From NCBI GenBank assembly GCA_028695135.1, contig JAQVJM010000003.1, positions 2,571 through 66,570 of the forward strand: 64,000 bases of DNA. Reading direction: 5' to 3'. Made by a program: the position numbers and the translations under genes. Of the stretch, positions 1 through 64,000 are shown piece by piece. Each line of letters begins with the position of its first letter. The first letter of the stretch is position 1. The DNA comes from Candidatus Moraniibacteriota bacterium. Its GTDB lineage: Bacteria; Patescibacteriota; Minisyncoccia; Moranbacterales; UBA9337. The notes beneath the pieces are model-generated. The model was not told the origin of the DNA. It saw only the letters and a program-made list of their open reading frames with translations, and did no database searches.

Positions 1-290
1 TAACGATAACTGCCAGTCGGGCATTAGGATTGGACAGGGTAAGCTCGGCCAGATTTTCTTTCTTACTATCCACTCCGATAATTTTTGGAGCGACGGTAAA
101 ACAATTTCCCTATATTCTCAATAATGGGGTTGACGGATCGCTGATCTGGGGGGTAGTCGTTTCCGCCGTAAGCGGATATCTGGCCATAAAGTATCTCATT
201 AAATTTGTCCAAAAATCCAGCTATAAAATATTCTTTTGGTATAGGTTGGTGCTGGCGTCTATTATAGTCCTATTCATTTATATCGGGTAA
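1..290 (+). CDS. uppP: Undecaprenyl-diphosphatase, C-terminal fragment (gene begins upstream of window)
   Basis: Frame open to window edge; ...GLDRVSSARFSFLLSTPIIFGA... matches the conserved UppP/BacA C-terminal region (E. coli GLSREAAARFSFLLAIPAMLGA), followed by hydrophobic TM helices. Confidence 0.8.
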   Translation, partial: TITASRALGLDRVSSARFSFLLSTPIIFGATVKQFPYILNNGVDGSLIWGVVVSAVSGYLAIKYLIKFVQKSSYKIFFWYRLVLASIIVLFIYIG

Positions 291-368
291 TTTATTCGTT
301 AAAGATTGGCTTTTTTCATTATTTAAGCTATCATTAATAAAAATAATCAGTTTTAATTTTTTTATATT

Positions 369-1526
369 ATGACAACAGTAATAATTTTTATCTTAATTCT
401 GGGTGTTTTGATTTTTGTCCATGAGCTGGGGCATTACATCATAGCTATAAGAAACGGGATAAAAGCGGAGGAATTCGGTTTCGGTTTTCCGCCAAGAATC
501 TTTGGTGCGGTCAAAGATGAGAATACCGGAAAATTCAGGTTCATATTCGGTGACAAAAATATAAAATCCGAAAATACGGTTTTTTCTCTCAACTGGATAC
601 CGCTGGGAGGCTTCGTAAAAATAAAGGGAGAAAACAGGGAAAATAATGATAAGGACAGCTTTTCTTCAAAAGAACCTTGGACAAGAATAAAAGTTTTAGT
701 AGCGGGAGTGATGATGAATTTTTTATTGGCCTGGGTCTTATTGGCTGTGGTTTTTAATCAAGGAGCATCACAATCCATAAGCGACGACGATAAGATCAAG
801 GGAGCCAGGGTGCAGATTTCTCAAGTAGCTAAAGGATCTCCCGCTGAAGCTTCGGGAATTGCCATTGGCGACGAGGTCCAGAAAGTTTGTGATGCTAATG
901 GGGTCAAATGCAAATATATAAGCAAAGTCGAAGAATTAAAAAGTTTTATAGACGGAAATAAAGGAGAAGAAATAAGGTTTTTTATAAACAGAGGAGGAGA
1001 AGGTTTGGTTCTGGCCAGTGTTCCTAGAGAAAATCCTCCGGAAGGAGAGGGTTCGCTGGGAGTTCAACTCACCAGAACTGCTCTTATTAGCTATCCTTGG
1101 TATGAGTCTTTAGGCAAAGGATTATTTGCCGTTTTTGATATTACCTGGCTGATCATAACCACTCTGGGCGGGCTTTTGGTTAATCTTTTTATGGGCGCCA
1201 AGCCATCAATTGACGTAGCCGGACCGATCGGGATCGCTTTTATGACAAAACAGGTGGCTGTTTTGGGATGGGTTTATATTTTGCAGTTTACCGCTATTTT
1301 GAGCATAAATCTGGCTATAATCAACGCTTTCCCTTTTCCGGCGCTGGACGGAGGAAGAATCATGTTTATTATTATCGAAAAAATAAAAGGATCTCCGGTG
1401 AGCCATAGGATTGAGCAGATAGCCCATACGGCCGGATTCGGACTGCTAATCCTTCTTATGATAGTTGTTACCTTTCATGATTTTATCCAGTTTCAGATAG
1501 TGGATAAGATAAAAGAATTTTTTTAG
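369..1526 (+). CDS. rseP: Site-2 protease, M50 family zinc metalloprotease with PDZ domain (RseP/RasP-like)
   Basis: HELGH zinc motif at N-terminal TM helix, central PDZ-like segment (GDEVQKV...), C-terminal LDGG motif (PFPALDGGRIMF); multi-TM. Confidence 0.85.
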   Translation: MTTVIIFILILGVLIFVHELGHYIIAIRNGIKAEEFGFGFPPRIFGAVKDENTGKFRFIFGDKNIKSENTVFSLNWIPLGGFVKIKGENRENNDKDSFSSKEPWTRIKVLVAGVMMNFLLAWVLLAVVFNQGASQSISDDDKIKGARVQISQVAKGSPAEASGIAIGDEVQKVCDANGVKCKYISKVEELKSFIDGNKGEEIRFFINRGGEGLVLASVPRENPPEGEGSLGVQLTRTALISYPWYESLGKGLFAVFDITWLIITTLGGLLVNLFMGAKPSIDVAGPIGIAFMTKQVAVLGWVYILQFTAILSINLAIINAFPFPALDGGRIMFIIIEKIKGSPVSHRIEQIAHTAGFGLLILLMIVVTFHDFIQFQIVDKIKEFF

Positions 1527-1637
1527 GAAGTATTGATTAAAGATGTAGCACGAAATGACGGTCGTCATAAGATGCGACATTTTTGCAAATATAATTTTAT
1601 ATGGCTGGGAAAGTTTTTTAAATAAAATTAAGACATT

Positions 1638-2879
1638 ATGAAACAATCGAAACTTTTTACCAAAACTCAAAAATTCGCCCCCAAAGACGAAGTCAGCAAG
1701 AATGCTCAATTATTGATCAGAGCCGGTTTTGTCCATAAGGAGATGGCCGGGGTTTATTCTTTTTTACCTTTGGGATTGAGGGTTATTGAAAAAATAAAGA
1801 ATATTATCAGAGAGGAATTGAATGCTATAGGAGCCGTTGAGATGGAGATGACAGCGCTTCAAAAAAGCGAAACTTGGGAAAAAACCGGCAGATGGGACGA
1901 TAAGATTGTTGATGATTGGTTTAAAACCAACTTGAAAAACGGGACTGAATTAGGTCTTGCTTTCACGCACGAAGAACCTCTTACCAACATAATGAAAAGT
2001 TATATTTCTTCCCATAAAGACCTTCCCAAATATGCTTATCAGTTCCAAACCAAATTTAGGAATGAATTAAGGGCAAAGTCCGGAGTGCTTAGAGGAAGGG
2101 AATTTCTAATGAAAGATCTCTATAATTTTTCTTTGAACAAAAAACAGCACGAGGAATTTTATGAAAAGATGAAAGAAGTTTATATGAGAATATTTACAAG
2201 AATCGGTATCGGAGATAGGACTTTTTTGACGATGTCTTCCGGAGGATCATTTTCTAAATATTCTTTCGAATTTCAGACTGTCACAGATGCTGGCGAAGAT
2301 ATAATTGTACTTGATAAGGAAAAAAGAGTATCCATAAATAAAAGCGATTTCAGCGAGGAACTTCTTAAAGATTTCGGAATTGATAAGGATAAGATGAATT
2401 TTAAAGAAGTAAAAGCAGCAGAGGTAGGCGATATTTATACTTTGGGAGAGAAATATTCCAAGGCTTTAGGACTTACATATAAAGATGAAAATGGAGAAGA
2501 AAAAAATGTCTATATGGGATCATATGGGATAGGCGTGCCAAGGATTATGGGGGTTGTAACTGAGATTTTCAATGACGAAAAAGGAATTATCTGGCCGGAA
2601 TCTGTTGCGCCATTTCGTGTCCATTTAATTTCTCTTAATAAAAACGAGGAAGCGGAGAAGATTTATAATGACTTGACCGGAAAAGGAGTCGAAGTCTTTT
2701 ATGACGACAGAAATGCGCGTCCGGGAGAAAAATTCGCCGATAGCGACTTAATTGGAATTCCTTATCGCGTGGTTGTGAGCGAAAAATCTCTGGAAAAAGG
2801 CGGAGTCGAAGTCAAAAAAAGAGACAGAGAAGAAAGCAAAATCGTGAAGGTCGAGGAACTGTTAAAAAATTTCGCGTAA
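1638..2879 (+). CDS. proS: Proline--tRNA ligase, short bacterial-type without editing insertion
   Basis: N-terminus FTKTQKFAPKDEVSKNAQLLIRAGFV resembles ProS N-terminus; class II aaRS motifs; C-terminal anticodon-binding region; 413 aa. Confidence 0.8.
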   Translation: MKQSKLFTKTQKFAPKDEVSKNAQLLIRAGFVHKEMAGVYSFLPLGLRVIEKIKNIIREELNAIGAVEMEMTALQKSETWEKTGRWDDKIVDDWFKTNLKNGTELGLAFTHEEPLTNIMKSYISSHKDLPKYAYQFQTKFRNELRAKSGVLRGREFLMKDLYNFSLNKKQHEEFYEKMKEVYMRIFTRIGIGDRTFLTMSSGGSFSKYSFEFQTVTDAGEDIIVLDKEKRVSINKSDFSEELLKDFGIDKDKMNFKEVKAAEVGDIYTLGEKYSKALGLTYKDENGEEKNVYMGSYGIGVPRIMGVVTEIFNDEKGIIWPESVAPFRVHLISLNKNEEAEKIYNDLTGKGVEVFYDDRNARPGEKFADSDLIGIPYRVVVSEKSLEKGGVEVKKRDREESKIVKVEELLKNFA

Positions 2880-3233
2880 TACGTAAATCATGTTTTTGTG
2901 CGGAATATATTTCACATAAGAAAGAGCTATTAAAAATATCGTTCCGTTCCGGTTTTAAATAATAAGGTTGTTGGTTTTTTGTTTAAAAATATCTTTTTAA
3001 ATGGATATTTTTTATCTGTTATAAATGTTTCAGTGCATTGAAGCTTTCAGGTGAGTATGTTCCCCGGTTATTTAATAAATTTCGGCCTTATTTTGAGCCT
3101 GATATTCTGCTTAAGAAAAGAAGGTTTGAATCTCTTCACTTATCCTGATTTTCGGTATATAATTATATCATAAAATATTTATAATCCGAGCTATTTGGGC
3201 GCATTTGTGTAAATAGTGTCTCTTTATAATTAA

Positions 3234-3719
3234 ATGCAAGAAATAATAATTTCCTGGTTTTCCGGAATGCCCAGGGAGCTGGCTGTTTTTTTGATGTCCA
3301 TGCTTCCGGTAACGGAACTTAGGGCTTCTATTCCCATAGGGATATTGAAATATGACCTTGCGCCTATGAGTACCTTTATTTGGTCAGTTTTAGGAAATAC
3401 TCTTTTGGGAGCGTTGACGGCTCTGCTTATTACGCCTGTCACAAAGCTTATAATTGAAAAAATAAGCTTTTTGGATAAAATTTGGCAGAAATATATCGGG
3501 AGACTTCATGATAAACACAAAGAAAAATTTGAAAAATGGCAGGCCTGGGCCCTGGTTTCATTCGTGGCGATCCCTTTGCCGATGACAGGAGCTTTCAGTG
3601 GAGCGGTAGCTGCTTCCATTTTTAAGATAGAGATAAAAAAGACCGTGCCACTGATCTTTCTAGGCTGCTTGATTTCAGGGATAATAGTCACTTTTATGAC
3701 GCTAGGGTTTACTTTATAA
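3234..3719 (+). CDS. Small multi-TM membrane protein (putative small multidrug-export/COG2426-like)
   Basis: 161 aa, 4 predicted TM helices, ELRASIP motif near N-terminus reminiscent of PF06695 family; assignment by eye only. Confidence 0.4.
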   Translation: MQEIIISWFSGMPRELAVFLMSMLPVTELRASIPIGILKYDLAPMSTFIWSVLGNTLLGALTALLITPVTKLIIEKISFLDKIWQKYIGRLHDKHKEKFEKWQAWALVSFVAIPLPMTGAFSGAVAASIFKIEIKKTVPLIFLGCLISGIIVTFMTLGFTL

Positions 3720-3730
3720 AAAATAAAAAT

Positions 3731-4501
3731 ATGAATAAATTAGCGGTAGGAAACATAAAAATGAATATTATTTCGAAGATCGAAAGAGATAATTATTTGA
3801 AAATTCTTCGCGATAAGTTGAAAGGAAAAACTTTCGAAGAAACCTCCATAATTATCTGTCCTCCGGCGGTCCATTTGGAATATTTCTCAGAAAAAATAAA
3901 AAAAGGAAATATTTTTTGGGGAATACAAAACGCGCATTGGGAAAATTCCGGCTCTTATACTGGAGAAATTTCTCCTGCCATGGCCAAAGAAATGGGAGCG
4001 GATTTTGAAATTATCGGCCATAGTGAAAGAAGATCTAATTTTGGAGAAACCAATGATATGGTCAACAAAAAAATATTTTCCGCTTTCAAAAACAATCTTA
4101 TTCCTATAATGTGCATAGGAGAGAATATCGATGAAAGAAAGTCCGGAGAAACCAAGAAAGTCGTGCTGAATCAAATATTGGAAGGGCTGAAAGATTTAAC
4201 AAAATCCAAAGTTTCCAAGATGATAATAGCTTATGAGCCGGTTTGGTCCATAGGTACTGGAGAAACTCCTAGGGGAGAAGAAATAATGGGCGTAAGGATT
4301 CTTATCCAAAAAATTTTAGCGGACCAATTTGGTCTGACTATCAAACAAATGCCCAAGATATTGTACGGAGGATCGGTGGATTATAAAAATGCCAGAGAAG
4401 TCTGTCTGAGCGCGGGAATGGATGGAGTTTTGGTCGGAGGGGAATCGTTGTATCCGGATTCGTTCATAAAAATAGCGGAAATCTTAGAAGATAAAATTTA
4501 A
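3731..4501 (+). CDS. tpiA: Triosephosphate isomerase
   Basis: VGNIKMN (AGNWKMN-like), IGHSERR, AYEPVWSIGTG, GGSV motifs. Confidence 0.9.
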   Translation: MNKLAVGNIKMNIISKIERDNYLKILRDKLKGKTFEETSIIICPPAVHLEYFSEKIKKGNIFWGIQNAHWENSGSYTGEISPAMAKEMGADFEIIGHSERRSNFGETNDMVNKKIFSAFKNNLIPIMCIGENIDERKSGETKKVVLNQILEGLKDLTKSKVSKMIIAYEPVWSIGTGETPRGEEIMGVRILIQKILADQFGLTIKQMPKILYGGSVDYKNAREVCLSAGMDGVLVGGESLYPDSFIKIAEILEDKI

Positions 4502-4593
4502 CAAAAAACGATTTAATAAAACTAAAAATATATCGATTCGCATTATTTGCATATTATCAAATTAGCATTTATTCGCGGATTAGCATCAATCTT

Positions 4594-5460
4594 ATGTTAG
4601 TAAAAGTAAAAGACATATTGGATAAAGCCAATAAAGAATATTATGCGGTGGGCGCTTTTAATACGACGAATTTGGAAACCACTCAGGCGATTTTGGAAGC
4701 GGCTAAAAATATGAAATCTCCTATCATAATACAGATTACGGAAAAGACGATGAATTATGCAGGGGGGAGGGCGATATTTAATATTATAAAAAACTTGTCT
4801 GAATTTTATTATGAAGAAATTCCGGTAGGCGTTCATTTGGATCATGGAAAAAGTCTTGAAATAATAGAGAGGGCTGCGGAAATAGGAATTGATTCGGTAA
4901 TGTACGACGGATCAAGAAAAAAATATTCCGACAATTTAATGATGACTAAAAAAATCGCTGAATTTTGCAGAGAAAAAGGAATAAATTTACAGGCTGAGCT
5001 GGGAAATGTTCCTTATATGAAAGAAACCGGAGCCAAAGAAATCGATTGGGACGAATATATGACCGATCCGGATCAGGCTGAAGAATTCGCCAGAGAAACG
5101 GAAGTGGATGCTCTAGCTGTGGCGGTTGGAAACGCTCATGATTTTGCCAAGGAAAGAAAGGAGCCTGATTATGAGAGGTTGGCGGAAATCAACAGAAGGC
5201 TCAATATGCCCCTCATAATGCATGGTGCTTCGGATTGGGACGCCGACAAAGTCAGAGAGGCCGTAAAAAACGGAATTAATTGTTTTAATGTAGATACTGC
5301 GATAAGAGTAGCTTTTATTTCAAGTCTGTCGGAAACGGTTGACGGAGAAAACAGCGTTGTTTCTTATGATATAAGGGAACATTTAGGAAAGGCCAGGGAT
5401 GCGGTAAGTATGGTTGTTGAGGAAAAAATAAAGATTTTTGGCAGTGCTGATAGGATATAA
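4594..5460 (+). CDS. fba: Class II fructose-bisphosphate aldolase
   Basis: Class II aldolase motifs: PIIIQ, VHLDHG, GNAHD; 288 aa. Confidence 0.85.
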   Translation: MLVKVKDILDKANKEYYAVGAFNTTNLETTQAILEAAKNMKSPIIIQITEKTMNYAGGRAIFNIIKNLSEFYYEEIPVGVHLDHGKSLEIIERAAEIGIDSVMYDGSRKKYSDNLMMTKKIAEFCREKGINLQAELGNVPYMKETGAKEIDWDEYMTDPDQAEEFARETEVDALAVAVGNAHDFAKERKEPDYERLAEINRRLNMPLIMHGASDWDADKVREAVKNGINCFNVDTAIRVAFISSLSETVDGENSVVSYDIREHLGKARDAVSMVVEEKIKIFGSADRI

Positions 5461-5632
5461 AAAGCATCAGACTAAAAATCCTAAATTTCGGACAATATAA
5501 AAATCAAAAAACAAAACATATAAAATCTTGAAGTCATATTTTGAAAACGAGGATCTATTTGGAATTTTTGATACCGAGACGAGTGAAGCCTGATAAGCTG
5601 AGAGTGTTTAAATGAGTCTAATTGTTAATTAA

Positions 5633-6796
5633 ATGAAGATATTAGTAGTGGCTCCGGTGCCTTTTTTTGTTGACAGAGGAACCCCGATGCGCATATTGGA
5701 GGAAGCTTTAGCTTTGGAAAAAAAAGGATTTTCCATCGATATGGTTTCTTATCATTTGGGAAGAGACATAAAAACGGTCGCGCCAGAGACAAAGATAAAA
5801 AATTTTCGCATTAGAAAAATAATGTTTTGGTATGATAAGGAAGAAGCCGGACCTAATTGGCAAAAAATAGTTTTGGATATTTTTTTAGTTTGGAAAACAG
5901 TGAAGGTTGCTTTTTTGAAAAAACCAGATATTATTCATGGGCATTTGCATGAAGGGGTGTTGATAGGATGGATGGCAAAAAATATCCTTTTTTGGAGAAA
6001 AATGAGATTAGTCGCTGACTTTCATGGAGAGTTGGTAAGCGAAATGGAGTCGCATGGATATTTGAAGGGAGGAATTATCAAGAAGGCTTTTTCCTTTTTA
6101 GAGAGGGTTATTTTTTCTCTCGGAGACAGGACTATCGTCAGTTCCGTGGAACTTAAGGACAAGATTAATAACTTTAAAAGAAGAGATGAAATAGCGGTCG
6201 TTTTGGACGGAGTGAATGTCGATAGATATGATTTAAACAAAAAAAATAAAATTAGAGATGGAAAATTGGGAGTGATTTATTCGGGAGCGTTTGTGGAAAA
6301 TAAAGGAATAAGCTTGCTGCTTAACTCCATAACAGAAATTTTTCGAGAAAAACATGAAGGCATCCATTTTATTCTGGCCGGAAGTCCGGTTGAAAATATA
6401 AGCGGATTCATAAAGAAAAATAATTTGGAAAAAATGGTGGAAATAGTGAGTCCGTTAGAATATAAGAATCTTCCGGAAACCAATATGAAAGGCGACATTG
6501 CGGTTGATCCAAAGACTTCTGAAACAGGCCAGGCCAGCGGAAAGATTCTCCAATATATGGGAGCCGGACTCCCGGTGGTATGTTTTGACAGGAAGAATAA
6601 TCGTAAATATCTGGGGAAAGCGGGGTATTATGTTTCAGATAAGACTTCCCGAGGCATAACCGAAGGCATTTTACATCTTTTTCGAAATCCGGATAAGATC
6701 GAAATGATGTCAAGAATTTCCAGAAAAAGGGCGGAGAAATTTTCATGGGAAAATTCAGCGGAAAAAATAATAAATATTTATAACAAGATAAGATGA
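5633..6796 (+). CDS. Glycosyltransferase family 1/4
   Basis: GT-B fold features, C-terminal E-x7-E like region (GLPVVCFDR...), typical GT4 length. Confidence 0.65.
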   Translation: MKILVVAPVPFFVDRGTPMRILEEALALEKKGFSIDMVSYHLGRDIKTVAPETKIKNFRIRKIMFWYDKEEAGPNWQKIVLDIFLVWKTVKVAFLKKPDIIHGHLHEGVLIGWMAKNILFWRKMRLVADFHGELVSEMESHGYLKGGIIKKAFSFLERVIFSLGDRTIVSSVELKDKINNFKRRDEIAVVLDGVNVDRYDLNKKNKIRDGKLGVIYSGAFVENKGISLLLNSITEIFREKHEGIHFILAGSPVENISGFIKKNNLEKMVEIVSPLEYKNLPETNMKGDIAVDPKTSETGQASGKILQYMGAGLPVVCFDRKNNRKYLGKAGYYVSDKTSRGITEGILHLFRNPDKIEMMSRISRKRAEKFSWENSAEKIINIYNKIR

Positions 6797-8163
6797 AAAA
6801 AAGATTGAATATAGCGGTATTTGCGATTGTGGCCTTTTTATTGCTGGTCGGAATATTTTTTATTATAAAGAATACAAATAAGGTTTCTCTGATTTCGACG
6901 TCGCTGTCCGCGGTTACAAATGTTGTCAAGCTTCTTCCGATAAAAGAAGACACAAAGAAAGAGATTGAAACAATTGACGCTCTTGCCAAAGAACTTACCA
7001 AAAAAGACGGAAAAGAAAGAAAATTTTTAATCTTACTTCAGAATAATATGGAGCTTCGTCCGGGAGGAGGATTTTTGGGACAGTATGCCGTCATAAAGAT
7101 TAAAGACGGAAATGTCACGGAAAATTATTTCGAGGATGCCAATCTTTTGGATCAAAGGATAAACGCAAAAATTCCGGCGCCTTATCCTTTTGAAAGGATG
7201 ATGAGTATAAAGAAGTGGAAATTTCGCGATTCTAATTTTTCTCCGGATTTTCCTACCAACGCGGAAAGAGCAAAATATTTTTACCGTTTGGCAGGGAAAA
7301 GCAGTGATTTTGACGGGGTTATAGCGGTCAATGCCGACACTTTCAACAGAGTTTTTTCCCTAACCGGACCAATTGCGATTCCGGGGTATGACGTTGTCTT
7401 AAATAGCGATAACGCTACTCTGGAATTGGAGGAAATCGTGGAAAAAAAATATATTATGGATGAGACTCTGGACACCCAGAACAGAAAAGCTGTGATGAAA
7501 ACCCTTACTGATACCATCGTGAAAAAATTGTCAGGTATTGAAAATATTCCCAAGATTTCCAATTTTGTCTTGGAAGAGCTTCGCAATAAAGATGTGATGC
7601 TCAATTTTGAGGATCAAAACCTCCAAAGAATGATTGAAGAAGCGCATTGGGCGGGAGGGGTTTCCGATGATTGGTCAGGCGATTACCTTATGATAGTAGA
7701 TGCTAATATGGGAGCGCTCAAGTCGAACTATTATGTGAAAAGAAGCATGGAATATAATGTCGATCTGACCGGAGAAAAGCCTATGGCAGAACTGAAAATT
7801 TTTTACAGGCATGAAGCCAGGTACGGAGATTGGAGAACTAGCGACTATCATTCTTATTTTCGTGTTTATGCTCCGCAAGGATCGAATTTGTTGGAGAGAG
7901 AAATGGTGAGTTATCCTTACATACAAGAGGAATTCAATAAGACTTATTTTGGATTTTTGCTCCATGTTTTGATAAACGGAAAGACTGATGTCAGGGTGAA
8001 ATACGAGCTTCCTGAAAAAGTGAGAGAAGATGGATACCGACTCTTAGTTCAGAAACAATCCGGAATGGGGGATGTTCCGTTTAAAATAATGGTTAAAACG
8101 GACAAGGGAGAATTTTCTCATGAAGAAACGCTTAAAAAAGATTTGAAATTTGAATTAAAATAA
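6793..8163 (+). CDS. DUF4012-like membrane-anchored envelope protein
   Basis: N-terminal TM helix; LRPGGGFLGQYAVIKIKDGNV motif characteristic of DUF4012 proteins that co-occur with glycosyltransferases; start overlaps upstream GT stop (ATGA). Confidence 0.5.
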   Translation: MKKRLNIAVFAIVAFLLLVGIFFIIKNTNKVSLISTSLSAVTNVVKLLPIKEDTKKEIETIDALAKELTKKDGKERKFLILLQNNMELRPGGGFLGQYAVIKIKDGNVTENYFEDANLLDQRINAKIPAPYPFERMMSIKKWKFRDSNFSPDFPTNAERAKYFYRLAGKSSDFDGVIAVNADTFNRVFSLTGPIAIPGYDVVLNSDNATLELEEIVEKKYIMDETLDTQNRKAVMKTLTDTIVKKLSGIENIPKISNFVLEELRNKDVMLNFEDQNLQRMIEEAHWAGGVSDDWSGDYLMIVDANMGALKSNYYVKRSMEYNVDLTGEKPMAELKIFYRHEARYGDWRTSDYHSYFRVYAPQGSNLLEREMVSYPYIQEEFNKTYFGFLLHVLINGKTDVRVKYELPEKVREDGYRLLVQKQSGMGDVPFKIMVKTDKGEFSHEETLKKDLKFELK

Positions 8164-8168
8164 ATAAG

Positions 8169-9362
8169 ATGAAACTTATCCTTATAAAATTCGGGAAAGC
8201 GATAATGACCATTAGAAAGAACGGCATAATTAAAGGCGGAAAAAGAGTTTGGGAGTATTTATTTATTTTTATAAAATCCTTTTTTGGCGCCAGAGAAGGA
8301 GAGATCTTGTTTATTACTGGAGGCGTGGGAGATAGCGCCCATTATCGCTCATATAATGTGGCTGAGGAATTGGAACTTCACGGATTTAGGTGTTCCGTAA
8401 TGATTCAAGACAATCCCTTGATCTATCGTTATGCGAAAAAATTTAGTATTTTCGTTTTTCAAAAAACAGTTGCAACGCCTACGCTGGAGAAGCTGATTAA
8501 AAAAATCAAAGAAGAAAAGAAGGAAATTATTTTTGAAACGGACGATCTGATATTTGATGAAAAATATCTTCACCAGATGGATTATTGGAAGCAGATGGAT
8601 CGATTTACCAAAAAGCAATATGTCGGAGGACAGGGAAGTGAAATTCTGAATGACCCCTATGTCAGAATTTGCACCACCACCACCAATTTTTTGAAAAACA
8701 AGCTAGAAGAAATGAAAAAAAGAGTTTTCCTTGTGCCGAACAAAATCTGCAATAAAGAATTGGAAATAGCCAATAATATATATGAAACGAGGAATAAATC
8801 AGCAAGAAAAAGAGGTTGTGTTTCCATCGGTTATTTTAGCGGAACTATAAGCCATAATAAGGATTTTGCTGAAATAACCGATGTCCTTTTGGATCTATTG
8901 GATAAATATTCAAATCTCAGGCTGGTTTTGGCAGGACCGCTCGATATCGAAAATAAATTAAATAGATTTAAAGAAAGAATAGATAAATTGCCGATGGTTT
9001 CAAGAGCCAAGCATTATGTCAATGTTTCGAGCGTTGATATAAATGTTGTCCCGTTGGAGATTGATAGCGATTTTTGTCAAGCCAAATCAGAATTAAAATT
9101 TTTCGAGGCCGGAATTTTGGGCGTGCCGACGGTGGCAACCGCCACGCAAACTTTTAAAGAAGCCATAGATGAAGGCGTGGACGGGTTCTTGGCTTCTAAC
9201 AGCGAAGAATGGAAAGAAAAGTTGGAGAAACTTATCACGGATGCCGATTTTAGAGGCAAGATGGGCGAAAAGGCCCGCCGAAAAGCCTCGGAAAAATATA
9301 CCAATAGGAATAGCGAAAATGAGGAATATTATAGCTATTTGAGGAGCAAGATAGTCAGATAA
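8169..9362 (+). CDS. Glycosyltransferase (GT-B, family 1-like)
   Basis: C-terminal GT1-like region (FEAGILGVPTVATA...EGVDGFLA); translationally adjacent to DUF4012 gene. Confidence 0.55.
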   Translation: MKLILIKFGKAIMTIRKNGIIKGGKRVWEYLFIFIKSFFGAREGEILFITGGVGDSAHYRSYNVAEELELHGFRCSVMIQDNPLIYRYAKKFSIFVFQKTVATPTLEKLIKKIKEEKKEIIFETDDLIFDEKYLHQMDYWKQMDRFTKKQYVGGQGSEILNDPYVRICTTTTNFLKNKLEEMKKRVFLVPNKICNKELEIANNIYETRNKSARKRGCVSIGYFSGTISHNKDFAEITDVLLDLLDKYSNLRLVLAGPLDIENKLNRFKERIDKLPMVSRAKHYVNVSSVDINVVPLEIDSDFCQAKSELKFFEAGILGVPTVATATQTFKEAIDEGVDGFLASNSEEWKEKLEKLITDADFRGKMGEKARRKASEKYTNRNSENEEYYSYLRSKIVR

Positions 9363-9501
9363 TTTTATACGAATTACGAATTTTTCGTGCTTGCTGACAG
9401 GAAGGAAAAACTATGAAAGAATTATTTTTTTCAATGTTGATCCATAATTCGTAGATATCGTCATATTTTACTTTTGTTTTTAAATTAGTTAAAATATACA
9501 T

Positions 9502-9609
9502 ATGAGGAAATTCAGGAAAAAAATAAGAATTATTTGGATAATTATTTCCTTGCTGGCTGTCGTATCGATGATAGGTTTTTTGTTAGCTCCAGCTTTTATC
9601 GGATATTGA
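9502..9609 (+). CDS. Small (35 aa) basic N-terminus single-TM membrane peptide
   Basis: MRKFRKKIRIIWIIISLLAVVSMIGFLLAPAFIGY; lies immediately upstream of ftsB-like gene; below ORF-track cutoff, found by reading. Confidence 0.3.
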   Translation: MRKFRKKIRIIWIIISLLAVVSMIGFLLAPAFIGY

Positions 9610-9618
9610 TTTATTCAA

Positions 9619-10005
9619 ATGCGTTTATTTATAGTCTTTCTACTTTCCATAATTATCTTAGGCGCAGGCGTTTTCTTTTCAATGCCGGCTTTTAAGGAAA
9701 TGCGTCGATCTAAGGCTATCGAAAAAGAGATCGAAGAGCTTAGGGACGAAGCAGAGAGGATAGGATCCGACAATAACTTTTTAAGGGAACAGATAGAATA
9801 TTTAAAATCCGATCACTATAAGGAAAGATTAGCCAAAGACAAGCTTAATTTAAAAAATCCGGGGGAACAAGTAGTAGTTGTCCAGCCTGGCGGAAAGTCG
9901 GCAGATACGTCTGAAGATCGAAGAGAATCTGAAAATTTTGAAGAAGAAAGCTATAAAGAAGAAATTTCAAATTTTAAAAAATGGTTGAGATATTTTTTTA
10001 ATTAG
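9619..10005 (+). CDS. Septum formation initiator family protein (FtsB/DivIC-like)
   Basis: N-terminal TM followed by coiled coil (EIEELRDEAERIGSDNNFLREQIEYLK), KDKLNLKNPGEQVV resembles FtsB family C-terminal. Confidence 0.55.
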   Translation: MRLFIVFLLSIIILGAGVFFSMPAFKEMRRSKAIEKEIEELRDEAERIGSDNNFLREQIEYLKSDHYKERLAKDKLNLKNPGEQVVVVQPGGKSADTSEDRRESENFEEESYKEEISNFKKWLRYFFN

Positions 10006-10006
10006 T

Positions 10007-11080
10007 ATGGCGGATAAAAAAGAAAAAAAAGAGATAAAAAATATAAAATTAAGCACAATTCTTATTGGTGTTGCTGTTTTTATATCCATTCTAATGATAA
10101 TTTCATCCGTAATCGTATACGGGTTTGGCGACAGGGTTTCTTTTTCCAAAAACATAAGTTCTGTTTTTCCTATGCCTGCAATCATAATCGATAAAACAAT
10201 AATTATCACTACCAAGGAAATAAATTCCAATCTTAATTCTATCGAGAGATTCTATGAAAGCCAGGATTTTTCTTCTATAGGACTAAGAGTTGATTTTAAG
10301 ACAGAAGAAGGAAGGAAAAGATTGAAAATAAGAGAAAAAGAACTTATCAATAAGATGATTGAAGATAGGGTTATTGAAAAAATAGCCAAGGAAAAAGGGA
10401 TTTTTATCTCCAATAAACTTGTGGATGAAAGTGTAAGCAGAAAAATAAGCGAGTATGGAGGCGAGAGCGCTATAAAAGATAATCTGAAAAATCTTTATGG
10501 ATGGTCGCTGGATGATTTTAAGAAAAAAGTCGTAAGGCCTGGTTTATATAAGGAAGAGCTGGAAAAATGGTTTGCCGAAGATGAAAAGAGAGAAGAAAAT
10601 GAGGCTGCTAAAAAAATGGCGGAAGAATCTCTGGAAAGTCTGTCTTCAGGAAAAGGCTTCGCGGAAGTTGCCAAAGAAAAATCCTTAGGTTCAAATGCAA
10701 AATCGGGCGGCTATCTGGGATGGTTTAGGGAGGAATATATTGCTGATGAACTTATCCCTGCAGTTTCTTCTTTGGAGGAGGGAAAAATAAGCAAGGTTAT
10801 CGAGAGCAGGCAAGGTTACCATATAGTAAAGCTTGAGGGCAAAAAAACCGATGAGGATGGCGCGGCGCTATTTGGTATAAGCCAGATTTATTTTCCCAAG
10901 GCTTCATTTGCCGATTGGATAAGTGAAGAAATAAAGAGAGTAAACGTCAATATATTAATAAGCGGATATGATTGGGAAAGTAGAACGGGTATGGCGGTTT
11001 TTAGTGACAAAGAAATGGAAAAATTTGAAGAAAGAGTCCTGAAAGAGAATATCGAGGATGTCTCACTATTGTCAATTTGA
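10007..11080 (+). CDS. Membrane-anchored PpiC-type peptidyl-prolyl isomerase (PrsA/SurA-like)
   Basis: N-terminal TM, parvulin domain (GGYLGWFREEYIADEL...SRQGYHIVKLEG). Confidence 0.75.
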   Translation: MADKKEKKEIKNIKLSTILIGVAVFISILMIISSVIVYGFGDRVSFSKNISSVFPMPAIIIDKTIIITTKEINSNLNSIERFYESQDFSSIGLRVDFKTEEGRKRLKIREKELINKMIEDRVIEKIAKEKGIFISNKLVDESVSRKISEYGGESAIKDNLKNLYGWSLDDFKKKVVRPGLYKEELEKWFAEDEKREENEAAKKMAEESLESLSSGKGFAEVAKEKSLGSNAKSGGYLGWFREEYIADELIPAVSSLEEGKISKVIESRQGYHIVKLEGKKTDEDGAALFGISQIYFPKASFADWISEEIKRVNVNILISGYDWESRTGMAVFSDKEMEKFEERVLKENIEDVSLLSI

Positions 11081-11168
11081 TGATATTAGTTGTATAATTT
11101 CATCATATAAAAATTTATTTAATAATTAATATTTCTGAGGACGCTTATAGTCGTTATCGGAAAAAAAT

Positions 11169-11366
11169 ATGGTCAAAGTAAAAGTCGATGAAAACTTATG
11201 TATAGGGTGCGGCACGTGTGAAGCGCTTTGCCCCAACGTTTTTAAAGTTGATATGGAAACGGGAAAATCGAAAGTTATTGCTGATGAATGCGGAGACTGC
11301 AACTGCCAAGAGGCTATTGATAGCTGTCCGGTTAGTGCCATTTCGATGGTCAAAGAGGGGGAGTAA
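11169..11366 (+). CDS. 4Fe-4S ferredoxin (single-cluster, small)
   Basis: CIGCGTCEALCP ... C-terminal Cys cluster DCNCQEAIDSCP; 65 aa. Confidence 0.8.
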   Translation: MVKVKVDENLCIGCGTCEALCPNVFKVDMETGKSKVIADECGDCNCQEAIDSCPVSAISMVKEGE

Positions 11367-11413
11367 AAAAATTTCTTCCAGTTAGCCGATAGTCGAATAT
11401 CTTATCTGGAGTT

Positions 11414-12187
11414 TTGCTAATTAAATTTTTTCCGACATTTTTCGAGATGTTTTTATATATACCTGCTATATTTCAGGCAATACTATTTATCCTGAGCTTG
11501 GAGCTGCTAGCTTTTTATAGCAGATTTTTTTGGCTTTTTTTTGCTATATTCCTGGTAATCTCATTTGCTGGATTCAGAATAGTGATAAAAAAATGGTCAT
11601 TTTGGTATCTTTCAATATTATTTTTTCTTTCTGTTTGGACTATTATTCACCTGATTGATAACCACTCTGAAAAGCATGTTTTTATCTTATTGAGTTCCAT
11701 AATTTATTATTTCCTTCTTCTGGGAATATACAGATCCGAAAAAAACATAAAAGATCAGACTGCCAGAGGCATAATCTCAATGGTTCTAATGGCTTCCTTT
11801 TTCCTGTTTTTTTCCGCCAGTTACGGAATTTATCTTAATTTCAGAATTTCTTCGTGGATATTAATGCTGTTTTATTTTTTTAATGTAGCGGTGCTGAGCT
11901 ATCAATATTTTACCATTATAGAAAGACGGAAAAAGAGAATAGTATTGATTTACAGCCTTATCTTGGGGTTAGCCATGCTTGAAATGGGATGGATTGTTAA
12001 TTTTTGGCCATTCGGATATCTGACCACCGGTTTCATTCTGTTAATGTTTTATTACATCCTGTGGGATCTCGTCCAAAGTTATTTTTTGAGAAGGCTTTCT
12101 AAAAAGAAGGTTTTTGTCAATCTGATAATTTTTATTTCTATTTCGACTATGGTTCTCTCGAGTTCCAGATGGCTTCCGGCAATATAA
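11414..12187 (+). CDS. Hypothetical polytopic membrane protein
   Basis: 257 aa, ~7 hydrophobic helices, no recognisable motif. Confidence 0.45.
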   Translation: MLIKFFPTFFEMFLYIPAIFQAILFILSLELLAFYSRFFWLFFAIFLVISFAGFRIVIKKWSFWYLSILFFLSVWTIIHLIDNHSEKHVFILLSSIIYYFLLLGIYRSEKNIKDQTARGIISMVLMASFFLFFSASYGIYLNFRISSWILMLFYFFNVAVLSYQYFTIIERRKKRIVLIYSLILGLAMLEMGWIVNFWPFGYLTTGFILLMFYYILWDLVQSYFLRRLSKKKVFVNLIIFISISTMVLSSSRWLPAI

Positions 12188-12220
12188 TCTTTTAAAAAAA
12201 ATAGTTAATTACTATAAATT

Positions 12221-13384
12221 ATGTTAAAGAAAAAAATAATCAAATGGCTGGTGATAGGATTAATGATGTTTATCGTGGGAGGTTTTGGAGGATTTATATT
12301 CGACAGATATCTCATGCCTTTTTTAGGGAGTTGCAGATTTTTTTCCAAATATGATTTTTTACAAGGAAGCGGAAAGAACACCACCATAATAAGAGAAACC
12401 GAAAGAGTCGTGGTCAAGGACGATAATTCAGTAAACGAGCTGGCTTCCTCGGCGGCACAGTCCGTAGTGGACGTTTTTGCCATAACGGATATTCAAGAAA
12501 ACGCTTTTTCATCGAAATCGGATCAAAAAGAAGGAAAAAGAGGAGCTGGGACTATCCTGACTAATGATGGAGTCGTCGTCACCCATAAAAACAATGTTTT
12601 TGAAGATGAAAGTTCCAAATATTACATAACTATTTTTGATGGAAATGTTTTCGAGGCTAATTTGATAGGAGTGGATAATTTTTCCGATCTGGCTTTTTTG
12701 CAAGTGGAAGGAGTAAATCTATCAGCTGTTCCTTTTGCCAATTCTGACGATGCTATAATAGGAAAAAAGGTCATTGCTCTCGGACGTTCTTTTGGAAGCC
12801 ATCAAGTGAGCATAGCGGAGTCCATATTGAGCGATTATAATGAAATTTTCAATTTGGCGGGCAAGGAGCTGTCTTCCTCCGAAAAATTAGAAGGAGTTTT
12901 TAATTTAAGTTTTAATGTTAATGAGAACTATGTAGGCGGTCCAATAGTGGATTATAATGGGGAACTGATCGCTATTACGTCTTTTGTTGATTTTGATAAT
13001 GAAAAAGAGTATTTTCAAATACCTTCCAATAAAGTAAAAAATTCCATGAACAAAATATTCTCCGGCGAAGCGGAAAATTCCGCCAAGCTAGGGGTTTATT
13101 ATATATCTATCGATGATTATTTTTCCCGATTAAGCAGTCTTCCGATAAAGGAAGGCGCGATAATTTATTCCTCTTCCGGAAAACAGGGACTGGCTGTTAT
13201 TTCCAATAGTCCGGCGGAAAAAGCAGGCATAAAAATAAATGACATCATAGTTTCTATAAACGGAGAAAAGATCGATCTGAAAAATCCTTTATCCAGTATA
13301 ATCAACAAGCATAAGGTCGGAGATAGGATCCAGATGGAAATATTAAGAGGAAATAAAGAGATGGATCTGGATGTCCAGCTTTAG
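12221..13384 (+). CDS. HtrA/DegP-like trypsin-fold protein with C-terminal PDZ; catalytic Ser apparently replaced
   Basis: N-terminal TM; His region GTILTNDGVVVTHKNNV, Asp region DLAFLQV, but the GNSGGP position reads ENYVGGP (no Ser); PDZ-like domain GLAVISNSPAEKAGIKINDIIVSINGEKI. Confidence 0.65.
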   Translation: MLKKKIIKWLVIGLMMFIVGGFGGFIFDRYLMPFLGSCRFFSKYDFLQGSGKNTTIIRETERVVVKDDNSVNELASSAAQSVVDVFAITDIQENAFSSKSDQKEGKRGAGTILTNDGVVVTHKNNVFEDESSKYYITIFDGNVFEANLIGVDNFSDLAFLQVEGVNLSAVPFANSDDAIIGKKVIALGRSFGSHQVSIAESILSDYNEIFNLAGKELSSSEKLEGVFNLSFNVNENYVGGPIVDYNGELIAITSFVDFDNEKEYFQIPSNKVKNSMNKIFSGEAENSAKLGVYYISIDDYFSRLSSLPIKEGAIIYSSSGKQGLAVISNSPAEKAGIKINDIIVSINGEKIDLKNPLSSIINKHKVGDRIQMEILRGNKEMDLDVQL

Positions 13385-13461
13385 ATATGTATTTGGCATT
13401 TTTTATGTTAAAATTGAAAGGAAGGTTTCTAAATTAGTACGATTGGAAAAATAGAATTTTT

Positions 13462-15960
<2,499 letters not shown>

Positions 15961-15965
15961 AAAAA

Positions 15966-16859
15966 ATGAACGGTTTCAGAAGAACCAAGGTTCATTCTTT
16001 GACCTTGGGAGAAAAATTGAGAAATATCAGGAATAATAGAAGAGTGAGCCTTTCCGATATATCCAAAAATACGAGGATTCAGATCGAATACCTGGAATAT
16101 TTGGAACAGGGAGCTTATGAGAGACTTCCTGCCGATGTTTATGTGAAAGGATTTTTAAAAAGTTTCGCCGAATATCTCAATGTGGACGAGAGAGACTTGA
16201 TCAGATCTTTTGAAAAGGAAAAAAGTATCCAACAAAACATCAAGGGGGATAGTAAAAAAGAAAATCCGAAAAAAATAAATTTATCCAATTTTTCCATAAA
16301 CCCTAAAGTTATTTCGATCGTTTTCATGTCGTTATTATTTTTGGGACTATCTTTTTATTTATACAAAAAATTAAATGATTTTGTTTCCATACCGGATCTG
16401 GTAATCCTTAATCCCGAAAGCGGATCTATTATCAATGATGATCAAGTAGTGGTAAGCGGAAGAACCGATGCGGGCAATGAAGTTTTTATAAACAATCAGC
16501 CGATCCTGGTTGACGAGAACGGATCTTTTCAAGAGAATCTTATACTAAGAAATGGGATAAACATTATTACGGTGAGAAGTATAAACAGATTCGATAAAGA
16601 ATCTGTGAGAGAGATTTCCGTAGATGCTCAATACGAATCAGAAGATGCTTTTGAAAATGGAGGAGACAGGACTGAAGAAGAGAGTCCTAACCAAGAAGAA
16701 TCGAACGAAGAGGAAAGTCCGAATCAGGCTGATCCGGAAAAAGTTGATTCGGAAAGCCCGGAAAATTTGGAAAACCCGGAAAATAAAGAAAATTCCGATG
16801 TGTCAGGAGAAACAAATTCTACAGAGGAAGAAAGCGTCCCTGTGGATAACCAGCAATAA
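15966..16859 (+). CDS. RodZ-like helix-turn-helix membrane protein
   Basis: N-terminal XRE-type HTH (LTLGEKLRNIRNNRRVSLSDISKNTRIQIEYLEYLE), central TM, C-terminal acidic low-complexity tail. Confidence 0.55.
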   Translation: MNGFRRTKVHSLTLGEKLRNIRNNRRVSLSDISKNTRIQIEYLEYLEQGAYERLPADVYVKGFLKSFAEYLNVDERDLIRSFEKEKSIQQNIKGDSKKENPKKINLSNFSINPKVISIVFMSLLFLGLSFYLYKKLNDFVSIPDLVILNPESGSIINDDQVVVSGRTDAGNEVFINNQPILVDENGSFQENLILRNGINIITVRSINRFDKESVREISVDAQYESEDAFENGGDRTEEESPNQEESNEEESPNQADPEKVDSESPENLENPENKENSDVSGETNSTEEESVPVDNQQ

Positions 16860-16865
16860 AATATT

Positions 16866-16898
16866 TTGACAGAGATAGCGATAGTGATATAATATCAC
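16866..16898 (+). promoter_or_regulatory. recA promoter (TTGACA-16nt-TATAAT) with overlapping perfect palindrome GTGATATAATATCAC
   Basis: -35 at 16866-16871, -10 at 16888-16893; palindrome 16884-16898 covers the -10. Confidence 0.5.
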
Positions 16899-16948
16899 TG
16901 TGAGAAGTGAGATAATATAACAATTTAAAAATATGGCAATACAAAAAT

Positions 16949-17965
16949 ATGGCAAATAAAAAAACAGAAGAAAAAAATATTAAAGATGAAAGAACTAAAA
17001 AAGTGGAAGGCGTTGTTGATGAGATAAAGCAAAAATTCGGCGAAGGAATGATAATGAAATTGGGGGAAGTTAAGAAAGTAGATGTCGCTTCCATCCCCAC
17101 CGGTTCGGTTTCTTTGGATATCGCTTTGGGGATTGGAGGAGTTCCTCGGGGAAGAGTCATAGAAATATACGGCCCCGAATCATCCGGGAAAACTACCCTA
17201 TCTCTCCATATCGCCGCTAACGCCCAAAAGGCCGGAGGTACGGTGGCGTTTGTGGACGCTGAGCATGCTATGGATCCGGAGTACGCCAAAAAAATAGGGG
17301 TGGACATAGATAATCTCTTAATTTCACAGCCGGATGCGGGAGAGCAAGCTTTGGATATAGTGGAAACGCTTGTTTCCAGTAAGGCGGTGGATGTGATCGT
17401 AGTAGACAGCGTAGCCGCTTTGGTGCCAAGAGCGGAGATTGAGGGCGAGATGGGCGATCAGCATATCGGACGCCAAGCCAGGCTGATGTCCCAGGCTCTC
17501 AGAAAACTTACTCCGATAGTTGCCAAATCGAACACAATCGTTATCTTTATAAATCAGATAAGGATGAAAATAGGAGTGATGTTCGGAAATCCTGAGACTA
17601 CTACCGGAGGGCAGGCTTTGAAGTTTTATTCTTCGGTGAGAATAGAAGTGCGGAGAAGCGCGCAGATCAAGAAAGGTGATAAAATTGTCGGAAACAGAGT
17701 AAAAGTCAAAGTAGTCAAAAATAAAGTCGCTCCGCCATTTCGGAATACGGAATTTGATATTATGTACAACGAAGGCATTTCCAGGGGCGGGGACCTCATA
17801 GATACCGGAGTGGCGCTCGGCGTTGTCAAAAAATCAGGCAATTCATATTCTTTTGAAGATGAAAAATTGGGATTAGGAAGAGAAAAAGCCAAAGAAACAT
17901 TGAGAGAAAACAAATCTTTATTCAATAAAATCGAAAAAGCGGTTTTAAAGACTGCTAAAGAATGA
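16949..17965 (+). CDS. recA: Recombinase A
   Basis: [17 protein letters not shown] Walker A, RecA loop L1/L2 regions, full-length 338 aa. Confidence 0.95.
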
Positions 17966-18015
17966 TTCACATAAAAGATATTTTACAAAGGTGCTATATA
18001 GTAACTTGATGTTTT

Positions 18016-18360
18016 ATGAAAATCAAAGGCTTTGTTATTGGCGGGAAAAATAAGGGAGAAAAGATTGGGTTTCCAACTGTCAATTTAGAATTGGATGAAA
18101 AAGTCAGTAAAGATGTGGATCCCGGGGTTTTCTCTGGAAAAGTTTTTATTGATGAAGAGGAGAAAAAAGCCGGGATTTTTATAAATTCTGACAAAAAAAT
18201 ATTGGAAGCGCATATCTTGGATTTTTCCGGAGATTTACGAGGAAGAGAGATTGAGATTGAGATTGATGAAAAGTTGCGGGATGTTATGAAATTTGAAAAT
18301 GATGAAGAACTGATTGATCAAATAGGAAAAGACGTTGAAAAAGTTAGAGATATGAAGTAA
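18016..18360 (+). CDS. Riboflavin kinase (stand-alone RibF C-terminal-type domain)
   Basis: GFPTVNL, GVFSGKV, EAHILDFSGDLRGREIEI, motif pattern of bacterial riboflavin kinase domain; 114 aa. Confidence 0.65.
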   Translation: MKIKGFVIGGKNKGEKIGFPTVNLELDEKVSKDVDPGVFSGKVFIDEEEKKAGIFINSDKKILEAHILDFSGDLRGREIEIEIDEKLRDVMKFENDEELIDQIGKDVEKVRDMK

Positions 18361-18420
18361 GGTTATAGGAGGATTTAATATATTTCTGGATCCTGGATCA
18401 AGTCCGGGACGACAAGTTGC

Positions 18421-19011
18421 ATGTTCACTGGAATAATAAAGAAAGTTTCTATAGTTGAAGAAGTATCCTTCAAAAAAGGAAGTCTTTTTGTCGAGGTTAA
18501 AAAACCATCTGGCTGGAAGATTTGGGAAGGAGGAAGTATTTCTATAAACGGAGTGTGTTCTACCGTGAGACGGTTTGATTCCAAAATTTTCGAAGTGGAA
18601 TATATGCCCGAGACGATAAAAAAGACCACCGTAGGCGGATTCAAGAAAGGAACTGTTGTGAATCTGGAAAAAAGCCTTAAAATGAATGACCTCTTGGACG
18701 GGCATTTGGTCCAGGGACATATTGATGCTAGAGGAGAGATAATAGAGAAGAAAAAAGTTAAAGAATCGGAAATTGTCAAAGTCCGGGTGCTCAAAAAATT
18801 TATGGTTTTTATCGCTCCCAAGGGATCGGTTTCCATTGATGGGATAAGCCTTACTGTTGTGGATGCCGGAGCGGATTGGTTTACTGTTTCGCTTGTAAGC
18901 TATACGATAGAAAATACCAATATGCACGCGCTAAAAGTTGGAGATGAGGTAAATGTTGAAACAGACGTGCTAGCTAAGTATCTGTACAATTTTTATAAAC
19001 AGCGCAGATAA
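18421..19011 (+). CDS. ribE: Riboflavin synthase alpha chain
   Basis: MFTGII start, two lumazine-binding repeats (SISINGVCSTV / SVSIDGISLTV). Confidence 0.85.
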   Translation: MFTGIIKKVSIVEEVSFKKGSLFVEVKKPSGWKIWEGGSISINGVCSTVRRFDSKIFEVEYMPETIKKTTVGGFKKGTVVNLEKSLKMNDLLDGHLVQGHIDARGEIIEKKKVKESEIVKVRVLKKFMVFIAPKGSVSIDGISLTVVDAGADWFTVSLVSYTIENTNMHALKVGDEVNVETDVLAKYLYNFYKQRR

Positions 19012-19099
19012 ACGCGGATCTATACGCCGATAAACGCAGATAAAAAAATAATTCTGCGTCATTCCGCGTATTTGTCAGCGCAAATCCGCTTCTACATAT

Positions 19100-19561
19100 A
19101 TGCAAAGAAAAAACAAGAAAGATAATAAAATAATTGATGGAAAAGATCTAAGAATCGGAATTATTGCGAGCGAATTTAACTGGGACATCGTAGGAAGCAT
19201 GCTTGAAGGAGCTCTGGATTTGTTAAAAAAAAATAATGTAAAAAAAGAAAGTATTAAAATTGTAAAAGTTCCGGGATCCTTTGAAATACCGCTGGCTTGT
19301 CAAAAACTTGCTCATAGTGATAAATTCGACGCTCTGATCGCTCTAGGATGCGTGATAAAAGGGGAAACCGGGCATTATTATTATGTGGCGGGAGAAGCGT
19401 CAAAAGGTGTCATGGATGTTATGCTTAAATTTTCTTTGCCGATCGGGTTTGGCATAATTACAACTGATAATTTAGCACAAGCAAAAAAACGATCCGGCGG
19501 GAAAAACAACAAAGGGAAAGAAGCTGCTGAAGCGGCGCTTAGGATGATTTTGATAAAATAA
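19100..19561 (+). CDS. ribH: 6,7-dimethyl-8-ribityllumazine synthase
   Basis: LRIGIIASEFNWDIVGSMLEGA, VPGSFEIP, GCVIKGET, HYYYVA motifs. Confidence 0.85.
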   Translation: MQRKNKKDNKIIDGKDLRIGIIASEFNWDIVGSMLEGALDLLKKNNVKKESIKIVKVPGSFEIPLACQKLAHSDKFDALIALGCVIKGETGHYYYVAGEASKGVMDVMLKFSLPIGFGIITTDNLAQAKKRSGGKNNKGKEAAEAALRMILIK

Positions 19562-19567
19562 TAAAAA

Positions 19568-19723
19568 TTTTCCCCCTTTAGAAAATGGGGCGGTCGCTCG
19601 CTTTGACTAGCGAGTGGGGGAATTGAAAAATTTTCGAAGTGAGTGGAGATAATAGATTTTTCTAAATTTTTCAAATCCCTCTGTCCCGCCTCGGCGAGAC
19701 ATCCCCCTTTTCTAAAGGAAGAG
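19568..19723 (+). repeat. Copy A of a ~150-nt multi-hairpin intergenic element (second copy at 44191-44330)
   Basis: Nested inverted repeats (cccccttt/aaaggggg; gggaattgaaaaatt/aatttttcaaatccc; gtcccgcc/ggcgagac; ccttt/aaagg) and conserved loop GTGGAGATAATAGA shared with copy B. Confidence 0.6.
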
Positions 19724-19745
19724 CTTATTTAGATGTTTTAAATTT

Positions 19746-20540
19746 ATGAAACTGATAGATGGTAAAAAAATAGCTGATGGAATTTTGGCAGAGCTTAAAG
19801 AAAAAATAAAAAACAGCGGGTTTGTTCCGGGACTGGCTGTTGTTTTGGTCGGAAACGACAAGGCCTCCCAAATTTATGTCGGACTTAAGGAAAAAGCCGC
19901 TCGGGAAGTCGGGATTAATTTTGAGAAATTTTTATTTGATGAAGATGTTAAAGAAGAAGAAATTATATCGAAAATTGAAGGACTGAATAAGAATGAAAAT
20001 ATCCACGGAATAATAGTCCAGCTCCCATTGCCTGAAAAATTTGATACGGACAAGATTATAAATGCAATTTATCCCGAAAAAGATGCCGATGGATTTCGTA
20101 ATGGCAGCAAAAATGAAAATCCGGTCTTTCCTTCTGCAATCATGAAAATGATCCGGTCAGAAAGTGGGGATATAAAGAGTGCTGTCATAATAACCAAATC
20201 AAGCAAGTTCGGGGAATCGATGCAGGGAGTTCTGGAAAAGAACAATGTTGAAAGCGATTATTTATTCTGTGATAAATTCGAAAAAGATGATTTGAGCGGA
20301 TATGATGCGGTCATTACCGCTTGCGGAATGCCGGATCTTATCGGCAGTGAGTCAGTGAGAGACGGAGCAGTCGTGATTGACGGGGGGATAAAGAAGGAAG
20401 GGAAGAAAGTTCTGGGGGACATCGATATCGAATCTTTTAAAAATACGGATTGTGCGGTTTCGCCGGTTCCCGGAGGAGTCGGACCGGTAACCGTTGCCTG
20501 TCTTTTGGAAAGCGTCTATGAGCTTGCCTTAAAAAAATAA
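19746..20540 (+). CDS. folD: Bifunctional methylenetetrahydrofolate dehydrogenase/cyclohydrolase
   Basis: MKLIDGKKIADGIL..., PGLAVVLVGNDKASQIYV, IIVQLPLP motifs. Confidence 0.85.
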   Translation: MKLIDGKKIADGILAELKEKIKNSGFVPGLAVVLVGNDKASQIYVGLKEKAAREVGINFEKFLFDEDVKEEEIISKIEGLNKNENIHGIIVQLPLPEKFDTDKIINAIYPEKDADGFRNGSKNENPVFPSAIMKMIRSESGDIKSAVIITKSSKFGESMQGVLEKNNVESDYLFCDKFEKDDLSGYDAVITACGMPDLIGSESVRDGAVVIDGGIKKEGKKVLGDIDIESFKNTDCAVSPVPGGVGPVTVACLLESVYELALKK

Positions 20541-20555
20541 AAAATGAACATATCT

Positions 20556-20579
20556 TCGTATGTTCATTCAAATATAGTG
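20556..20579 (-). terminator. Hairpin ATGAACATA-N6-TATGTTCAT followed by T-run on minus strand, about 100 nt downstream of tRNA-Leu
   Basis: Perfect 9-bp inverted repeat; minus-strand reading gives stem then TTTTTTATTTTTTT. Confidence 0.4.
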
Positions 20580-20671
20580 CCGAAGGAGGGACTTGTCCGC
20601 CAGAGACGGATTTCTGTTTGTTGCAAAATCATAGATTTTTACAAGCAGATAAAACTCTCAAATTTTAGATG

Positions 20672-20755
20672 TGCCCGGAGAGAGACTCGAACTCTCACAG
20701 TATTGCTACCATTGGATTTTGAGTCCAACGCGTCTACCAATTCCGCCATCCGGGC
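20672..20755 (-). tRNA. tRNA-Leu (anticodon CAA), type II with long variable arm
   Basis: Reverse complement folds as GCCCGGA acceptor/UCCGGGC, D-arm GCG..AGA..CGC, anticodon stem UUGGA/UCCAA loop CUCAAAA, T-arm GAGAG-UUCGAGU-CUCUC, discriminator A; no encoded CCA. Confidence 0.85.
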
Positions 20756-20806
20756 TTTTTATGTGGATTGTGTTTATTTTAAAAAAATATTATACTATAA
20801 ATAATT

Positions 20807-21592
20807 ATGGCAAAGATTATTTCATTAGTCAATCAGAAAGGCGGAGTAGGAAAAACCACGTCTGCTATCAACTTGGCGACTTATCTGGCAAATGCCGGAA
20901 AAGTTGTTCTTTTGGTCGATCTGGATCCTCAGGGGAACGCTTCCTCGGGCTTAGGGGTAAATGTCAGGGAAATCGAGAATAATCTTTATGAAGCGATGAT
21001 ATTAGGGCATAATCCTAGGGGAATAATAGTAAGGACAGATTCAGGAGGCTATGATGTTTTGCCGTCCTCCCAAGATTTGGCGGGTTCGGAAATAGAGATG
21101 ATCCATTTGGATAACCGGGAATATAAATTATACAATGTTTTAAGGCAAGTAAGAACGGATTACGATTATATAATTATAGATAGCCCTCCAAGCCTGGGGC
21201 TCTTAACTATAAACGGGCTTGTCGCCAGCGATGAAATAATCATTCCTGTTCAGACGGAATATTATGCGCTTGAAGGTCTTAGCCAACTTTTGGAAACCAT
21301 AAGCCTGGTAAAAGAAAACATTCAGCCGGACTTAAAAATAAAAGGAGTCCTGCTTACTATGTTCGACAGGAGAAACCGTTTGGCGCGCCAGGTAGTCAAA
21401 GAAGTCAGAGAGCATTTTCCCGGCCATGTTTTTGAAAGCGTCATTCCTCGAAGCGTGCGATTAGCAGAAGCTCCCAGTTTTGGAAAATCTATTCTTCATT
21501 TCGATTCTTTTTCCAAAGGCGCCAGGGCCTATAAGGGGTTAGCCAGAGAAATAATAGATATGGATGAGAGTAGCAGGGGATTTATAGTCTAG
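20807..21592 (+). CDS. parA: Chromosome partitioning ATPase ParA/Soj
   Basis: KIISLVNQKGGVGKTTSAINLA deviant Walker A; 261 aa. Confidence 0.9.
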   Translation: MAKIISLVNQKGGVGKTTSAINLATYLANAGKVVLLVDLDPQGNASSGLGVNVREIENNLYEAMILGHNPRGIIVRTDSGGYDVLPSSQDLAGSEIEMIHLDNREYKLYNVLRQVRTDYDYIIIDSPPSLGLLTINGLVASDEIIIPVQTEYYALEGLSQLLETISLVKENIQPDLKIKGVLLTMFDRRNRLARQVVKEVREHFPGHVFESVIPRSVRLAEAPSFGKSILHFDSFSKGARAYKGLAREIIDMDESSRGFIV

Positions 21593-21726
21593 CCACTAAA
21601 TTTAAAATCCTAAATAAATATAAAATTTAAATATTTAAATACAAAATTTTGAGATTTGAGATTTGTATTTTGATCTGTCCCGATAGATCAAAATTTTCAA
21701 TTTCGAATTTAAAATTCAAAGAATAT

Positions 21727-22701
21727 ATGGCTCAAAACTACGGACTGGGAAGAGGATTATCGTCTTTGATACCCCAGAAAAAAATAAATAACGATGATTC
21801 GGATATTTCCTCAAAAGAAGATTCTCAAGAAAAAGAGCCCAAAAAGCGTCCCACTACCAGCTTCGGCTTTCCTTATCTGGGAGATACCAAGACGGCTTTT
21901 TCTAAAAAAGAGGAGATCGGAAAGAGCGATAAGATGGTTTTGGAAGCGGACATAAATGACATAATTACCAATCCCTACCAGCCCAGGATTGATTTTGACA
22001 AAGAAAAATTAAGCGAGCTGGCTAATTCTTTGAAGAATCACGGAATCATCCAGCCGCTTTTGGTTAGCAGAAAAGGAGAAAAGTTTGAATTGGTGGCGGG
22101 GGAGAGAAGATTGCAGGCGGCAAAGCTGGCGGGAATAACGAAAGTGCCAGTGATAGTAAAAGCGGTGGAGAATAAAGAAAAATTGGAGCTAGCCATAATT
22201 GAAAATGTGCAAAGGCACAACTTAAATCCCATAGAAGAGGCAAAAGCTTATCATAAGTTAATAATGGAATTTAAGATGAATCAGGAAGAAGTGGCGGATA
22301 AAATGGGCAAGAGCCGCAGTTCGGTCGCCAACAAGATAAGATTGCTGGGCCTCTCGATAGATGCCGTTAGAGCGCTTAATGAAGGGAAAATAACGGAGGG
22401 ACATGCTAAAATTATTCTATCTCTGGAAGACAAAGAAAAACAAAAAATACTTCTGGATATGATTTTGGAAAAACAACTGACCGTTCGCCAAGCTGAGAAT
22501 AAAATTAATGAAATTTCTAACAGTTTGCGAAAAAGAAAAGCGATCGTTGATCCGGAGATAAGGGATTTGGAAGAGAAATTCAGTTCGGCGCTAGGAACCA
22601 GAGTAAAAGTGAAAAGAATGGGAAAGGAGGGCGGAAGGATAATGATTGATTATTATTCCAAAGAGGAGCTTAACGGGATAGCTCGGAAAATTGAAATATA
22701 A
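21727..22701 (+). CDS. parB: Chromosome partitioning protein ParB/Spo0J
   Basis: GLGRGLSSLIP N-terminal motif, GIIQPLLV, GERRLQAAKLAG, HTH; start chosen at MAQNYGLGRGL rather than the track's upstream ATG at 21649. Confidence 0.8.
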   Translation: MAQNYGLGRGLSSLIPQKKINNDDSDISSKEDSQEKEPKKRPTTSFGFPYLGDTKTAFSKKEEIGKSDKMVLEADINDIITNPYQPRIDFDKEKLSELANSLKNHGIIQPLLVSRKGEKFELVAGERRLQAAKLAGITKVPVIVKAVENKEKLELAIIENVQRHNLNPIEEAKAYHKLIMEFKMNQEEVADKMGKSRSSVANKIRLLGLSIDAVRALNEGKITEGHAKIILSLEDKEKQKILLDMILEKQLTVRQAENKINEISNSLRKRKAIVDPEIRDLEEKFSSALGTRVKVKRMGKEGGRIMIDYYSKEELNGIARKIEI

Positions 22702-22749
22702 TTTTAATTAAAGTTTTTTTGAAATCTCTCCTCAAGAGAGATTTTTTTA

Positions 22750-24294
22750 TCAAGAATTTTCCCCCTCAGGTTTTTTGGCGTTCCTTTTAATATTGCTTCT
22801 GGCAATGGAAGTTTTTACAAATTCCAGCCATTTGGGATTGGGAGCCCTGTTTGTTTTCGAAGTCATTATCTCTATCATCTGTCCGTTTTGGATTTTGTAA
22901 TCCAGAGGAACCATTTTACCGTCAGCCTTGGCTCCGGATATGGAATTTCCAATTTCGGTGTGAATCGCGTAGGCGAAATCCACTGGCGTAGCTTCTTCAG
23001 GAAGATCGATGACGTCTCCTCGGGGAGTGATTGCAAAAATTCTATTTTTAAAAAAGTCTATTTTTAGCCCTTCCAAAAACTCCGTATTATCTTTTCCAAT
23101 TTCTGTCTGCCATTCGCGCAATTGCTTCAGCCAGACCAGTTCTTTTTCCGAAAAAGTTTCCTTAGGACGGAAATAATCTCTCCAATTCCTTTTTTTCTTA
23201 TTTTCGTTATATATCCAGTGAGAAGCGATACCGAATTCAGCCTCGTTGTGCATCTTTTCTGTGCGTATCTGGATTTCCATTATTTTTCCTTCCGGTCCGA
23301 AAATGGTCGTATGGATCGATTGATATCCGTTAGGCTTTGGGAGAGAAATGTAATCCTTGATCCTTCCTACCATGGGGCGGTATTTTTTGTGAACCAGACC
23401 TAATGTCTCATAGCAGTCGGCAATAGAGGGAACTATTATCCTGATGGCAATCAAGTCATAGATTCTTCCTATATTCATATCGTATCTTTTCAATTTTAAA
23501 TAAAGGCTGTGGAGGTGTTTAGCGCGTCCATATATCCGGACATATTCTATGCCGTTCTTTTTTAAGTCCTTTTCCAAATCTCTAATGGCTTGCTTTATGA
23601 ATTTTTCTCCTTCTCTATAATAAGTGTCTCGCAGATTCTTTACGTTTTTATATTCCTTGGGCTTTAGAAATTTAAAGGAAAGATCTTCCAGTTCGGCTTT
23701 GAATTCTCCGATTCCTAATCTGTCGGCCAAAGGAACAAATATCTCCATGGTCTCATTGGCGATTCTCAGCTGTTTGTCGCGCGGATTAAACTGAAGCGTT
23801 CTCATATTGTGTACTCTATCGGCCAGTTTTATTATGACCACCCTGATATCAGCTGCCATTGCCAGAAACATCTTTCTCAGATTTTCCAGAAGATACTCTT
23901 CTTTGGTTTCCCTTAGCTTAATTTTCCCCAACTTGGTTATGCCCTCCACCATATCATGGATCTCCTGTCCGAATTCTCTCTTGATTTCTTCCAATGTAAT
24001 GTTGGTGTCTTCCGGCACGTCATGAAGCAATCCGGCAGCGATAGTCTTGGAGCCCATTCCGATGTCGGCCAATATTTTGGCGGATGCGATAGAGTGTTGG
24101 AAATAGTCTTCCCCTGATCGTCTTTTTTGTCCGGCGTGGGCTTTTTGGGCAAAATCAAAAGCCTTGGTTATCAAAGCTTTTCTCTCATGGGTAAGAGGGA
24201 GCTTAAATGACTTTAAAATATCATTTATCGTTAAGTTATTCATTTTTTTTATGTTTAACATTATTAGTATAATCAATAAGCACCTTATAATCAA
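22750..24294 (-). CDS. rel: RelA/SpoT-family bifunctional (p)ppGpp synthetase/hydrolase, short form (HD + synthetase + TGS, lacking distal C-terminal regulatory domains)
   Basis: HD motif AGLLHDVPEDT, synthetase motif GRIKDYISLPKPNGYQSIHT, TGS-like GKMVPLDYKIQNGQMIEI; only 514 aa. Confidence 0.8.
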   Translation of the reverse strand: MIIRCLLIILIMLNIKKMNNLTINDILKSFKLPLTHERKALITKAFDFAQKAHAGQKRRSGEDYFQHSIASAKILADIGMGSKTIAAGLLHDVPEDTNITLEEIKREFGQEIHDMVEGITKLGKIKLRETKEEYLLENLRKMFLAMAADIRVVIIKLADRVHNMRTLQFNPRDKQLRIANETMEIFVPLADRLGIGEFKAELEDLSFKFLKPKEYKNVKNLRDTYYREGEKFIKQAIRDLEKDLKKNGIEYVRIYGRAKHLHSLYLKLKRYDMNIGRIYDLIAIRIIVPSIADCYETLGLVHKKYRPMVGRIKDYISLPKPNGYQSIHTTIFGPEGKIMEIQIRTEKMHNEAEFGIASHWIYNENKKKRNWRDYFRPKETFSEKELVWLKQLREWQTEIGKDNTEFLEGLKIDFFKNRIFAITPRGDVIDLPEEATPVDFAYAIHTEIGNSISGAKADGKMVPLDYKIQNGQMIEIMTSKTNRAPNPKWLEFVKTSIARSNIKRNAKKPEGENS

Positions 24295-24721
24295 GAAAAT
24301 TACTTAAAGATATCAATTTTAAAAGCATTTTAAATATTTTTTTGTTTTTAATATAGATGAGAATTTTTTGAATCTTATAAAAAACAAACGTTGACGAAGG
24401 TGATAATTTTTTATAAAATAGGAAGGTCGCGCAAAATTCTTAGAAGATCGGGTTTGTCCGACTTTTGAGGAGCGGATACTTTTGTTGGGTTATTTTTTGG
24501 GAGGAGAAAATTTCGTATCGATCCTCAAATCACGGAAGAATAATCTGATGCGCCATCCAATGTTGGCCGGTAAATCAACGCATTTATTTTCAGAAAAAAC
24601 CTTCCGTTTTTGTTTTGAAAAGCGCGATATTTATTTTTCTCAGCGAAGAAAATTATCGCGCTTTTTCCGATATTTTTTATTTTTTGGTGTCCGTTATGTT
24701 TATTTTTCGGAAAGATAGGCA

Positions 24722-24757
24722 TAAAAAAAACAGGGACAGGCTTAAACCTGTCCCTAC
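24722..24757 (-). terminator. Rho-independent terminator downstream of topA (minus strand)
   Basis: Minus-strand reads AGGGACAGG-tttaag-CCTGTCCCT followed by TTTTTTTT. Confidence 0.6.
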
Positions 24758-24789
24758 GATGAATTTTATATTATTAGATCAAAAAACAC

Positions 24790-26961
24790 CTATTTCTTTT
24801 CTAGCTTATCGGGCCTGTTATTCGGACAATTTTTATCAGAGCATCTTTCAGGAATAGTTTTGGTGCCTTGCATCATTAGGGATCCGCAAGTCGGGCATTT
24901 CTTTCCGGTCGGCTTGGCATTGATCGCATATTTGCAATCAGGATAATTCGAGCAGGCATAGAATGTTCCGAAACGTCCTCGTTTTTCCGTCATTTCGCCA
25001 TCTACGCATTTCGGACACTTGACCCCGGTATTTTTTTTGGCGGCTTCCTTGGGATCTTCTTTTATATATTTGCACTTGGGAAAATTACTACAAGAAATAA
25101 ATTTTCCAAATCGTCCTTCTCTAGTGACAAGTTTTCCATCTTCACATTGCGGACATTTTTCCCCGGTCTCTTTCGGTCCTTCCAATTTTTTGCCATCAAT
25201 CGTTCTGGCGCCTTGGCAATCGGGAAACTTTTCACAACTCAGAAACTTTCCGGTTTTCCCCAGTTTTATTATCATCGATCCTTTGCATTCGGGACATTTG
25301 AACTTGCTGTCGGCTTTTCCCAAGTTGGTGATTTTTTCCATCTTTTCTTTTGATCTTACATCTTTGTCGAATGGCGCGTAAAATTCTTTCAGGATCTCAA
25401 CGTATTTTCTTTTTCCTTCCGCAATCTCATCTAGCTCGTTTTCCATTTTAGCCGTGAAAGAGTCGCTGATATATTTGTTGAAATTTTCATTCAAGAAATC
25501 GCTTACGATTTCTCCTGTGTCGGTCGGCTTTAACGCACGACCTTCTTTTGCGGTGTAATTTCTATCCCTGAGAGTTTTGATGATTGTTGCGTAAGTCGAA
25601 GGGCGCCCAATTCCTCTTTTTTCCAATTCTTTTATAAGTCCAGCTTCCGTGTAGCGCGGAGGGGGAAGTGTCTCTTTTTCGAGAGATTCTATCCTTATCA
25701 ATTCCAATTTATCACCTTTTTTCACTTTGGGAAGTTCGATATTTTCTTTTTTGGCGGAAGGATCGGCCAAAAGCCATCCGGGAACAAGCACGCGAAATCC
25801 GCGAGTGAAGAAATCTGGGATTTTTTTATCGGTCTCAATCCCTACTATAAGTTTCAGGCTCAAAGTGTTGGCTTCAACCATTTGAGAAGCTACGGTTCTT
25901 TGCCAAATGAGCTCGTACAGTTTTTTTTGTTCTTCATTTGATCCGGCAATTTCTTTCCGCATATCTGTGGGGCGGATGCCCTCATGGGCTTCTTGAGCCG
26001 ATTTTCTCTTTGATCTGAAGACCCTAGGCTTGAGATTTTCTTTTCCGAATTTTTTACTTACGACTCCGGCGATCTGCTTCATCGCCACATTGCTTAAAGT
26101 GGGGCTATCGGTTCTCATATAAGTGATGAGTCCGGCCTCATAAAGCCTTTGAGCCAGAAACATAGTTTTTGAAGGAGCCAGTCCCAAGCGAGAGCTGGCA
26201 GCTTGTTGGAGGGTGGAAGTTATAAAAGGAGGATAAGGCATTCTCTGTAATTCCTTTTGCTGGATGTCTTTTACTTTCCAATAATTTTTCTTTCCGGCTT
26301 CGATTATTTCGGCTACAATTTTTTTATCTCGCGGTTCGTCAAAGCAGGTGGCGGAAAATTCTTTTTTATCGGAATTTTTTAAATCAGCGACGATTGTCCA
26401 GAATTTTTCCGGTTTGAAATTACTGATTTCTTTTTCTCTTTCGACGATTATGCGCAATGCCGGAGATTGTACTCTTCCCGCACTGAGTCCGTAGCGGACT
26501 TTTTTCCAGATAAGCCCGGATAAGTCATAGCCGAAAAGCCTGTCGAGGACCCGTCTGGCTTCTTGGGCGCTTTTCAAATCCAGATCAATTTTTCTCGGAT
26601 GTTTCATGGCTTCGGCTATCGCCGGTTTGGTTATTTCGTTAAAAACTATCCTTTTGGGATTTTTGAGTTCCAACGCTTCTTTCAAATGCCAAGCGATGGC
26701 TTCTCCTTCCCGATCCGGATCAGTTGCCAAAAGAACCTCAGAAGCTTTGCTGGCTGATTTTTTGAGGTCGGAGATGATTTTTTTCTTGTCTTCGAGTATT
26801 TCGTAATAGGGAACGAATCCTTTTTCTATATTGATGGCTAACCTGTTGCTTTTTGGAAGATCGCGGACATGGCCGACGGAAGATTTTACCTCGTAATCTT
26901 TTCCAAGGTATTTCTTGATCGTTTTTGATTTTGAGGGTGACTCGACGATGACTAGTTTCAT
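24790..26961 (-). CDS. topA: DNA topoisomerase I with four C-terminal C4 zinc ribbons
   Basis: MKLVIVESPSKSKTIKKYLG TOPRIM start, active-site Tyr region, four CxxC...CxxxxPxC modules. Confidence 0.9.
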   Translation of the reverse strand: MKLVIVESPSKSKTIKKYLGKDYEVKSSVGHVRDLPKSNRLAINIEKGFVPYYEILEDKKKIISDLKKSASKASEVLLATDPDREGEAIAWHLKEALELKNPKRIVFNEITKPAIAEAMKHPRKIDLDLKSAQEARRVLDRLFGYDLSGLIWKKVRYGLSAGRVQSPALRIIVEREKEISNFKPEKFWTIVADLKNSDKKEFSATCFDEPRDKKIVAEIIEAGKKNYWKVKDIQQKELQRMPYPPFITSTLQQAASSRLGLAPSKTMFLAQRLYEAGLITYMRTDSPTLSNVAMKQIAGVVSKKFGKENLKPRVFRSKRKSAQEAHEGIRPTDMRKEIAGSNEEQKKLYELIWQRTVASQMVEANTLSLKLIVGIETDKKIPDFFTRGFRVLVPGWLLADPSAKKENIELPKVKKGDKLELIRIESLEKETLPPPRYTEAGLIKELEKRGIGRPSTYATIIKTLRDRNYTAKEGRALKPTDTGEIVSDFLNENFNKYISDSFTAKMENELDEIAEGKRKYVEILKEFYAPFDKDVRSKEKMEKITNLGKADSKFKCPECKGSMIIKLGKTGKFLSCEKFPDCQGARTIDGKKLEGPKETGEKCPQCEDGKLVTREGRFGKFISCSNFPKCKYIKEDPKEAAKKNTGVKCPKCVDGEMTEKRGRFGTFYACSNYPDCKYAINAKPTGKKCPTCGSLMMQGTKTIPERCSDKNCPNNRPDKLEKK

Positions 26962-27048
26962 AATTTAGAATTTGGAATTTAGAAGTTAGAAGTTTGAATC
27001 AGTTTTAACTAAATGATTGAGAATTGAATTAAAATTTATAATTTAAAA

Positions 27049-28125
27049 TTAAATTAATATATAATTTTGTCCGCCGATATCTCTGATCATCCCTTTCATT
27101 TCCAAAATGGCCAAAGTTGAAGACGCGACACTGGTTTTCAGTTTAGCCAGTTTAATTATTCTGTCAATGTGAGTAGGTTCGCTTGATAATATGTCTATGA
27201 TATTTTTTTCCTCGATTGATTCGGGAATAATTTTTTTGGCGCTTTTCTCCATTTTTTTTCTTTCCAAGTTGAGTTCTTCCAAAATATCGCTTACTCCCGC
27301 GACTAATTTTGCCCCTGATCTTATAAGGCGGTTGGCTCCCATCGAAGTTTGGGAAAAAATCGATCCAGGAACGGCGAAGACTTCCCTGTTAAAATCCAAA
27401 GCCAGGCTGGCGGTTATGAGCGTGCCGCTTTTTTCAGCGGCTTCTATCACGACTGTTCCCAATGTCATTCCGGCCATAATTCTATTTCGGGAAGGGAAAG
27501 TTCCGACTGCGGCCGGAGTTGGCAGAGGGTAATCGCTTACGAGAACGCCGTTTTCCATGATGCGCCTTGAGAGATTGAAATTTTCTCTGGGCCCGATATT
27601 CATGTCATCCAAACTGCTTCCGAGAACGGCGATGGTCTTTCCTCCGGCTTCCAGCGCTCCGCGATGAGCGATTGCGTCTATTCCCAAAGCCATTCCGGAT
27701 ACAACCGTAATTCCGGAAACAGCCAGGTCGCGAGAGAGGGAATAAGCGACCTGCTTTCCATAGCTGGTCATTTTTCTCGATCCCACTATGGCTACCATAG
27801 GACTGGTGTTAAAATCAAGATTCCCTTTTTTGTAAATCAAATAAGGAGCGCTGGGGATCTCTTTTAAAAGCTCGGGATATTCATCGTCGGATATTGATGA
27901 AACTCTTATATTTTCTTTTTTAAGATAATTCCATTCCGTGTCGGGATCCAATTTGGCGCGCTCATTTATTATATTTAAAGCTGTTTTTTCATCGATGCCG
28001 CTTTTTAGAAGTTCATCTTTTCCGGATGACCAAATTTTTTCTCCGCTCTTAAAATATTCGGAAAGTATTTTAATTTTTTTGTGTCCTATTCCGCTTATTT
28101 TATTAAGAGCGTTTAAATATTTCAT
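27049..28125 (-). CDS. dprA: DNA processing protein A (Smf)
   Basis: N-terminal HhH (ISGIGHKKIK), Rossmann-like VAIVGSRKMTSYG, C-terminal winged helix. Confidence 0.85.
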   Translation of the reverse strand: MKYLNALNKISGIGHKKIKILSEYFKSGEKIWSSGKDELLKSGIDEKTALNIINERAKLDPDTEWNYLKKENIRVSSISDDEYPELLKEIPSAPYLIYKKGNLDFNTSPMVAIVGSRKMTSYGKQVAYSLSRDLAVSGITVVSGMALGIDAIAHRGALEAGGKTIAVLGSSLDDMNIGPRENFNLSRRIMENGVLVSDYPLPTPAAVGTFPSRNRIMAGMTLGTVVIEAAEKSGTLITASLALDFNREVFAVPGSIFSQTSMGANRLIRSGAKLVAGVSDILEELNLERKKMEKSAKKIIPESIEEKNIIDILSSEPTHIDRIIKLAKLKTSVASSTLAILEMKGMIRDIGGQNYILI

Positions 28126-28295
28126 TTTTCATTTTTATTTATGCAACAATACTCTCAGTATAGCATAAAGTTTTTATAAAAGTGGAATTTTTTTTATTTT
28201 TGAAGTAATATGGAGTGGCAAGGCCGGTTTTTCAAACAGCGTCATTTTTCTAAAATTTTTTTATTTCCCTCATTATCCATGATGGGAGAATCAAA

Positions 28296-28925
28296 ATGGA
28301 TAGATATCAAAAAATACAATATTATACTTCGATATTCTTAAAGATCCTTATAGGCGCGCTTGTTCTTATAAGTGCGATCCGTCAGGATATCTTTTTGGTG
28401 TTCACTTCGCTTCTGGTCTTGTTTTTGAGTTTTACTCCCGCAATTATAACACGAAACTTTAAAGTAAAAATTCCCATAGAGGTGGATTTTGTCCTTACAA
28501 TCATTCTATATTTATGTTACGGACTGGGAGAATACAGCGGATTCTATGTAAAAATTTGGTGGTGGGATCTGTTTCTTCATTTTGGAAACAGCATAGTTCT
28601 TGGAATGGTGGGCTTTATCTTTGCATATTCCCTTCTTTTAACGAGCAAAATTTCCGCCAAGCCTATTTTGATATCAGTGTTCGCCCTCTCGTTCTCTGTC
28701 CTTGTGGGAGTAATATGGGAGATATTCGAGTTCGGGATGGATAGCCTTTTCGGATTTACGATGCAAAAAAGCGGACTGGTGGATACTATGACCGATCTGA
28801 TAGTCAATTTTTTCGGCGCTTCGATCGTAAGTGTTTTTGGATTTATGCACCTGAGAAAACCGGAGCATGGATTATTTGAAAAAATTTTAAGGATATTTGT
28901 AAAGAACAAATCTTATGAAAAATAG
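28296..28925 (+). CDS. Hypothetical polytopic membrane protein
   Basis: 209 aa, 5-6 TM helices, WWDLFLHF segment; overlaps argS start by 11 nt. Confidence 0.45.
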   Translation: MDRYQKIQYYTSIFLKILIGALVLISAIRQDIFLVFTSLLVLFLSFTPAIITRNFKVKIPIEVDFVLTIILYLCYGLGEYSGFYVKIWWWDLFLHFGNSIVLGMVGFIFAYSLLLTSKISAKPILISVFALSFSVLVGVIWEIFEFGMDSLFGFTMQKSGLVDTMTDLIVNFFGASIVSVFGFMHLRKPEHGLFEKILRIFVKNKSYEK

Positions 28926-30594
28926 GATCAAGGAAATTTTGAAAGAAATTGTAAAGAAGAAGTGGAGAGATTTTGACGTGGAAAAAATTGAAGTTAGCTA
29001 TCCTAGTGATGAAAAGTTCGGAGATTTTACCACTAACGTTTCCATGATGCTGGCTAATTTTACCAAGAAGGACCCGATTGAAATTGCCGAGCAGATAAAG
29101 GAAGATAAAAGTTTAATTGATGTCGAAGATTTGGCGAAAATAGAGATTGTTCATCCAGGCTATATCAATTTCTATCTATCGAATAAATATTTCGCTAAAG
29201 AGATAAATGATATTTTAAAAAAAGATAAGGAATGGGGAAAGCTTGAAATAAATTCCGGGAAAAAATATCTATTTGAGCATTCATCTCCCAATCTTTTTAA
29301 GCCTTTTCATATCGGTCATCTGGTAAATAATTCGATCGGAGAATCTCTTGTGAGAATTCTTAAAAAATCCGGAACCGAAGTGATGACTCTTTCTTTCCCT
29401 TCAGATGTTTCTCCCGGCATAGCCAAGACGGTCTGGGCGATAAAAAACAAGGGGTGGGAAAATGATATGACGATCGGAAAAATTGGAGAGGCTTACGTTT
29501 TTGGAACGGCGAAGTATAATGAGGATGAAGGGATAAAAAAAGAAGTTGACGAAATAAATCATAAGATATACGGGAAAGGTGAATTTGAAGAAAAAGATAT
29601 TTATGAGAAAGGACAAAAAATATCCCTTGATTATTTCAGAAAAATTACGAAAAGGCTGGGATCGGATTTTGATGATCTTATTTTTGAGTCGGAAGCTGAA
29701 AAAGCAGGGAAAGAAGTGGTCGAAAAAAATATCCCTTCTGTTTTTGAAAAATCGGACGGAGCAGTTATTTTTCCCGGTTCGAAATACGGTCTTTTTGACA
29801 ATGTTTTCATAAATTCCAACGGATTTGGAACTTATCTTGCTAAGGATATCGGTCTTTTGAAAATAAAATTTGAAAAATTTGATTTTGACAAATCCATAAC
29901 AATAACTGATGTTGAGCAAAAGGATCATTTTCGTCTGGTAGAAAAGTCTGCCGAACTGATAAATAAAGATTGGTCGGAAAAGAGCGAATTCATACAGCAT
30001 GGAAGATTGAATTTTGTCCAGGAAAAAATTTCTTCCAGGTACGGAAATGTTCCTTTGGCGGAAGACCTGATAAGAGATATAAAAGAAAAGGTTTTTGATA
30101 AAATTAAAGATCACGACCTTCTTGATAATAAGAAGAACGACATTGCTGAAAAAATTGCGGTCGGAGCACTTAAATATTCTATTTTAAAATCAAGCACCGG
30201 GAAAAACATAATTTTTGACTTCAACAAATCGATTGCCTTTGAGGGAGATTCCGGTCCTTATCTGCAATATACTTATGTAAGGGCGAGATCCATATTAAGA
30301 AATGTTCAAGATGTTAAAAATGTTAAAAATGTTCGAAATGTGCCGACGGTCGGGAAAAATGTTCTAAAATTTCCTCAGGCGATTGAAATGTCTTTAAAAA
30401 ATTATTCTCCGCATCATATCGCCAATTTTTTGTTTGAACTGGCATCCGAATTCAATTCTTTTTACTCGCATACCAAAGTTTTGGATGAAGAAAATCCGAA
30501 TTATGGATACAATTTGGCGCTGACTCAAGCTGTTGCAATAACTCTCAAAAACGGACTCGATCTTTTGGGAATTGAAACGGTGGAAAAAATGTGA
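28915..30594 (+). CDS. argS: Arginine--tRNA ligase
   Basis: Class I HIGH motif (PFHIGHLVN), C-terminal DALR-type anticodon-binding domain; 559 aa. Confidence 0.85.
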   Translation: MKNRIKEILKEIVKKKWRDFDVEKIEVSYPSDEKFGDFTTNVSMMLANFTKKDPIEIAEQIKEDKSLIDVEDLAKIEIVHPGYINFYLSNKYFAKEINDILKKDKEWGKLEINSGKKYLFEHSSPNLFKPFHIGHLVNNSIGESLVRILKKSGTEVMTLSFPSDVSPGIAKTVWAIKNKGWENDMTIGKIGEAYVFGTAKYNEDEGIKKEVDEINHKIYGKGEFEEKDIYEKGQKISLDYFRKITKRLGSDFDDLIFESEAEKAGKEVVEKNIPSVFEKSDGAVIFPGSKYGLFDNVFINSNGFGTYLAKDIGLLKIKFEKFDFDKSITITDVEQKDHFRLVEKSAELINKDWSEKSEFIQHGRLNFVQEKISSRYGNVPLAEDLIRDIKEKVFDKIKDHDLLDNKKNDIAEKIAVGALKYSILKSSTGKNIIFDFNKSIAFEGDSGPYLQYTYVRARSILRNVQDVKNVKNVRNVPTVGKNVLKFPQAIEMSLKNYSPHHIANFLFELASEFNSFYSHTKVLDEENPNYGYNLALTQAVAITLKNGLDLLGIETVEKM

Positions 30595-30672
30595 TTTTTT
30601 TATTTTTTTTAAATGTTTGAAAAAAGTTATTTGATATAGTATGCTGGAGATATAATAAATTAGCTGAAAAAT

Positions 30673-31863
30673 ATGAGAATAGGAATTGATGCCAGAATAA
30701 TACTCAATCCCCAAAAAGGTGAAGCCATAGGCGCGGGACATTATACCTATCAGCTCATTCGCCATCTTTTGGAAATTGACAAAAAAAACGAGTATGTCCT
30801 GTTTTTTGATTTCAAGGTGAGGGAAAAAGACGTTCGAAAATTTACGCGCGAAAATACAACCATAAGATTTTATCCTTTTTCCGATTACAAAAAATATCTG
30901 CCAGGAGCATATAATGAGATTCTGACAGCCGCTACTTTAAGAAAAGAAAAACTAGATGTTTTGCATTCAACTTCTCCGATGAGCCGGATACCTTTAAGTT
31001 ATAGAGGAAAGACGGTAGTTACTTTCCATGATATGGCGATTTATAAGATCCCCGATTGTTTTTCCAGAGCGGGAAGAGCCAAAAAAAAAGTCTCTTACAG
31101 CTTGATGGCCAATAAGGCCGATAAAATAATCGCCGTTTCCGATTCCATAAAAAAGGACGTGGAGGAAATATTTAAGTCCGGATCAAAAACCGAAGTCATT
31201 TACAGCGGATTGGATAGGAGATTTTTTGAAAATCCTGAAAGAGGCTCCGAGAGAGTCTTGGGAAAATTCGGCATAAAAAAGAAATATATAATATTTTTGG
31301 GAACGATAGAGCCGAGCAAAAATATAACGAGATTGCTCAATGCATTTGCCATTTTCAAGAAAAATAATATTCAGAAAAAAACAGAATCCGGAAGCAGAAA
31401 AGATTTTGATTACCAATTGATTCTTGCCGGGAAAAGAGGCTGGTTGGCTAAAGAATATTTACAGATTGCCAAAGATCTCGGATTGGGAAAAGATGTAATT
31501 TTTACCGGATACGTAATAGGTGACGAGCTGGTTCCTCTCCTAAAAGGTGCGGAATTTTTTATCCTACCTTCATTGTACGAAGGATTCGGCATGACGGTGC
31601 TCGAAGCTTTTGCTACGGGCGTGCCGACCATCGTTTCGGAAGCCGGGTCGCTCAAGGAAGTTGCGGGAGACGCTTCTTACTTCATAAATCCTATTGATAC
31701 GGAGGGCATTGCCGAAGCTATGGAAAAATTTTCGCAAGATGGAAGCCTGAGAGACATTTTCAGACAGAAGGGATTTGAACAGGTAAAAAAATTTGATTGG
31801 AACAAGGTTGCCAAAGAAACAATCGAAGTCTATAATCAAATAGTGGGTGCCGATAAAAAATAA
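30673..31863 (+). CDS. Glycosyltransferase family 4
   Basis: GT-B C-terminal EGFGMTVLEAFATGVPTIVSEAGSLKEV motif. Confidence 0.7.
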   Translation: MRIGIDARIILNPQKGEAIGAGHYTYQLIRHLLEIDKKNEYVLFFDFKVREKDVRKFTRENTTIRFYPFSDYKKYLPGAYNEILTAATLRKEKLDVLHSTSPMSRIPLSYRGKTVVTFHDMAIYKIPDCFSRAGRAKKKVSYSLMANKADKIIAVSDSIKKDVEEIFKSGSKTEVIYSGLDRRFFENPERGSERVLGKFGIKKKYIIFLGTIEPSKNITRLLNAFAIFKKNNIQKKTESGSRKDFDYQLILAGKRGWLAKEYLQIAKDLGLGKDVIFTGYVIGDELVPLLKGAEFFILPSLYEGFGMTVLEAFATGVPTIVSEAGSLKEVAGDASYFINPIDTEGIAEAMEKFSQDGSLRDIFRQKGFEQVKKFDWNKVAKETIEVYNQIVGADKK

Positions 31864-31875
31864 AAAATAAAAATT

Positions 31876-32391
31876 ATGACAAATCAAAACATATTTTTGG
31901 GAGTAGTTGTTGGGATTTTGGCCGTAGGCGTTTTTTTGTTTTTCCAATTGGAAAAAGTTAACGGTCCCGGGGAAGAAATTGTCGCAGAGACAGAAATTTC
32001 CAAAAATGAGAATGCGACATCAAATAATTTAGAAGCAGAAGTTGACGAAAGCGGAAGTACGGCGGCAAGTAATCCGGAGGCAGAAGACGGAGAAGATAGC
32101 GCAAATGTCGATAGCCTTGTGGAACAGATAGTATACTATTACAGCTTAACTTGCGGTCATTGCAAGAATGTCAATGATTTTTTGGAGCAAAACAATATTG
32201 CCAGCAAGGTTAATTTTTTAAAAAAAGAGGTATCTCAAAATATAGAGAACGGGAGAGAATTAGCGGAAGCGGCTCAAAAATGCGGAATGAATCCCGGAAC
32301 AATCGGAGTTCCTTTCCTGTTTGCAAAAGGAAAGTGTTATATGGGAGGTCCGGATGTGGAAGGCTTCTTTAAGAAGGAAGCCGGATTATAG
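31876..32391 (+). CDS. Membrane-anchored thioredoxin-fold protein (glutaredoxin-like CGHC)
   Basis: N-terminal TM, acidic linker, YYYSLTCGHCKNV active-site motif. Confidence 0.55.
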   Translation: MTNQNIFLGVVVGILAVGVFLFFQLEKVNGPGEEIVAETEISKNENATSNNLEAEVDESGSTAASNPEAEDGEDSANVDSLVEQIVYYYSLTCGHCKNVNDFLEQNNIASKVNFLKKEVSQNIENGRELAEAAQKCGMNPGTIGVPFLFAKGKCYMGGPDVEGFFKKEAGL

Positions 32392-32437
32392 AAAATTTGA
32401 TTTATAAAGTTTATTATAAAAACTGTCAAAATATATG

Positions 32438-32465
32438 TTGACATATTTTTGGGTTTGTGTATAAT
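32438..32465 (+). promoter_or_regulatory. Sigma70-type promoter upstream of rpoB (TTGACA-16nt-TATAAT)
   Basis: ttgaca at 32438-32443, tataat at 32460-32465. Confidence 0.5.
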
Positions 32466-32582
32466 AAGTCTTATAAACATTCGATGACTTACTTAAATAC
32501 GGGGAAAAATTAAATAAATATAGTAAAACTCATTTATTAACCTTTTTCTAAATAAGAAAAAGGTTGTGTGAGGATTGTTTTT

Positions 32583-35500
32583 ATGTCTAAAAGCAAGAAA
32601 GAGTTGAAGGTAAAAAGAAGAATAGGCGCTTCATCTTCTTTATCTAAAAGAAAGTTCTTTAAGAAAAATTTCATGGTTTCTTTGCCGAACCTGATCGAAG
32701 CCCAGACTGATTCTTATAATTGGTTTTTGAAAAATGGTTTTCAGGAACTTATAGATGAAATTAATCCTATTGCCGATACTTCCGGCAATCTGGAAGTTTC
32801 GATATCTGATTTTTATTTGGATGAACCCAAATATGATGAAAGTACTTCCAAAGATAAAAACATATCATACGAAGCTCCTCTTAAGGCGAAGGCTTCTCTT
32901 CTTATAAAGAAAACCGGAGAAATAAGAGAACAGGAAATTTATCTAGGCGATTTTCCGGTTATGACTGACAGAGGAACGTTTATCATAAATGGAGTGGAAA
33001 GAGTGGTGATCCATCAGCTCATCAGGAGTCCCGGAGTTTTCTTTACCATGGAGTATCAAAAGGGAAAGAAGCTTTTTGGTGCAAAAATAATTCCCAACAG
33101 AGGAGCTTGGCTTGAAATAGACACGGATGCGGATGGGGTAATTTCTGTCAAAATAGATAGAAAGAGAAAATTGCCGATAACCGCTCTTTTGCGCGCTTTC
33201 GGATATAAAAATGAAAAATTAAAGGAAGTCTTTGCGGATATCAACAAGGGAGAGGCTGACTTTATCGAAGAAACTTTAGCTAAAGATATCTCCAAAACCA
33301 GGGGAGAGAGCTATAAGGAAATATATAAAAGAATCAGGCCGGGGGATTTTGCTACGGAAGAAAACGCCAAGCAGATGGTCGACTCGATGTTTTTTGATTT
33401 TGAAAAATATGATTTTGGAAGCGTGGGAAGATATAGGCTTAACCAAAGACTGGAATTGAACCGCGAAGACATTCCGGAAAACAGGGTTCTCTTAGTTGAT
33501 GATCTTGTCTTGATAGTGAAGGAGATAATCCGCCTTAATAATGATCCGATGGCGCAGGCTGACGATATAGATCATCTGGGAAACAGAAGAGTTAGAGGAG
33601 TGGGAGAACTGATACAGAATAAATTGAGAATAGGGATGACCAGAATGGCGAGAAATACCAAGGATAGGATGAGTACCTGTGAAGTGGAAACGGTTGTTCC
33701 CGGCCAGCTAGTAAACTCCCGTCCGGTAGCGGCGGCTATAAAAGAATTTTTTTCCAGTTCCCAGTTATCTCAGTTTATGGATCAGGTAAATCCTCTTGCC
33801 GAATTGGAACACAAAAGAAGATTGAGTGCCATGGGACCGGGAGGCTTAACGAGAGAAAGAGCCGGATTTGAAGTGCGTGATGTGCATCATTCTCATTATG
33901 GTAGGATCTGTCCCGTTCAGACTCCGGAGGGTCCGAATATCGGATTAGTAGGCCAAATGGCTTGCTATTCAAGAATAAATAAATACGGTTTTTTGGAAAC
34001 TCCTTATTTAAAAGTGGAAAAAACGGCTAGAAATTCTGTTTCTGATCTAGTGGGAAGAATTTTATCCGAAGGAATATCAGGAGTTGCCGATAAAGGAACA
34101 AAAATAGATGAAAAATTAGCCAAAAAAATTGTTAAAACCAAAAAAGACGAAATTAAAGTCGTTCCTTTTATAAGGGAAAAGATAGAATTTATCGATGCGA
34201 CAGTCGAGGACAGGAAAAATATAGCTCACGCAGGAATAGAAATAGATGAAGATGGAAACATCGTGGAAAAAAGCGTGGAAGCTCGGGTAAAAAGCCATCC
34301 GGAAATGATAAGCAGTGAAAATGTCGACTATATAGATGTTTCCGCCAAGCAGTGTATTTCTGTCGCAACATCCATGATTCCTTTTTTGGAGCATGATGAT
34401 GCCAACCGTGCTCTCATGGGATCCAATATGCAACGTCAGGCAGTTTCTTGCGTCAAGCCGGAAGCCCCGATCGTCGGTACCGGAATAGAAGACAAGGCGG
34501 CCAGTGATTCCGGACAAGTAGTTTTGGCTGTTAATGATGGAGAAGTTATCGTATCTGACGCAGAAAGAATTATTGTCAAGGAGAAAAGTCCGGCCGGAGC
34601 CAAAAATAAATTTTTCAGAAGGGAGTATCGCCTGCAGAGTTTTGCCAAATCAAACGCTTTTACCAGTATGAACCAGGTTCCTAGAGTCATAATCGGCGAT
34701 AGGATTGAAAAAGGGCAACTTTTGGCGGACGGCGCTTCCACTGATCATGGCGAAATCGCTTTGGGACAAAACGTTTTGACCGCTTTCATCCCATGGAATG
34801 GATATAATTTTGAAGATGCTATCATAATTTCAGAGAGACTGCTCCATGATGACAGATATAGCTCGATTCACATCGAGGATTTTTCTATTGATGTCCGTGA
34901 TACGAAGCTCGGACCGGAAGTTGTTACAAGAGATATTCCCAATATCGGGGAAGAAAGACTGAAAAATCTGGATCAGGACGGAATTATCAGAGTTGGAGCG
35001 GAAGTTGTCTCCGGAGATATTTTAGTGGGAAAAATCACTCCCAAAGGAGAAGGCGATCTGACTGCCGAAGAAAGACTTCTCAGGGCGATATTCGGAGAAA
35101 AATCAAGAGATGTTAAAGATTCTTCCCTTTATCTTCCGCATGGAAAGCATGGGAAAGTGGTTGATATTAAGATATTTTCCAGAGAGCAAGGAGACAAGCT
35201 ATCTACCGGAGTGATAAAAAAAATCCAAGTTTCCGTGGCCCAGCTCAGGAGAGTGGCGGTGGGAGATAAATTGGCCGGAAGGCATGGAAACAAAGGAGTC
35301 ATATCCCGTATAGCGCCTGTCGAAGATATGCCGTATCTTCCGGATGGGACTCCGGTGGACGTGATTTTAAATCCTTTGGGAGTTGCCAGCCGTATGAATA
35401 TCGGACAGATCCTTGAAACGCATCTGGGATGGGCGGCTTCAAAATTGGGATATAAGGTGGCTACGCCGGCTCTTGATGGAGTGAGTGAGGAAGATATAAA

Positions 35501-35963
35501 AAATGAATTGAAAAAAGCCGGACTCCCGGAAAATGGAAAACTGAAACTTGTTGACGGAAAGACAGGAGAGTATTTTGATAACGAATCAACCGTGGGAGTC
35601 ATGTATATAATGAAATTAAACCATCTGGTTGATGACAAGATGCATATGCGATCAATCGGCCCTTATTCCCTCATAACCCAGCAACCCTTGGGAGGAAAGG
35701 CTCAATTCGGAGGGCAAAGGTTCGGAGAAATGGAAGTGTGGGCGCTGGAGGGATACGGAGCCGCTTATACGCTTCAGGAAATGCTTACCATAAAATCGGA
35801 CGACGTTAGAGGAAGGTCGAATGCTTACGAATCGATAATCAAAGGAGAAAGGATAAGCAGTCCGAGCATTCCGGCTTCTTTCCATGTCCTGGTTAATGAA
35901 CTTAGAGGGTTGTGCATGAATGTAGAACTTATCGGGATGAAAAAACAGGAAGAAGAAAAATAA
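32583..35963 (+). CDS. rpoB: DNA-directed RNA polymerase subunit beta
   Basis: LPNLIEAQTDSY N-terminal region, fork loop, [12 protein letters not shown]-partner motifs; ATG at 32583 with GAGGA 8 nt upstream preferred over the track's GTG at 32568. Confidence 0.95.
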   Translation: MSKSKKELKVKRRIGASSSLSKRKFFKKNFMVSLPNLIEAQTDSYNWFLKNGFQELIDEINPIADTSGNLEVSISDFYLDEPKYDESTSKDKNISYEAPLKAKASLLIKKTGEIREQEIYLGDFPVMTDRGTFIINGVERVVIHQLIRSPGVFFTMEYQKGKKLFGAKIIPNRGAWLEIDTDADGVISVKIDRKRKLPITALLRAFGYKNEKLKEVFADINKGEADFIEETLAKDISKTRGESYKEIYKRIRPGDFATEENAKQMVDSMFFDFEKYDFGSVGRYRLNQRLELNREDIPENRVLLVDDLVLIVKEIIRLNNDPMAQADDIDHLGNRRVRGVGELIQNKLRIGMTRMARNTKDRMSTCEVETVVPGQLVNSRPVAAAIKEFFSSSQLSQFMDQVNPLAELEHKRRLSAMGPGGLTRERAGFEVRDVHHSHYGRICPVQTPEGPNIGLVGQMACYSRINKYGFLETPYLKVEKTARNSVSDLVGRILSEGISGVADKGTKIDEKLAKKIVKTKKDEIKVVPFIREKIEFIDATVEDRKNIAHAGIEIDEDGNIVEKSVEARVKSHPEMISSENVDYIDVSAKQCISVATSMIPFLEHDDANRALMGSNMQRQAVSCVKPEAPIVGTGIEDKAASDSGQVVLAVNDGEVIVSDAERIIVKEKSPAGAKNKFFRREYRLQSFAKSNAFTSMNQVPRVIIGDRIEKGQLLADGASTDHGEIALGQNVLTAFIPWNGYNFEDAIIISERLLHDDRYSSIHIEDFSIDVRDTKLGPEVVTRDIPNIGEERLKNLDQDGIIRVGAEVVSGDILVGKITPKGEGDLTAEERLLRAIFGEKSRDVKDSSLYLPHGKHGKVVDIKIFSREQGDKLSTGVIKKIQVSVAQLRRVAVGDKLAGRHGNKGVISRIAPVEDMPYLPDGTPVDVILNPLGVASRMNIGQILETHLGWAASKLGYKVATPALDGVSEEDIKNELKKAGLPENGKLKLVDGKTGEYFDNESTVGVMYIMKLNHLVDDKMHMRSIGPYSLITQQPLGGKAQFGGQRFGEMEVWALEGYGAAYTLQEMLTIKSDDVRGRSNAYESIIKGERISSPSIPASFHVLVNELRGLCMNVELIGMKKQEEEK

Positions 35964-36023
35964 TATTTAAATAAATTTATAATATTTTAAGTTAGCTGAC
36001 CAAATTGAAAAAAATAATGGTTT

Positions 36024-39000
36024 TTGCTAATCTTTTCCAAAAAGTCTATGGAAAATAACACAGGAGTAAGCGATTTCAGAAGCGTTCGCTTAAGCTTGGC
36101 TAGCCCTGATAAGATTTTGGAATGGTCCAAGGGGGAAGTGACCAAGCCTGAAACTATAAACTATAGAACTCAGAGATATGAAAAGGACGGTCTTTTCTGC
36201 GAGAAAATTTTCGGTCCGGCCAAAGACTGGGAATGCTATTGCGGGAAATATAAAAGAATAAGATATAAGGGAATAATCTGCGATAAATGTGGAGTCGAAG
36301 TCACTCGTTCCAATGTTAGAAGGGAAAGGATGGGTCATATCAAATTGGCTGTCCCGGTTTCTCATATCTGGTTTTTGCGTAGTGTTCCTTCCCGGGTCGG
36401 ATTGGCACTGGGACTTTCCTATCAAGATCTGGAAAGAGTGGTTTATTTTTCCGCGTATATAGTTACCAACATAGATGAGGAAAAAAGAAGCAATTTTTTG
36501 GATCAAGCTAATAAGGAGCTTAGGGCTAAAATAAAGAAAGCCAAAAAAGAGAGCAAGGATTCAAAAGAGGAAAAAGATTCAGTGGAAGAAATAAAAAATC
36601 AATACGATTATGTAACAAGCGAAGTTAAGAACCTAAAATTATTCAAGGTTCTTTCCGAGATTGAATATTTCAATTTATCCTCTCAGGCCGGACAGGTTTT
36701 TAATGCCGGAATCGGAGCGGAAGCTGTCAAGATGCTTTTGGCCAACTTGGATATAGATAACACTATCAAAGATTTAAAAAAGGATCTTAGCGATGGTAAA
36801 AAAACTGCTGATAAAAAAACTTTAAGAAGGATTAAGTTACTGCAAGGATTCAAACGCTCAGGATTGGAATTAAACTGGATGTTCCCGACTGTCATACCTG
36901 TTATTCCGCCTGATTTGCGTCCGATGGTGGCTTTGAACGGAGGAAGATATGCCACTTCCGACCTTAACGATTTATACAGAAGAATCATAAACAGGAACAA
37001 TAGATTAAAGAAACTTATTAATCTGGGAGCGCCGGAAGTGATTACGAGAAACGAAAAAAGGATGCTTCAGGAAGCGGTGGATTCTCTTTTTGACAACAGT
37101 ATGAGGCGGTCGCATGCCTCTGTAGCCGCTTCTACCGGACAAAAGAGGCCGCTAAGATCTTTGGCCGATTCACTGAAAGGAAAGCAAGGAAGATTCAGGC
37201 AAAATCTTTTGGGAAAACGTGTCGATTATTCAGGCAGAAGTGTTATCGTGGTCGGTCCGCAATTAAAACTTCACCAAGTCGGACTTCCCAAGAAGATGGC
37301 GCTGGAATTATTCAAGCCTTTTATCATAAATAAGCTTATAGGAAAAGAGTATGCCCATAATGTCAGGATGGCGGGAAGGATGGTGGATATGGAAACCGAG
37401 GAGGCTTATGAGATTTTGGATGATATAATCAAGAAACATTACGTTCTTCTTAATCGTGCTCCGACCCTGCATCGTCTTTCGATCCAGGCGTTCCAGCCTG
37501 TTCTCATTGAAGGAAAGGCGATTCAAATTCATCCGATGGTCTGCGCCGCTTTTAACGCGGACTTTGACGGAGACCAGATGGCGGTCCATGTTCCTTTGAC
37601 AGACAAAGCCAGAGAAGAGAGCGCCAACATGATGCTTTCTTCTAAAAATCTTTTAAAACCGGCCAGTGGTGACCCTATAACCACTCCCACTCTGGATATA
37701 GTTCTCGGGGTTTATTATTTGACGCATATCAAAGATCCAGGCAATGATGACGTGAGGCGTTTTTCTTCAAAAGAAGAGGCTCTGCTGGCTTATAATCTGG
37801 GAAATCTGGATATAAATGCCAGGATAAAGGTTGATATGGGAGAAAAAATGATAGAAACTTCGGTCGGAAGGATTATGTTGAACGACTTAATGCCCGAAGA
37901 AATTCCTTTTATCAACGAAGAGCTTACTAAATCAGAACTCAAAAAAATCGTTTCTCAAATGTTGGCGATTGTCGGCCAGGAAAGAACGGCAAAATTTGTC
38001 GATGATGTAAAAAATCTCGGATTTAAATCTGCCAGCAAGTCAGGAATAAGTTGGGGAATGGATGACCTGGTTGTTCCGGAAAGAAAGAAAGAAATAATTT
38101 CCGAGTCTGAGGAAAAAATTTCTGCGGTTATCGATCAATACAACGCCGGACTTCTGACCAATGAGGAAAAAAGGAATAAGTCAATCGAGATTTGGAATGA
38201 AGCCAAAAACAATATTACGGAAGAGGTTCGAAAATCTTTGGATACAGAAGGTCCTGTTTATGGAATGGTTTATTCAAAAGCTAGAGGAAGTGAATCGGTT
38301 GTAGTACAGATGACCGGAATGAAGGGTCTGATGGCTGATGCCAGTGGAGAAACGATCGAACTTCCGGTTAAAAGTTCATACAAAGAAGGCCTGAACGTTC
38401 TTGAATATTTCATGTCTACTCATGGAGCTAGAAAAGGTATGGCCGATACCGCCTTAAGGACTGCGACTGCGGGATATTTGACCAGGAGGCTGGTGGATGT
38501 GGCCCAAGATATTGTCGTCAGAGAGGATGATTGCGGAGATAAAAATGGGACATATCTTTATAGGGAGGATTCTGATAGGATAGGCCAGAGCTTTGCGGAT
38601 AGAGTCATAGGCAGAGTGCTGCTTGAAGATATAATCAATCCTAAGACCAAGAAAAAAATAGCTTCCAAAGGAGAGCTGGTTACGATAGAACAGTCTCAAG
38701 AAATAGAGAAAGCCAAAATAGAAAAAGTCAAAATCAGGAGCGTCGTTTCCTGCAAAGTAAAGACGGGGATTTGCAGAAAATGCTACGGTTTGGATCTAGG
38801 GAGAGGCGGATTGGTGGAAAAAGGAGAGGCGGTCGGAATTGTTGCCGCCCAAGCCATCGGAGAGCCGGGAACCCAGCTTACCATGAGAACTTTCCATGTC
38901 GGAGGCGTAGCCGGATCTGATATTACCCAGGGTCTTCCCAGAGTCGAAGAAATTTTTGAAGTGAGGCCGCCAAAAGGAGAAGCTTTGATTTCAGAAGAAG

Positions 39001-39635
39001 AGGGAAGGATCAAAAGCATGGAAACCGATCCGAGAGGAAAATTTGTAACAATAAAGGTGGAATCTGTTTCCAATAAGGGAAAAATAAAAGAATATCAAGT
39101 TCCTGCCAATGTAAACATGAAAGTTTCCAAAGGAGAACTGATAGCCAAAGGAACGGTCCTGTCGGAAGGGCATATCGACCTGAAAAAACTCTACAATGTT
39201 ATGGGAGAAGAAGAGGTGCATAGATACATAGTTAGGGAAATCCAGGAAATCTACGCTTCTCAGGGAGAAGGGATAAATGATAAGCATGTGGAAGTCATAA
39301 TAAGGCAGATGTTGAGCAGGATAAGCATAGACGATCCGGGTGACAGCAATCTTTTGGCCGGTGATGTTATCAGTAGGGAACAGTTCGATACTCTTAATGA
39401 AGAGCTGAAGGCCAAGGGAAAATCTTTGGTCAAAGGGAAGGCTTCCATATTGGGGATTACCAAGGTGGCGCTTTCTACCGAGTCATTCCTCAGCGCCGCT
39501 TCCTTCATAGAAACTGCCAGGGTTCTCATCAATGCCGCAGTTGAAAGTAAGGAAGATCACTTAAAAGGCCTGAAGGAAAATGTAATTATAGGAAGGCTTA
39601 TTCCGGCCGGAAGCGGATTCAAAAGCAGAGAATAG
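36024..39635 (+). CDS. rpoC: DNA-directed RNA polymerase subunit beta'
   Basis: Zinc finger [38 protein letters not shown] catalytic motif, trigger loop, C-terminal region. Confidence 0.95.
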
Positions 39636-39637
39636 GC

Positions 39638-39761
39638 TTGACAAAATTTTTCCGAACTGTTATTGTGTTAGAAACAATTGAAGAAAGTCCTCGGGTATCT
39701 CGCCTTTTTATAAGGATAAGATGTCAAAAACTCATCAATCAGAGACTTTCTTCATTTGATG
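39638..39761 (+). promoter_or_regulatory. rpsF promoter (TTGACA-17-TGtTATTGT extended -10) and structured leader hairpin (GAAGAAAGTC...GACTTTCTTC)
   Basis: -35 39638-39643; -10 39661-39666 with TG at -15/-14; 10-bp inverted repeat 39681-39690 / 39744-39753 plus alternative CATCAA/TTGATG stem followed by GGTTTTTT. Confidence 0.45.
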
Positions 39762-39823
39762 GGTTTTTTAATTCCGCTCATTAGGTCGACATGTCATATA
39801 ATTAATTAAATAAATAAAAATAG

Positions 39824-40426
39824 ATGGAATATGAAGTTTGTTATCTTATAGGAGAAACTAAGGAAGCTAATCTTGAAAAGATAAGGAAAGAAGTGGAAGA
39901 AGTCATTGAAAAAAATAAGGGAAAATTGCTGGAAGGGGAGTTTGTAAAAAAGAGAAGATTGGCTTATGAGATAAAAAATGAATCGCGAGGAACTTATGTT
40001 GCCAAGAGGTTCGTTCTTCCTAGCAGGGATGAAAGAGACGAGAAATATAAAGGAGAAAATCTTGTCGGAAAAATAACCAAAGAAGTGGGTTTTAATCAAG
40101 ATATCCTTAGATTTATCATAGTTAAGGCGGATGAGATTCCGAGCCTGAAAGAATTGGAGAAATCGGAAAAAGGAGCAAGGGAAGAAAATAGAGATTTGAA
40201 AAAGGAGCTGGCAGCCAAAAAATTTGCTAAGGAAAAAAAATCCTTAACAGAGGATAAGGAGAAAGTATTTTCAAAAGATAAAAAGGAGTCTGGAACGGAA
40301 GAAAAAGTCGAGAAAGTTGTTTCCGAATCTCCTAAGATCGAAGAAAAAAAAGGTAAAAAAGAAGAAAAGAGCGATATTTCGGAGGATAATATTGATGAAA
40401 AGCTGGACGAAATACTTAATATTTAA
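39824..40426 (+). CDS. rpsF: 30S ribosomal protein S6 with long Lys/Glu-rich C-terminal extension
   Basis: YEVCYLIGE... S6 core (~95 aa) then ~100 aa of KE-rich low complexity; operon rpsF-ssb-rpsR. Confidence 0.8.
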   Translation: MEYEVCYLIGETKEANLEKIRKEVEEVIEKNKGKLLEGEFVKKRRLAYEIKNESRGTYVAKRFVLPSRDERDEKYKGENLVGKITKEVGFNQDILRFIIVKADEIPSLKELEKSEKGAREENRDLKKELAAKKFAKEKKSLTEDKEKVFSKDKKESGTEEKVEKVVSESPKIEEKKGKKEEKSDISEDNIDEKLDEILNI

Positions 40427-40563
40427 TGATTTAAATCGTCTGCCCGAAATGTTAGGCGTATGCATTTCAGGCGGGCTAATCTACGCGAATTTCTTCGCTA
40501 ATTATCACGAAAATTACATAATATTCGAGATTAAATTAGTATAGATTCGCGGTAAAAATTATT

Positions 40564-41058
40564 ATGAATCTAAATAAAGTTATTCTCATAGGGAGATTGA
40601 CCAGAGATCCCGAGCTGAGAACTACGAATTCGGGCAGTACCGTGGCCAGCATCGGATTGGCGACTAACAGTTATTGGACGGATAAAAGCGGGCAAAAGCA
40701 GGAAAAGACGGAATTTCATAACATTGTTTTGTTCGGCAGAACAGCAGAAATAGCCGGACAGTATCTGATCAAGGGACAAGAGGCCTATTTTGAAGGAAGG
40801 CTTCAGACCAGAACCTATACCGGCAAAGACAATGTTGAGAGAAGAGTTACGGAAATCGTGGCGGAAAACATGCAATTCGGAAGCAAGCCTCAGGGAGCTG
40901 GAAATTATCGTCAAAATTCCCAACCTGCAGTTAATGCTTCAGCGAGCCAAAGCTTGGAAAAAAAAGATGGTTCGCAACCCGCGGCTGAAGATGATATCCC
41001 GACGATAAATCTTGATGAGGAAAAAGAAGAAGTCAAAATAGAAGATGTGCCGTTTTAA
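40564..41058 (+). CDS. ssb: Single-stranded DNA-binding protein
   Basis: MNLNKVILIGRLTRDPELR OB-fold start, acidic C-terminal tip ending DVPF. Confidence 0.9.
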   Translation: MNLNKVILIGRLTRDPELRTTNSGSTVASIGLATNSYWTDKSGQKQEKTEFHNIVLFGRTAEIAGQYLIKGQEAYFEGRLQTRTYTGKDNVERRVTEIVAENMQFGSKPQGAGNYRQNSQPAVNASASQSLEKKDGSQPAAEDDIPTINLDEEKEEVKIEDVPF

Positions 41059-41088
41059 ATGAGACATTAAGAAATTAAATTTAAAAAA

Positions 41089-41307
41089 ATGAACAATGCG
41101 ATAGAGAGAAAAGCCTGTTATTTCTGCCAGGAAAAAGTGGAAAAAATAGATTACAAAAATGCCGATTTTTTACGCCGATATGTGAATTCCCAAGGACGGA
41201 TTTATCCGCCCAGAAGATTCGGCACCTGCTCGAGGCATCAAAGGATTTTGACCAGAGCCTTGAAAAGAGCCAGGATAATGGGCTTCGTGCCTTTTATAAT
41301 CAAGTAA
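41089..41307 (+). CDS. rpsR: 30S ribosomal protein S18
   Basis: CYFCQEKVEKIDYKNADFLRRYV...RRFGTCSRHQRIL conserved S18 core. Confidence 0.9.
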   Translation: MNNAIERKACYFCQEKVEKIDYKNADFLRRYVNSQGRIYPPRRFGTCSRHQRILTRALKRARIMGFVPFIIK

Positions 41308-41312
41308 TTTTG

Positions 41313-41383
41313 CATAGAGCATAAAGCATAGAGCATAAGACAAAATTATTATGTTCCATGTTCCATGTTCCATGTCTCATGTT
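41313..41383. repeat. Short tandem repeats upstream/overlapping efp start (CATAGAGCATAAG x2; TTCCATG x3-4)
   Basis: catagagcataaagcatagagcataag ... atgttccatgttccatgttccatgtctcatgtt. Confidence 0.6.
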
Positions 41384-41943
41384 TTGTGATCGGAATCAGC
41401 GACATAAAATCAGGCAAATATATAGTTCTAAATGGCGAACCATATAAGGTTCTGAGCATAAACCAGTCGGCCATCGGAAGAGGCGGGTCGGTTTTGAGGA
41501 CAAGGCTTCAAAATTTAGCCACAGGAGCCATATTGGACAAGACTTTCCAAGGTGCGGAGAAGGTCGAGGAAGCTGATATTGAAAAAACCCATGCCCAGTA
41601 TTTATACAAAGAAAATGAAGGATTTTCTTTTATGGACAGCAAGAGCTATGAGCAATTTTCCATCGCCAAAGAAATGATCGGAGATATGTCTGATTATATG
41701 GTCGAAGGCACAGAAGTTACCATAATCAATTTTAACGGAAACCCGATAACAGTAGAGCTTCCGGTAAAAGTAAAACTTAAGGTTATCGATGCTCCTCCTG
41801 GAGTAAAAGGAGATACTGCGTCCGGCGGAGACAAATTGGTAACAGTTGAAACAGGAGCAAAAATAACGACGCCTTTATTCGTGGACAAAGGAGACACCAT
41901 AATCGTGAATACCGAAAAGGGAGAGTATGTTTCCAGAGCGTAA
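41365..41943 (+). CDS. efp: Elongation factor P
   Basis: KSGKYIVLNGEPYKVL, KOW-like N-domain, GDxxxV OB domains; true start may be the GTG at 41386 (VIGISDIK ~ MISSNDFK). Confidence 0.85.
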   Translation: MFHVSCFVIGISDIKSGKYIVLNGEPYKVLSINQSAIGRGGSVLRTRLQNLATGAILDKTFQGAEKVEEADIEKTHAQYLYKENEGFSFMDSKSYEQFSIAKEMIGDMSDYMVEGTEVTIINFNGNPITVELPVKVKLKVIDAPPGVKGDTASGGDKLVTVETGAKITTPLFVDKGDTIIVNTEKGEYVSRA

Positions 41944-42053
41944 AATGTTCTAGGTGTTCTAAGCGCTCTAAATGTTCTAAGTGTTGTAAATGTTGAAATT
42001 ATTGTAAGTGTATTTTTTTATTTTTACCAAAACCGCCGGATAGGCGGTTTTTA
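41944..42053 (+). repeat. Degenerate 8-10-mer tandem repeats (TGTTCTAAG-like) downstream of efp, ending in a terminator hairpin AACCGCC-ggata-GGCGGTT + TTT
   Basis: atgttctaggtgttctaagcgctctaaatgttctaagtgttgtaaatgttgaaattattgtaagtg; hairpin 42031-42049. Confidence 0.55.
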
Positions 42054-42165
42054 AAATTATAAAAAATATCTCTTAATTTTTTGACACATTAGTGAGCGCA
42101 TCTTTCATGGAACATTTAAATTCTTATCCAGGCGTGGTAAAATAGAAAATATAAATTATAAAAAT

Positions 42166-42606
42166 ATGTTCAAAGTCGGCGCATTTACCGTAATTTTTAA
42201 CGACAAGAAGGAGGTTCTTCTTTGCCACAGAAGAGATCATGATTTATGGAATCTTCCCGGGGGTAAGGTAGAGGAAGGCGAGTCTCCATGGGATGGAGCT
42301 ATCAGGGAAGTGAAAGAAGAGACAGGATTGGAAGTAAAAATTGATAAACTTGCCGGAGTTTATTTCAAGCCGGAGGAAAATGAAATTGTCTTTAATTTTA
42401 TCTGTTACAAGGTCGGAGGAAAAATAACGCTGAACGATGAGGCGGATGAAATAATATATTTTTCTTTTGATGAAATTCCAAAAAATTTCTCAAAAAAACA
42501 GAAAGAGAGGATCGAGGATGTTTTGAAGAATGGAGAAGAAACCGTATTTAAGATTCAAAAGGGTCTAAGTACGCTTGATTTATTAAAAAATAACAATAAG
42601 CAATAA
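42166..42606 (+). CDS. NUDIX hydrolase
   Basis: Nudix box GGKVEEGESPWDGAIREVKEETGL. Confidence 0.8.
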   Translation: MFKVGAFTVIFNDKKEVLLCHRRDHDLWNLPGGKVEEGESPWDGAIREVKEETGLEVKIDKLAGVYFKPEENEIVFNFICYKVGGKITLNDEADEIIYFSFDEIPKNFSKKQKERIEDVLKNGEETVFKIQKGLSTLDLLKNNNKQ

Positions 42607-42634
42607 TTTTACCATATTACGTAATATGGTAAAA
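42607..42634. promoter_or_regulatory. Perfect 28-bp AT-rich palindrome TTTTACCATATTACGTAATATGGTAAAA immediately after NUDIX stop
   Basis: Read directly; perfect dyad symmetry. Confidence 0.5.
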
Positions 42635-42678
42635 GAGATAAATAAGAAAGGCAAGAGAGATATTTTTATGTTTATTTG

Positions 42679-42708
42679 GAGGCTTCTGCAGAAGCCTCTA
42701 TTTTTATT
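42679..42708 (+). terminator. Rho-independent terminator (GAGGCTTC-tgca-GAAGCCTC + TATTTTTATT)
   Basis: Perfect 8-bp GC-rich stem, tetraloop, T-run. Confidence 0.6.
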
Positions 42709-42809
42709 AGGATTCATTTATCGGTGCTTTTTCTATCTTTTTATCAAGTCCCCGTTATATTTTTTTAATCAAGCGTCGCAGCTATTTCTTTAAATTAGCC
42801 ACGCTTTTT

Positions 42810-42838
42810 TTGACAAAGTTATCCATTTATGCTATAAA
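42810..42838 (+). promoter_or_regulatory. Sigma70-type promoter TTGACA-17nt-TATAAA upstream of 42883 ORF
   Basis: ttgaca 42810-42815, tataaa 42833-42838. Confidence 0.45.
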
Positions 42839-42882
42839 CCAAGGAAACTCTTGAAAGCATTTTTGGTTTTTTTAAAATTTTT

Positions 42883-43377
42883 TTGGAGGAAAATAAGATG
42901 GCTTCGAAATCTGATCTGGGTGAATATATAACCCAAGAGGGAGTGAAAATCCCCTTAAGGGAATACATAAAAAAGATGGAAAGCATTATGGCGGCCAGCA
43001 GGGTGTCTTCCCAGGGCTTGCGCTTGGTCAAGGCAAAAAACCGCCAGCGCATCCCCGTAAGACATAAGGTTAGAACAGGCAGGGTGCGGGTTCTATCCAG
43101 GGAAGAGATTATTTTGGAAGAGATTTTGCGCTTTTCCATAAACAAGCCGATGATTATCATCGGCTTCGTGATGATTCTAATGGAACTGGATTATTATTTC
43201 GATGAAATAAATCCGGTAGATCTTTCCGATCTGCTCCAAGAAATGGGATTTGAAAAAATCTCATTGACGGACGCGAAGAGAGTCCTGGAAAAAATATGCA
43301 GGAGCGATCTCCTGGAACATCTTATTGCCAAAAGTAAACTGAGCCTTATCGGAGCGTACAAGCTCTATTTAGGCTAA
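42883..43377 (+). CDS. Hypothetical protein (locally GC-rich coding segment)
   Basis: 164 aa, has promoter and terminator; no recognisable motif; a 113-aa antisense ORF overlaps. Confidence 0.4.
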   Translation: MEENKMASKSDLGEYITQEGVKIPLREYIKKMESIMAASRVSSQGLRLVKAKNRQRIPVRHKVRTGRVRVLSREEIILEEILRFSINKPMIIIGFVMILMELDYYFDEINPVDLSDLLQEMGFEKISLTDAKRVLEKICRSDLLEHLIAKSKLSLIGAYKLYLG

Positions 43378-43393
43378 GGGGCGCATTTTTCAG

Positions 43394-43428
43394 GCGGGTA
43401 TCGGAATTTCCGATCCCCGCTTTTTATT
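43394..43428 (+). terminator. Rho-independent terminator (GCGGGTATCGGA-attt-TCCGATCCCCGC + TTTTTATT)
   Basis: 12-bp stem with one mismatch followed by T-run. Confidence 0.55.
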
Positions 43429-43523
43429 CGGATATATCTTTCTAAGAAAGGATAGAGCGGTATGTTCAAGGGTATGTTCAAGTGTGGTAGAATAATATTG
43501 TGAACAATTAGAATAATGAAATA

Positions 43524-43547
43524 CATCAATATACTAATATATTGATG
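43524..43547. promoter_or_regulatory. Palindrome CATCAATATA-ctaa-TATATTGATG upstream of AbrB-like micro-ORF (candidate operator)
   Basis: Perfect 10-bp inverted repeat with 4-nt spacer, 21 nt before ATG 43569. Confidence 0.45.
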
Positions 43548-43568
43548 TGGAATAAAAATAAAAAAAAT

Positions 43569-43712
43569 ATGGAAGACAAAAATATCAGAAAATTGGTCAA
43601 GAATGGCAGGGATAGTTATTATGTCTGCGTTCCCAAAGAGATTGTGAAAAAATACGGATGGAAGGAGAAGCAAAAAATGACTATTAAGGATAAGGGAAGA
43701 GGAAAAATTTAA
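43569..43712 (+). CDS. Small (47 aa) AbrB/MazE/SpoVT-like swapped-hairpin DNA-binding protein
   Basis: MEDKNIRKLVKNGRDSYYVCVPKEIVKKYGWKEKQKMTIKDKGRGKI: pattern R-K-L-x-K-x-G-x-S-x-x-V-x-V-P-K-E-I matches AbrB-N/SpoVT fold; below ORF-track cutoff. Confidence 0.5.
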   Translation: MEDKNIRKLVKNGRDSYYVCVPKEIVKKYGWKEKQKMTIKDKGRGKI

Positions 43713-43757
43713 ATTTCTGATTGGAGGAATAATTGAAAATATGATACTATTTATTAT

Positions 43758-44189
43758 ATGGCAGATAAAATTATAATGTACACAGACGGAGGTTCTCGCG
43801 GAAATCCCGGGCCGGCCGGAATCGGTGTTTGGATCGAGACGCTTGATAAGAAATACGGAGAGTGTATCGGGAAAAGGACCAATAATGACGCCGAGTATGA
43901 AGCTTTGATTTTCGGGCTTAAAAAGATCAAGGCGCTTTTGGGAAAGGCAAAAGCCAAGAAGTATGAAGTCGAATGTTTTTTGGATAGCGAGTTGGTCGTG
44001 AAACAGCTTAAGCACGAATACAAACTGAAGGAAGAAAGAATCCAAAAGTATTTTATCGAAATTTGGAATCTGATGCTGGATTTCAAGAAAGTCGAGTTTA
44101 GGCATATTCCGCGAGAGAAAAATATTATTGCCGATGGGCTTGTAAATGAAGCGCTCGATAATGATGGATGTCAAAAGAGTTTATTGTAA
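43758..44189 (+). CDS. rnhA: Ribonuclease HI
   Basis: YTDGGSRGNPGPAGIGV, NNDAEYEALIFGL, C-terminal D (ADGLVNEA) RNase H catalytic pattern. Confidence 0.85.
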   Translation: MADKIIMYTDGGSRGNPGPAGIGVWIETLDKKYGECIGKRTNNDAEYEALIFGLKKIKALLGKAKAKKYEVECFLDSELVVKQLKHEYKLKEERIQKYFIEIWNLMLDFKKVEFRHIPREKNIIADGLVNEALDNDGCQKSLL

Positions 44190-44190
44190 A

Positions 44191-44330
44191 TTCCTCCCCC
44201 TTTGGAAAAGGGGGATAAGAGGGGGATTTGAAAATTTTGCGAATGGGATTAAGTGGAGATTATTGAAAGCTTTTCAAATCCCTCTCCCGCTCTTCGTGAA
44301 GTGCGGGATCTCTCTTTGCTAAAGGGAGAG
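44191..44330 (+). repeat. Copy B of the ~150-nt multi-hairpin intergenic element (copy A at 19568-19723)
   Basis: ccccctttggaaaaggggg hairpin; gagggggatttgaaaa / ttttcaaatccctctc stem with loop containing AAGTGGAGATTATTGA; cccgc...gcggg; ctctcttt...aaagggagag. Confidence 0.6.
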
Positions 44331-44351
44331 TAAAAAATAAACAAATATACT

Positions 44352-45356
44352 ATGAAGAAATTTATAATCTGGGCAATCATAATAATTCTTATCGGTGGTG
44401 CAATCTTTTACTTTACTAGGTCGAAAGATGATAGTGGCAGGTATGTTACAGCAAGAGCGGCTAAGGCAGATATTATACAGACAGTTTCTGTAACTGGGGA
44501 AATAGTTCCCATAAATGAAGCGAATGTCAGTTTTGAAGTAAGCGGAACGATAAAGGACGTTTATGCGGAGGTGGGAGATTATATCAAAGCTGGAGACAAA
44601 ATCGCTGTTCTCGATGATTCGGTTATACAGTCCCAGTTGAGGGAAGCTTATTTGGAATTAGAAAGGCAAGAGGACATATTAAAACAATCCAGGAGGCAGC
44701 TGTGGGATGATATGAGTCCTGATGAAAAGTCTGCGGCCAAACTGGTTGTGGAAAAAGCCAGAGCGTCTGTTTGGACGCTTCAAAAACAAGCGAAAAAAAA
44801 TGTCTTGTATGCTCCGATTGACGGAATTATCGTCAAAAAATACCTAAAAAAAGGGGAATTAGCTATGCCCTCCTCCCCGGTGGTTATGATTATGGGAGAA
44901 GGCGGACTTGAGATTAAGGCCGATATTCCCGAATCGGATATAGTCAAGATCCGCATAGGCCAGAAAGCAAAAACTACGTTTGACGCTTTTTCTTCCGATG
45001 AAATATTTGAAGCCGAAGTTTCTTTCATAGAGCCGGCAGCCACTATTATACAAGACGTTGTTTATTATAATGTTACTTTTAATATTTTGACCGGTGATGA
45101 CAGATTTAAGCCGGGAATGAGCGCCGATATGGATATTGCCACGGCGGAGAAAAATGATGTTCTGGCGGTTCCGGGACAAACGGTGAAAACCGAAGGAGAA
45201 AATAAATATGTGGAAGTGCTTATTATCGGAGAAGATAAGAAGATAGAAGCGAGAAAAATGGACGTAAAAACAGGCCTTCGCGGAGACGACGGAATGATTG
45301 AAATTATTTCGGGAATTGAAGAGGGGGACGAGGTGATAACTTTTGTCAATGAGTAG
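44352..45356 (+). CDS. Efflux periplasmic adaptor (HlyD/MacA-like membrane fusion protein)
   Basis: N-terminal TM, biotinyl-lipoyl-like half motifs, coiled coil, beta-barrel region; operon with ABC ATPase and FtsX permeases. Confidence 0.75.
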   Translation: MKKFIIWAIIIILIGGAIFYFTRSKDDSGRYVTARAAKADIIQTVSVTGEIVPINEANVSFEVSGTIKDVYAEVGDYIKAGDKIAVLDDSVIQSQLREAYLELERQEDILKQSRRQLWDDMSPDEKSAAKLVVEKARASVWTLQKQAKKNVLYAPIDGIIVKKYLKKGELAMPSSPVVMIMGEGGLEIKADIPESDIVKIRIGQKAKTTFDAFSSDEIFEAEVSFIEPAATIIQDVVYYNVTFNILTGDDRFKPGMSADMDIATAEKNDVLAVPGQTVKTEGENKYVEVLIIGEDKKIEARKMDVKTGLRGDDGMIEIISGIEEGDEVITFVNE

Positions 45357-45408
45357 CGCTTAAAAGAGTTTTTTAGGAAATCATTTTGTTCTTTTCTGCT
45401 TAAAAAAT

Positions 45409-46131
45409 ATGTTGATTGAAGCCAAAAATCTTTCTAAAACCTATATGAGTGGCGAAGTGGAAACTCGAGCGGTTTGCGATGTCAGTTTTACGATTGATAA
45501 GAAAGAATTTGTAGCCATAATGGGTCCGAGCGGTTCCGGAAAATCGACCCTGATGCAGATGCTAGGACTTTTGGATCGGCCGACTGGAGGAAAATATTTT
45601 TTGGATGGGAGGGATACAAATGAATTTTCAGACGATGAACTTGCAGAATTGAGAAACAAGAGAATAGGATTTGTATTCCAGACGTTTAATCTGTTACCTC
45701 GCACTACGGTTTATGAAAACGTTGAGTTGCCTCTCCTTTATGATCATGCCGCAAGCAATAAGAGAAACAGGGAAGAAATAATGGAGGCGCTTGAGTCAGT
45801 CGGTATGGAGCATCGGGTGAATTATTTTTCCAATCAGCTTTCCGGCGGGGAGAAACAAAGAGTGGCTATCGCCAGAGCTTTGGTTACCGATCCAGAGATA
45901 ATTTTTGCCGATGAGCCGACTGGAAATCTGGATTCCAAAAGCGGAATTCAAATAATGAAAATTCTTCAAGAACTTAATGAAAAAGGAAAAACCATTATTT
46001 TAGTAACCCATGAAAATTATACCGCCAAGCATGCTAAGCGGATACTGAGCATAATTGACGGGAAAATCGTTTCAGACAAGCCGGTTGAAGGTAGAATGAA
46101 AGCTGGAGATAAAGAATATATGCTGAAATAA
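45409..46131 (+). CDS. ABC transporter ATP-binding protein (MacB/LolD-type)
   Basis: Walker [10 protein letters not shown], signature LSGGEKQR, Walker [13 protein letters not shown]. Confidence 0.9.
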
Positions 46132-46159
46132 TCGATAATTTTTTCAAAAAACAGAAATT

Positions 46160-47410
46160 ATGAAAAGCATAATAAGCCCGATAAAAATTTCATACAAAAA
46201 TTTATTAGCGGCTAAATTCCGCTCTTTTTTGACTATATTTGGAATAATAATAGGGGTGGCGGCGGTAGTCATAATTTTCGCCGTAGGGCGAAGCGCCCAA
46301 GAATTAGTGCTGGATCAGATAAGAGGCATCGGATCAAACTTAATAGGTATCTTGCCTGGAGCGTCCGAGGAAAGCGGTCCGCCGGCTGCGGTTATGGGAA
46401 TAACCGTCACCACCTTAAAATATGAAGATCTGTTAGAAATAAAAAAGGAAAAAAATGTTCCGGAAATAGAAAATGCCGCTGGATATGTTTCAGGAACAGC
46501 GGTTGTAAAATATCAGGAAGAGGAATTGGGAGTTTCATTTACCGGGACGACTGCCAGCTATTTGGATGTCGAAGACACAGGGATAATAGAGGGTAGGTTC
46601 TTTAGCGAAGACGAGGAAACTAATCTTTCCAAAGTGGCTGTTTTGGGGTCTGAAATCTCCAAGGATATTTTTGACGGAGACAATCCGATCGGAAAAAAAA
46701 TAAAGATAAATAATCATAAGTTTACGGTAATTGGGACATTGAAAGAAAGGGAGGCAGCCGCTTTCGGAATTTCCAGCCAAAATGACAGCATTTTTATCCC
46801 TCTTTTTACCGCCCAGAAGCTTATTTTAGGGATAAGCCATTTGGCCTTTATCCGAGCCAAAGTGGATACGGTTGGAAATATTCCTCTAGCAAAAGAAAAT
46901 ATTTCCGCATTATTGAGGAATCAGCACGATATCGACAATCCGAAGGATGATGATTTTTCCATCCGCGATCAAGCTTCGGCGGTTGAGATAGTTGGCAGCG
47001 TTACGGATGCGATCAGATATTTTCTTTTGGCAGTCGGAACGATTTCCTTGATTGTGGGAGGAGTGGGGGTCATGAATGTTATGCTGATTGCCGTAAACCA
47101 AAGGATCCAGGAGGTGGGATTAAGAAAAGCTGTCGGAGCCAAAAATTTTGACGTGATGCTACAATTTTTGATCGAATCGGCCTCTATATCTTTTTTGGGA
47201 GGAGCAATCGGGATAATATTGGGCATATTTATTTCCTTTCTAGTTTATCTGGCGGTAAACGCGCTGGGATACGACTGGCAATTTTTGATTTCAATAGAAT
47301 CGATATTCGTGGCCTCCTCCGTTTCCATCTTGATCGGGGTGATTTTTGGCCTTTATCCTGCCTACAAAGCCTCAAAAATAAGTCCGATGGAGGCTTTGAG
47401 GTATGAATGA
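46160..47410 (+). CDS. ABC transporter permease, FtsX/MacB family
   Basis: N-terminal TM, large extracytoplasmic MacB_PCD-like domain, C-terminal 3-TM FtsX domain. Confidence 0.8.
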   Translation: MKSIISPIKISYKNLLAAKFRSFLTIFGIIIGVAAVVIIFAVGRSAQELVLDQIRGIGSNLIGILPGASEESGPPAAVMGITVTTLKYEDLLEIKKEKNVPEIENAAGYVSGTAVVKYQEEELGVSFTGTTASYLDVEDTGIIEGRFFSEDEETNLSKVAVLGSEISKDIFDGDNPIGKKIKINNHKFTVIGTLKEREAAAFGISSQNDSIFIPLFTAQKLILGISHLAFIRAKVDTVGNIPLAKENISALLRNQHDIDNPKDDDFSIRDQASAVEIVGSVTDAIRYFLLAVGTISLIVGGVGVMNVMLIAVNQRIQEVGLRKAVGAKNFDVMLQFLIESASISFLGGAIGIILGIFISFLVYLAVNALGYDWQFLISIESIFVASSVSILIGVIFGLYPAYKASKISPMEALRYE

Positions 47411-47505
47411 AATAATTATTAACTTTCCACTCAGCGAGGGGAGGATTGGAAATATAAAATAAATTATTTGGAAACTATTATTTAGAATCTAGTTATTAAT
47501 TTCAT

Positions 47506-48786
47506 ATGAGTGAATTTATCATATCAATCAGTTTGGCGCTGAGAACTCTTTCAGGAAATAAGATCCGCACGATTTTCTCGCTCTTGGGAATAGTCATAGG
47601 GGTGACTTCGGTAATTCTGATTTTGTCCTTGGGAAACGGTCTTAAAGATTTCGTCAATTCCCAGGTCGAGGCTTTCGGGACGGATATCATCGAAATTGAG
47701 ATAAAAGTGCCTCAAACATCTCAAATATCTTCGCAAAATATAAGCGGTATGGCGGGAGGAATGCAAATAACTACTCTGAAGATTGAAGATGCCGAAGAAG
47801 TTTCCAACCTGCCCAACCTCGGACCATGGTATGCGGGAATCTTGGGGCAGGAAATTATGGGTTATGAAGGAAAAACCGATCATTTTTACATATTCGGGAT
47901 TACAGCCGGCATGCCTGAAGCGGACAGCGGTTTTGAGATCGTATCGGGAAGATTCTTTTCCGAAAGCGAAGATGAAGGGCTGAGGCAGGTCGTAGTTTTA
48001 GGCTCAAAGGCGGAAGAATATTTTTTCCCGAACGAGGAAGCTCTGGGCAAGGATATAAAAATAGGAAACCAGAAGTATCGGGTTATCGGCGTGGCCAAAC
48101 CGAGAGGCGGGATGGGCGGAGTCTTTGATTATGACGAGATTGTTTATATGCCGGCAAGAACGCTTCAGAAAAAAGTTATGGGGATCGATCATATACAATT
48201 TATCATCTATAAGGTGGAAAATATGGATGTCGTAGACCAGACTATCGCTCAGATGGAAATGGTAATGAGGGACAGACATGGTATTGAGTACAAGAATGAA
48301 GAGGACAAAAAGAAGAAGCTCAAGGATGATTTTGCCATAATTTCAATTGCAGAAGCCAAGGAAATAATAGATAATGTTTTTGTGATAATCAATGTGCTTC
48401 TCGTGGGGCTGGCCTCCATTTCTCTTGTCGTGGGAGGAGTAGGCATAATGAACATAATGTACGTGGCGGTTACCGAAAGGACCAAAGAAATAGGGCTAAG
48501 AAAATCCGTAGGTGCAAAAAATTCCGATATTTTGCTCCAATTTATTTTTGAATCGGTATTCCTCACTTTTATCGGAGGCTTTATGGGAATTTTGATCGGT
48601 TATATCCTTTCTAAAATTATCACCCAATTCGCCCAAAACGCCGGGTTTTTCGTGGAATTTTCCGTTACATGGTATTCCATCCTGATCGGATTCGGTTTTT
48701 CTGCGGCGGTGGGAATAATTTTTGGATATTATCCTGCCCGCAAAGCTTCGCGCTTGAGTCCTATGGAAGCGCTGAGAAAGGAGTAG
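47506..48786 (+). CDS. ABC transporter permease, FtsX/MacB family (second paralog)
   Basis: Same architecture as preceding gene. Confidence 0.8.
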   Translation: MSEFIISISLALRTLSGNKIRTIFSLLGIVIGVTSVILILSLGNGLKDFVNSQVEAFGTDIIEIEIKVPQTSQISSQNISGMAGGMQITTLKIEDAEEVSNLPNLGPWYAGILGQEIMGYEGKTDHFYIFGITAGMPEADSGFEIVSGRFFSESEDEGLRQVVVLGSKAEEYFFPNEEALGKDIKIGNQKYRVIGVAKPRGGMGGVFDYDEIVYMPARTLQKKVMGIDHIQFIIYKVENMDVVDQTIAQMEMVMRDRHGIEYKNEEDKKKKLKDDFAIISIAEAKEIIDNVFVIINVLLVGLASISLVVGGVGIMNIMYVAVTERTKEIGLRKSVGAKNSDILLQFIFESVFLTFIGGFMGILIGYILSKIITQFAQNAGFFVEFSVTWYSILIGFGFSAAVGIIFGYYPARKASRLSPMEALRKE

Positions 48787-49046
48787 AGCGAGGATATCGG
48801 AATATCCAGCCATTTGCGGTGAGATAACCTTCGGATCATAAATCTGGAATTATTTTTAATCATTTTGTTTCAGAGCAGCGGCTATCCTTGCCGCCAAGGG
48901 CACATTGATCCTAATAACTTTATTTTTCCTAAACACAACAAACCGCGCGTATTGTCAATATTGCGGTATTTTAAACAGTTGTTTATACTTAGTTATAACA
49001 ATTTTGATTATTATTTTTCTAAATAACTTCTTAAATAGAAAAAATT

Positions 49047-49376
49047 ATGGAAGAAGAAAAGGAAATAAAAGATGCGGAAATTAGCGAAACAAAAAAAGAA
49101 GAAAGCGAAAAAAAGAATTATCGAACCGAAATAATCCTAATTTTTATAATAGGATTATTGGCTGGTGTCATGATCAAAGCGGAAGCGGTGAAAAGAATAA
49201 GCATAGGATTTGATGATTATAGAACAGTAACGAGGAGCCATGGATATGACATAGAAGCTATTGAAAAACAACTCATTGAGGATGCCAAGAAAGAGAAAGA
49301 GGCTGCAGAACAGGGATCCGCCGGATTGGAAGGTGGCGAGGAAGTAATCATAGAGGAAAGTGAAGTTTTGGAATAA
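49047..49376 (+). CDS. Hypothetical single-TM protein with acidic termini
   Basis: 109 aa; central TM IILIFIIGLLAGVMI. Confidence 0.4.
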   Translation: MEEEKEIKDAEISETKKEESEKKNYRTEIILIFIIGLLAGVMIKAEAVKRISIGFDDYRTVTRSHGYDIEAIEKQLIEDAKKEKEAAEQGSAGLEGGEEVIIEESEVLE

Positions 49377-49425
49377 TGAGGATAAATTATAAAAGGTTTA
49401 TAAGAAAATAAGTAATTTAATAAAG

Positions 49426-50553
49426 TTGTCTTTTTGCGCATTTAACGTGCCAGAAAAATCAGCTCATTTGTTTTTTATGAATGAAGAAAAAAAAGTCGAT
49501 TCCCATGAAAATGAAGGAGGAAAGATCGAGTCCGAAGAAGAAATAAGAAAAAAAAGAGAAAAAAATCTTATCTCCCTGTCAATTCTCCTGGCAGGCCTTT
49601 TGTTGGGGAGCCTTTTTGTGGATCTTTCCCAGCTTGTAAAAGGCGGAGGAATATCTCAAAAAATACTAAATGAAAAAGACGTTTTCCAATTGAATGGAAA
49701 AACCTGGGTAGCCTATTCCGATCCGATCATAGATGTTACCGTGGTAAATGATGAAGATTGCGAAGAGTGCAATATTGACGAAGCTTTGGTGTGGTTCAGA
49801 AAGATTGTTCCTACTATGCTTGCCAATAAGGTGGAATACGACTCCGAAGAAGGAAATGAAATGATCAAGGATTTCGGGATAAAATATCTCCCCATTTTTA
49901 TTTTTAGCAAGGAGATCGAAGATACCGAATTTTATGCGCAAGCCCAGCCGTTATTCACCCAGAAAAACGAAAAGTATGTCCTGGACGCTTCTAAGTTGGG
50001 TCTGCCTTCGGGAAAGTATGTGGAAATTCCTGAAATAGGAGAAAATGACATAAAAATCGGTCCGGATGACGCTAAAGTAAAGCTGATCGAGTTCTCGGAT
50101 TTCCAATGTCCGTATTGCCAGCTTTTTCATAATACGATAGGAGACATTATTGAAGAATATGGAGACAAAGTTCAGTTAGTGTTTAAAAACTTACCTCTCG
50201 ATTCTATCCATCCAAGAGCCAGGGATGCGGCTATGGCGGCAGAGTGTGCCAATGAACAAGGGAAATTCAAGGAATATGCCGATAAGCTTTTCGCCAATCA
50301 AAAAACATGGTCGGAAGGAACCGGAAATGGAGCTTTTACCAATTACGCTTCCCAGCTAAGCTTGAATACATCTCAATTCAACCAGTGCTTGACCGAAAGA
50401 AAATACAAAGACAAGATAGAAAGCGATCTCAAAGAAGCTGATGAATTCGGAATATCCGGCACTCCCGCACTGTTCATCAATGACACTTTCAAAAACGGAG
50501 TGGTCCAGCTTGATGAATTGAAAAAGGTGATAGATGAAAAACTGTCTCAATAA
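49426..50553 (+). CDS. DsbA-like thiol:disulfide oxidoreductase, membrane-anchored
   Basis: N-terminal TM; thioredoxin active site FQCPYCQ in C-terminal DsbA-like domain; start may be ATG at 49477. Confidence 0.7.
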   Translation: MSFCAFNVPEKSAHLFFMNEEKKVDSHENEGGKIESEEEIRKKREKNLISLSILLAGLLLGSLFVDLSQLVKGGGISQKILNEKDVFQLNGKTWVAYSDPIIDVTVVNDEDCEECNIDEALVWFRKIVPTMLANKVEYDSEEGNEMIKDFGIKYLPIFIFSKEIEDTEFYAQAQPLFTQKNEKYVLDASKLGLPSGKYVEIPEIGENDIKIGPDDAKVKLIEFSDFQCPYCQLFHNTIGDIIEEYGDKVQLVFKNLPLDSIHPRARDAAMAAECANEQGKFKEYADKLFANQKTWSEGTGNGAFTNYASQLSLNTSQFNQCLTERKYKDKIESDLKEADEFGISGTPALFINDTFKNGVVQLDELKKVIDEKLSQ

Positions 50554-50574
50554 TTTAAAAATCTGAGCATATCG

Positions 50575-50610
50575 GAGCCCCGGTTATTTTTCCGGGGCTT
50601 TTAAGTTTGA
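50575..50610 (+). terminator. Rho-independent terminator (AGCCCCGG-ttattttt-CCGGGGCT + TTT)
   Basis: 8-bp GC stem after dsbA-like stop. Confidence 0.5.
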
Positions 50611-50809
50611 CAAAAAATTTAATTGGTATAATATTTATGATATGGATAAATCGAAAAACCTACTGATTATAATTAGCTCGATTATTATTGGCCGAAGAGG
50701 TCAGTCGGTTTTTGCGGGTTAAAAAGGTAGAAAATTTCGCAGAAGCAAGCTGATCTCGCGGTCAGTTTTTTTGTTTAGTAATTTTAAAATTAAATAAAAG
50801 GAGAGAAAA

Positions 50810-51115
50810 ATGGTGGAAAAAAGACTGAGGGAAAAATACGGAAAAATTATTGATGAGGGGATGGGAATAGTCGTGATATTTTTTGAGAATCTGGACGATG
50901 ATTCCCCTCACGGGGGGCCTATCAGCATAACAAAGGTCATTGATGATATGAATTTCATCAACGCTTTTTGTAGCGGAGCGCTCTCGATATATAAAAGTAT
51001 AAAGGGTGCTTCAATTTATGTCGTGTTTAAAAATGGCTCTTTGAGAGTAGAAAAGTATACAGGACATCCAATCTTCAGAAATCCAAACTGTTGCGGCGGC
51101 GAAATCGCAATTTAA
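50810..51115 (+). CDS. Hypothetical protein (101 aa) with C-terminal NPNCCGGEIAI; first gene of ATP-grasp cassette
   Basis: AGGAG 8 nt upstream; no recognisable family. Confidence 0.45.
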   Translation: MVEKRLREKYGKIIDEGMGIVVIFFENLDDDSPHGGPISITKVIDDMNFINAFCSGALSIYKSIKGASIYVVFKNGSLRVEKYTGHPIFRNPNCCGGEIAI

Positions 51116-51251
51116 CTTTATTCCAAAACAAGAACAAGGATTGTATCGGTCAACGATTGATGCGATCCTTTTAAATTTGACAAAAACAAAATGTGTGATA
51201 TTTTAAAATTGGAATATTTAGCAAAGATCAATGAGTATTCAAATTTGTAAA

Positions 51252-51383
51252 ATGACATATAAAATAATAAGCGGATGGGCGAATCCTTATGCCGGAATTT
51301 TTAATGTGAAACTCAAGGCCTGTATGGTTTCTGCAAATTGTGATGAATTTTTGGAAAAAAATGAAAAATTCAAAAAAATCTAA
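51252..51383 (+). CDS. Small ORF (43 aa) MTYKIISGWANPYAGIFNVKLKACMVSANCDEFLEKNEKFKKI followed by terminator
   Basis: Found by reading; weak RBS; immediately upstream of terminator 51406-51440 and ABC exporter. Confidence 0.2.
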   Translation: MTYKIISGWANPYAGIFNVKLKACMVSANCDEFLEKNEKFKKI

Positions 51384-51405
51384 GATATTTGCGATAAAAG
51401 CGATT

Positions 51406-51440
51406 TTTTAAAACCATCTCGGCCGGGTCAAAAAGCCGAG
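51406..51440 (+). terminator. Rho-independent terminator (ATCTCGGC-cgggtcaaaaa-GCCGAGAT + TTTTTTTT)
   Basis: Perfect 8-bp stem + 8 T. Confidence 0.6.
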
Positions 51441-51485
51441 ATTTTTTTTGGAATATTTTTTAAAAGTTATTATGTCTCAAGAAAC

Positions 51486-53255
51486 ATGAGTAGGGAAAAA
51501 AGAAAGAAAAAAGAGGGGTTTTGGTCTGAATTGCTGGATCTGCTTGCGCCTTCGGTAAAAACGATGAAAAGGATATTCATCCTGATGATATTCGTGGAAG
51601 CTGTCAAGTTGGTCGGGCCTTATCTGCTCAAAGTAATAATCGACGTTCTGACGGATTTTTCAAACGACCGGGTCTTTCTTTTGCTTGTTTTGGCAGGAGG
51701 ATATTTTTTGAGCTTGCAGGCCGTTTCCATCCTTGATTATTTGCAATACAAAAAAGTCTTTAGGATGCTCATAAACATAGAATATTATCTTCCGGTTAGA
51801 GCGGAGAAAAAATTGATGGACCTGCCTCTCAGCTATCATGAGAAGGAGGGAACAGGAAATAAGATCATAAAGATCGAGAAAGGAGCGACTCGTATCATTG
51901 ATCTTATGGCCAACGCTTCGTGGGAAGTCGTTCCCACGCTTCTGCAGCTGGTAGCCACCCTGGCGGTCCTCTTGGCAGTGAATCCTTGGTTCGGGGCCGT
52001 TTTTGCCTTCTTTTCCCCGATTTTCATCTGGATAACCTATGATGTAAACAGGAAGCTCTATCCTATCAGAAAGAGAAGATGGAAAAGGAACGAAGAATCT
52101 TACGGAAAAATGGCCCAGTCGATCATTAATATAAACACCGTCAAATCTTTCGCGCAAGAAATACGGGAAGCCCGGGAATTTAAAAGCATAAAGAAAAAAA
52201 TAAGAGATGCCGAATTTAGAGAGTGGTTTTATCTTTTAAAAATAGGGCTGGCGAGAAATCTGGTCATCGATTTCGGAAGATTAAGCATTCTTTTTCTCGG
52301 AGCTTATTTTGTCTGGAGCGGAATTGAAACTATCGGCACGCTTGTCTTCGTATTTACTCTTTCGGAGAAATCCTATCTTTCTCTTTACAGATTGAGCCGT
52401 TTTTACGATAAGCTAGAAGAAGGCAAAGAAGCGGTCGGAAGGTTCATAAAGCTCACCAAGGCCAAATCAAATATAATCAATCCCCAAAACGGGATTAAGC
52501 CGGAAAGATTGCAGGGAAAAATAGAATTCAAAAACGTCAGTTTTTCTTATAAAAAAGAGGACGAGAAAGCCCTTAGAAACATAAATCTCAAAATAATTCC
52601 TGAAAGCAAGGTGGCTTTGGTAGGTCCCTCCGGGGGAGGAAAAACTACCTTGGCCAGAATGATTTATCGCCATTATGATCCCAAGTCCGGAGAGATCCTT
52701 TTGGATGGAAGAAATTTGAAGGATTATGATATTTATTCGATGCGCAAGAAGATGGCGATTGTCCCTCAGGAAGTGGAAATTTTCGACTCAAGCATCCGCG
52801 ATAATATTTCTTATGCCAATCCCAAGGCCGGCTTTAAAGAAATTCAAGCCGTAGCCAGAGTGGCTAATGCGGATGAATTCATCCAGAAACTGAGCAACGG
52901 CTATGATACTTTGGTCGGAGAAAGGGGAACCAGGCTCTCCGGCGGCCAAAGACAGAGGATAGGGATAGCTAGGGCGCTTTTGGCCAATCCTGATATAATT
53001 ATTTTTGACGAGGCTACCAGTAATTTGGACAGCCAAAGCGAAAGACTTATCCAGGAGGCTATGGAGAGAATAAGCAAAGGAAGGACGATAATCATAATTG
53101 CCCATCGCTTGAGCACGGTCAAAAAAGCGGATAAAATAGTTGTTATTGAAGAAGGAAAGATCATTGAGGAAGGAAATCACTGTGAACTTTCAGAGAGCAG
53201 AGGCGGAGTTTACGCCAGACTTTTAAAGTTGCAAAAAATGGGAGATATCGAATAG
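51486..53255 (+). CDS. ABC exporter, fused 6-TM permease + ATPase (ABCB/MsbA-like)
   Basis: Six N-terminal TM helices; Walker A GPSGGGKTT, signature LSGGQRQR, Walker B IIIFDEATS. Confidence 0.85.
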   Translation: MSREKRKKKEGFWSELLDLLAPSVKTMKRIFILMIFVEAVKLVGPYLLKVIIDVLTDFSNDRVFLLLVLAGGYFLSLQAVSILDYLQYKKVFRMLINIEYYLPVRAEKKLMDLPLSYHEKEGTGNKIIKIEKGATRIIDLMANASWEVVPTLLQLVATLAVLLAVNPWFGAVFAFFSPIFIWITYDVNRKLYPIRKRRWKRNEESYGKMAQSIININTVKSFAQEIREAREFKSIKKKIRDAEFREWFYLLKIGLARNLVIDFGRLSILFLGAYFVWSGIETIGTLVFVFTLSEKSYLSLYRLSRFYDKLEEGKEAVGRFIKLTKAKSNIINPQNGIKPERLQGKIEFKNVSFSYKKEDEKALRNINLKIIPESKVALVGPSGGGKTTLARMIYRHYDPKSGEILLDGRNLKDYDIYSMRKKMAIVPQEVEIFDSSIRDNISYANPKAGFKEIQAVARVANADEFIQKLSNGYDTLVGERGTRLSGGQRQRIGIARALLANPDIIIFDEATSNLDSQSERLIQEAMERISKGRTIIIIAHRLSTVKKADKIVVIEEGKIIEEGNHCELSESRGGVYARLLKLQKMGDIE

Positions 53256-53318
53256 GCTGCCGGATATTGAAATTTAACCTTCTATGCTATAGAATATTTC
53301 TATTCGCTAGTTTTAATT

Positions 53319-54113
53319 ATGGTAAAAAATCATTACAAAAAATACAGAAAAAAATCCAATATTCTTTTGACCTGCGAGCACGCTTCCAAAAGGATTCCGA
53401 GAGAATTCAAGAGATTGGGGCTAAAAAGAAAAGAATTGGAGAATTCTAAAGACTGGTATGATCCAGGCGCTTTTGAAGTTATGAAGTTTTTGGCGGAAAA
53501 ACTGAAGACCAGCTGTATATATTCCGATGTCTCCAGATTGGTTATCGATTACAACAGGAGGCTTAACGGAAAAAATAAAAATAAGGACAAATTCCATTCT
53601 TGTCCGATGAAGTACGAACTTTTGGTCGGAAAAAACGGAAAAGACGATATTGTAAAAATTCCCGGAAATAATTTTTCGACTGAAAAAAAATTTTTGGCAG
53701 AAGAGAAAAAAAGATTCAAAAAATATGTAGTTCCATATAGAAAGGACGGATATTTAATGATAGACAGGATTAAAAATGTTCATAAAATGGCGTATGTTAT
53801 CCTGATCCATTCTTTCTATCCTTTTTACAATGGCGACAAGAGGAATGTGGACATAGGCGTTTTGCATTTTAGCAAGCAGACTTTTTCCGAAAGAGTCATA
53901 AAAAGTTTAAAAAAGAACACAAAATTCAAAATAGGAAATAATAAGCCATGGAAGCTCAGCGATGCCGATGGATCTATATTCCACAGGGTTGAGGATATGA
54001 AGAATGCGGAGCTCCTGGTTTTTGACATAAACAATAAAAATCTGATAAATAAGAAAGATATCAAAAAAATATCCGTTGCCATAGCCGAAGCGTTGAAAGA
54101 AAATATTTTTTAA
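53319..54113 (+). CDS. N-formylglutamate amidohydrolase (FGase)-family amidohydrolase-like protein
   Basis: N-terminal ILLTCEHASKRIP motif resembling the FGase/PF05013 signature; assignment by eye, moderate. Confidence 0.4.
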   Translation: MVKNHYKKYRKKSNILLTCEHASKRIPREFKRLGLKRKELENSKDWYDPGAFEVMKFLAEKLKTSCIYSDVSRLVIDYNRRLNGKNKNKDKFHSCPMKYELLVGKNGKDDIVKIPGNNFSTEKKFLAEEKKRFKKYVVPYRKDGYLMIDRIKNVHKMAYVILIHSFYPFYNGDKRNVDIGVLHFSKQTFSERVIKSLKKNTKFKIGNNKPWKLSDADGSIFHRVEDMKNAELLVFDINNKNLINKKDIKKISVAIAEALKENIF

Positions 54114-54376
54114 AAAAACGGCGGTTCCCTTGCGTTTCTTTATTAACCGAGCTATACTATAAGCATGAATAAACAATCCGTAAAAAATAGCATCTTGTTG
54201 CTCAGCCTGCTGCTAGGGCTCCTTAAAGGAGATCGGTTTGTTTTTGTTCGGAAAAAATAGTTTAGAGTAAATTCTGAGTAAAAGTAAACTGGTCTCCTCG
54301 CGAAATCAGTTTTTTGTTTTTTGAAAATTGAATATTTATCAAATGGAAAAAAGAGGGTAAAAAAAGGAGGGACGAC

Positions 54377-55477
54377 ATGAAGTGCTTGGCAAACGGAGAA
54401 GAAATGTTTAATTACAAAACTCGATTGGGAGAATACAAAATCGGAGCTTTTTTGGGAGAATTCTTGTGGGAAAACGATGAACTTTTCCGGCTTATCGATT
54501 TATGTCAACAAATTTGGAAGGAGATTTTTGTAAAGTCCGGAAAGCCTAATTTTATCGGACTTGTGAGACCGGATCTGGTTCCGGGCTTTTCCAATCCGGA
54601 GGGAAAAAGTCTTGGCAAGCTTGAGGTGAGGGGAATTTATGAGATAAATGTCCATTCGCCAGAGTGTCTAGCCGGTATTTCCGCCCTGGAGCATTTTACT
54701 GGGTTAAAAACTGAAAACGATCCATGCATAGTTTTCTCTGATAAACTGAAAGAGTTTTTTGGCAATTCTCAGATTGCTTTTGTCTGTGGAAACAATCTTC
54801 TTAAAAGGGAGTGGGGAGCTATATTTTTTGCAAAACTCAAAAGCCTAGGGATTAATGTAAGATGGATAAGTCCCGAAGAATCCATGAGAGAAAGCCCAAA
54901 AATCATATTCAGGTGGGGGGACGCGAGAATTGACGGTCCGAGCCATTTTTCTCCGGTTTTTGTAAACTGGCTCAGGACGCAGAAAAAAAGTTTCGTTTTT
55001 AATTCCGTTCCTAACGGAGTCGACTTGGGAGACAAATCTTTTCTTATCAAAACGAACGATGATGATCTTTCCAAAATTTTTGGCATAAATCGTCCTTTGC
55101 GGAGCGAGGAGGATATATGGTGGTCTGTCGATGAAAACGGCAAGCACTCCAATTTTCTCGTAAAGCCCGACAAAGGGGCTTCAGGGGATGATATTTTTTT
55201 CGGAGAAAATATGATTTCCTCCCAATGGATAAGGATTCTCAAGGAAAAACTATCCTCCGGTCGAAAATATTCTCTCTGGGAAGCTAAATGGCTTCCGGAA
55301 GTGATGATCGGGCAAGATTCTTTTTCTATGGATCTAGATCCTGTTTTTTGGGCTGAAAATGATAAACTTTCTTATCTATACTCAATATCAAGAGTGGATA
55401 ACTACTCGCGATACAGATTGAGAAAAACCATCAATGTGGCTCAAGGAGCCGGACTGGCTCTTCATACGGTACAGTAG
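54377..55477 (+). CDS. Hypothetical protein, possible divergent ATP-grasp-like ligase
   Basis: FLVKPDKGASGDDIFFGEN resembles the ATP-grasp central-domain K-P-x-x-G-S-x-G pattern; no clear E-x-N motif; GGAGG RBS. Confidence 0.4.
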   Translation: MKCLANGEEMFNYKTRLGEYKIGAFLGEFLWENDELFRLIDLCQQIWKEIFVKSGKPNFIGLVRPDLVPGFSNPEGKSLGKLEVRGIYEINVHSPECLAGISALEHFTGLKTENDPCIVFSDKLKEFFGNSQIAFVCGNNLLKREWGAIFFAKLKSLGINVRWISPEESMRESPKIIFRWGDARIDGPSHFSPVFVNWLRTQKKSFVFNSVPNGVDLGDKSFLIKTNDDDLSKIFGINRPLRSEEDIWWSVDENGKHSNFLVKPDKGASGDDIFFGENMISSQWIRILKEKLSSGRKYSLWEAKWLPEVMIGQDSFSMDLDPVFWAENDKLSYLYSISRVDNYSRYRLRKTINVAQGAGLALHTVQ

Positions 55478-55485
55478 CGCCAAGA

Positions 55486-55528
55486 AGCCCGATTGTGGAA
55501 AACTCCGCAATCGGGCTTGTTTTTTTTG
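55486..55528 (+). terminator. Rho-independent terminator (AAGCCCGATTG-loop-CAATCGGGCTT + TTTTTTTT)
   Basis: 11-bp perfect stem, T-run. Confidence 0.6.
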
Positions 55529-55723
55529 TCTTATCGTGTATAATCAAAATATGCAAAATAAAACTGTAAAAAATCTATATTTCTTTTTCGGATTTTATTT
55601 CTGGATTTTGTCCGGCCAGTTTATTTTTGCTAGGAAATAATAGCTGAAGAAATTTCTAGGTAAAGATGAGCTGGCTGGCAGGCCAGTTTTTTAGTTCGTT
55701 GAAAATTTAATTAGTAGGCACTA

Positions 55724-55747
55724 GCGCATATGCGCACGCATATGTGT
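55724..55747. promoter_or_regulatory. Two adjacent CATATG-centred palindromes (GCGCATATGCGC ACGCATATGTGT) upstream of ATP-grasp gene; candidate operator
   Basis: Read directly; GC-rich dyads unusual in this AT-rich background, 57 nt before ATG 55804. Confidence 0.4.
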
Positions 55748-55803
55748 CGATATATTTGGGGAAAATTGAAAATTAAAGGATAAAAAACCAAGAGAAAAAG
55801 GAG

Positions 55804-57099
55804 ATGGGAATGAGAAGAAAGGTTTATGAGGGCACATGCATCAATCACAAAGGCGGAGTGGGGGAAATCGGATCAATGATAAATCATTCGGTTTTCCAGA
55901 AAGGAACTGTAGGGGACACCCTGATAAATCATGATTTAAAAGATGGCGCTCCGACTTCTGATTCTGTCTTGCAGTTCGATTGCACCGATGAAGATTTGGC
56001 GAGGATGCTCGGATTGTATTCTTATATAATCAGAGCGTTAGTTGTTGGAGGAAAACGGAGCATATTCCAGATATTGGAAGAGCTGAAAGAGGCTTTGTTT
56101 TGGCAGATGGATCACTTCAACCGGATCGGAATTGAATATCCCGAAGAAGTGGTTATTGACGGATGCGACTTCAGTCTCGCGTCCCATCCTGACTTAAAAG
56201 ATGTAAAGCTGTCAACTTTCTTTTTCGGTCCGGAGGCTCAAAAAGTCAGGCCTGATCAGAAAAGGTTCGATGCCGTGCAGTTTTTTAACAATAAAAACAA
56301 TGTCATTCGGCTGGCCAAATCTCTGGGAGTGAGGGTTCCTCCCACCCTTTTATTTTCTTCGGTAGACGAGGTGGGAGATTGCGCGGATTTTGTCTATCCT
56401 TCAACGATAAAAATGGGTAATTCTGTATCAGGGCTGGGTCTTGAGAAGTGTTATTCTAGGGAGCATCTGGAAAAAGTCCTGAGAAGAGTCCCTGTCGGAA
56501 AAGATTTTCAAATGCAGAAGTTCCTTGAGAATCTTGTTCCCTTTTCCATACAATGGTGGGCGGATGAAAGCGGTCCTGTTCCAATCACCGGGACTTGCAA
56601 TTTTATCGAAGGTAATGCGAATCACGCCGGGAATTGGAGCTCTCCAGATATTCCCCATCGAGCCTTGATTAAATTTACTCTGTTGCTTGCGGTCATTGCA
56701 TGGATGATGGGCATTAGGGATTGGTTCAGTTTCGATGTTGGTCTCTATGATAATGGAAGTCCGAATTTTTATCTCTTGGAATGTAATCCTCGCTATACTG
56801 GAGCCGCATATCCGTTTATTGCGGCCTCAAAACTGCTTGGCGGAATTAAAGAGGCAAGAGAGTATTTTTGGGCCAGTAAAACTTACAAATCTTCCATGAA
56901 TTCCATAAATAAACTTGATCTTGGTGAATTGGAATTCGGATTCAAGGGCAATCCCAAATCCGGAAAGAGGGAAGGTTGGATATCTGTCAATCCGGGTCCT
57001 CTCTCTGTCGGCGATGGAAAGATATCTATGATGTATGTCGGCAATCCTGCCAATTACAGGAAGTCGGAGGATAAGCTTAAAAATTTGCTGGATTCTTAG
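55804..57099 (+). CDS. ATP-grasp domain ligase (amidoligase/peptide ligase-type)
   Basis: Central domain YPSTIKMGNSVSGLGLEKCYSREHLEKVL, C-terminal FYLLECNPRYTG (E-x-N-P-R motif typical of ATP-grasp). Confidence 0.7.
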   Translation: MGMRRKVYEGTCINHKGGVGEIGSMINHSVFQKGTVGDTLINHDLKDGAPTSDSVLQFDCTDEDLARMLGLYSYIIRALVVGGKRSIFQILEELKEALFWQMDHFNRIGIEYPEEVVIDGCDFSLASHPDLKDVKLSTFFFGPEAQKVRPDQKRFDAVQFFNNKNNVIRLAKSLGVRVPPTLLFSSVDEVGDCADFVYPSTIKMGNSVSGLGLEKCYSREHLEKVLRRVPVGKDFQMQKFLENLVPFSIQWWADESGPVPITGTCNFIEGNANHAGNWSSPDIPHRALIKFTLLLAVIAWMMGIRDWFSFDVGLYDNGSPNFYLLECNPRYTGAAYPFIAASKLLGGIKEAREYFWASKTYKSSMNSINKLDLGELEFGFKGNPKSGKREGWISVNPGPLSVGDGKISMMYVGNPANYRKSEDKLKNLLDS

Positions 57100-57114
57100 C
57101 TATAGGAGTAAATA

Positions 57115-57438
57115 ATGAAAGATAAAAATGGAAATAACTTGAGTGCTGATTTACTTGAGTGCTGCTTTAAAAAAGCAGTCGATTCTATTGGAATGATTTG
57201 GGAAATCACCGGTCTTGAAATGAGGCACTGCAGAGCCAGGTTGTCTTATGGGAACCTGCTTAAAGGAGCTCTTTGCTCCGACAATCGAATCGTCATATCT
57301 ATGGCTATACGACCTAACGGCTCAGTGGGTCTTTCGTGCTTAAAAAATTCCCACGAAAAAGTTTCCGGAAAGGAAAATATTTTTGGTGATTTTATCAAAA
57401 ATTTCAGAAGGGCGCTTGCCCAGGAGGATCTGTCATGA
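57115..57438 (+). CDS. Hypothetical protein (107 aa), Cys-containing, downstream of ATP-grasp
   Basis: AGGAG RBS 8 nt upstream; no recognised motif. Confidence 0.45.
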   Translation: MKDKNGNNLSADLLECCFKKAVDSIGMIWEITGLEMRHCRARLSYGNLLKGALCSDNRIVISMAIRPNGSVGLSCLKNSHEKVSGKENIFGDFIKNFRRALAQEDLS

Positions 57439-57512
57439 AAATAACTTATCTTGTCGGCGGCGAAGGCGAGGGAGATGCCGGCGGCGATATTGGCACAGGA
57501 GACGGATGGTAA
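57435..57512 (+). CDS. Small Gly/Asp/Glu-rich peptide (25 aa) MKITYLVGGEGEGDAGGDIGTGDGW; candidate substrate/precursor peptide
   Basis: ATG overlaps upstream stop (ATGA); AGGAGG 7 nt upstream; GC-rich codons in AT-rich genome; below ORF-track cutoff. Confidence 0.35.
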   Translation: MKITYLVGGEGEGDAGGDIGTGDGW

Positions 57513-57600
57513 ATAGCCCGGATAATTCCGGGAAAACTTACGGGTAGATCGGCAATGTGATTCATTTCACAACCGGTCTGCCCATTTTTTTTATTCTCTC

Positions 57601-57640
57601 ATTATACGGTTCTATTGCAACCGCAATAGAACCGTATAAT
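57601..57640. repeat. Perfect 18-bp inverted repeat ATTATACGGTTCTATTGC-aacc-GCAATAGAACCGTATAAT
   Basis: Read directly; preceded by T8 on plus strand, not followed by a T-run on either strand. Confidence 0.6.
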
Positions 57641-57865
57641 TAAAATATAAAGTAGGCTCTCCGCATGAGTTGCACATCCGTGATTCGCGGATAATCTCAG
57701 TCTCCGCAGATTACTGATCGGCATTATGCTTCTTCTGCTTGCTAATATGAATTTTTTAGGATAGACTGGATATAAAGTGTTAAAAATATGAAATATCGAT
57801 AACTGTTATTCCTGTTTTTGAAAGCAGAGAATGGTGGTTGTTTTTATTTTATTGCTTAAAAAAAT

Positions 57866-58309
57866 ATGAAAGTGATTTTACTTAAAGATGTCAATAAAAC
57901 AGGCAGAGCCGGAGAAGTTGTAAATGTGGCGGACGGATATGCCAGAAATTTTTTATTTCCGCAAGGATTGGCCCAACAGGCGACCGACGCTTCTTTAAAA
58001 AAAATCGAAGAAATAAAGGCTCAGCAAGAAAAGGAAGAAAAAACGAAAATGGAGAAATTTAAAAAAGAGGCTGAAAAGATAAACGGCAAGAAAATAACTA
58101 TTTTAGAAAAAGCCAAGGGCGGGAAACTTTTCGGCTCGGTTGATGACAAGAGGATTGCAGAAGAAGTCAGTAAGCAGTTGGGGGTGAGTGTCGGGTCTGA
58201 AAGTATAAAAACAGGCAAGCCTATAAGAGAAATTGGAGAAAAAGAAATTGAAATTTCCCTTACTGACGAATTAAAAGCAAAATTAACAGTTGAAATTAAG
58301 GAAAATTAA
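57866..58309 (+). CDS. rplI: 50S ribosomal protein L9
   Basis: [36 protein letters not shown] conserved L9 N-domain. Confidence 0.9.
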
Positions 58310-58454
58310 GCGAAGCCGACTCTCTGATAAGGGATAAATAAAATTTTTTAAATCACAGGTTTGCTAATAATTTTTCAATTTGCGTGGTGGCAATGTTTTA
58401 ACAATTGAAGAGAGAATTCGTATATTTGTAAAATAATTTGTAGTTTTGTAGGTT

Positions 58455-60095
58455 ATGAAAAAAAACAGCGGTAAATATATATTTGTTTTGGGAGGAGTGA
58501 TGAGCGGAATCGGCAAGGGAATCGCCACTTCTTCCGTAGGGGCTATTTTAAAGGCGAGAGGATATAGCATGACAGCCATAAAAATAGATCCTTACGTGAA
58601 TGTAGACGCCGGAACAATGAACCCTACCGAGCATGGAGAAGTTTTTGTTATGGAATGCGGGCTTGAGACTGACCAAGATATGGGAAATTATGAAAGATTT
58701 ATGGAACTAGATCTTCCCGGATCCAACTATATGACTACCGGAAGCGTTTATCAGGAAGTTATTCGGAAAGAAAGAAATTTGGAATATAAGGGCAAATGCG
58801 TTCAAATAATCCCTCATGTAACCGATGAAATTATAAGGACGATAAGAAGCGCTATCGATAAAAATAATGCCGATATAGCTATTACGGAAATAGGCGGAAC
58901 AGCCGGTGATTACGAAAATATGCTCTTCATGGAAGCGGCTAGGCAAATGAAGCTGAAAAATCCCGATGACGTTCTTTTTATAATGATCACCTATCTTCCT
59001 TATCCTCCAAAAGTGGGAGAAATGAAGACCAAGCCTACCCAGCAAGCCGTGAGAGAACTCAACGCCAATGGGATTAATCCGGATATAATCATAGCAAGAA
59101 GCGAGGTCCCCATAGACAAAAAAAGAAAAGAAAAAATAGCTCTTTTTTGCAATGTCGAGGAAGAAGACATAATTTCCGCTCCGGACGTGGAAACAGTCTA
59201 TGAAGTCCCTATAAATTTTGAAAGAGACGATCTTAGCAGAAGAATTCTCAAGAAACTATCTCTTTCTCCCCGAAGAAGCGATATGAAGAAATGGTATGAT
59301 TTGAACGAAAACATAAAAAAATCAAAAAGGGAAGTCAAAATAGGAATTGCCGGAAAATATTTCGGAACAGGAGAGTTCCTTTTGGGGGATTCTTACATTA
59401 GTGTTATTGAGGCCATAAAGCACGCTTGTTATAAGGCTAGAGTCAGGCCGGAGATAGAGTGGCTCAATAGTGAAAACTTCGAAAACAATCCGGACGCGGC
59501 TAGAGGTTTAAAAAATTATGGCGGCATTATCGTTCCCGGAGGATTCGGCTCCAGAGGAATTGAGGGAAAAATAAAAGTTATCGAGCATTGCAGAAAAAAC
59601 AAAATTCCTTTACTGGGACTTTGTTATGGAATGCAGCTTTCGGTAATTGAATTTTCCAGGAACGTTTTGGGGCTCAAAGGCGCCAATACGACTGAAATCG
59701 ATAGGATGACCGAAAATCCGGTTATTGACATAATGCCGGAGCAAAAAAAGAACCTGGAAGACAAAAATTACGGAGCGACGATGAGGCTGGGAGCCTATAC
59801 CGCTTTTCTTAAAAAAGGAACCATTGCTTATAAGGCTTATGGTAAAGGAAAAATTTCAGAAAGGCATAGGCACCGTTGGGAAGTCAATCCCGAGTATATT
59901 GAAAAAATTGAAAAGGGAGGAATGATTTTTTCCGGCAGGTCGGAGGACGGAAGACTGATGGAAATTGTCGAGCTTCCTAAGTCTGTCCACCCATTCTTTG
60001 TCGGTACCCAATTTCATCCGGAATTTAAATCCACTCCTTTAAGTTCACATCCGCTTTTCTTTGAATTTATAAAGTCAGCCAAGAATAAAAAATGA
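58455..60095 (+). CDS. pyrG: CTP synthase
   Basis: KYIFVLGGVMSGIGKGI N-terminal, glutamine amidotransferase domain with GLCYGMQ, H..E triad. Confidence 0.95.
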   Translation: MKKNSGKYIFVLGGVMSGIGKGIATSSVGAILKARGYSMTAIKIDPYVNVDAGTMNPTEHGEVFVMECGLETDQDMGNYERFMELDLPGSNYMTTGSVYQEVIRKERNLEYKGKCVQIIPHVTDEIIRTIRSAIDKNNADIAITEIGGTAGDYENMLFMEAARQMKLKNPDDVLFIMITYLPYPPKVGEMKTKPTQQAVRELNANGINPDIIIARSEVPIDKKRKEKIALFCNVEEEDIISAPDVETVYEVPINFERDDLSRRILKKLSLSPRRSDMKKWYDLNENIKKSKREVKIGIAGKYFGTGEFLLGDSYISVIEAIKHACYKARVRPEIEWLNSENFENNPDAARGLKNYGGIIVPGGFGSRGIEGKIKVIEHCRKNKIPLLGLCYGMQLSVIEFSRNVLGLKGANTTEIDRMTENPVIDIMPEQKKNLEDKNYGATMRLGAYTAFLKKGTIAYKAYGKGKISERHRHRWEVNPEYIEKIEKGGMIFSGRSEDGRLMEIVELPKSVHPFFVGTQFHPEFKSTPLSSHPLFFEFIKSAKNKK

Positions 60096-60099
60096 CAAA

Positions 60100-60140
60100 A
60101 TAAAAAACGGGAAGTTTTATTCCCGTTTTTATTTTTTATT
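60100..60140. terminator. Bidirectional rho-independent terminator between convergent pyrG and rpmA (AACGGGAA-gtttta-TTCCCGTT flanked by A-run and T-run)
   Basis: 8-bp perfect stem 60106-60127, A6 upstream, T-runs downstream. Confidence 0.65.
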
Positions 60141-60429
60141 TATCAGCTTTTTTTTCGGAATCAATACTTACGAATTGTCTTTTTACCACTTTTCCCGTAA
60201 AGTTTTTGACTTTTCTTTTTGTAAATTTGACAATTCCGTCAGTCAGAGCGTAGAGGGTGTCGTTTTCTCCGCGGCCGACATTTTTTCCGGGATGAAATTT
60301 GGTTCCTTTCTGGCGAACGATTATATTTCCAGCCTCGGCTTTTTCACTGCCGAAAATCTTAACGCCCAGTCTTTTGGATATAGAATCTCGGCCAAGCTGG
60401 GTCGATCCGGCGGCTTTACGATGTGCCAT
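60136..60429 (-). CDS. rpmA: 50S ribosomal protein L27 (with short C-terminal extension)
   Basis: [16 protein letters not shown]...[15 protein letters not shown] conserved L27 core. Confidence 0.9.
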
Positions 60430-60527
60430 ATTTTTGTAAATACGATCAACATTCCAGAGAAAAACTGGAAATTGAAAAACAATATATTATAATTATTACA
60501 GAGCCTATTATAGCAAATTTTGAAGCT

Positions 60528-60983
60528 ATGTCAAATAAGAAAATTACCCGCCGGCTGGCGGAAAAAACAAAAGAATTATGGAATGAACACGAAAAGGGGG
60601 TAGTGATTTTTCTCGGATTTTTTTTGGTTGCCGCAATATCTTTTCAACTCGGGATTCTTCAGGGAGAACAGTGGCAACAAGAGCCTTTGGTTATAGAAAA
60701 AGTTCCGGAGGCAACGGCAGTTTCATACGCCGGAGTCTTGGGAGGGAGTGCTAAAAATAATGCTAAGGATAATCCGACTGCGGAGAATTCCTCGGAAGTT
60801 TTATCCGAGTCCGAAGAGGGATCTGTCGAGTGCGTATTTGTGGGGAGCAAGAATTCCGATAAGTATCACAATAAGGCCTGCCGATGGGCTACTCAGATAA
60901 AGGAAGAAAATAGGGTTTGTTTTAAGAGCGAAGAGGACGCCAAAAGCAAGGGGTATCTTCCGGCCGGCTGTTGCATGAAGTGA
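60528..60983 (+). CDS. Membrane-anchored protein with C-terminal Ada-like metal-binding (H-x3-C ... F-x-S-x-E-x-A...G-Y-x-P-x-x-C-C) domain
   Basis: Start moved to ATG 60528 (MSNKKITRR + TM) to avoid overlap with divergent rpmA start; C-terminus YHNKACRWATQIKEENRVCFKSEEDAKSKGYLPAGCC aligns by eye with the Ada N-terminal zinc domain. Confidence 0.45.
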   Translation: MSNKKITRRLAEKTKELWNEHEKGVVIFLGFFLVAAISFQLGILQGEQWQQEPLVIEKVPEATAVSYAGVLGGSAKNNAKDNPTAENSSEVLSESEEGSVECVFVGSKNSDKYHNKACRWATQIKEENRVCFKSEEDAKSKGYLPAGCCMK

Positions 60984-61047
60984 TTTTGTTGGCAAAGGTA
61001 TCTATAAAATGTTATATTTAAAAAGTAATCCGTAAAAAAATAATAAA

Positions 61048-61632
61048 ATGCCTTTTGAAAAGATGATGTCGATGATTTCGATGAACAAAGAAAAAAGCGA
61101 AAAAAGGCCCGAAGACGAATTGGAAAAAATAGATCTGGCAACTTTTAAGCTGAAGGAAAAATACAAGGAATATGGAGATTTCGATAAGTTTATCGATTAT
61201 ATCTCTGGTATGCAAAGGATTTATGTTATGTCGGAGATGGAGAAGTGGGGAGCGGATAAAATGAGGCAGTCTTTCATTGAAGCCGAATCATATCTGATGT
61301 CTCTGGACTCAGGAATAGATGAAGATGTTTTTAAAAAAATAAAAGACGATTTTCTTTCCGCTTATAAAATTTTAGACGGAATAAAATCCGTTGCCTCCGA
61401 ACTGATAAAAGAGCATTCGGATTGTCCCGGATGCGTCGATTTCATAGAATATATGAGAGATTCCTTGATTCTTCTTTCCGACACATCAGGTGGCGTAGTT
61501 ATCGATAAAAATAAAGATCGGATTTTGCGCTCTCGAATGCTACTGATTTCCAATTATAGCGAGGAAGCTGATTTGTCAAAATTGGAGGAGGTTTACAATA
61601 AATTTAAGAGCCTGATAAAAGATAATATCTAA
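61048..61632 (+). CDS. Hypothetical protein (194 aa), contains CPGC
   Basis: No recognised motif; compact operon-like spacing with next gene. Confidence 0.4.
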   Translation: MPFEKMMSMISMNKEKSEKRPEDELEKIDLATFKLKEKYKEYGDFDKFIDYISGMQRIYVMSEMEKWGADKMRQSFIEAESYLMSLDSGIDEDVFKKIKDDFLSAYKILDGIKSVASELIKEHSDCPGCVDFIEYMRDSLILLSDTSGGVVIDKNKDRILRSRMLLISNYSEEADLSKLEEVYNKFKSLIKDNI

Positions 61633-61650
61633 TATCTTTATAAGCCGATT

Positions 61651-62325
61651 TTGGAAATGAGCAGCATAATAGTGGATATAGAAACAGCCGGAATAGATTT
61701 TGAAAGCCTGGATGAAAGATCCCGTGAGTATCTTCTTAAGTATGCCTTGACAGATGCGGAAAAAAGAGAAGCCAAAGAAAGGCTGGGACTTTCTCCGCTT
61801 ACCGGGGAGATTGTCGCCATCGGAATTTTAAATCCCAAAACCAAGAAAGGAGCAGTTTATTATCAAGGAGTAAAAGCGGATAAGGAGAGATTTGAGGAAG
61901 AGGAAATTCATTTTGAATCCGGAAGCGAAGAAGAAATGTTGGAAATTTTTTGGAAAAACATATCAAAATACAAGCAGGTGGTCACTTTCAACGGCCGGAG
62001 TTTCGACGCTCCTTATATCCATTTGCGAAGCGCCATAAATAAAGTCAAACCGAGCAGGAATTTGATGCCTTATCGTTATGATTACAGAACGCACTGCGAT
62101 CTGCTGGAGCAGCTGACTTTTTACGGAGCGACCAGGAGATTTACGCTTGATTTTTATCTGAAAAGATTCGGAATAAAAAGCTCCAAAGAAAACGGAGTGG
62201 AAGGATCTCAAATAACACAGATGTTTCGCGAAGGAAAAACAAAGGAGATCGCCCGTTACTGCGCCAAAGACGTGAAAGCTACTGCGGAACTTTTCAAATA
62301 CTGGGAAGATTATCTTAAATTTTAA
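61651..62325 (+). CDS. DEDDy-type 3'-5' exonuclease, PolB-exonuclease-domain-like (RNase H-like fold)
   Basis: Exo I DIETAG, Exo II VTFNGRSFDAPYI, Exo III YCAKDVKAT. Confidence 0.6.
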   Translation: MEMSSIIVDIETAGIDFESLDERSREYLLKYALTDAEKREAKERLGLSPLTGEIVAIGILNPKTKKGAVYYQGVKADKERFEEEEIHFESGSEEEMLEIFWKNISKYKQVVTFNGRSFDAPYIHLRSAINKVKPSRNLMPYRYDYRTHCDLLEQLTFYGATRRFTLDFYLKRFGIKSSKENGVEGSQITQMFREGKTKEIARYCAKDVKATAELFKYWEDYLKF

Positions 62326-62380
62326 TTTTTTAATCATGAAAACCTAAAGCGGAGCAAGGCTCGTTGCAGGATAAACAAAA

Positions 62381-63958
62381 ATGGAAAATAAAAATAATTC
62401 GGAAGGGCAAAATTTAAATCCCAATCCAGTTCTTAACCCTGAGAAAAATTCGAATCCTGCGCAATTTGATTCTACCCGGGATTCAAATAAAAGCGTAGAA
62501 CATCCAGAAGATCAAAACCAAAGTGTTCCCGTTCAAGGATCAAGCGCTATTGAATTTTTTGAGGAGGATAGCGCGGCAAGCCAAAATGAAAATCAGAAAT
62601 TGGGACAAAAAAATGGCAGTCGCAATAGTGAAGATCCAGCAGAAGGTATTTCAAAACAAATCACAGCTGAAAATAATTCTGCGATGCATTTTTTCATGTA
62701 TATGGTTTCATTTTTTTCCTTGCTTTTGTTTTCCACGGGTATAGGAACGATAGTTTTTCAAATCATAAATAAAAATATTTCTGATAATTTAATATACGAT
62801 TTTTCCGGATATTTCGCCAAAACGGCAGTCAAATACGGGATAGCGACAATCCTCATAGCCATGCCTATTTATTTTGTCCTGATGTATTTTATAAATAAAA
62901 AATTATATCAAGGAGAAATAGATGTCAATTCCAAAGTTAGAAAATGGCTGACATATATAATTTTATTCATAGCTTCAGCGATAATAATTGGAGATCTTAT
63001 AACATTGGTCTTTTATATGCTGGATGGCGACATGACAGCGAGATTCATCCTAAAAATTATAACCGTCATAATAATTGCCGGATTTATTTTTGGATATTAT
63101 TTATGGGATATGAAAAAGAACAATACGGCAGGAGTCAGATATATGGCCAATAAAATTTTTGCTATTTTCTCCATAATCATAAGCATTATCGTTCTATTTT
63201 CTTCATTCTTTGTTATCGACAGCCCTAAAGCAGCTAGAGATAAAAAAATGGATAATCAGACCTTGTCTGCATTAAGCTCATTGAACGCAAATGTTTTGAT
63301 TTATCATAACAAGAATCATAAATTACCCAATAACCTTGAAGAACTAGGATTAAGCAGTTATGAAAAGAGGAATCTTGATAATTTAGAAATACCGATAACA
63401 TACAAAAGATTAAGTGAAAACGATTATGAGCTTTGTACAAGCTTTAAAAGAGAGACTGAAAAAGAAAGCAATGAAAGGTATGGGTATTTATACAATGATG
63501 AGTGGATGCATCCGGCAGGAAATCATTGCTTTTCTAAAAAAATAGAAAATAAGCCTCAACAAAATAAAAACCAAGTTCCGGTAAATGCTAATAGTAGTGA
63601 CCAGGCTTATTTTGAGGGAATAGAGGCAGCCAGGGAAAAGGCGCAACTGGCGTCCGTAAAGTCTTATATATCCAGCACTTTTGCGGCGGCAGTCATCTGT
63701 AAAGATGGAGATGGAAAAATAATAAGCGGTTCGGGAGGAAGCCAAATGTGTGATAATGATTCAAATTATAAATGGCCGAATATCTCCATATGCGGAAATA
63801 ATCCCGAAAGCACGAAATGGATCGTTGGAATTACAGGAGAAGGCGAAAATGTGGAATGGAACATAACTTTGGATTGTGAACAGTTTTTGAGTTGTAACGG
63901 ATCCGCAAATGCAGTCTGTACAGAAGAAGGTTGTAACTTTTCCGGCACTTGCCAGTAG
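62381..63958 (+). CDS. Multi-TM membrane protein with pilin/pseudopilin-like extracytoplasmic segment and Cys-rich C-terminus
   Basis: Low-complexity N-terminus, 5 TM helices, then PKAARDKKMDNQTLSALSSLNANVLIYHNKNHKLPNNLEEL resembling type IV pilin-like alpha1-C/ab-loop, C-terminal 10 Cys. Confidence 0.45.
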   Translation: MENKNNSEGQNLNPNPVLNPEKNSNPAQFDSTRDSNKSVEHPEDQNQSVPVQGSSAIEFFEEDSAASQNENQKLGQKNGSRNSEDPAEGISKQITAENNSAMHFFMYMVSFFSLLLFSTGIGTIVFQIINKNISDNLIYDFSGYFAKTAVKYGIATILIAMPIYFVLMYFINKKLYQGEIDVNSKVRKWLTYIILFIASAIIIGDLITLVFYMLDGDMTARFILKIITVIIIAGFIFGYYLWDMKKNNTAGVRYMANKIFAIFSIIISIIVLFSSFFVIDSPKAARDKKMDNQTLSALSSLNANVLIYHNKNHKLPNNLEELGLSSYEKRNLDNLEIPITYKRLSENDYELCTSFKRETEKESNERYGYLYNDEWMHPAGNHCFSKKIENKPQQNKNQVPVNANSSDQAYFEGIEAAREKAQLASVKSYISSTFAAAVICKDGDGKIISGSGGSQMCDNDSNYKWPNISICGNNPESTKWIVGITGEGENVEWNITLDCEQFLSCNGSANAVCTEEGCNFSGTCQ

Positions 63959-64000
63959 CAAACATATGGGGAAAAATAAATTTTACCTGATTCTTCATAG

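Follow-up and report, generated by a model that had tools for sequence, protein, structure and literature searches.

The REP/BIME elements of E. coli and the REPINs of Pseudomonas are short imperfect intergenic palindromes that occur as singles, in tandem, or as inverted pairs giving a long hairpin. REP sequences fall into Y and Z subtypes, and REP/BIME elements lie between co-transcribed genes just past stop codons. REPINs are REP doublets moved by RAYT, an HUH Y1 transposase, and REP hairpins can shield the mRNA 5' of them against 3' exonucleases. Each known REP is confined to one species or genus. A second set of small repeats comprises Correia/NEMIS of Neisseria, ERIC/IRU of enterobacteria, and RUP/BOX of Streptococcus pneumoniae. 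These are 100-160 nt long, non-coding, bordered by terminal inverted repeats (TIRs), intergenic and co-transcribed, and they are present or absent between related genomes; BOX is in addition modular. The IS200/IS605-derived PATEs and the cyanobacterial SDR exhibit subterminal hairpins rather than true terminal repeats, a short AT-rich target whose duplication is ambiguous or absent, and nested or modular hairpins. The Patescibacteria (CPR) have tiny genomes and few mobile elements, and in the literature that we searched no small mobile palindromic repeats have been described in this group.

The two elements analysed here are located in a 64-kb window, which is the whole stretch of 64,000 nt under study, of a Moranbacteria genome. 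The known systems that come closest in behaviour and architecture are the E. coli BIMEs and the Pseudomonas REPINs; Correia, ERIC, RUP and BOX rank next. With REP/BIMEs and REPINs the window family shares the short imperfect intergenic palindromes, their occurrence as singles, in tandem or as inverted pairs giving a long hairpin, and the position just past stop codons, between genes that are probably co-transcribed; the Y and Z subtypes resemble the paired C5/G5 and CCTCCC/GGGAGG subtypes found here. Departures from REP are the tripartite build of the unit, in which one slot takes a hairpin of free sequence, the recurrence of one unit sequence in several phyla and in phages, and what appears to be a low copy number in this genome. 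No GTAG-like 5' tetranucleotide was identified, unlike in REP/RAYT systems. As there is no RAYT gene in the window, which is a further difference from these systems, and as two copies only were found in ~74 kb, we filed the elements as REP/BIME-like and not as a proven member. The traits listed for Correia, ERIC, RUP and BOX are likewise shared, modularity included. However, the self-palindromic ends of the present elements also exist alone, there is no clear TA duplication and no partner IS, and the family is not restricted to one genus; we know of no sequence similarity to these repeats. The likeness to PATEs and SDR extends to the subterminal hairpins, the target and the modular architecture, but no TnpA or TnpB gene is found nearby, and a relationship with them would be a conjecture by analogy. 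The attC sites of integrons also follow gene ends and combine a conserved structure with a freely varying central hairpin, as is the case here.

Copy A lies between ribH and folD, and copy B lies between rnhA and an efflux adaptor gene. An earlier sequence-only reading had placed two copies of a hairpin element at these sites on the same strand, and both positions and the + strand were borne out. The flanking genes are those that it named, DMRL synthase and FolD for copy A, RNase H and an RND/HlyD-type adaptor for copy B. Both elements are ~140-155 nt long, hairpin-rich and intergenic, on the same strand, with co-directional flanking genes. They start 5-10 nt past a TAA stop codon and end ~22 nt ahead of the next ATG, and neither of them, at less than 200 nt, has any coding capacity. 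The column identity between copies A and B is 78-80% in a MAFFT alignment, which makes them homologous, and blastn with harsh scoring aligned 120 nt at E=1.6e-9. The terminal palindrome CCCCCTTTRGAAAAKGGGG has four matches in the window, all at element ends, for 0.07 expected by chance. The features of both loci are as follows, the start and stop codons being those of the open reading frames.

19559-19561, + strand: TAA stop codon of ribH (DMRL synthase); the insertion point of copy A is ~10 nt or less downstream
19571-19723, + strand: copy A, between ribH and folD
19571-19590, - strand: copy A hp1, the conserved hairpin at the outer end of the left unit, TCCCCCTTTAGAAAATGGGG, with one C.U mismatch
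19591-19615, - strand: copy A slot X, the variable hairpin of the left unit, CGCTCGC-TTTGAC-T-AGCGAG, folding at -10.2 kcal/mol
19616-19633, - strand: copy A left-unit arm, the 5' half of the central stem, GGGGGAAT, extended as TGAAAAATTT; inverted repeat I17
19634-19663, + strand: copy A AT-rich spacer between the arms, which holds the 15-nt motif AGTGGAGATAATAGA (19642-19656), common to copy B
19664-19682, + strand: copy A right-unit arm, the 3' half of the central stem, AAATTTTTCA-AATCCCTCT; inverted repeat I17
19683-19701, + strand: copy A P3, the variable hairpin of the right unit, GTC.CGC-CTCG-GCG.GAC, folding at -9.3 kcal/mol
19702-19723, + strand: copy A hp2, the conserved hairpin at the outer end of the right unit, TCCCCCTTTTCTAAAGGAAGAG, decayed, with two C.A mismatches
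19746, + strand: ATG of folD, the start codon 3' of copy A
44187-44189, + strand: TAA stop codon of rnhA (RNase H); copy B begins 2-6 nt downstream
44195-44330, + strand: copy B, between rnhA and the efflux adaptor gene
44195-44228, - strand: copy B left unit, made of hp1 TCCCCCTTTGGAAAAGGGGG (44195-44214), the linker ATAAGA and the arm GGGGGATT (44221-44228)
44229-44276, + strand: copy B central-stem extension (TGAAAA / TTTTCA) and spacer, with the motif AGTGGAGATTATTGA (44252-44266); inverted repeat I18
44277-44285, + strand: copy B right-unit arm, AATCCCTCT
44286-44308, + strand: copy B right-unit P3, CCCGC.CTT-CGTG-AAG.GCGGG, folding at -11.2 kcal/mol
44309-44330, + strand: copy B right-unit hp2, TCTCTCTTTGCTAAAGGGAGAG
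44331-44341, + strand: right flank of copy B, TAAAAAATAAA, identical in the empty site of the relative L030, where it starts at the rnhA stop codon
44352, + strand: ATG of the RND/HlyD-type periplasmic adaptor gene, the start codon 3' of copy B

The layout of the element is hp1, [X], GGGGGAWT, AT-rich spacer, AATCCCTCT, [P3], hp2. The stems had been described as nested, but the hairpins follow one another in series: first hp1, then an optional variable hairpin, the long central hairpin, a second variable hairpin, and finally hp2. Each element consists of two inverted units with their arms pointing inward. The two arms base-pair to form the long central stem, and the end hairpins hp1 and hp2 are mutually complementary, so that each of them can either fold alone or pair with the other. 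Several details of the sequence-only reading were recovered in this parse, namely the arms GGGGGA(A/T)TTGAAAA and TTTTCAAATCCCTCT, both of which are present in the sequence, the shared loop motif AGTGGAGAT[A/T]AT[A/T]GA, found at 19642-19656 and 44252-44266, and the extra hairpin exclusive to copy A, which is the hairpin X at 19591-19615. Both hairpin slots are occupied in copy A and the right slot only in copy B, where a 6-nt linker, ATAAGA (44215-44220), replaces X. The slot equivalent to X is occupied by unrelated GC hairpins in relatives from viral contigs. The P3 sequences of copies A and B also differ, with the hairpin retained in both. The source genome has been assembled repeatedly, with a 236-kb JGI contig among the assemblies; the MAG is represented by contig Ga0485107_000079 of JGI 3300044603, and the NCBI assembly GCA_028718005.1 belongs to the same species. 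At 99.8-99.99% identity the assemblies differ too little to inform on selection; the only strain SNP is at position 19606, in the loop of hairpin X.

The central stem of copy A corresponds to the inverted repeat I17 (16 nt, 94% complementary) and carries one uncompensated A.A mismatch relative to copy B. In the same copy, hp2 is complementary to hp1 over the 34-nt arms of the inverted repeat I1, at 74%. The terminal inverted repeats thus measure 34 nt at 74% in copy A and 23 nt with five mismatches in copy B (~74-78% complementarity). At positions where the family keeps its pairs, copy A has the C.U mismatch in hp1, the two C.A mismatches in hp2 and the A.A mismatch in the central stem, and copy B has one T.G in hp2. 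As these mismatches affect positions paired in the family, they suggest that the window copies are relics that are no longer maintained and are decaying. The motif AGTGGAGATAATAGA is confined to the subfamily of this genome and was not seen in viral or plasmid relatives. The central-stem extension TTGAAAA/TTTTCAA and the AGTGGAGAT motif are common to the two window copies only, which argues for one subfamily that spread within this lineage.

The same loci were compared in relatives that keep the gene neighbours and share 65-72% identity in FolD or the adaptor protein. At the locus of copy B, the element is absent from L030, in which the adaptor gene as called begins 31 nt after the rnhA stop codon, and L031 exhibits a 94-nt gap occupied by a different small palindromic element. 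At the locus of copy A, the element is absent from L036, in which 20 nt separate the ribH stop codon from the folD start codon. The closest FolD relative, L013, is without riboflavin genes and has a recA-folD gap of 68 nt. As the same gene pairs lie 20-31 nt apart without the element in relatives, copies A and B are lineage-specific insertions at two unrelated sites. The same short distances indicate that the flanking genes are probably co-transcribed. A target-site duplication of TA, TAA or TAAA would fit copy B when compared with its empty site. TA is the sole candidate for copy A, whose empty site is much diverged; as TA is common by chance in AT-rich DNA, this fit means little. Searches of the syntenic loci of relatives with blastn (word size 7) and with patterns revealed no further copy.

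The window elements were then related to sequences from other replicons. Two covariance models, R1 (91 units) and R2 (9 seeds), were built from viral-contig sequences only, and the window was searched with them with filters off. The matches were the following.

44194-44230, + strand: R1, 40.6 bits, E=1.6e-11
19674-19722, + strand: R2, right unit of copy A, 33.0 bits, E=8e-7
44277-44329, + strand: R2, right unit of copy B, 28.7 bits, E=1e-5
44195-44228, - strand: R2, left unit of copy B, 20.9 bits, E=1e-3
19572-19624, - strand: R2, decayed left unit of copy A, 11.2 bits, E=0.34

The best four matches of R2 in 64 kb coincide exactly with the four half-elements, no other match being noteworthy, and the lower-ranked matches of R1 are only the remaining hairpins of copies A and B. 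With both models, no units were found in the fetched loci of Moranbacteria relatives. These matches show the window elements to be members of a widely dispersed unit family.

In this family, the unit is ~33-53 nt long and comprises an arm AATCCCyC(C), a slot, and a conserved C-tract/G-tract hairpin, which is CCyCCCTTT..AAGGGrGG (also CCyCCTTT..AAAGGrGG) or an all-C/all-G variant. The slot contains either a linker of 3-6 nt or a GC-rich hairpin whose sequence is essentially free. When viral contigs were scanned with the end palindrome, 77 matches were obtained in 63 stretches (33-69% GC), usually next to an arm AATCCCCC or GGGGGATT; a further viral scan, based on the other half-element, yielded 101 stretches. 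In the fetched viral loci, R1 matched 279 times and R2 215 times, and the unit occurs more than 300 times in the viral contigs fetched. Units are arranged as singles, in tandem, and as inverted pairs in both orientations; the densest stretch, in one phage contig, has 13 units per 6 kb, and the tandem period in L097 is 41 nt. The two-unit composite is also found in six viral contigs (L087, L122, L142, L151, L159 and L221) and on four Acinetobacter plasmids (NZ_CP090068, NZ_CP022299, NZ_CP147683 and NZ_CP038025), downstream of a 3-oxoacid CoA-transferase gene. Its asymmetry recurs as well, in that one unit is of the C5/G5 type and its partner of the CCTCCC/GGGAG type. Single units are also carried by Synechocystis and Acaryochloris plasmids. 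In one unit-rich Mu-like prophage, a search with the portal protein returned distant matches only.

The sequence-only reading had left the choice between a REP/MITE-like repeat family and a conserved structured ncRNA. The first part is upheld by the empty sites and by the inverted palindromic units dispersed in unrelated contigs. The second part did not hold: a functional structured RNA, made with the operon or by itself, be it an RNase processing site, a stabiliser of mRNA, an attenuator or an sRNA whose structure is under RNA selection, is in our view unlikely. This explanation would account for the sense orientation of both copies between co-directional genes and for their very stable single-strand folds (-63 kcal/mol, z = -5.7, for copy A; -59 kcal/mol, z = -4.1, for copy B). 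It would also account for the variable hairpins, which hold their structure despite differing sequences, and for the ~15% of units that are followed by a start codon at a distance of 5-8 nt, as though they supplied a ribosome-binding site. However, conserved bases fall in the stems and variable bases in loops and junctions, which is the reverse of riboswitches and ribozymes, and the elements were acquired through insertion at unrelated loci. Nor does any Rfam family match the element. With Rfam 15 at gathering scores, a tRNA was the only match in the whole window; a permissive scan of copy A gave chance-level matches only (E<=10), and eight related loci gave none at E<=0.1.

The covariation of the stems, for which a check had been proposed, also bears on this choice. 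The alignment contains 150 matches in 102 distinct rows, fitted to the model structure and selected by the same model, and in this model-fitted set from viral contigs covariation is strong. Standard pairs occupy 98.5% of the helix cells, compared with 79% in shuffles and no more than 64% after sliding of the partners. Compensatory cells number 253, compared with 68 in shuffles, and both-sided changes are found in 11 of 15 pairs. Among the 1433 helix cells there are ~4 G.U pairs and three one-sided changes, so that wobble and one-sided changes are nearly absent across the 102 distinct units, and all four Watson-Crick pair types are present at most positions of the variable helix. A survey of slots of at least 12 nt, which is independent of this alignment, gave 54 distinct slot sequences with 35 different 5' arms and loops of 3-4 nt. 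Hairpins of at least four pairs are made by 96% of them, and 91% fold at -5 kcal/mol or better, compared with 11% of shuffles. Free covariation without wobble would be expected of a two-strand DNA palindrome, or of a structure that works in either orientation, and not of a one-strand RNA. The orientation of units beside co-directional genes is the same in 10 cases and opposite in 12, and the larger set to which these belong therefore exhibits no bias; in an earlier, smaller and partly redundant viral set, which favoured the RNA explanation, 26 were in the same orientation and 11 in the opposite one. The strand asymmetry of the window copies is inconsistent, as copy A folds equally well on either strand, whereas the sense strand of copy B folds better by 14 kcal/mol, with G.U pairs that are functional on the + strand only. 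Taken together, strong covariation that is almost purely Watson-Crick and the lack of orientation bias point to a strand-symmetric, DNA-level palindrome rather than a sense-strand RNA.

Among the DNA-level explanations, a classical MITE, that is, a deletion derivative of an IS with a DDE transposase, bordered by TIRs and a TA/TAA duplication and moved by the full-length element, is slightly less probable still than a structured RNA. The small non-coding size (<200 nt), the terminal inverted repeats of 23-34 nt with 74-78% complementarity, the TA that flanks both copies, the TA, TAA or TAAA duplication compatible with the empty site of copy B, and the presence or absence at orthologous sites (empty in L030, L031 and L036) would all suit such an element. 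However, its supposed TIRs are palindromic units that are found elsewhere as singles, as tandems and in either type of pair, unlike the ends of DDE MITEs, and these ends occur nowhere else in the window, in which there is no transposase; no IS with such ends was found, and the duplication at copy A cannot be fixed. The GC-rich hairpins directly after the stop codons also recall intrinsic terminators or attenuators, and the outer hairpin on the Acinetobacter plasmid is followed by a T-run. That two such regions would be similar at the two loci by happenstance is nevertheless improbable, as a terminator scan found no terminator-like site at either locus and no U-tract follows the hairpin in either copy, as the neighbouring genes, 20-31 nt apart in relatives, are probably co-transcribed, and as elements with the same complex two-unit architecture also lie between divergent and between convergent genes.

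That a segment between genes was simply duplicated locally, with neither mobility nor a family behind it, is scarcely credible. A duplication had been suggested for the case in which only two copies exist, with no compensatory base changes and no transcription, and two copies are what was observed: a third one, sought with blastn (word size 7) and patterns in the window and the 10 kb upstream, was not found, which gives two in ~74 kb. However, the flanks of the two copies are unrelated, both sites are empty in relatives, and hundreds of relatives of the unit reside in unrelated contigs, so that the R1 and R2 matches contradict this explanation. The number of copies is not decisive here, as the family is abundant in other sequences and its insertions do not depend on which genes surround them.

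Other candidates were rejected. The R''/R' cores of integron attC sites (RYYYAAC / GTTRRRY) are absent by inspection, and the neighbours are syntenic housekeeping genes rather than cassettes. A retron ncRNA was ruled out by the lack of a reverse transcriptase, a folD riboswitch by the second copy, which precedes an unrelated gene, and 6S, SRP or Y RNA by the lack of an Rfam match.

On balance, we favour with some reserve the interpretation of the elements as non-coding, non-autonomous palindromic DNA repeats of the REP/BIME/REPIN-MITE kind. The scattering of the unit through phage contigs and through Acinetobacter and cyanobacterial plasmids argues for a selfish repeat rather than a dedicated RNA gene. 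A subfamily with the extended central stem and the AGTGGAGAT motif would have entered the Moranbacteria lineage and inserted at least twice, each time just past a TAA stop codon and sparing the last ~20 nt before the start codon. This is probably the sole spot at which such compact operons tolerate an insertion, as only insertions that spare the stop codon and the translation-initiation region would survive. Mobilisation would occur in trans, possibly through a hairpin-recognising ssDNA protein of the HUH/RAYT or IS200/IS605 type. The variable hairpin may serve as a structural spacer only, kept perfect by repair inside the extruded hairpin. For the host, the presumed effect is a stable intercistronic RNA hairpin, co-transcribed with the operon, which would at most guard the 3' end of the upstream mRNA or slow read-through. 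Neither a transposase nor a RAYT gene is present within the 64-kb window, and the ORFs between unit pairs in phage contigs encode phage structural proteins (by inspection and Pfam), with no mobilising gene among them. A caveat for the interpretation as mobile repeats is that copies A and B are each sense-oriented within their operons.

The sequence conservation of a REP-like unit across phyla could also mean a conserved function rather than mobility. It is possible, although we hold it with much less confidence than the interpretation as selfish repeats, that the unit represents an undescribed cross-phylum family whose mover is an enzyme acting on hairpin ssDNA, or which is used by phages and plasmids as portable intercistronic punctuation. 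In the latter case, it may be a module for RNA processing, RNA stability or ribosome binding that phages and plasmids carry between hosts. Either the enzyme or the punctuation would explain why the nucleotide sequence of a REP-like unit is conserved in contigs whose GC content spans 33-69%.

We searched the literature by topic and by sequence string and found no description of the unit. We regard the elements as a new family of REP/BIME/MITE-like repeat, absent from Rfam. The unusual features of the family are its three-part unit with a free hairpin slot and its nucleotide-level conservation across CPR, Gammaproteobacteria, Cyanobacteria and phages. A scan of genome contigs with both central arms returned six unrelated simple hairpins only, and a scan of metagenome contigs with the apical motif and the 3' arm returned the copy-B orthologue (L021), chance matches and a eukaryotic repeat. 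The viral scan with GGGGGATTN{5,35}AATCCCTC gave mostly chance matches, 7 of 120 being real. No match was obtained by blastn with the consensus unit and a phage-contig composite against cultured phages, or with copy B against plasmids. As for the alignments, MAFFT and RNAalifold misaligned the left halves when applied to whole composites, and the module parse and the covariance-model-based alignments were used instead.

For the source genome, the elements are ordinary: two decaying selfish insertions, according to the favoured interpretation, that put very stable hairpins into two operons. The wider interest lies in a module of 30-50 nt, with a slot that accepts any perfect hairpin, which recurs in the phages and plasmids of unrelated hosts. 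If the mover or the user of the unit were found, a new mobilisation system that recognises hairpins, or else an intercistronic signal common among phages, could come to light. Knowledge of the unit family, which merits a proper survey, would also remove recurrent spurious calls of ORFs, CRISPRs and ncRNAs in metagenomes. A minor observation concerns transcription signals: a promoter scan gave one promoter-like match, located in copy A alone.

With regard to phage contigs, the unit (an arm, an optional free-sequence hairpin and a conserved C-tract/G-tract hairpin) was found between many genes of Mu-like phage or prophage contigs, including as tandem arrays with a 41-nt period. According to Pfam, the contigs carrying it encode a terminase and the Mu portal, Mu F and Mu gp27 proteins. 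They comprise:

L097, a viral contig from IMG/VR: units at 651-831, 2238-2480, 4408-4529 and 6081-6199
L062/L085/L100 (IMGVR_UViG_2531839184_000003): unit-bearing Mu-like contigs

Arrays of this period could wrongly pass for CRISPR arrays. In about 15 of the 98 IMG/VR units, a long ORF starts 5-8 nt past GGGGGATT, as if the G-tract arm of the unit also acted as the Shine-Dalgarno sequence of the next gene.

A different small palindromic element, which ends in GTCATTCTGA...TCAGGATGAC and of which either arm is a hairpin by itself, is present in Moranbacteria relatives:

L031 3688-3766: in the rnhA-adaptor gap, the same gap that is filled by copy B in the window
L013 8794-8882: a 62-66% match, between recA and the gene of an HTH_25-domain protein
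L014/L015 7033-7066: a 34-nt piece, the only part in common

The folD gene of a relative is preceded upstream by a GC-rich multi-hairpin element, CACCCCCTCT-GTCCC..GGGAC-TTGAATGC..GCATTCAA-..AGAGGGTG, and in a variant contig a second copy, 66% identical, follows folD on its downstream side. The element, which shares the 11-mer CCCTCTGTCCC with copy A of the window, is located as follows:

L014 9845-9925: GC-rich multi-hairpin element
L015 11430-11525: GC-rich multi-hairpin element

The intergenic gaps of this Moranbacteria clade seem to be colonised by several families of mini-elements like the one ending in GTCATTCTGA...TCAGGATGAC. Directly upstream of rnhA, the window also exhibits a small AbrB/MazE-like ORF of 56 aa (...SYYVCVPKEIVKKYGWKEKQKMTIKDKGRGKI), and a similar frame upstream of folD in locus L037 is broken by a TGA and flanked by AAGTACTCGAGTAAGTACTT hairpins. 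This ORF may be a small mobile cassette. The ORF or a similar frame is present at:

window 43542-43712 (+): AbrB/MazE-like ORF
L037 5815-5970: similar frame
L014 5336-5542: ORF or similar frame

Between the window and contig L021, which holds the copy-B orthologue and is otherwise 99.8% identical, a 32-nt insertion/deletion is observed at window 42829-42860, within the intergenic stretch that follows the NUDIX gene. A perfect 14+14-nt palindrome (window 42607-42634) and 17-nt inverted repeats (window 42571/42760) are close to this indel. For the last gene of the window (encoding a DUF5671 protein, window 62381-63958; locus L034), the look-up returned two short contigs only. As the 236-kb JGI contig bearing the start and middle genes of the window was not among these matches, strain or assembly differences are suggested at this end of the window.

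Two other structured features of the window were recorded:

20672-20755, minus strand: long-arm tRNA (84 nt; 61.3 bits in Rfam), located in the folD-parA gap and encoded on the strand opposite to the genes that flank it
57590-57651: long hairpin with 29-nt arms (86% complementary) and a 4-nt loop, preceding the gene of ribosomal protein L9 by about 215 nt

Just upstream of the window, 1.2 kb (L032 6093-7269) is devoid of called genes in a genome that is otherwise tightly packed; this stretch shows a weak similarity, over 36 nt, to the spacer of copy A.

What the first reader, a model, noticed from the sequence alone, without database searches (positions are those of the whole stretch)
50810..57640. 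Candidate ATP-grasp peptide-ligation/modification cassette with dedicated ABC exporter, amidohydrolase and small peptide genes
Seven co-directional genes sit between a terminator after the dsbA-like gene and a strong palindrome before rplI. They are: a 101-aa unknown; a 43-aa micro-ORF plus terminator; an ABCB-type exporter; an FGase-family amidohydrolase-like protein; a possible divergent ATP-grasp (VKPDKGASGDDIFF); a clear ATP-grasp ligase (LLECNPRYTG); a 107-aa unknown; and a 25-aa Gly/Asp/Glu-rich peptide. Internal terminators (51406, 55486), CATATG dyads and a shared upstream motif indicate independent regulation. ATP-grasp ligase + hydrolase + exporter + small acidic peptide is the logic of graspetide (microviridin-type) RiPP clusters, and of the ligase/peptidase peptide-tagging systems of Iyer et al. 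2009, but none of the candidate precursors shows a canonical graspetide core. To my knowledge this arrangement is not described for reduced CPR genomes.
Basis: partly seen in the sequence, partly recalled or inferred. Interest (0 to 1): 0.85.

Follow-up and report, generated by a model that had tools for sequence, protein, structure and literature searches.

The report
Amino-acid-sensing ligase and hydrolase cassette
In an ultra-small (CPR) bacterium, two ATP-driven bond-forming enzymes and a bond-cleaving enzyme sit behind three miniature 'leader peptide' switches, each apparently sensing shortage of a different hydrophobic amino acid, so this looks like a starvation-controlled amino-acid conjugation system and not the antibiotic-like peptide factory first suspected.

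Summary
The genes are real. They are an ABCB-type exporter, an FGase-family amidohydrolase, a GspS/YgiC-type acid-amine ligase (54377-55477) and an L-amino-acid-ligase-like ATP-grasp (55804-57099). The window comes from a Candidatus Moranbacteria MAG.

In relatives only the ligase(s) plus an amidohydrolase stay linked. The hydrolase is FGase, or is swapped for M20 or C26. The exporter, the 43-aa ORF and the 25-aa ORF are not conserved. Nothing supports a graspetide/RiPP reading.

The 'shared upstream motif' is the main finding. It is a family of leader-peptide transcription attenuators that gave no Rfam match. Each has a -10 box about 6 nt before an ATG. A 26-31-codon micro-ORF follows, with a run of regulatory codons. 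The 3' end of the micro-ORF forms a 25-bp antiterminator, of which 14 pairs covary, and this competes with an intrinsic terminator.

The window has three such leaders:
- Ile-rich, before the 101-aa gene.
- Leu-rich, before the GspS-type ligase.
- Phe/Tyr/Trp-rich, before the ATP-grasp and the 107-aa gene.

About 20 related loci show the same design, and paralogous ligases there carry different codon runs.

Best reading: starvation for a given hydrophobic amino acid induces a ligase/amidohydrolase pair that makes and cleaves small amide conjugates of that amino acid. The closest parallel is LdmS/HmrA. The chemistry and the physiological purpose remain inferred.

The parts
50607..50635 (+). Promoter-like site (TTGACA, 16-17 nt spacer, TAATAT) just upstream of the first leader ORF
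   Evidence: No Shine-Dalgarno sequence precedes the ATG at 50642 (sequence).
50642..50722 (+). Ile-rich leader micro-ORF, MDKSKNLLIIISSIIIGRRGQSVFAG*
   Evidence: It has six Ile codons (ATT/ATA) within 9 codons. L003 has a counterpart at 1907, MKKQTLNYQMLILILISLIGQRGRFVFARN.
50642..50779 (+). Attenuator RNA 1: an antiterminator helix overlapping the terminator at 50747-50768, followed by a T-run at 50766-50772
   Evidence: R1 covariance-model hit, 38.1 bits, E=1.3e-4 with filters off. Terminator. The MFE fold shows the long antiterminator.
50810..51115 (+). 101-aa protein of unknown function ('o101'), downstream of the Ile leader
   Evidence: No Pfam, NCBIfam or PHROG hit. It is 39-40% identical to the L003 104-aa protein. 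Weak relatives lie behind Ile/Leu/Val leaders in L025 and L013.
51136..51170 (+). Terminator-like hairpin after o101
   Evidence: 16 pairs.
51231..51383 (+). Micro-ORF (50 aa, or 43 aa from the second ATG). It is not conserved and its role is unresolved.
   Evidence: no tblastn hit outside the same genome. R1 does not hit it.
51416..51449 (+). Intrinsic terminator-like hairpin (ATCTCGGC / GCCGAGAT) plus a T-run, upstream of the ABC gene
   Evidence: Read from the sequence. There is possible alternative pairing with 51316-51330, p about 0.013. This is inconclusive.
51486..53255 (+). ABCB-type half-transporter (exporter); an accessory gene specific to this lineage
   Evidence: Pfam ABC_membrane plus ABC_tran. 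NCBIfam hits resemble MsbA and HlyB but all fall below their cutoffs. The gene is absent from L001, L003, L005, L013 and all other loci.
53319..54113 (+). FGase-family (PF05013) amidohydrolase
   Evidence: It is linked to the ATP-grasp in L001, L003, L005, L012, L013, L022-L025 and L038.
54165..54260 (+). Leu-rich leader micro-ORF, MNKQSVKNSILLLSLLLGLLKGDRFVFVRKK*
   Evidence: It has nine Leu codons of six different kinds. The -10-like TATACT ends 6 nt before the ATG.
54165..54323 (+). Attenuator RNA 2: antiterminator, weak terminator at 54286-54312, and T-runs at 54310-54322
   Evidence: R1 hit, 80.6 bits, E about 1e-11, and not in the training set. Folds.
54377..55477 (+). GspS/YgiC/Cp1B-type acid-amine ligase (permuted ATP-grasp), 366 aa
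55485..55518 (+). Strong intrinsic terminator ending the GspS-type ligase transcription unit
   Evidence: Conserved in L003 and L005.
55551..55640 (+). Aromatic (Phe/Tyr/Trp) leader micro-ORF, MQNKTVKNLYFFFGFYFWILSGQFIFARK*
   Evidence: TATAAT ends 6 nt before the ATG. Homologous leaders occur in about 17 other loci.
55551..55700 (+). Attenuator RNA 3: a 25-bp antiterminator, a terminator at 55668-55689, and a T-run at 55687-55692
   Evidence: R1 hit, 123.5 bits. Covariation. Terminator.
55724..55747 (+). CATATG-containing hairpin, an insertion specific to this window relative to L003 and L005
55804..57099 (+). ATP-grasp ligase of the L-amino-acid-ligase/peptide-ligase type, 431 aa. It has a conserved but disordered N-terminal repeat (residues 1-54).
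   Evidence: K203, the SVSGLG loop, Q236/Q238, D311 and E326-C-N328-P-R330 are invariant.
57115..57438 (+). 107-aa protein ('o107'), a partner of the ATP-grasp
   Evidence: It is 45% identical to the gene at the same position in L003. A homologous domain is fused to the C-terminus of the ligase in P0013/L005. No fold or family was found.
57435..57512 (+). 25-aa Gly/Asp/Glu-rich ORF, probably not a gene
   Evidence: No counterpart outside the same genome.
57601..57640 (.). Perfect palindrome before rplI, probably the end of the ATP-grasp transcription unit
   Evidence: Sequence. The only Rfam match is spurious.

Best explanation
The region is a starvation-regulated island of four short transcription units, not a peptide-natural-product cluster.

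Three of the units begin with a leader-peptide transcription attenuator of one conserved design:
- A promoter whose -10 box ends about 6 nt before an ATG, so the leader ORF is probably translated without a 5' UTR.
- A micro-ORF of 26-31 codons carrying a run of codons for one class of hydrophobic amino acid.
- A 3' end of that ORF (...RG(R/Q)FVFAKK) that forms the 5' arm of a 25-bp antiterminator helix.
- A 3' arm of that helix which overlaps the 5' arm of an intrinsic terminator.

Proposed mechanism (inferred):
- When the cognate charged tRNA is plentiful, the ribosome runs to the stop codon in the antiterminator loop and melts the helix. The terminator forms and transcription stops.
- When the tRNA is scarce, the ribosome stalls in the codon run. 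The antiterminator forms and the downstream gene is transcribed.

In this window the assignments are:
- Ile codons control the 101-aa gene.
- Leu codons control the GspS/YgiC-type acid-amine ligase.
- Phe/Tyr/Trp codons control the L-amino-acid-ligase-like ATP-grasp and its 107-aa partner.
- The ABC exporter and the FGase amidohydrolase form a fourth unit whose control is unresolved.

What is shown: the enzyme classes, the ligase-amidohydrolase linkage, and the attenuator architecture with covariation.

What is inferred: each ligase ATP-dependently joins its cognate hydrophobic amino acid to a small partner, probably an acidic amino acid or dicarboxylate, giving a dipeptide-like conjugate. The amidohydrolase (FGase here; M20 or C26 in relatives) cleaves that conjugate. 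This parallels the Met/Cys-starvation-controlled LdmS/HmrA pair of Staphylococcus.

My tentative physiological reading is capture, buffering or salvage of scarce hydrophobic amino acids in an auxotrophic cell.
For: Enzyme classes.

Linkage:
- The trio recurs in four different genomic neighbourhoods and gene orders: the window, L003, L005 and L013.
- FGase-to-grasp pairs occur in L012, L022-L025 and L038.
- L001 has grasp, then an unknown gene, then FGase.
- Distant homologues of either ligase sit next to M20 or C26 hydrolases.
- o107 is fused to the ligase in P0013.

Leaders:
- An aromatic-rich micro-ORF lies upstream of the first cluster gene in about 18-19 of about 21 distinct loci, whichever gene comes first. 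Background is 48 of 2589 small ORFs in 327 kb.
- Every leader is followed by a terminator.
- Complementarity between the ORF 3' end and the terminator 5' arm has p<=0.01 in 14 of 18 leaders.

Antiterminator covariation:
- On 10 leaders, 94% of cells pair against 43-56% in slid controls. Eight pairs show double changes, and 0 of 500 shuffles reach this.
- On 18 leaders, 8 of them not in the training set, 14 of 25 pairs show double changes. 91% pair against 39-56% in slid controls.

Same scaffold with different codon runs: Ile, Leu and aromatic in the window and L003, with further classes in L005, L007, L009, L016 and L025. In L016 and L009, paralogous ligases carry aromatic versus Ile/Leu/Val leaders.

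Only three R1 hits occur in the 64-kb window, and all lie in this cassette.

The -10 box ends 6 nt from the ATG in 8 of the 19 leaders, and one more has a near-consensus -10-like hexamer at that distance. No Shine-Dalgarno sequence is present.

Context pointing to Phe/Tyr: a TyrA-like gene next to L001, a PDT gene next to L009, and pheST next to L010 and L037.

Parallel: LdmS is the best PDB relative. It sits in an operon with the M20 hydrolase HmrA under S-box, CymR and CodY control.
Against: - No experiment or transcript data exist. Attenuation is inferred from sequence and covariation only.
- A classical 1:2 pause or 'protector' helix is not supported.
- The terminator of the Leu leader is weak, at -6.5 kcal/mol.
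- L037 has the ligase plus M20 without a leader.
- Inducing an ATP-consuming ligase that would use up the scarce amino acid is paradoxical. The same paradox was noted for LdmS. The substrates could therefore be something other than the sensed amino acid.
- The FGase in this window is not behind a recognised leader.
- Distant family members are fused to MurF-like Mur ligases, which hints at other roles for the wider clade.
Confidence: 0.62

Rival explanations
1. RiPP/graspetide or peptide-tagging cassette. The ATP-grasp enzymes modify one of the small ORF products, the FGase trims it, and the ABC transporter exports it.
For: Ligase, hydrolase, exporter and small ORFs are co-located. PGM1 and the 8ynd peptide ligase, which act on ribosomal peptides, are among the structural neighbours. 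The conserved micro-ORFs have a conserved C-terminal RG(R/Q)FVFAKK motif. Graspetide clusters do exist in CPR bacteria.
Against: - The exporter, the 43-aa ORF and the 25-aa ORF are not conserved. The ABC protein has no C39 domain.
- Graspetide ligases are not near neighbours.
- The conserved micro-ORFs precede whichever gene comes first, including loci that have only a GspS-type ligase.
- Their 'conserved C-terminus' is the arm of an RNA helix with compensatory changes that alter the amino acids.
- Their variable part is a single-class codon run (aromatic, Leu, or Ile/Val), not a Thr/Ser...Asp/Glu core.
Confidence: 0.06
2. The micro-ORFs encode functional small hydrophobic peptides, such as membrane peptides, signal-like peptides or arrest peptides that sense a free ligand as TnaC does. 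They would then not be codon-run sensors of charged tRNA.
For: The window's aromatic and Leu peptides have about 20 hydrophobic residues flanked by Lys or Arg. The RG(R/Q)FVFA motif is conserved at the peptide level as well as the RNA level.
Against: In most loci the hydrophobic run is only 9-12 residues, too short to span a membrane. The composition class is conserved but the sequence is not. The Leu run uses six different Leu codons. The RNA helix covaries. Paralogous genes carry different single-class runs.
Confidence: 0.1
3. Cell-wall or housekeeping role. The 431-aa ATP-grasp would be a divergent Ddl-like dipeptide ligase feeding a Mur ligase, with the hydrolase acting as a VanX-like dipeptidase.
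For: Distant members of the same ATP-grasp clade are fused to MurF-like domains. Ddl and VanA appear among weak profile hits.
Against: - The fusions are from Rhodoferax and Synechococcus, lack the N-terminal extension and are remote.
- The close family is rare: 20 clusters among 5.8 billion proteins and 8 loci among 185,579 species genomes. It cannot therefore be a general CPR housekeeping gene.
- The best relatives are LdmS, BesA and PGM1, not Ddl.
- Control by aromatic codons is not expected for a D-Ala-D-Ala ligase.
Confidence: 0.08
4. Two-step synthesis and export of a glutathione-like or gamma-glutamyl peptide, similar to a gamma-glutamyl cycle, linked to the neighbouring DsbA.
For: The 366-aa enzyme has the GspS / eukaryotic glutathione-synthetase fold. 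A second ligase, an ABC exporter with CydDC-like similarity and a DsbA gene lie nearby. C26 gamma-glutamyl hydrolases replace FGase in L006 and L028.
Against: The exporter is not conserved. DsbA synteny holds only for the close relatives; L001 and L013 lack it. The amino-acid-specific leaders (Leu versus aromatic) are not explained by a common donor peptide.
Confidence: 0.05

Closest known systems
hmrA/ldmS operon of Staphylococcus (L-aspartate-L-methionine ligase LdmS plus M20 amidohydrolase HmrA; PMC9486568)
   Same: LdmS (7r8p/7r8q) is the best sequence-profile and structural match of the 431-aa ATP-grasp. It is an L-amino-acid ligase encoded next to an amidohydrolase, and the operon is controlled by availability of the amino acid it ligates (S-box, CymR, CodY). 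Distant homologues of the window ligase sit next to M20 hydrolases.
   Different: Sequence identity is only about 15%. The hydrolase here is an FGase, and a second GspS-type ligase is present. Control is by leader-peptide attenuation and concerns Ile, Leu and aromatic amino acids. The organisms are Patescibacteria. No substrate has been determined.
Classical leader-peptide (ribosome-mediated) attenuators: E. coli trpL, pheL, leuL, ilvL, pheM; C. glutamicum aroR (PMC11802643)
   Same: A short ORF with a run of codons for the sensed amino acid lies upstream of mutually exclusive antiterminator and terminator structures. An aromatic-mixed leader (Phe-Tyr-Phe) is known for aroR.
   Different: - There is no Rfam match.
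- One RNA scaffold is reused with interchangeable codon runs.
- The leader ORF appears leaderless.
- No 1:2 helix is supported.
- The regulated genes are not biosynthetic enzymes or tRNA synthetases but orphan ligases, amidohydrolases and small proteins.
- The host is a CPR bacterium. I found no report of such attenuators in this group.
Glutathionylspermidine synthetase/amidase (GspSA), E. coli YgiC/YjfC, and the fungal E-64 pathway ligase Cp1B (PMC12568646)
   Different: Identity is 10-16%. There is no CHAP amidase domain, and hydrolysis is by a separate FGase or M20. Substrates are unknown.
Graspetide (microviridin-type) RiPP clusters, including the CPR branches 1 and 2 of Makarova et al. 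2022 (PMC8939145)
   Same: ATP-grasp enzymes sit next to small ORFs, peptidases and sometimes ABC transporters in CPR genomes.
   Different: The ligase clade is different. There is no T/S...D/E core, no Phhx(1,2)h leader, and no cluster-23, TPR or SPASM partners. The small ORFs here are regulatory.
N-formylglutamate amidohydrolase HutG / Atu2144 (PF05013)
   Same: The 264-aa protein is a clear family member.
   Different: It scores far below the HutG equivalog cutoff: 21 bits against 279. No hut genes are nearby, so a different N-acyl-amino-acid or dipeptide substrate is likely.

Membership tests
Graspetide (microviridin-type) RiPP cluster | MdnC/CdnC/PsnB-type ATP-grasp macrocyclase | tested here: not met
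Graspetide (microviridin-type) RiPP cluster | Conserved precursor with a leader and a Thr/Ser...Asp/Glu core | tested here: not met
   The 43-aa and 25-aa ORFs are not conserved. The conserved micro-ORFs are hydrophobic codon runs inside an attenuator RNA.
Graspetide (microviridin-type) RiPP cluster | Dedicated exporter or leader peptidase linked to the ligase | tested here: not met
   The ABC gene occurs only in this genome and lacks a C39 domain.
ATP-grasp L-amino acid ligase (LdmS/BacD/BL00235-like) | ATP-grasp fold with the ATP-binding Lys, a Gly-rich loop, and the E-x-N Mg2+ ligands plus a catalytic Arg | tested here: met
   K203, S207-V-S-G-L-G212, D311 and E326-C-N328-P-R330 are invariant in 20 sequences. 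Fold match to 7r8q at E=6.6e-17. Profile match to 7r8p at E=1.5e-9 and to 3vot at E=1.3e-4.
ATP-grasp L-amino acid ligase (LdmS/BacD/BL00235-like) | Ligation of two free L-amino acids | not testable with these tools
   This needs an enzyme assay. The aromatic leader gives only indirect evidence.
GspS / YgiC / Cp1B acid-amine ligase (permuted ATP-grasp) | Characteristic fold and conserved R-x-D and E-x-N motifs | tested here: met
FGase (PF05013) | Pfam model above the gathering score | tested here: met
   74.4 bits against a cutoff of 28.9. 2odf matches at E=2.4e-19.
HutG N-formylglutamate deformylase (TIGR02017 equivalog) | Score above the equivalog cutoff | tested here: not met
   21.4 bits against a cutoff of 278.75.
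Leader-peptide transcription attenuator | Short ORF with a run of codons for one amino acid (class) upstream of the regulated gene | tested here: met
   Three in the window and about 30 across the loci.
Leader-peptide transcription attenuator | Intrinsic terminator between the leader ORF and the gene | tested here: met
   All 18 leaders examined have one. Window terminators are at 50747-50768, 54286-54312 (weak) and 55668-55689.
Leader-peptide transcription attenuator | Antiterminator that excludes the terminator and overlaps the translated region | tested here: met
   A 25-bp helix, with 14 of 25 pairs showing compensatory changes. 91% of cells pair against 39-56% in slid controls.
Leader-peptide transcription attenuator | Upstream 1:2 (pause/protector) helix as in trp | tested here: not met
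   70% of cells pair, which is no better than the shuffles, and there are no double changes.
Leader-peptide transcription attenuator | Read-through responds to the supply of charged tRNA | not testable with these tools
   This needs in vivo or in vitro transcription-translation assays.
Rfam cis-regulatory leader families (Phe_leader, Leu_leader, Trp_leader and others) | Match to a curated covariance model | tested here: not met
   cmscan of 50400-58000 at E<=1 gave only three unrelated weak hits.
Ligase/peptidase peptide-tagging systems (Iyer et al. 2009) | A target protein or peptide whose terminus is extended by the ligase | not testable with these tools
   The paper is not held in the library. 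o107 is fused to the ligase in one relative, which fits either a partner or a target.

The most novel reading that the evidence does not exclude
A previously unrecognised family of modular leader-peptide attenuators in CPR/Patescibacteria. One leaderless RNA scaffold carries swappable Ile, Leu, Val, Phe or Phe/Tyr/Trp codon runs. It controls a new kind of amino-acid acquisition system. In that system each orphan ATP-grasp ligase is specific for the hydrophobic amino acid reported by its own leader. The ligase traps that amino acid as a charged, membrane-impermeant conjugate, and the paired FGase, M20 or C26 amidohydrolase releases it on demand. This would amount to ATP-driven 'ligation trapping' in place of biosynthesis in an auxotroph. 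The leaders would then serve as a built-in code for the substrate specificity of dozens of uncharacterised ligases.
Probability: 0.2. Interest if true: 0.85.

Novelty: new variant of a known kind. Interest (0 to 1): 0.7.

Why it matters
CPR bacteria lack most amino-acid biosynthesis, and how they sense and secure amino acids is largely unknown.

The sequence itself suggests what each gene responds to. Three adjacent genes carry Ile, Leu and aromatic sensors built on one RNA scaffold. That gives concrete, cheap tests:
- Which amino acid does each orphan ligase use?
- Does the FGase cleave the product?

It would also extend ribosome-mediated attenuation to a phylum where I found no report of it, and to genes that are neither biosynthetic enzymes nor tRNA synthetases.

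The same 'ligase plus amidohydrolase induced by shortage of the ligated amino acid' puzzle exists for LdmS/HmrA in Staphylococcus aureus. A solution here could generalise.

The covariance model also offers a way to annotate a new cis-regulatory RNA class and to correct spurious small-gene calls such as the L005 '107 aa' gene.

Tried and rejected
- **RiPP reading.** I tested conservation of the 43-aa and 25-aa ORFs and of the exporter. None is conserved.
- **Known riboswitch or leader.** The Rfam evalue scan found nothing. The weak Purine hit at 50604-50682 (27 bits against a gathering score of 37) overlaps the promoter and Ile leader, and I take it as chance.
- **trp-style 1:2 helix.** Not supported.
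- **o107 and o101.** No Pfam, NCBIfam or PHROG family was found. The profile-versus-PDB search gave only summed short matches to designed 'Pizza' repeat proteins, with no passing stretch, so I treat these as spurious. The search for homologous proteins for o107 returned only itself.
- **L001 359-aa gene between grasp and FGase.** No Pfam, NCBIfam or PDB hit, and no similarity to the GspS-type profile: hhalign probability 0.4%. My impression of a GCS2-like motif is from memory only.
- **Iyer et al. 2009.** The paper could not be retrieved.
- **Context of the ATP-grasp-MurF-like fusion in Synechococcus.** Uninformative.
- **Micro-ORF and terminator upstream of the ABC gene.** Only a marginal alternative pairing, p about 0.013, and no R1 hit. 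Left unresolved.
- **L009b.** My first Tyr-rich reading was a frame error. The ATG at 4778 gives an Ile/Leu/Val-rich peptide with the family's C-terminal motif.

Full report
**1. What is there**

The window is from a Candidatus Moranbacteria (CPR/Patescibacteria) MAG. The 431-aa protein is 100% identical to NCBI PHH24_01210.

- Pfam confirms the exporter at 51486-53255 (ABC_membrane plus ABC_tran, no C39 peptidase domain).
- Pfam also confirms the amidohydrolase at 53319-54113 (FGase PF05013, E=1.9e-20). Its best PDB relative is Atu2144, 2odf.
- NCBIfam places the exporter only generically among MsbA/HlyB-like half-transporters, with every hit below its cutoff. It places the FGase far below the HutG equivalog cutoff.

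**2. The two ligases**

Neither protein hits Pfam on its own.

*The 431-aa protein (55804-57099).*
- It has 20 homologue clusters, all in Patescibacteria-type metagenomes.
- Fourteen of 20 members weakly hit ATP-grasp_3.
- The family profile finds PDB 7r8p at E=1.5e-9, and also CPSase, the L-amino-acid ligase BL00235 and Ddl.
- The alignment keeps the canonical ATP-grasp residues: K203, the SVSGLG loop, D311 and E326-x-N328-x-R330.
- The AF2 model has pLDDT 78 and pTM 0.80.
- Its best Foldseek matches are SAOUHSC_02373 (LdmS, an L-Asp-L-Met ligase; identity confirmed in PMC9486568), a Streptomyces ATP-grasp peptide ligase (8ynd), BesA and PGM1.
- It is therefore of the L-amino-acid/peptide-ligase type. 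It is neither a housekeeping Ddl, PurK or CarB nor a graspetide macrocyclase.

*The 366-aa protein (54377-55477).*
- It has 9 homologue clusters.
- The AF2 model has pLDDT 86.7.
More precisely, it is a GspS/YgiC-type acid-amine ligase.

**3. What is linked in other genomes**

I fetched contexts by exact-protein look-ups and by genome and metagenome scans. I annotated them by tblastn with reference proteins.

- GspS-type ligase plus FGase plus ATP-grasp occurs in the window, L003, L005 and L013/L029. L013 is in an unrelated neighbourhood with another gene order.
- FGase followed by ATP-grasp occurs in L012, L022-L025 and L038.
- L001 has ATP-grasp, then an unknown 359-aa gene, then FGase.
- More distant ATP-grasp homologues pair with M20 peptidases (L007/L015, L014, L016/L031, L026) or with a C26 gamma-glutamyl-hydrolase-type protein (L006, L028).
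- Distant GspS-type homologues pair with M20 (L008, L009, L037).
- The conserved unit is therefore 'amide ligase(s) plus an amidohydrolase', with non-orthologous replacement of the hydrolase.
- The ABC exporter occurs only in this genome.
- The 107-aa ORF (57115-57438) is conserved in L003 (45% identity) and is fused to the C-terminus of the ligase in P0013/L005. It is a genuine partner.
- The 101-aa ORF has a homologue in L003 and weaker relatives in L025 and L013.
- The 43/50-aa and 25-aa ORFs have no counterpart outside the same genome.

**4. The shared upstream motif is a leader-peptide attenuator**

The 326-nt spacer before the ATP-grasp gene is strikingly conserved with L003 and L005, and partly with L001. 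It contains a micro-ORF, MQNKTVKNLYFFFGFYFWILSGQFIFARK (55551-55640).

- An equivalent Phe/Tyr/Trp-rich micro-ORF lies on the same strand, 70-350 nt upstream of the first gene of the cluster, in about 18-19 of about 21 distinct loci. This holds whether the first gene is the ATP-grasp, the FGase or the GspS-type ligase.
- In 327 kb scanned on both strands, only 48 of 2589 ATG-ORFs of 12-60 aa reach the same aromatic density. About 18 of those are these leaders.
- Each micro-ORF is followed 20-40 nt later by an intrinsic terminator.
- A ten-sequence alignment shows that the ORF's 3' end (GAGAGGTCGCTTTGTTTTTGCTAAGAAA, encoding ...RGRFVFAKK) is nearly the reverse complement of TTTCTTGATAAAAATAAGCCGGCCTCTC. 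That second sequence includes the terminator's 5' arm.
- On the ten-sequence alignment this 25-bp antiterminator pairs in 94% of cells, against 43-56% when the partner is slid. Eight pairs show changes on both sides, and 0 of 500 shuffles reach the observed values.
- A trp-style 1:2 helix that I also tried is not supported.
- The -10 hexamer ends 6 nt before the ATG in 8 of the 19 leaders, and one more has a near-consensus -10-like hexamer at that distance. No Shine-Dalgarno sequence precedes it, whereas the enzyme genes have strong ones. The leader ORF is therefore probably leaderless.

**5. One scaffold, several amino acids**

A covariance model of the leader (R1) found further copies that were not in its training set.

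In the window:
- 54165-54323 (80.6 bits) lies before the GspS-type ligase. Its micro-ORF is MNKQSVKNSILLLSLLLGLLKGDRFVFVRKK, with nine Leu in six different codons.
- 50642-50779 (38.1 bits, E about 1e-4) lies before the 101-aa gene. Its micro-ORF is MDKSKNLLIIISSIIIGRRGQSVFAG, with six Ile.
- With filters off, these two and the aromatic leader are the only significant hits in the whole 64-kb window.

In other loci:
- L003 has the same three classes in the same three positions.
- L005 has Ile/Val (before the GspS-type ligase), Val/Leu, Leu (before a third ATP-grasp) and aromatic (before the ligase-o107 fusion).
- L016 has two ATP-grasp paralogues, one behind an aromatic leader and one behind an Ile/Leu leader.
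- L009 has two GspS-type paralogues, one behind a Phe leader and one behind an Ile/Leu/Val leader.

On the 18 best hits, 8 of them new, the antiterminator shows 14 of 25 pairs with compensatory changes. 91% of cells pair against 39-56% in slid controls, and 0 of 500 shuffles reach this on every measure. That alignment is fitted to the model, so it leans towards the structure. The MAFFT-based result does not have this bias.

Rfam has no match. A full-text search found no paper combining leader peptide, attenuation and Patescibacteria.

**6. Mechanism (inferred)**

The stop codon lies in the antiterminator loop.
- A ribosome that translates through occupies the 5' arm. This frees the 3' arm to form the terminator, and transcription stops.
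- A ribosome stalled in the codon run leaves the 5' arm free. The antiterminator then forms and transcription reads through.

This is the established logic of the trp, phe, leu and ilv attenuators, and of C. glutamicum aroR, whose leader carries a Phe-Tyr-Phe motif (PMC11802643). Here it is a three-segment version.

The transcription units in the window are then:
- Ile leader, then o101.
- An unresolved micro-ORF and terminator, then the ABC exporter and FGase.
- Leu leader, then the GspS-type ligase, then the strong terminator at 55485-55518.
- Aromatic leader, then the ATP-grasp and o107, then the palindrome.

**7. Function**

What is shown: two carboxylate-amine ligase classes and an amidohydrolase, genetically linked, and individually wired to sensors for specific hydrophobic amino acids.

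Context adds support:
- A TyrA-like prephenate dehydrogenase is divergent from the ligase in L001.
- A prephenate dehydratase lies just upstream in L009.
- pheST is adjacent in L010 and L037.

What is inferred: each ligase uses the amino-acid class its leader senses and forms a dipeptide-like conjugate. The hydrolase cleaves it. FGase, M20 and C26 all have members that cleave N-acyl or gamma-linked Glu/Asp-type amides; this is my own knowledge.

The closest precedent is LdmS/HmrA. There an L-amino-acid ligase and an M20 hydrolase form an operon de-repressed on Met/Cys shortage. Its authors note the same paradox of consuming the scarce amino acid.

I favour capture, buffering or salvage of hydrophobic amino acids in an auxotroph. 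This step is speculative.

**8. Wider family**

An exhaustive profile search finds 130 clusters (at 50% identity) with E<=1e-30.
- Most lack the N-terminal extension.
- Three are fusions of this ATP-grasp to a MurF-like Mur ligase, from Rhodoferax and Synechococcus.
- This suggests the clade commonly works together with a second amide ligase.
- The one fusion locus I looked at was uninformative.

**9. Comparison and verdict**

The RiPP/tagging logic is not supported.

Graspetide clusters are in fact already described for CPR bacteria. They have different ligases, precursors (TxxxT...D...D) and partner genes (PMC8939145).

The cassette is best filed as a new variant of two known kinds combined:
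- Ligase/amidohydrolase modules of the LdmS/HmrA or GspSA type.
- A new, modular family of leader-peptide attenuators.

Still unexplained:
- The substrates.
- The roles of o101 and o107.
- The conserved but disordered N-terminal 'NH..G..G.IG' triple repeat of the ligase.
- Control of the ABC-FGase unit.

Noticed in passing
window 55804-55965 (residues 1-54 of the 431-aa ligase): The N-terminal extension carries three copies of an 'NH..G..G.IG'-like motif (INHKGGVGEIG / INHSVFQKGTVG / INHDLKDGAP). It is strongly conserved across the close family, yet AF2 predicts it as disordered (pLDDT below 50). More distant family members lack it.
   Followed up: partly
P0051, P0089, P0156 (L036 7001-9541): Distant members of the same ATP-grasp clade are fused to a MurF-like Mur-ligase domain. 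They are about 845 aa and come from Rhodoferax and Synechococcus sp. CS-1328. The layout recalls cyanophycin synthetase, but they do not match CphA models.
   Followed up: partly
L001 11245-12324: In one relative the GspS-type ligase is replaced by an unrelated 359-aa protein between the ATP-grasp and the FGase. It has no Pfam, NCBIfam or PDB match. Its motifs GVEMEF and RVEFR reminded me of GCS2-type carboxylate-amine ligases, but this is unverified.
   Followed up: partly
window 50642, 54165, 55551 and leaders in L001, L003, L005, L012, L025, L026, L027: The -10-like hexamer ends exactly 6 nt before the leader ATG, with no Shine-Dalgarno sequence. The leader peptides would therefore be translated from leaderless mRNAs.
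   Followed up: partly
L005 7799-8408: Two attenuators sit in tandem before one ATP-grasp gene: a Val/Leu-rich one at 7799 and a Leu-rich one at 8250. The '107 aa' gene call at 7824-8147 largely overlaps the first leader and is probably spurious. A 52-aa Cys-rich ORF (7989-8147) lies between the two.
   Followed up: no
L009 3181-6078: Two tandem GspS-type paralogues followed by an M20 peptidase. The first is behind a Phe-rich leader (FFEFFFF) and the second behind an Ile/Leu/Val-rich leader (FLIIVLLII). A prephenate dehydratase gene lies directly upstream.
   Followed up: partly
window 51231-51449: A non-conserved micro-ORF plus a good terminator lie upstream of the ABC-FGase unit. It is not of the R1 scaffold. 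A marginal alternative pairing (51316-51330 with the terminator 5' arm) could mean another attenuator or riboswitch-like element.
   Followed up: partly
window 55724-55747: The GCGCATATGCGCACGCATATGTGT hairpin (the CATATG dyads) is an insertion of about 20 nt, absent from the otherwise conserved leaders of L003 and L005.
   Followed up: no
window 57601-57640: A perfect 40-nt palindrome (TTATACGGTTCTATTGCAACCGCAATAGAACCGTATAA) with no T-run lies in a 350-nt spacer before rplI. Its function is unknown.
   Followed up: no
window 47506-50553; L003 283-1793; L005 226-5389: Synteny of a MacB/FtsX-type ABC system, a 109-aa acidic membrane protein and a DsbA with a long N-terminal extension is conserved upstream of the cassette in the closest relatives (DsbA 70-75% identical). 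L001 and L013 lack it.
   Followed up: no
L037 9320-9640: Three tRNA-like sequences lie between the GspS-type ligase/M20 pair and pheST. I noticed them in the raw sequence and did not run them through ARAGORN.
   Followed up: no
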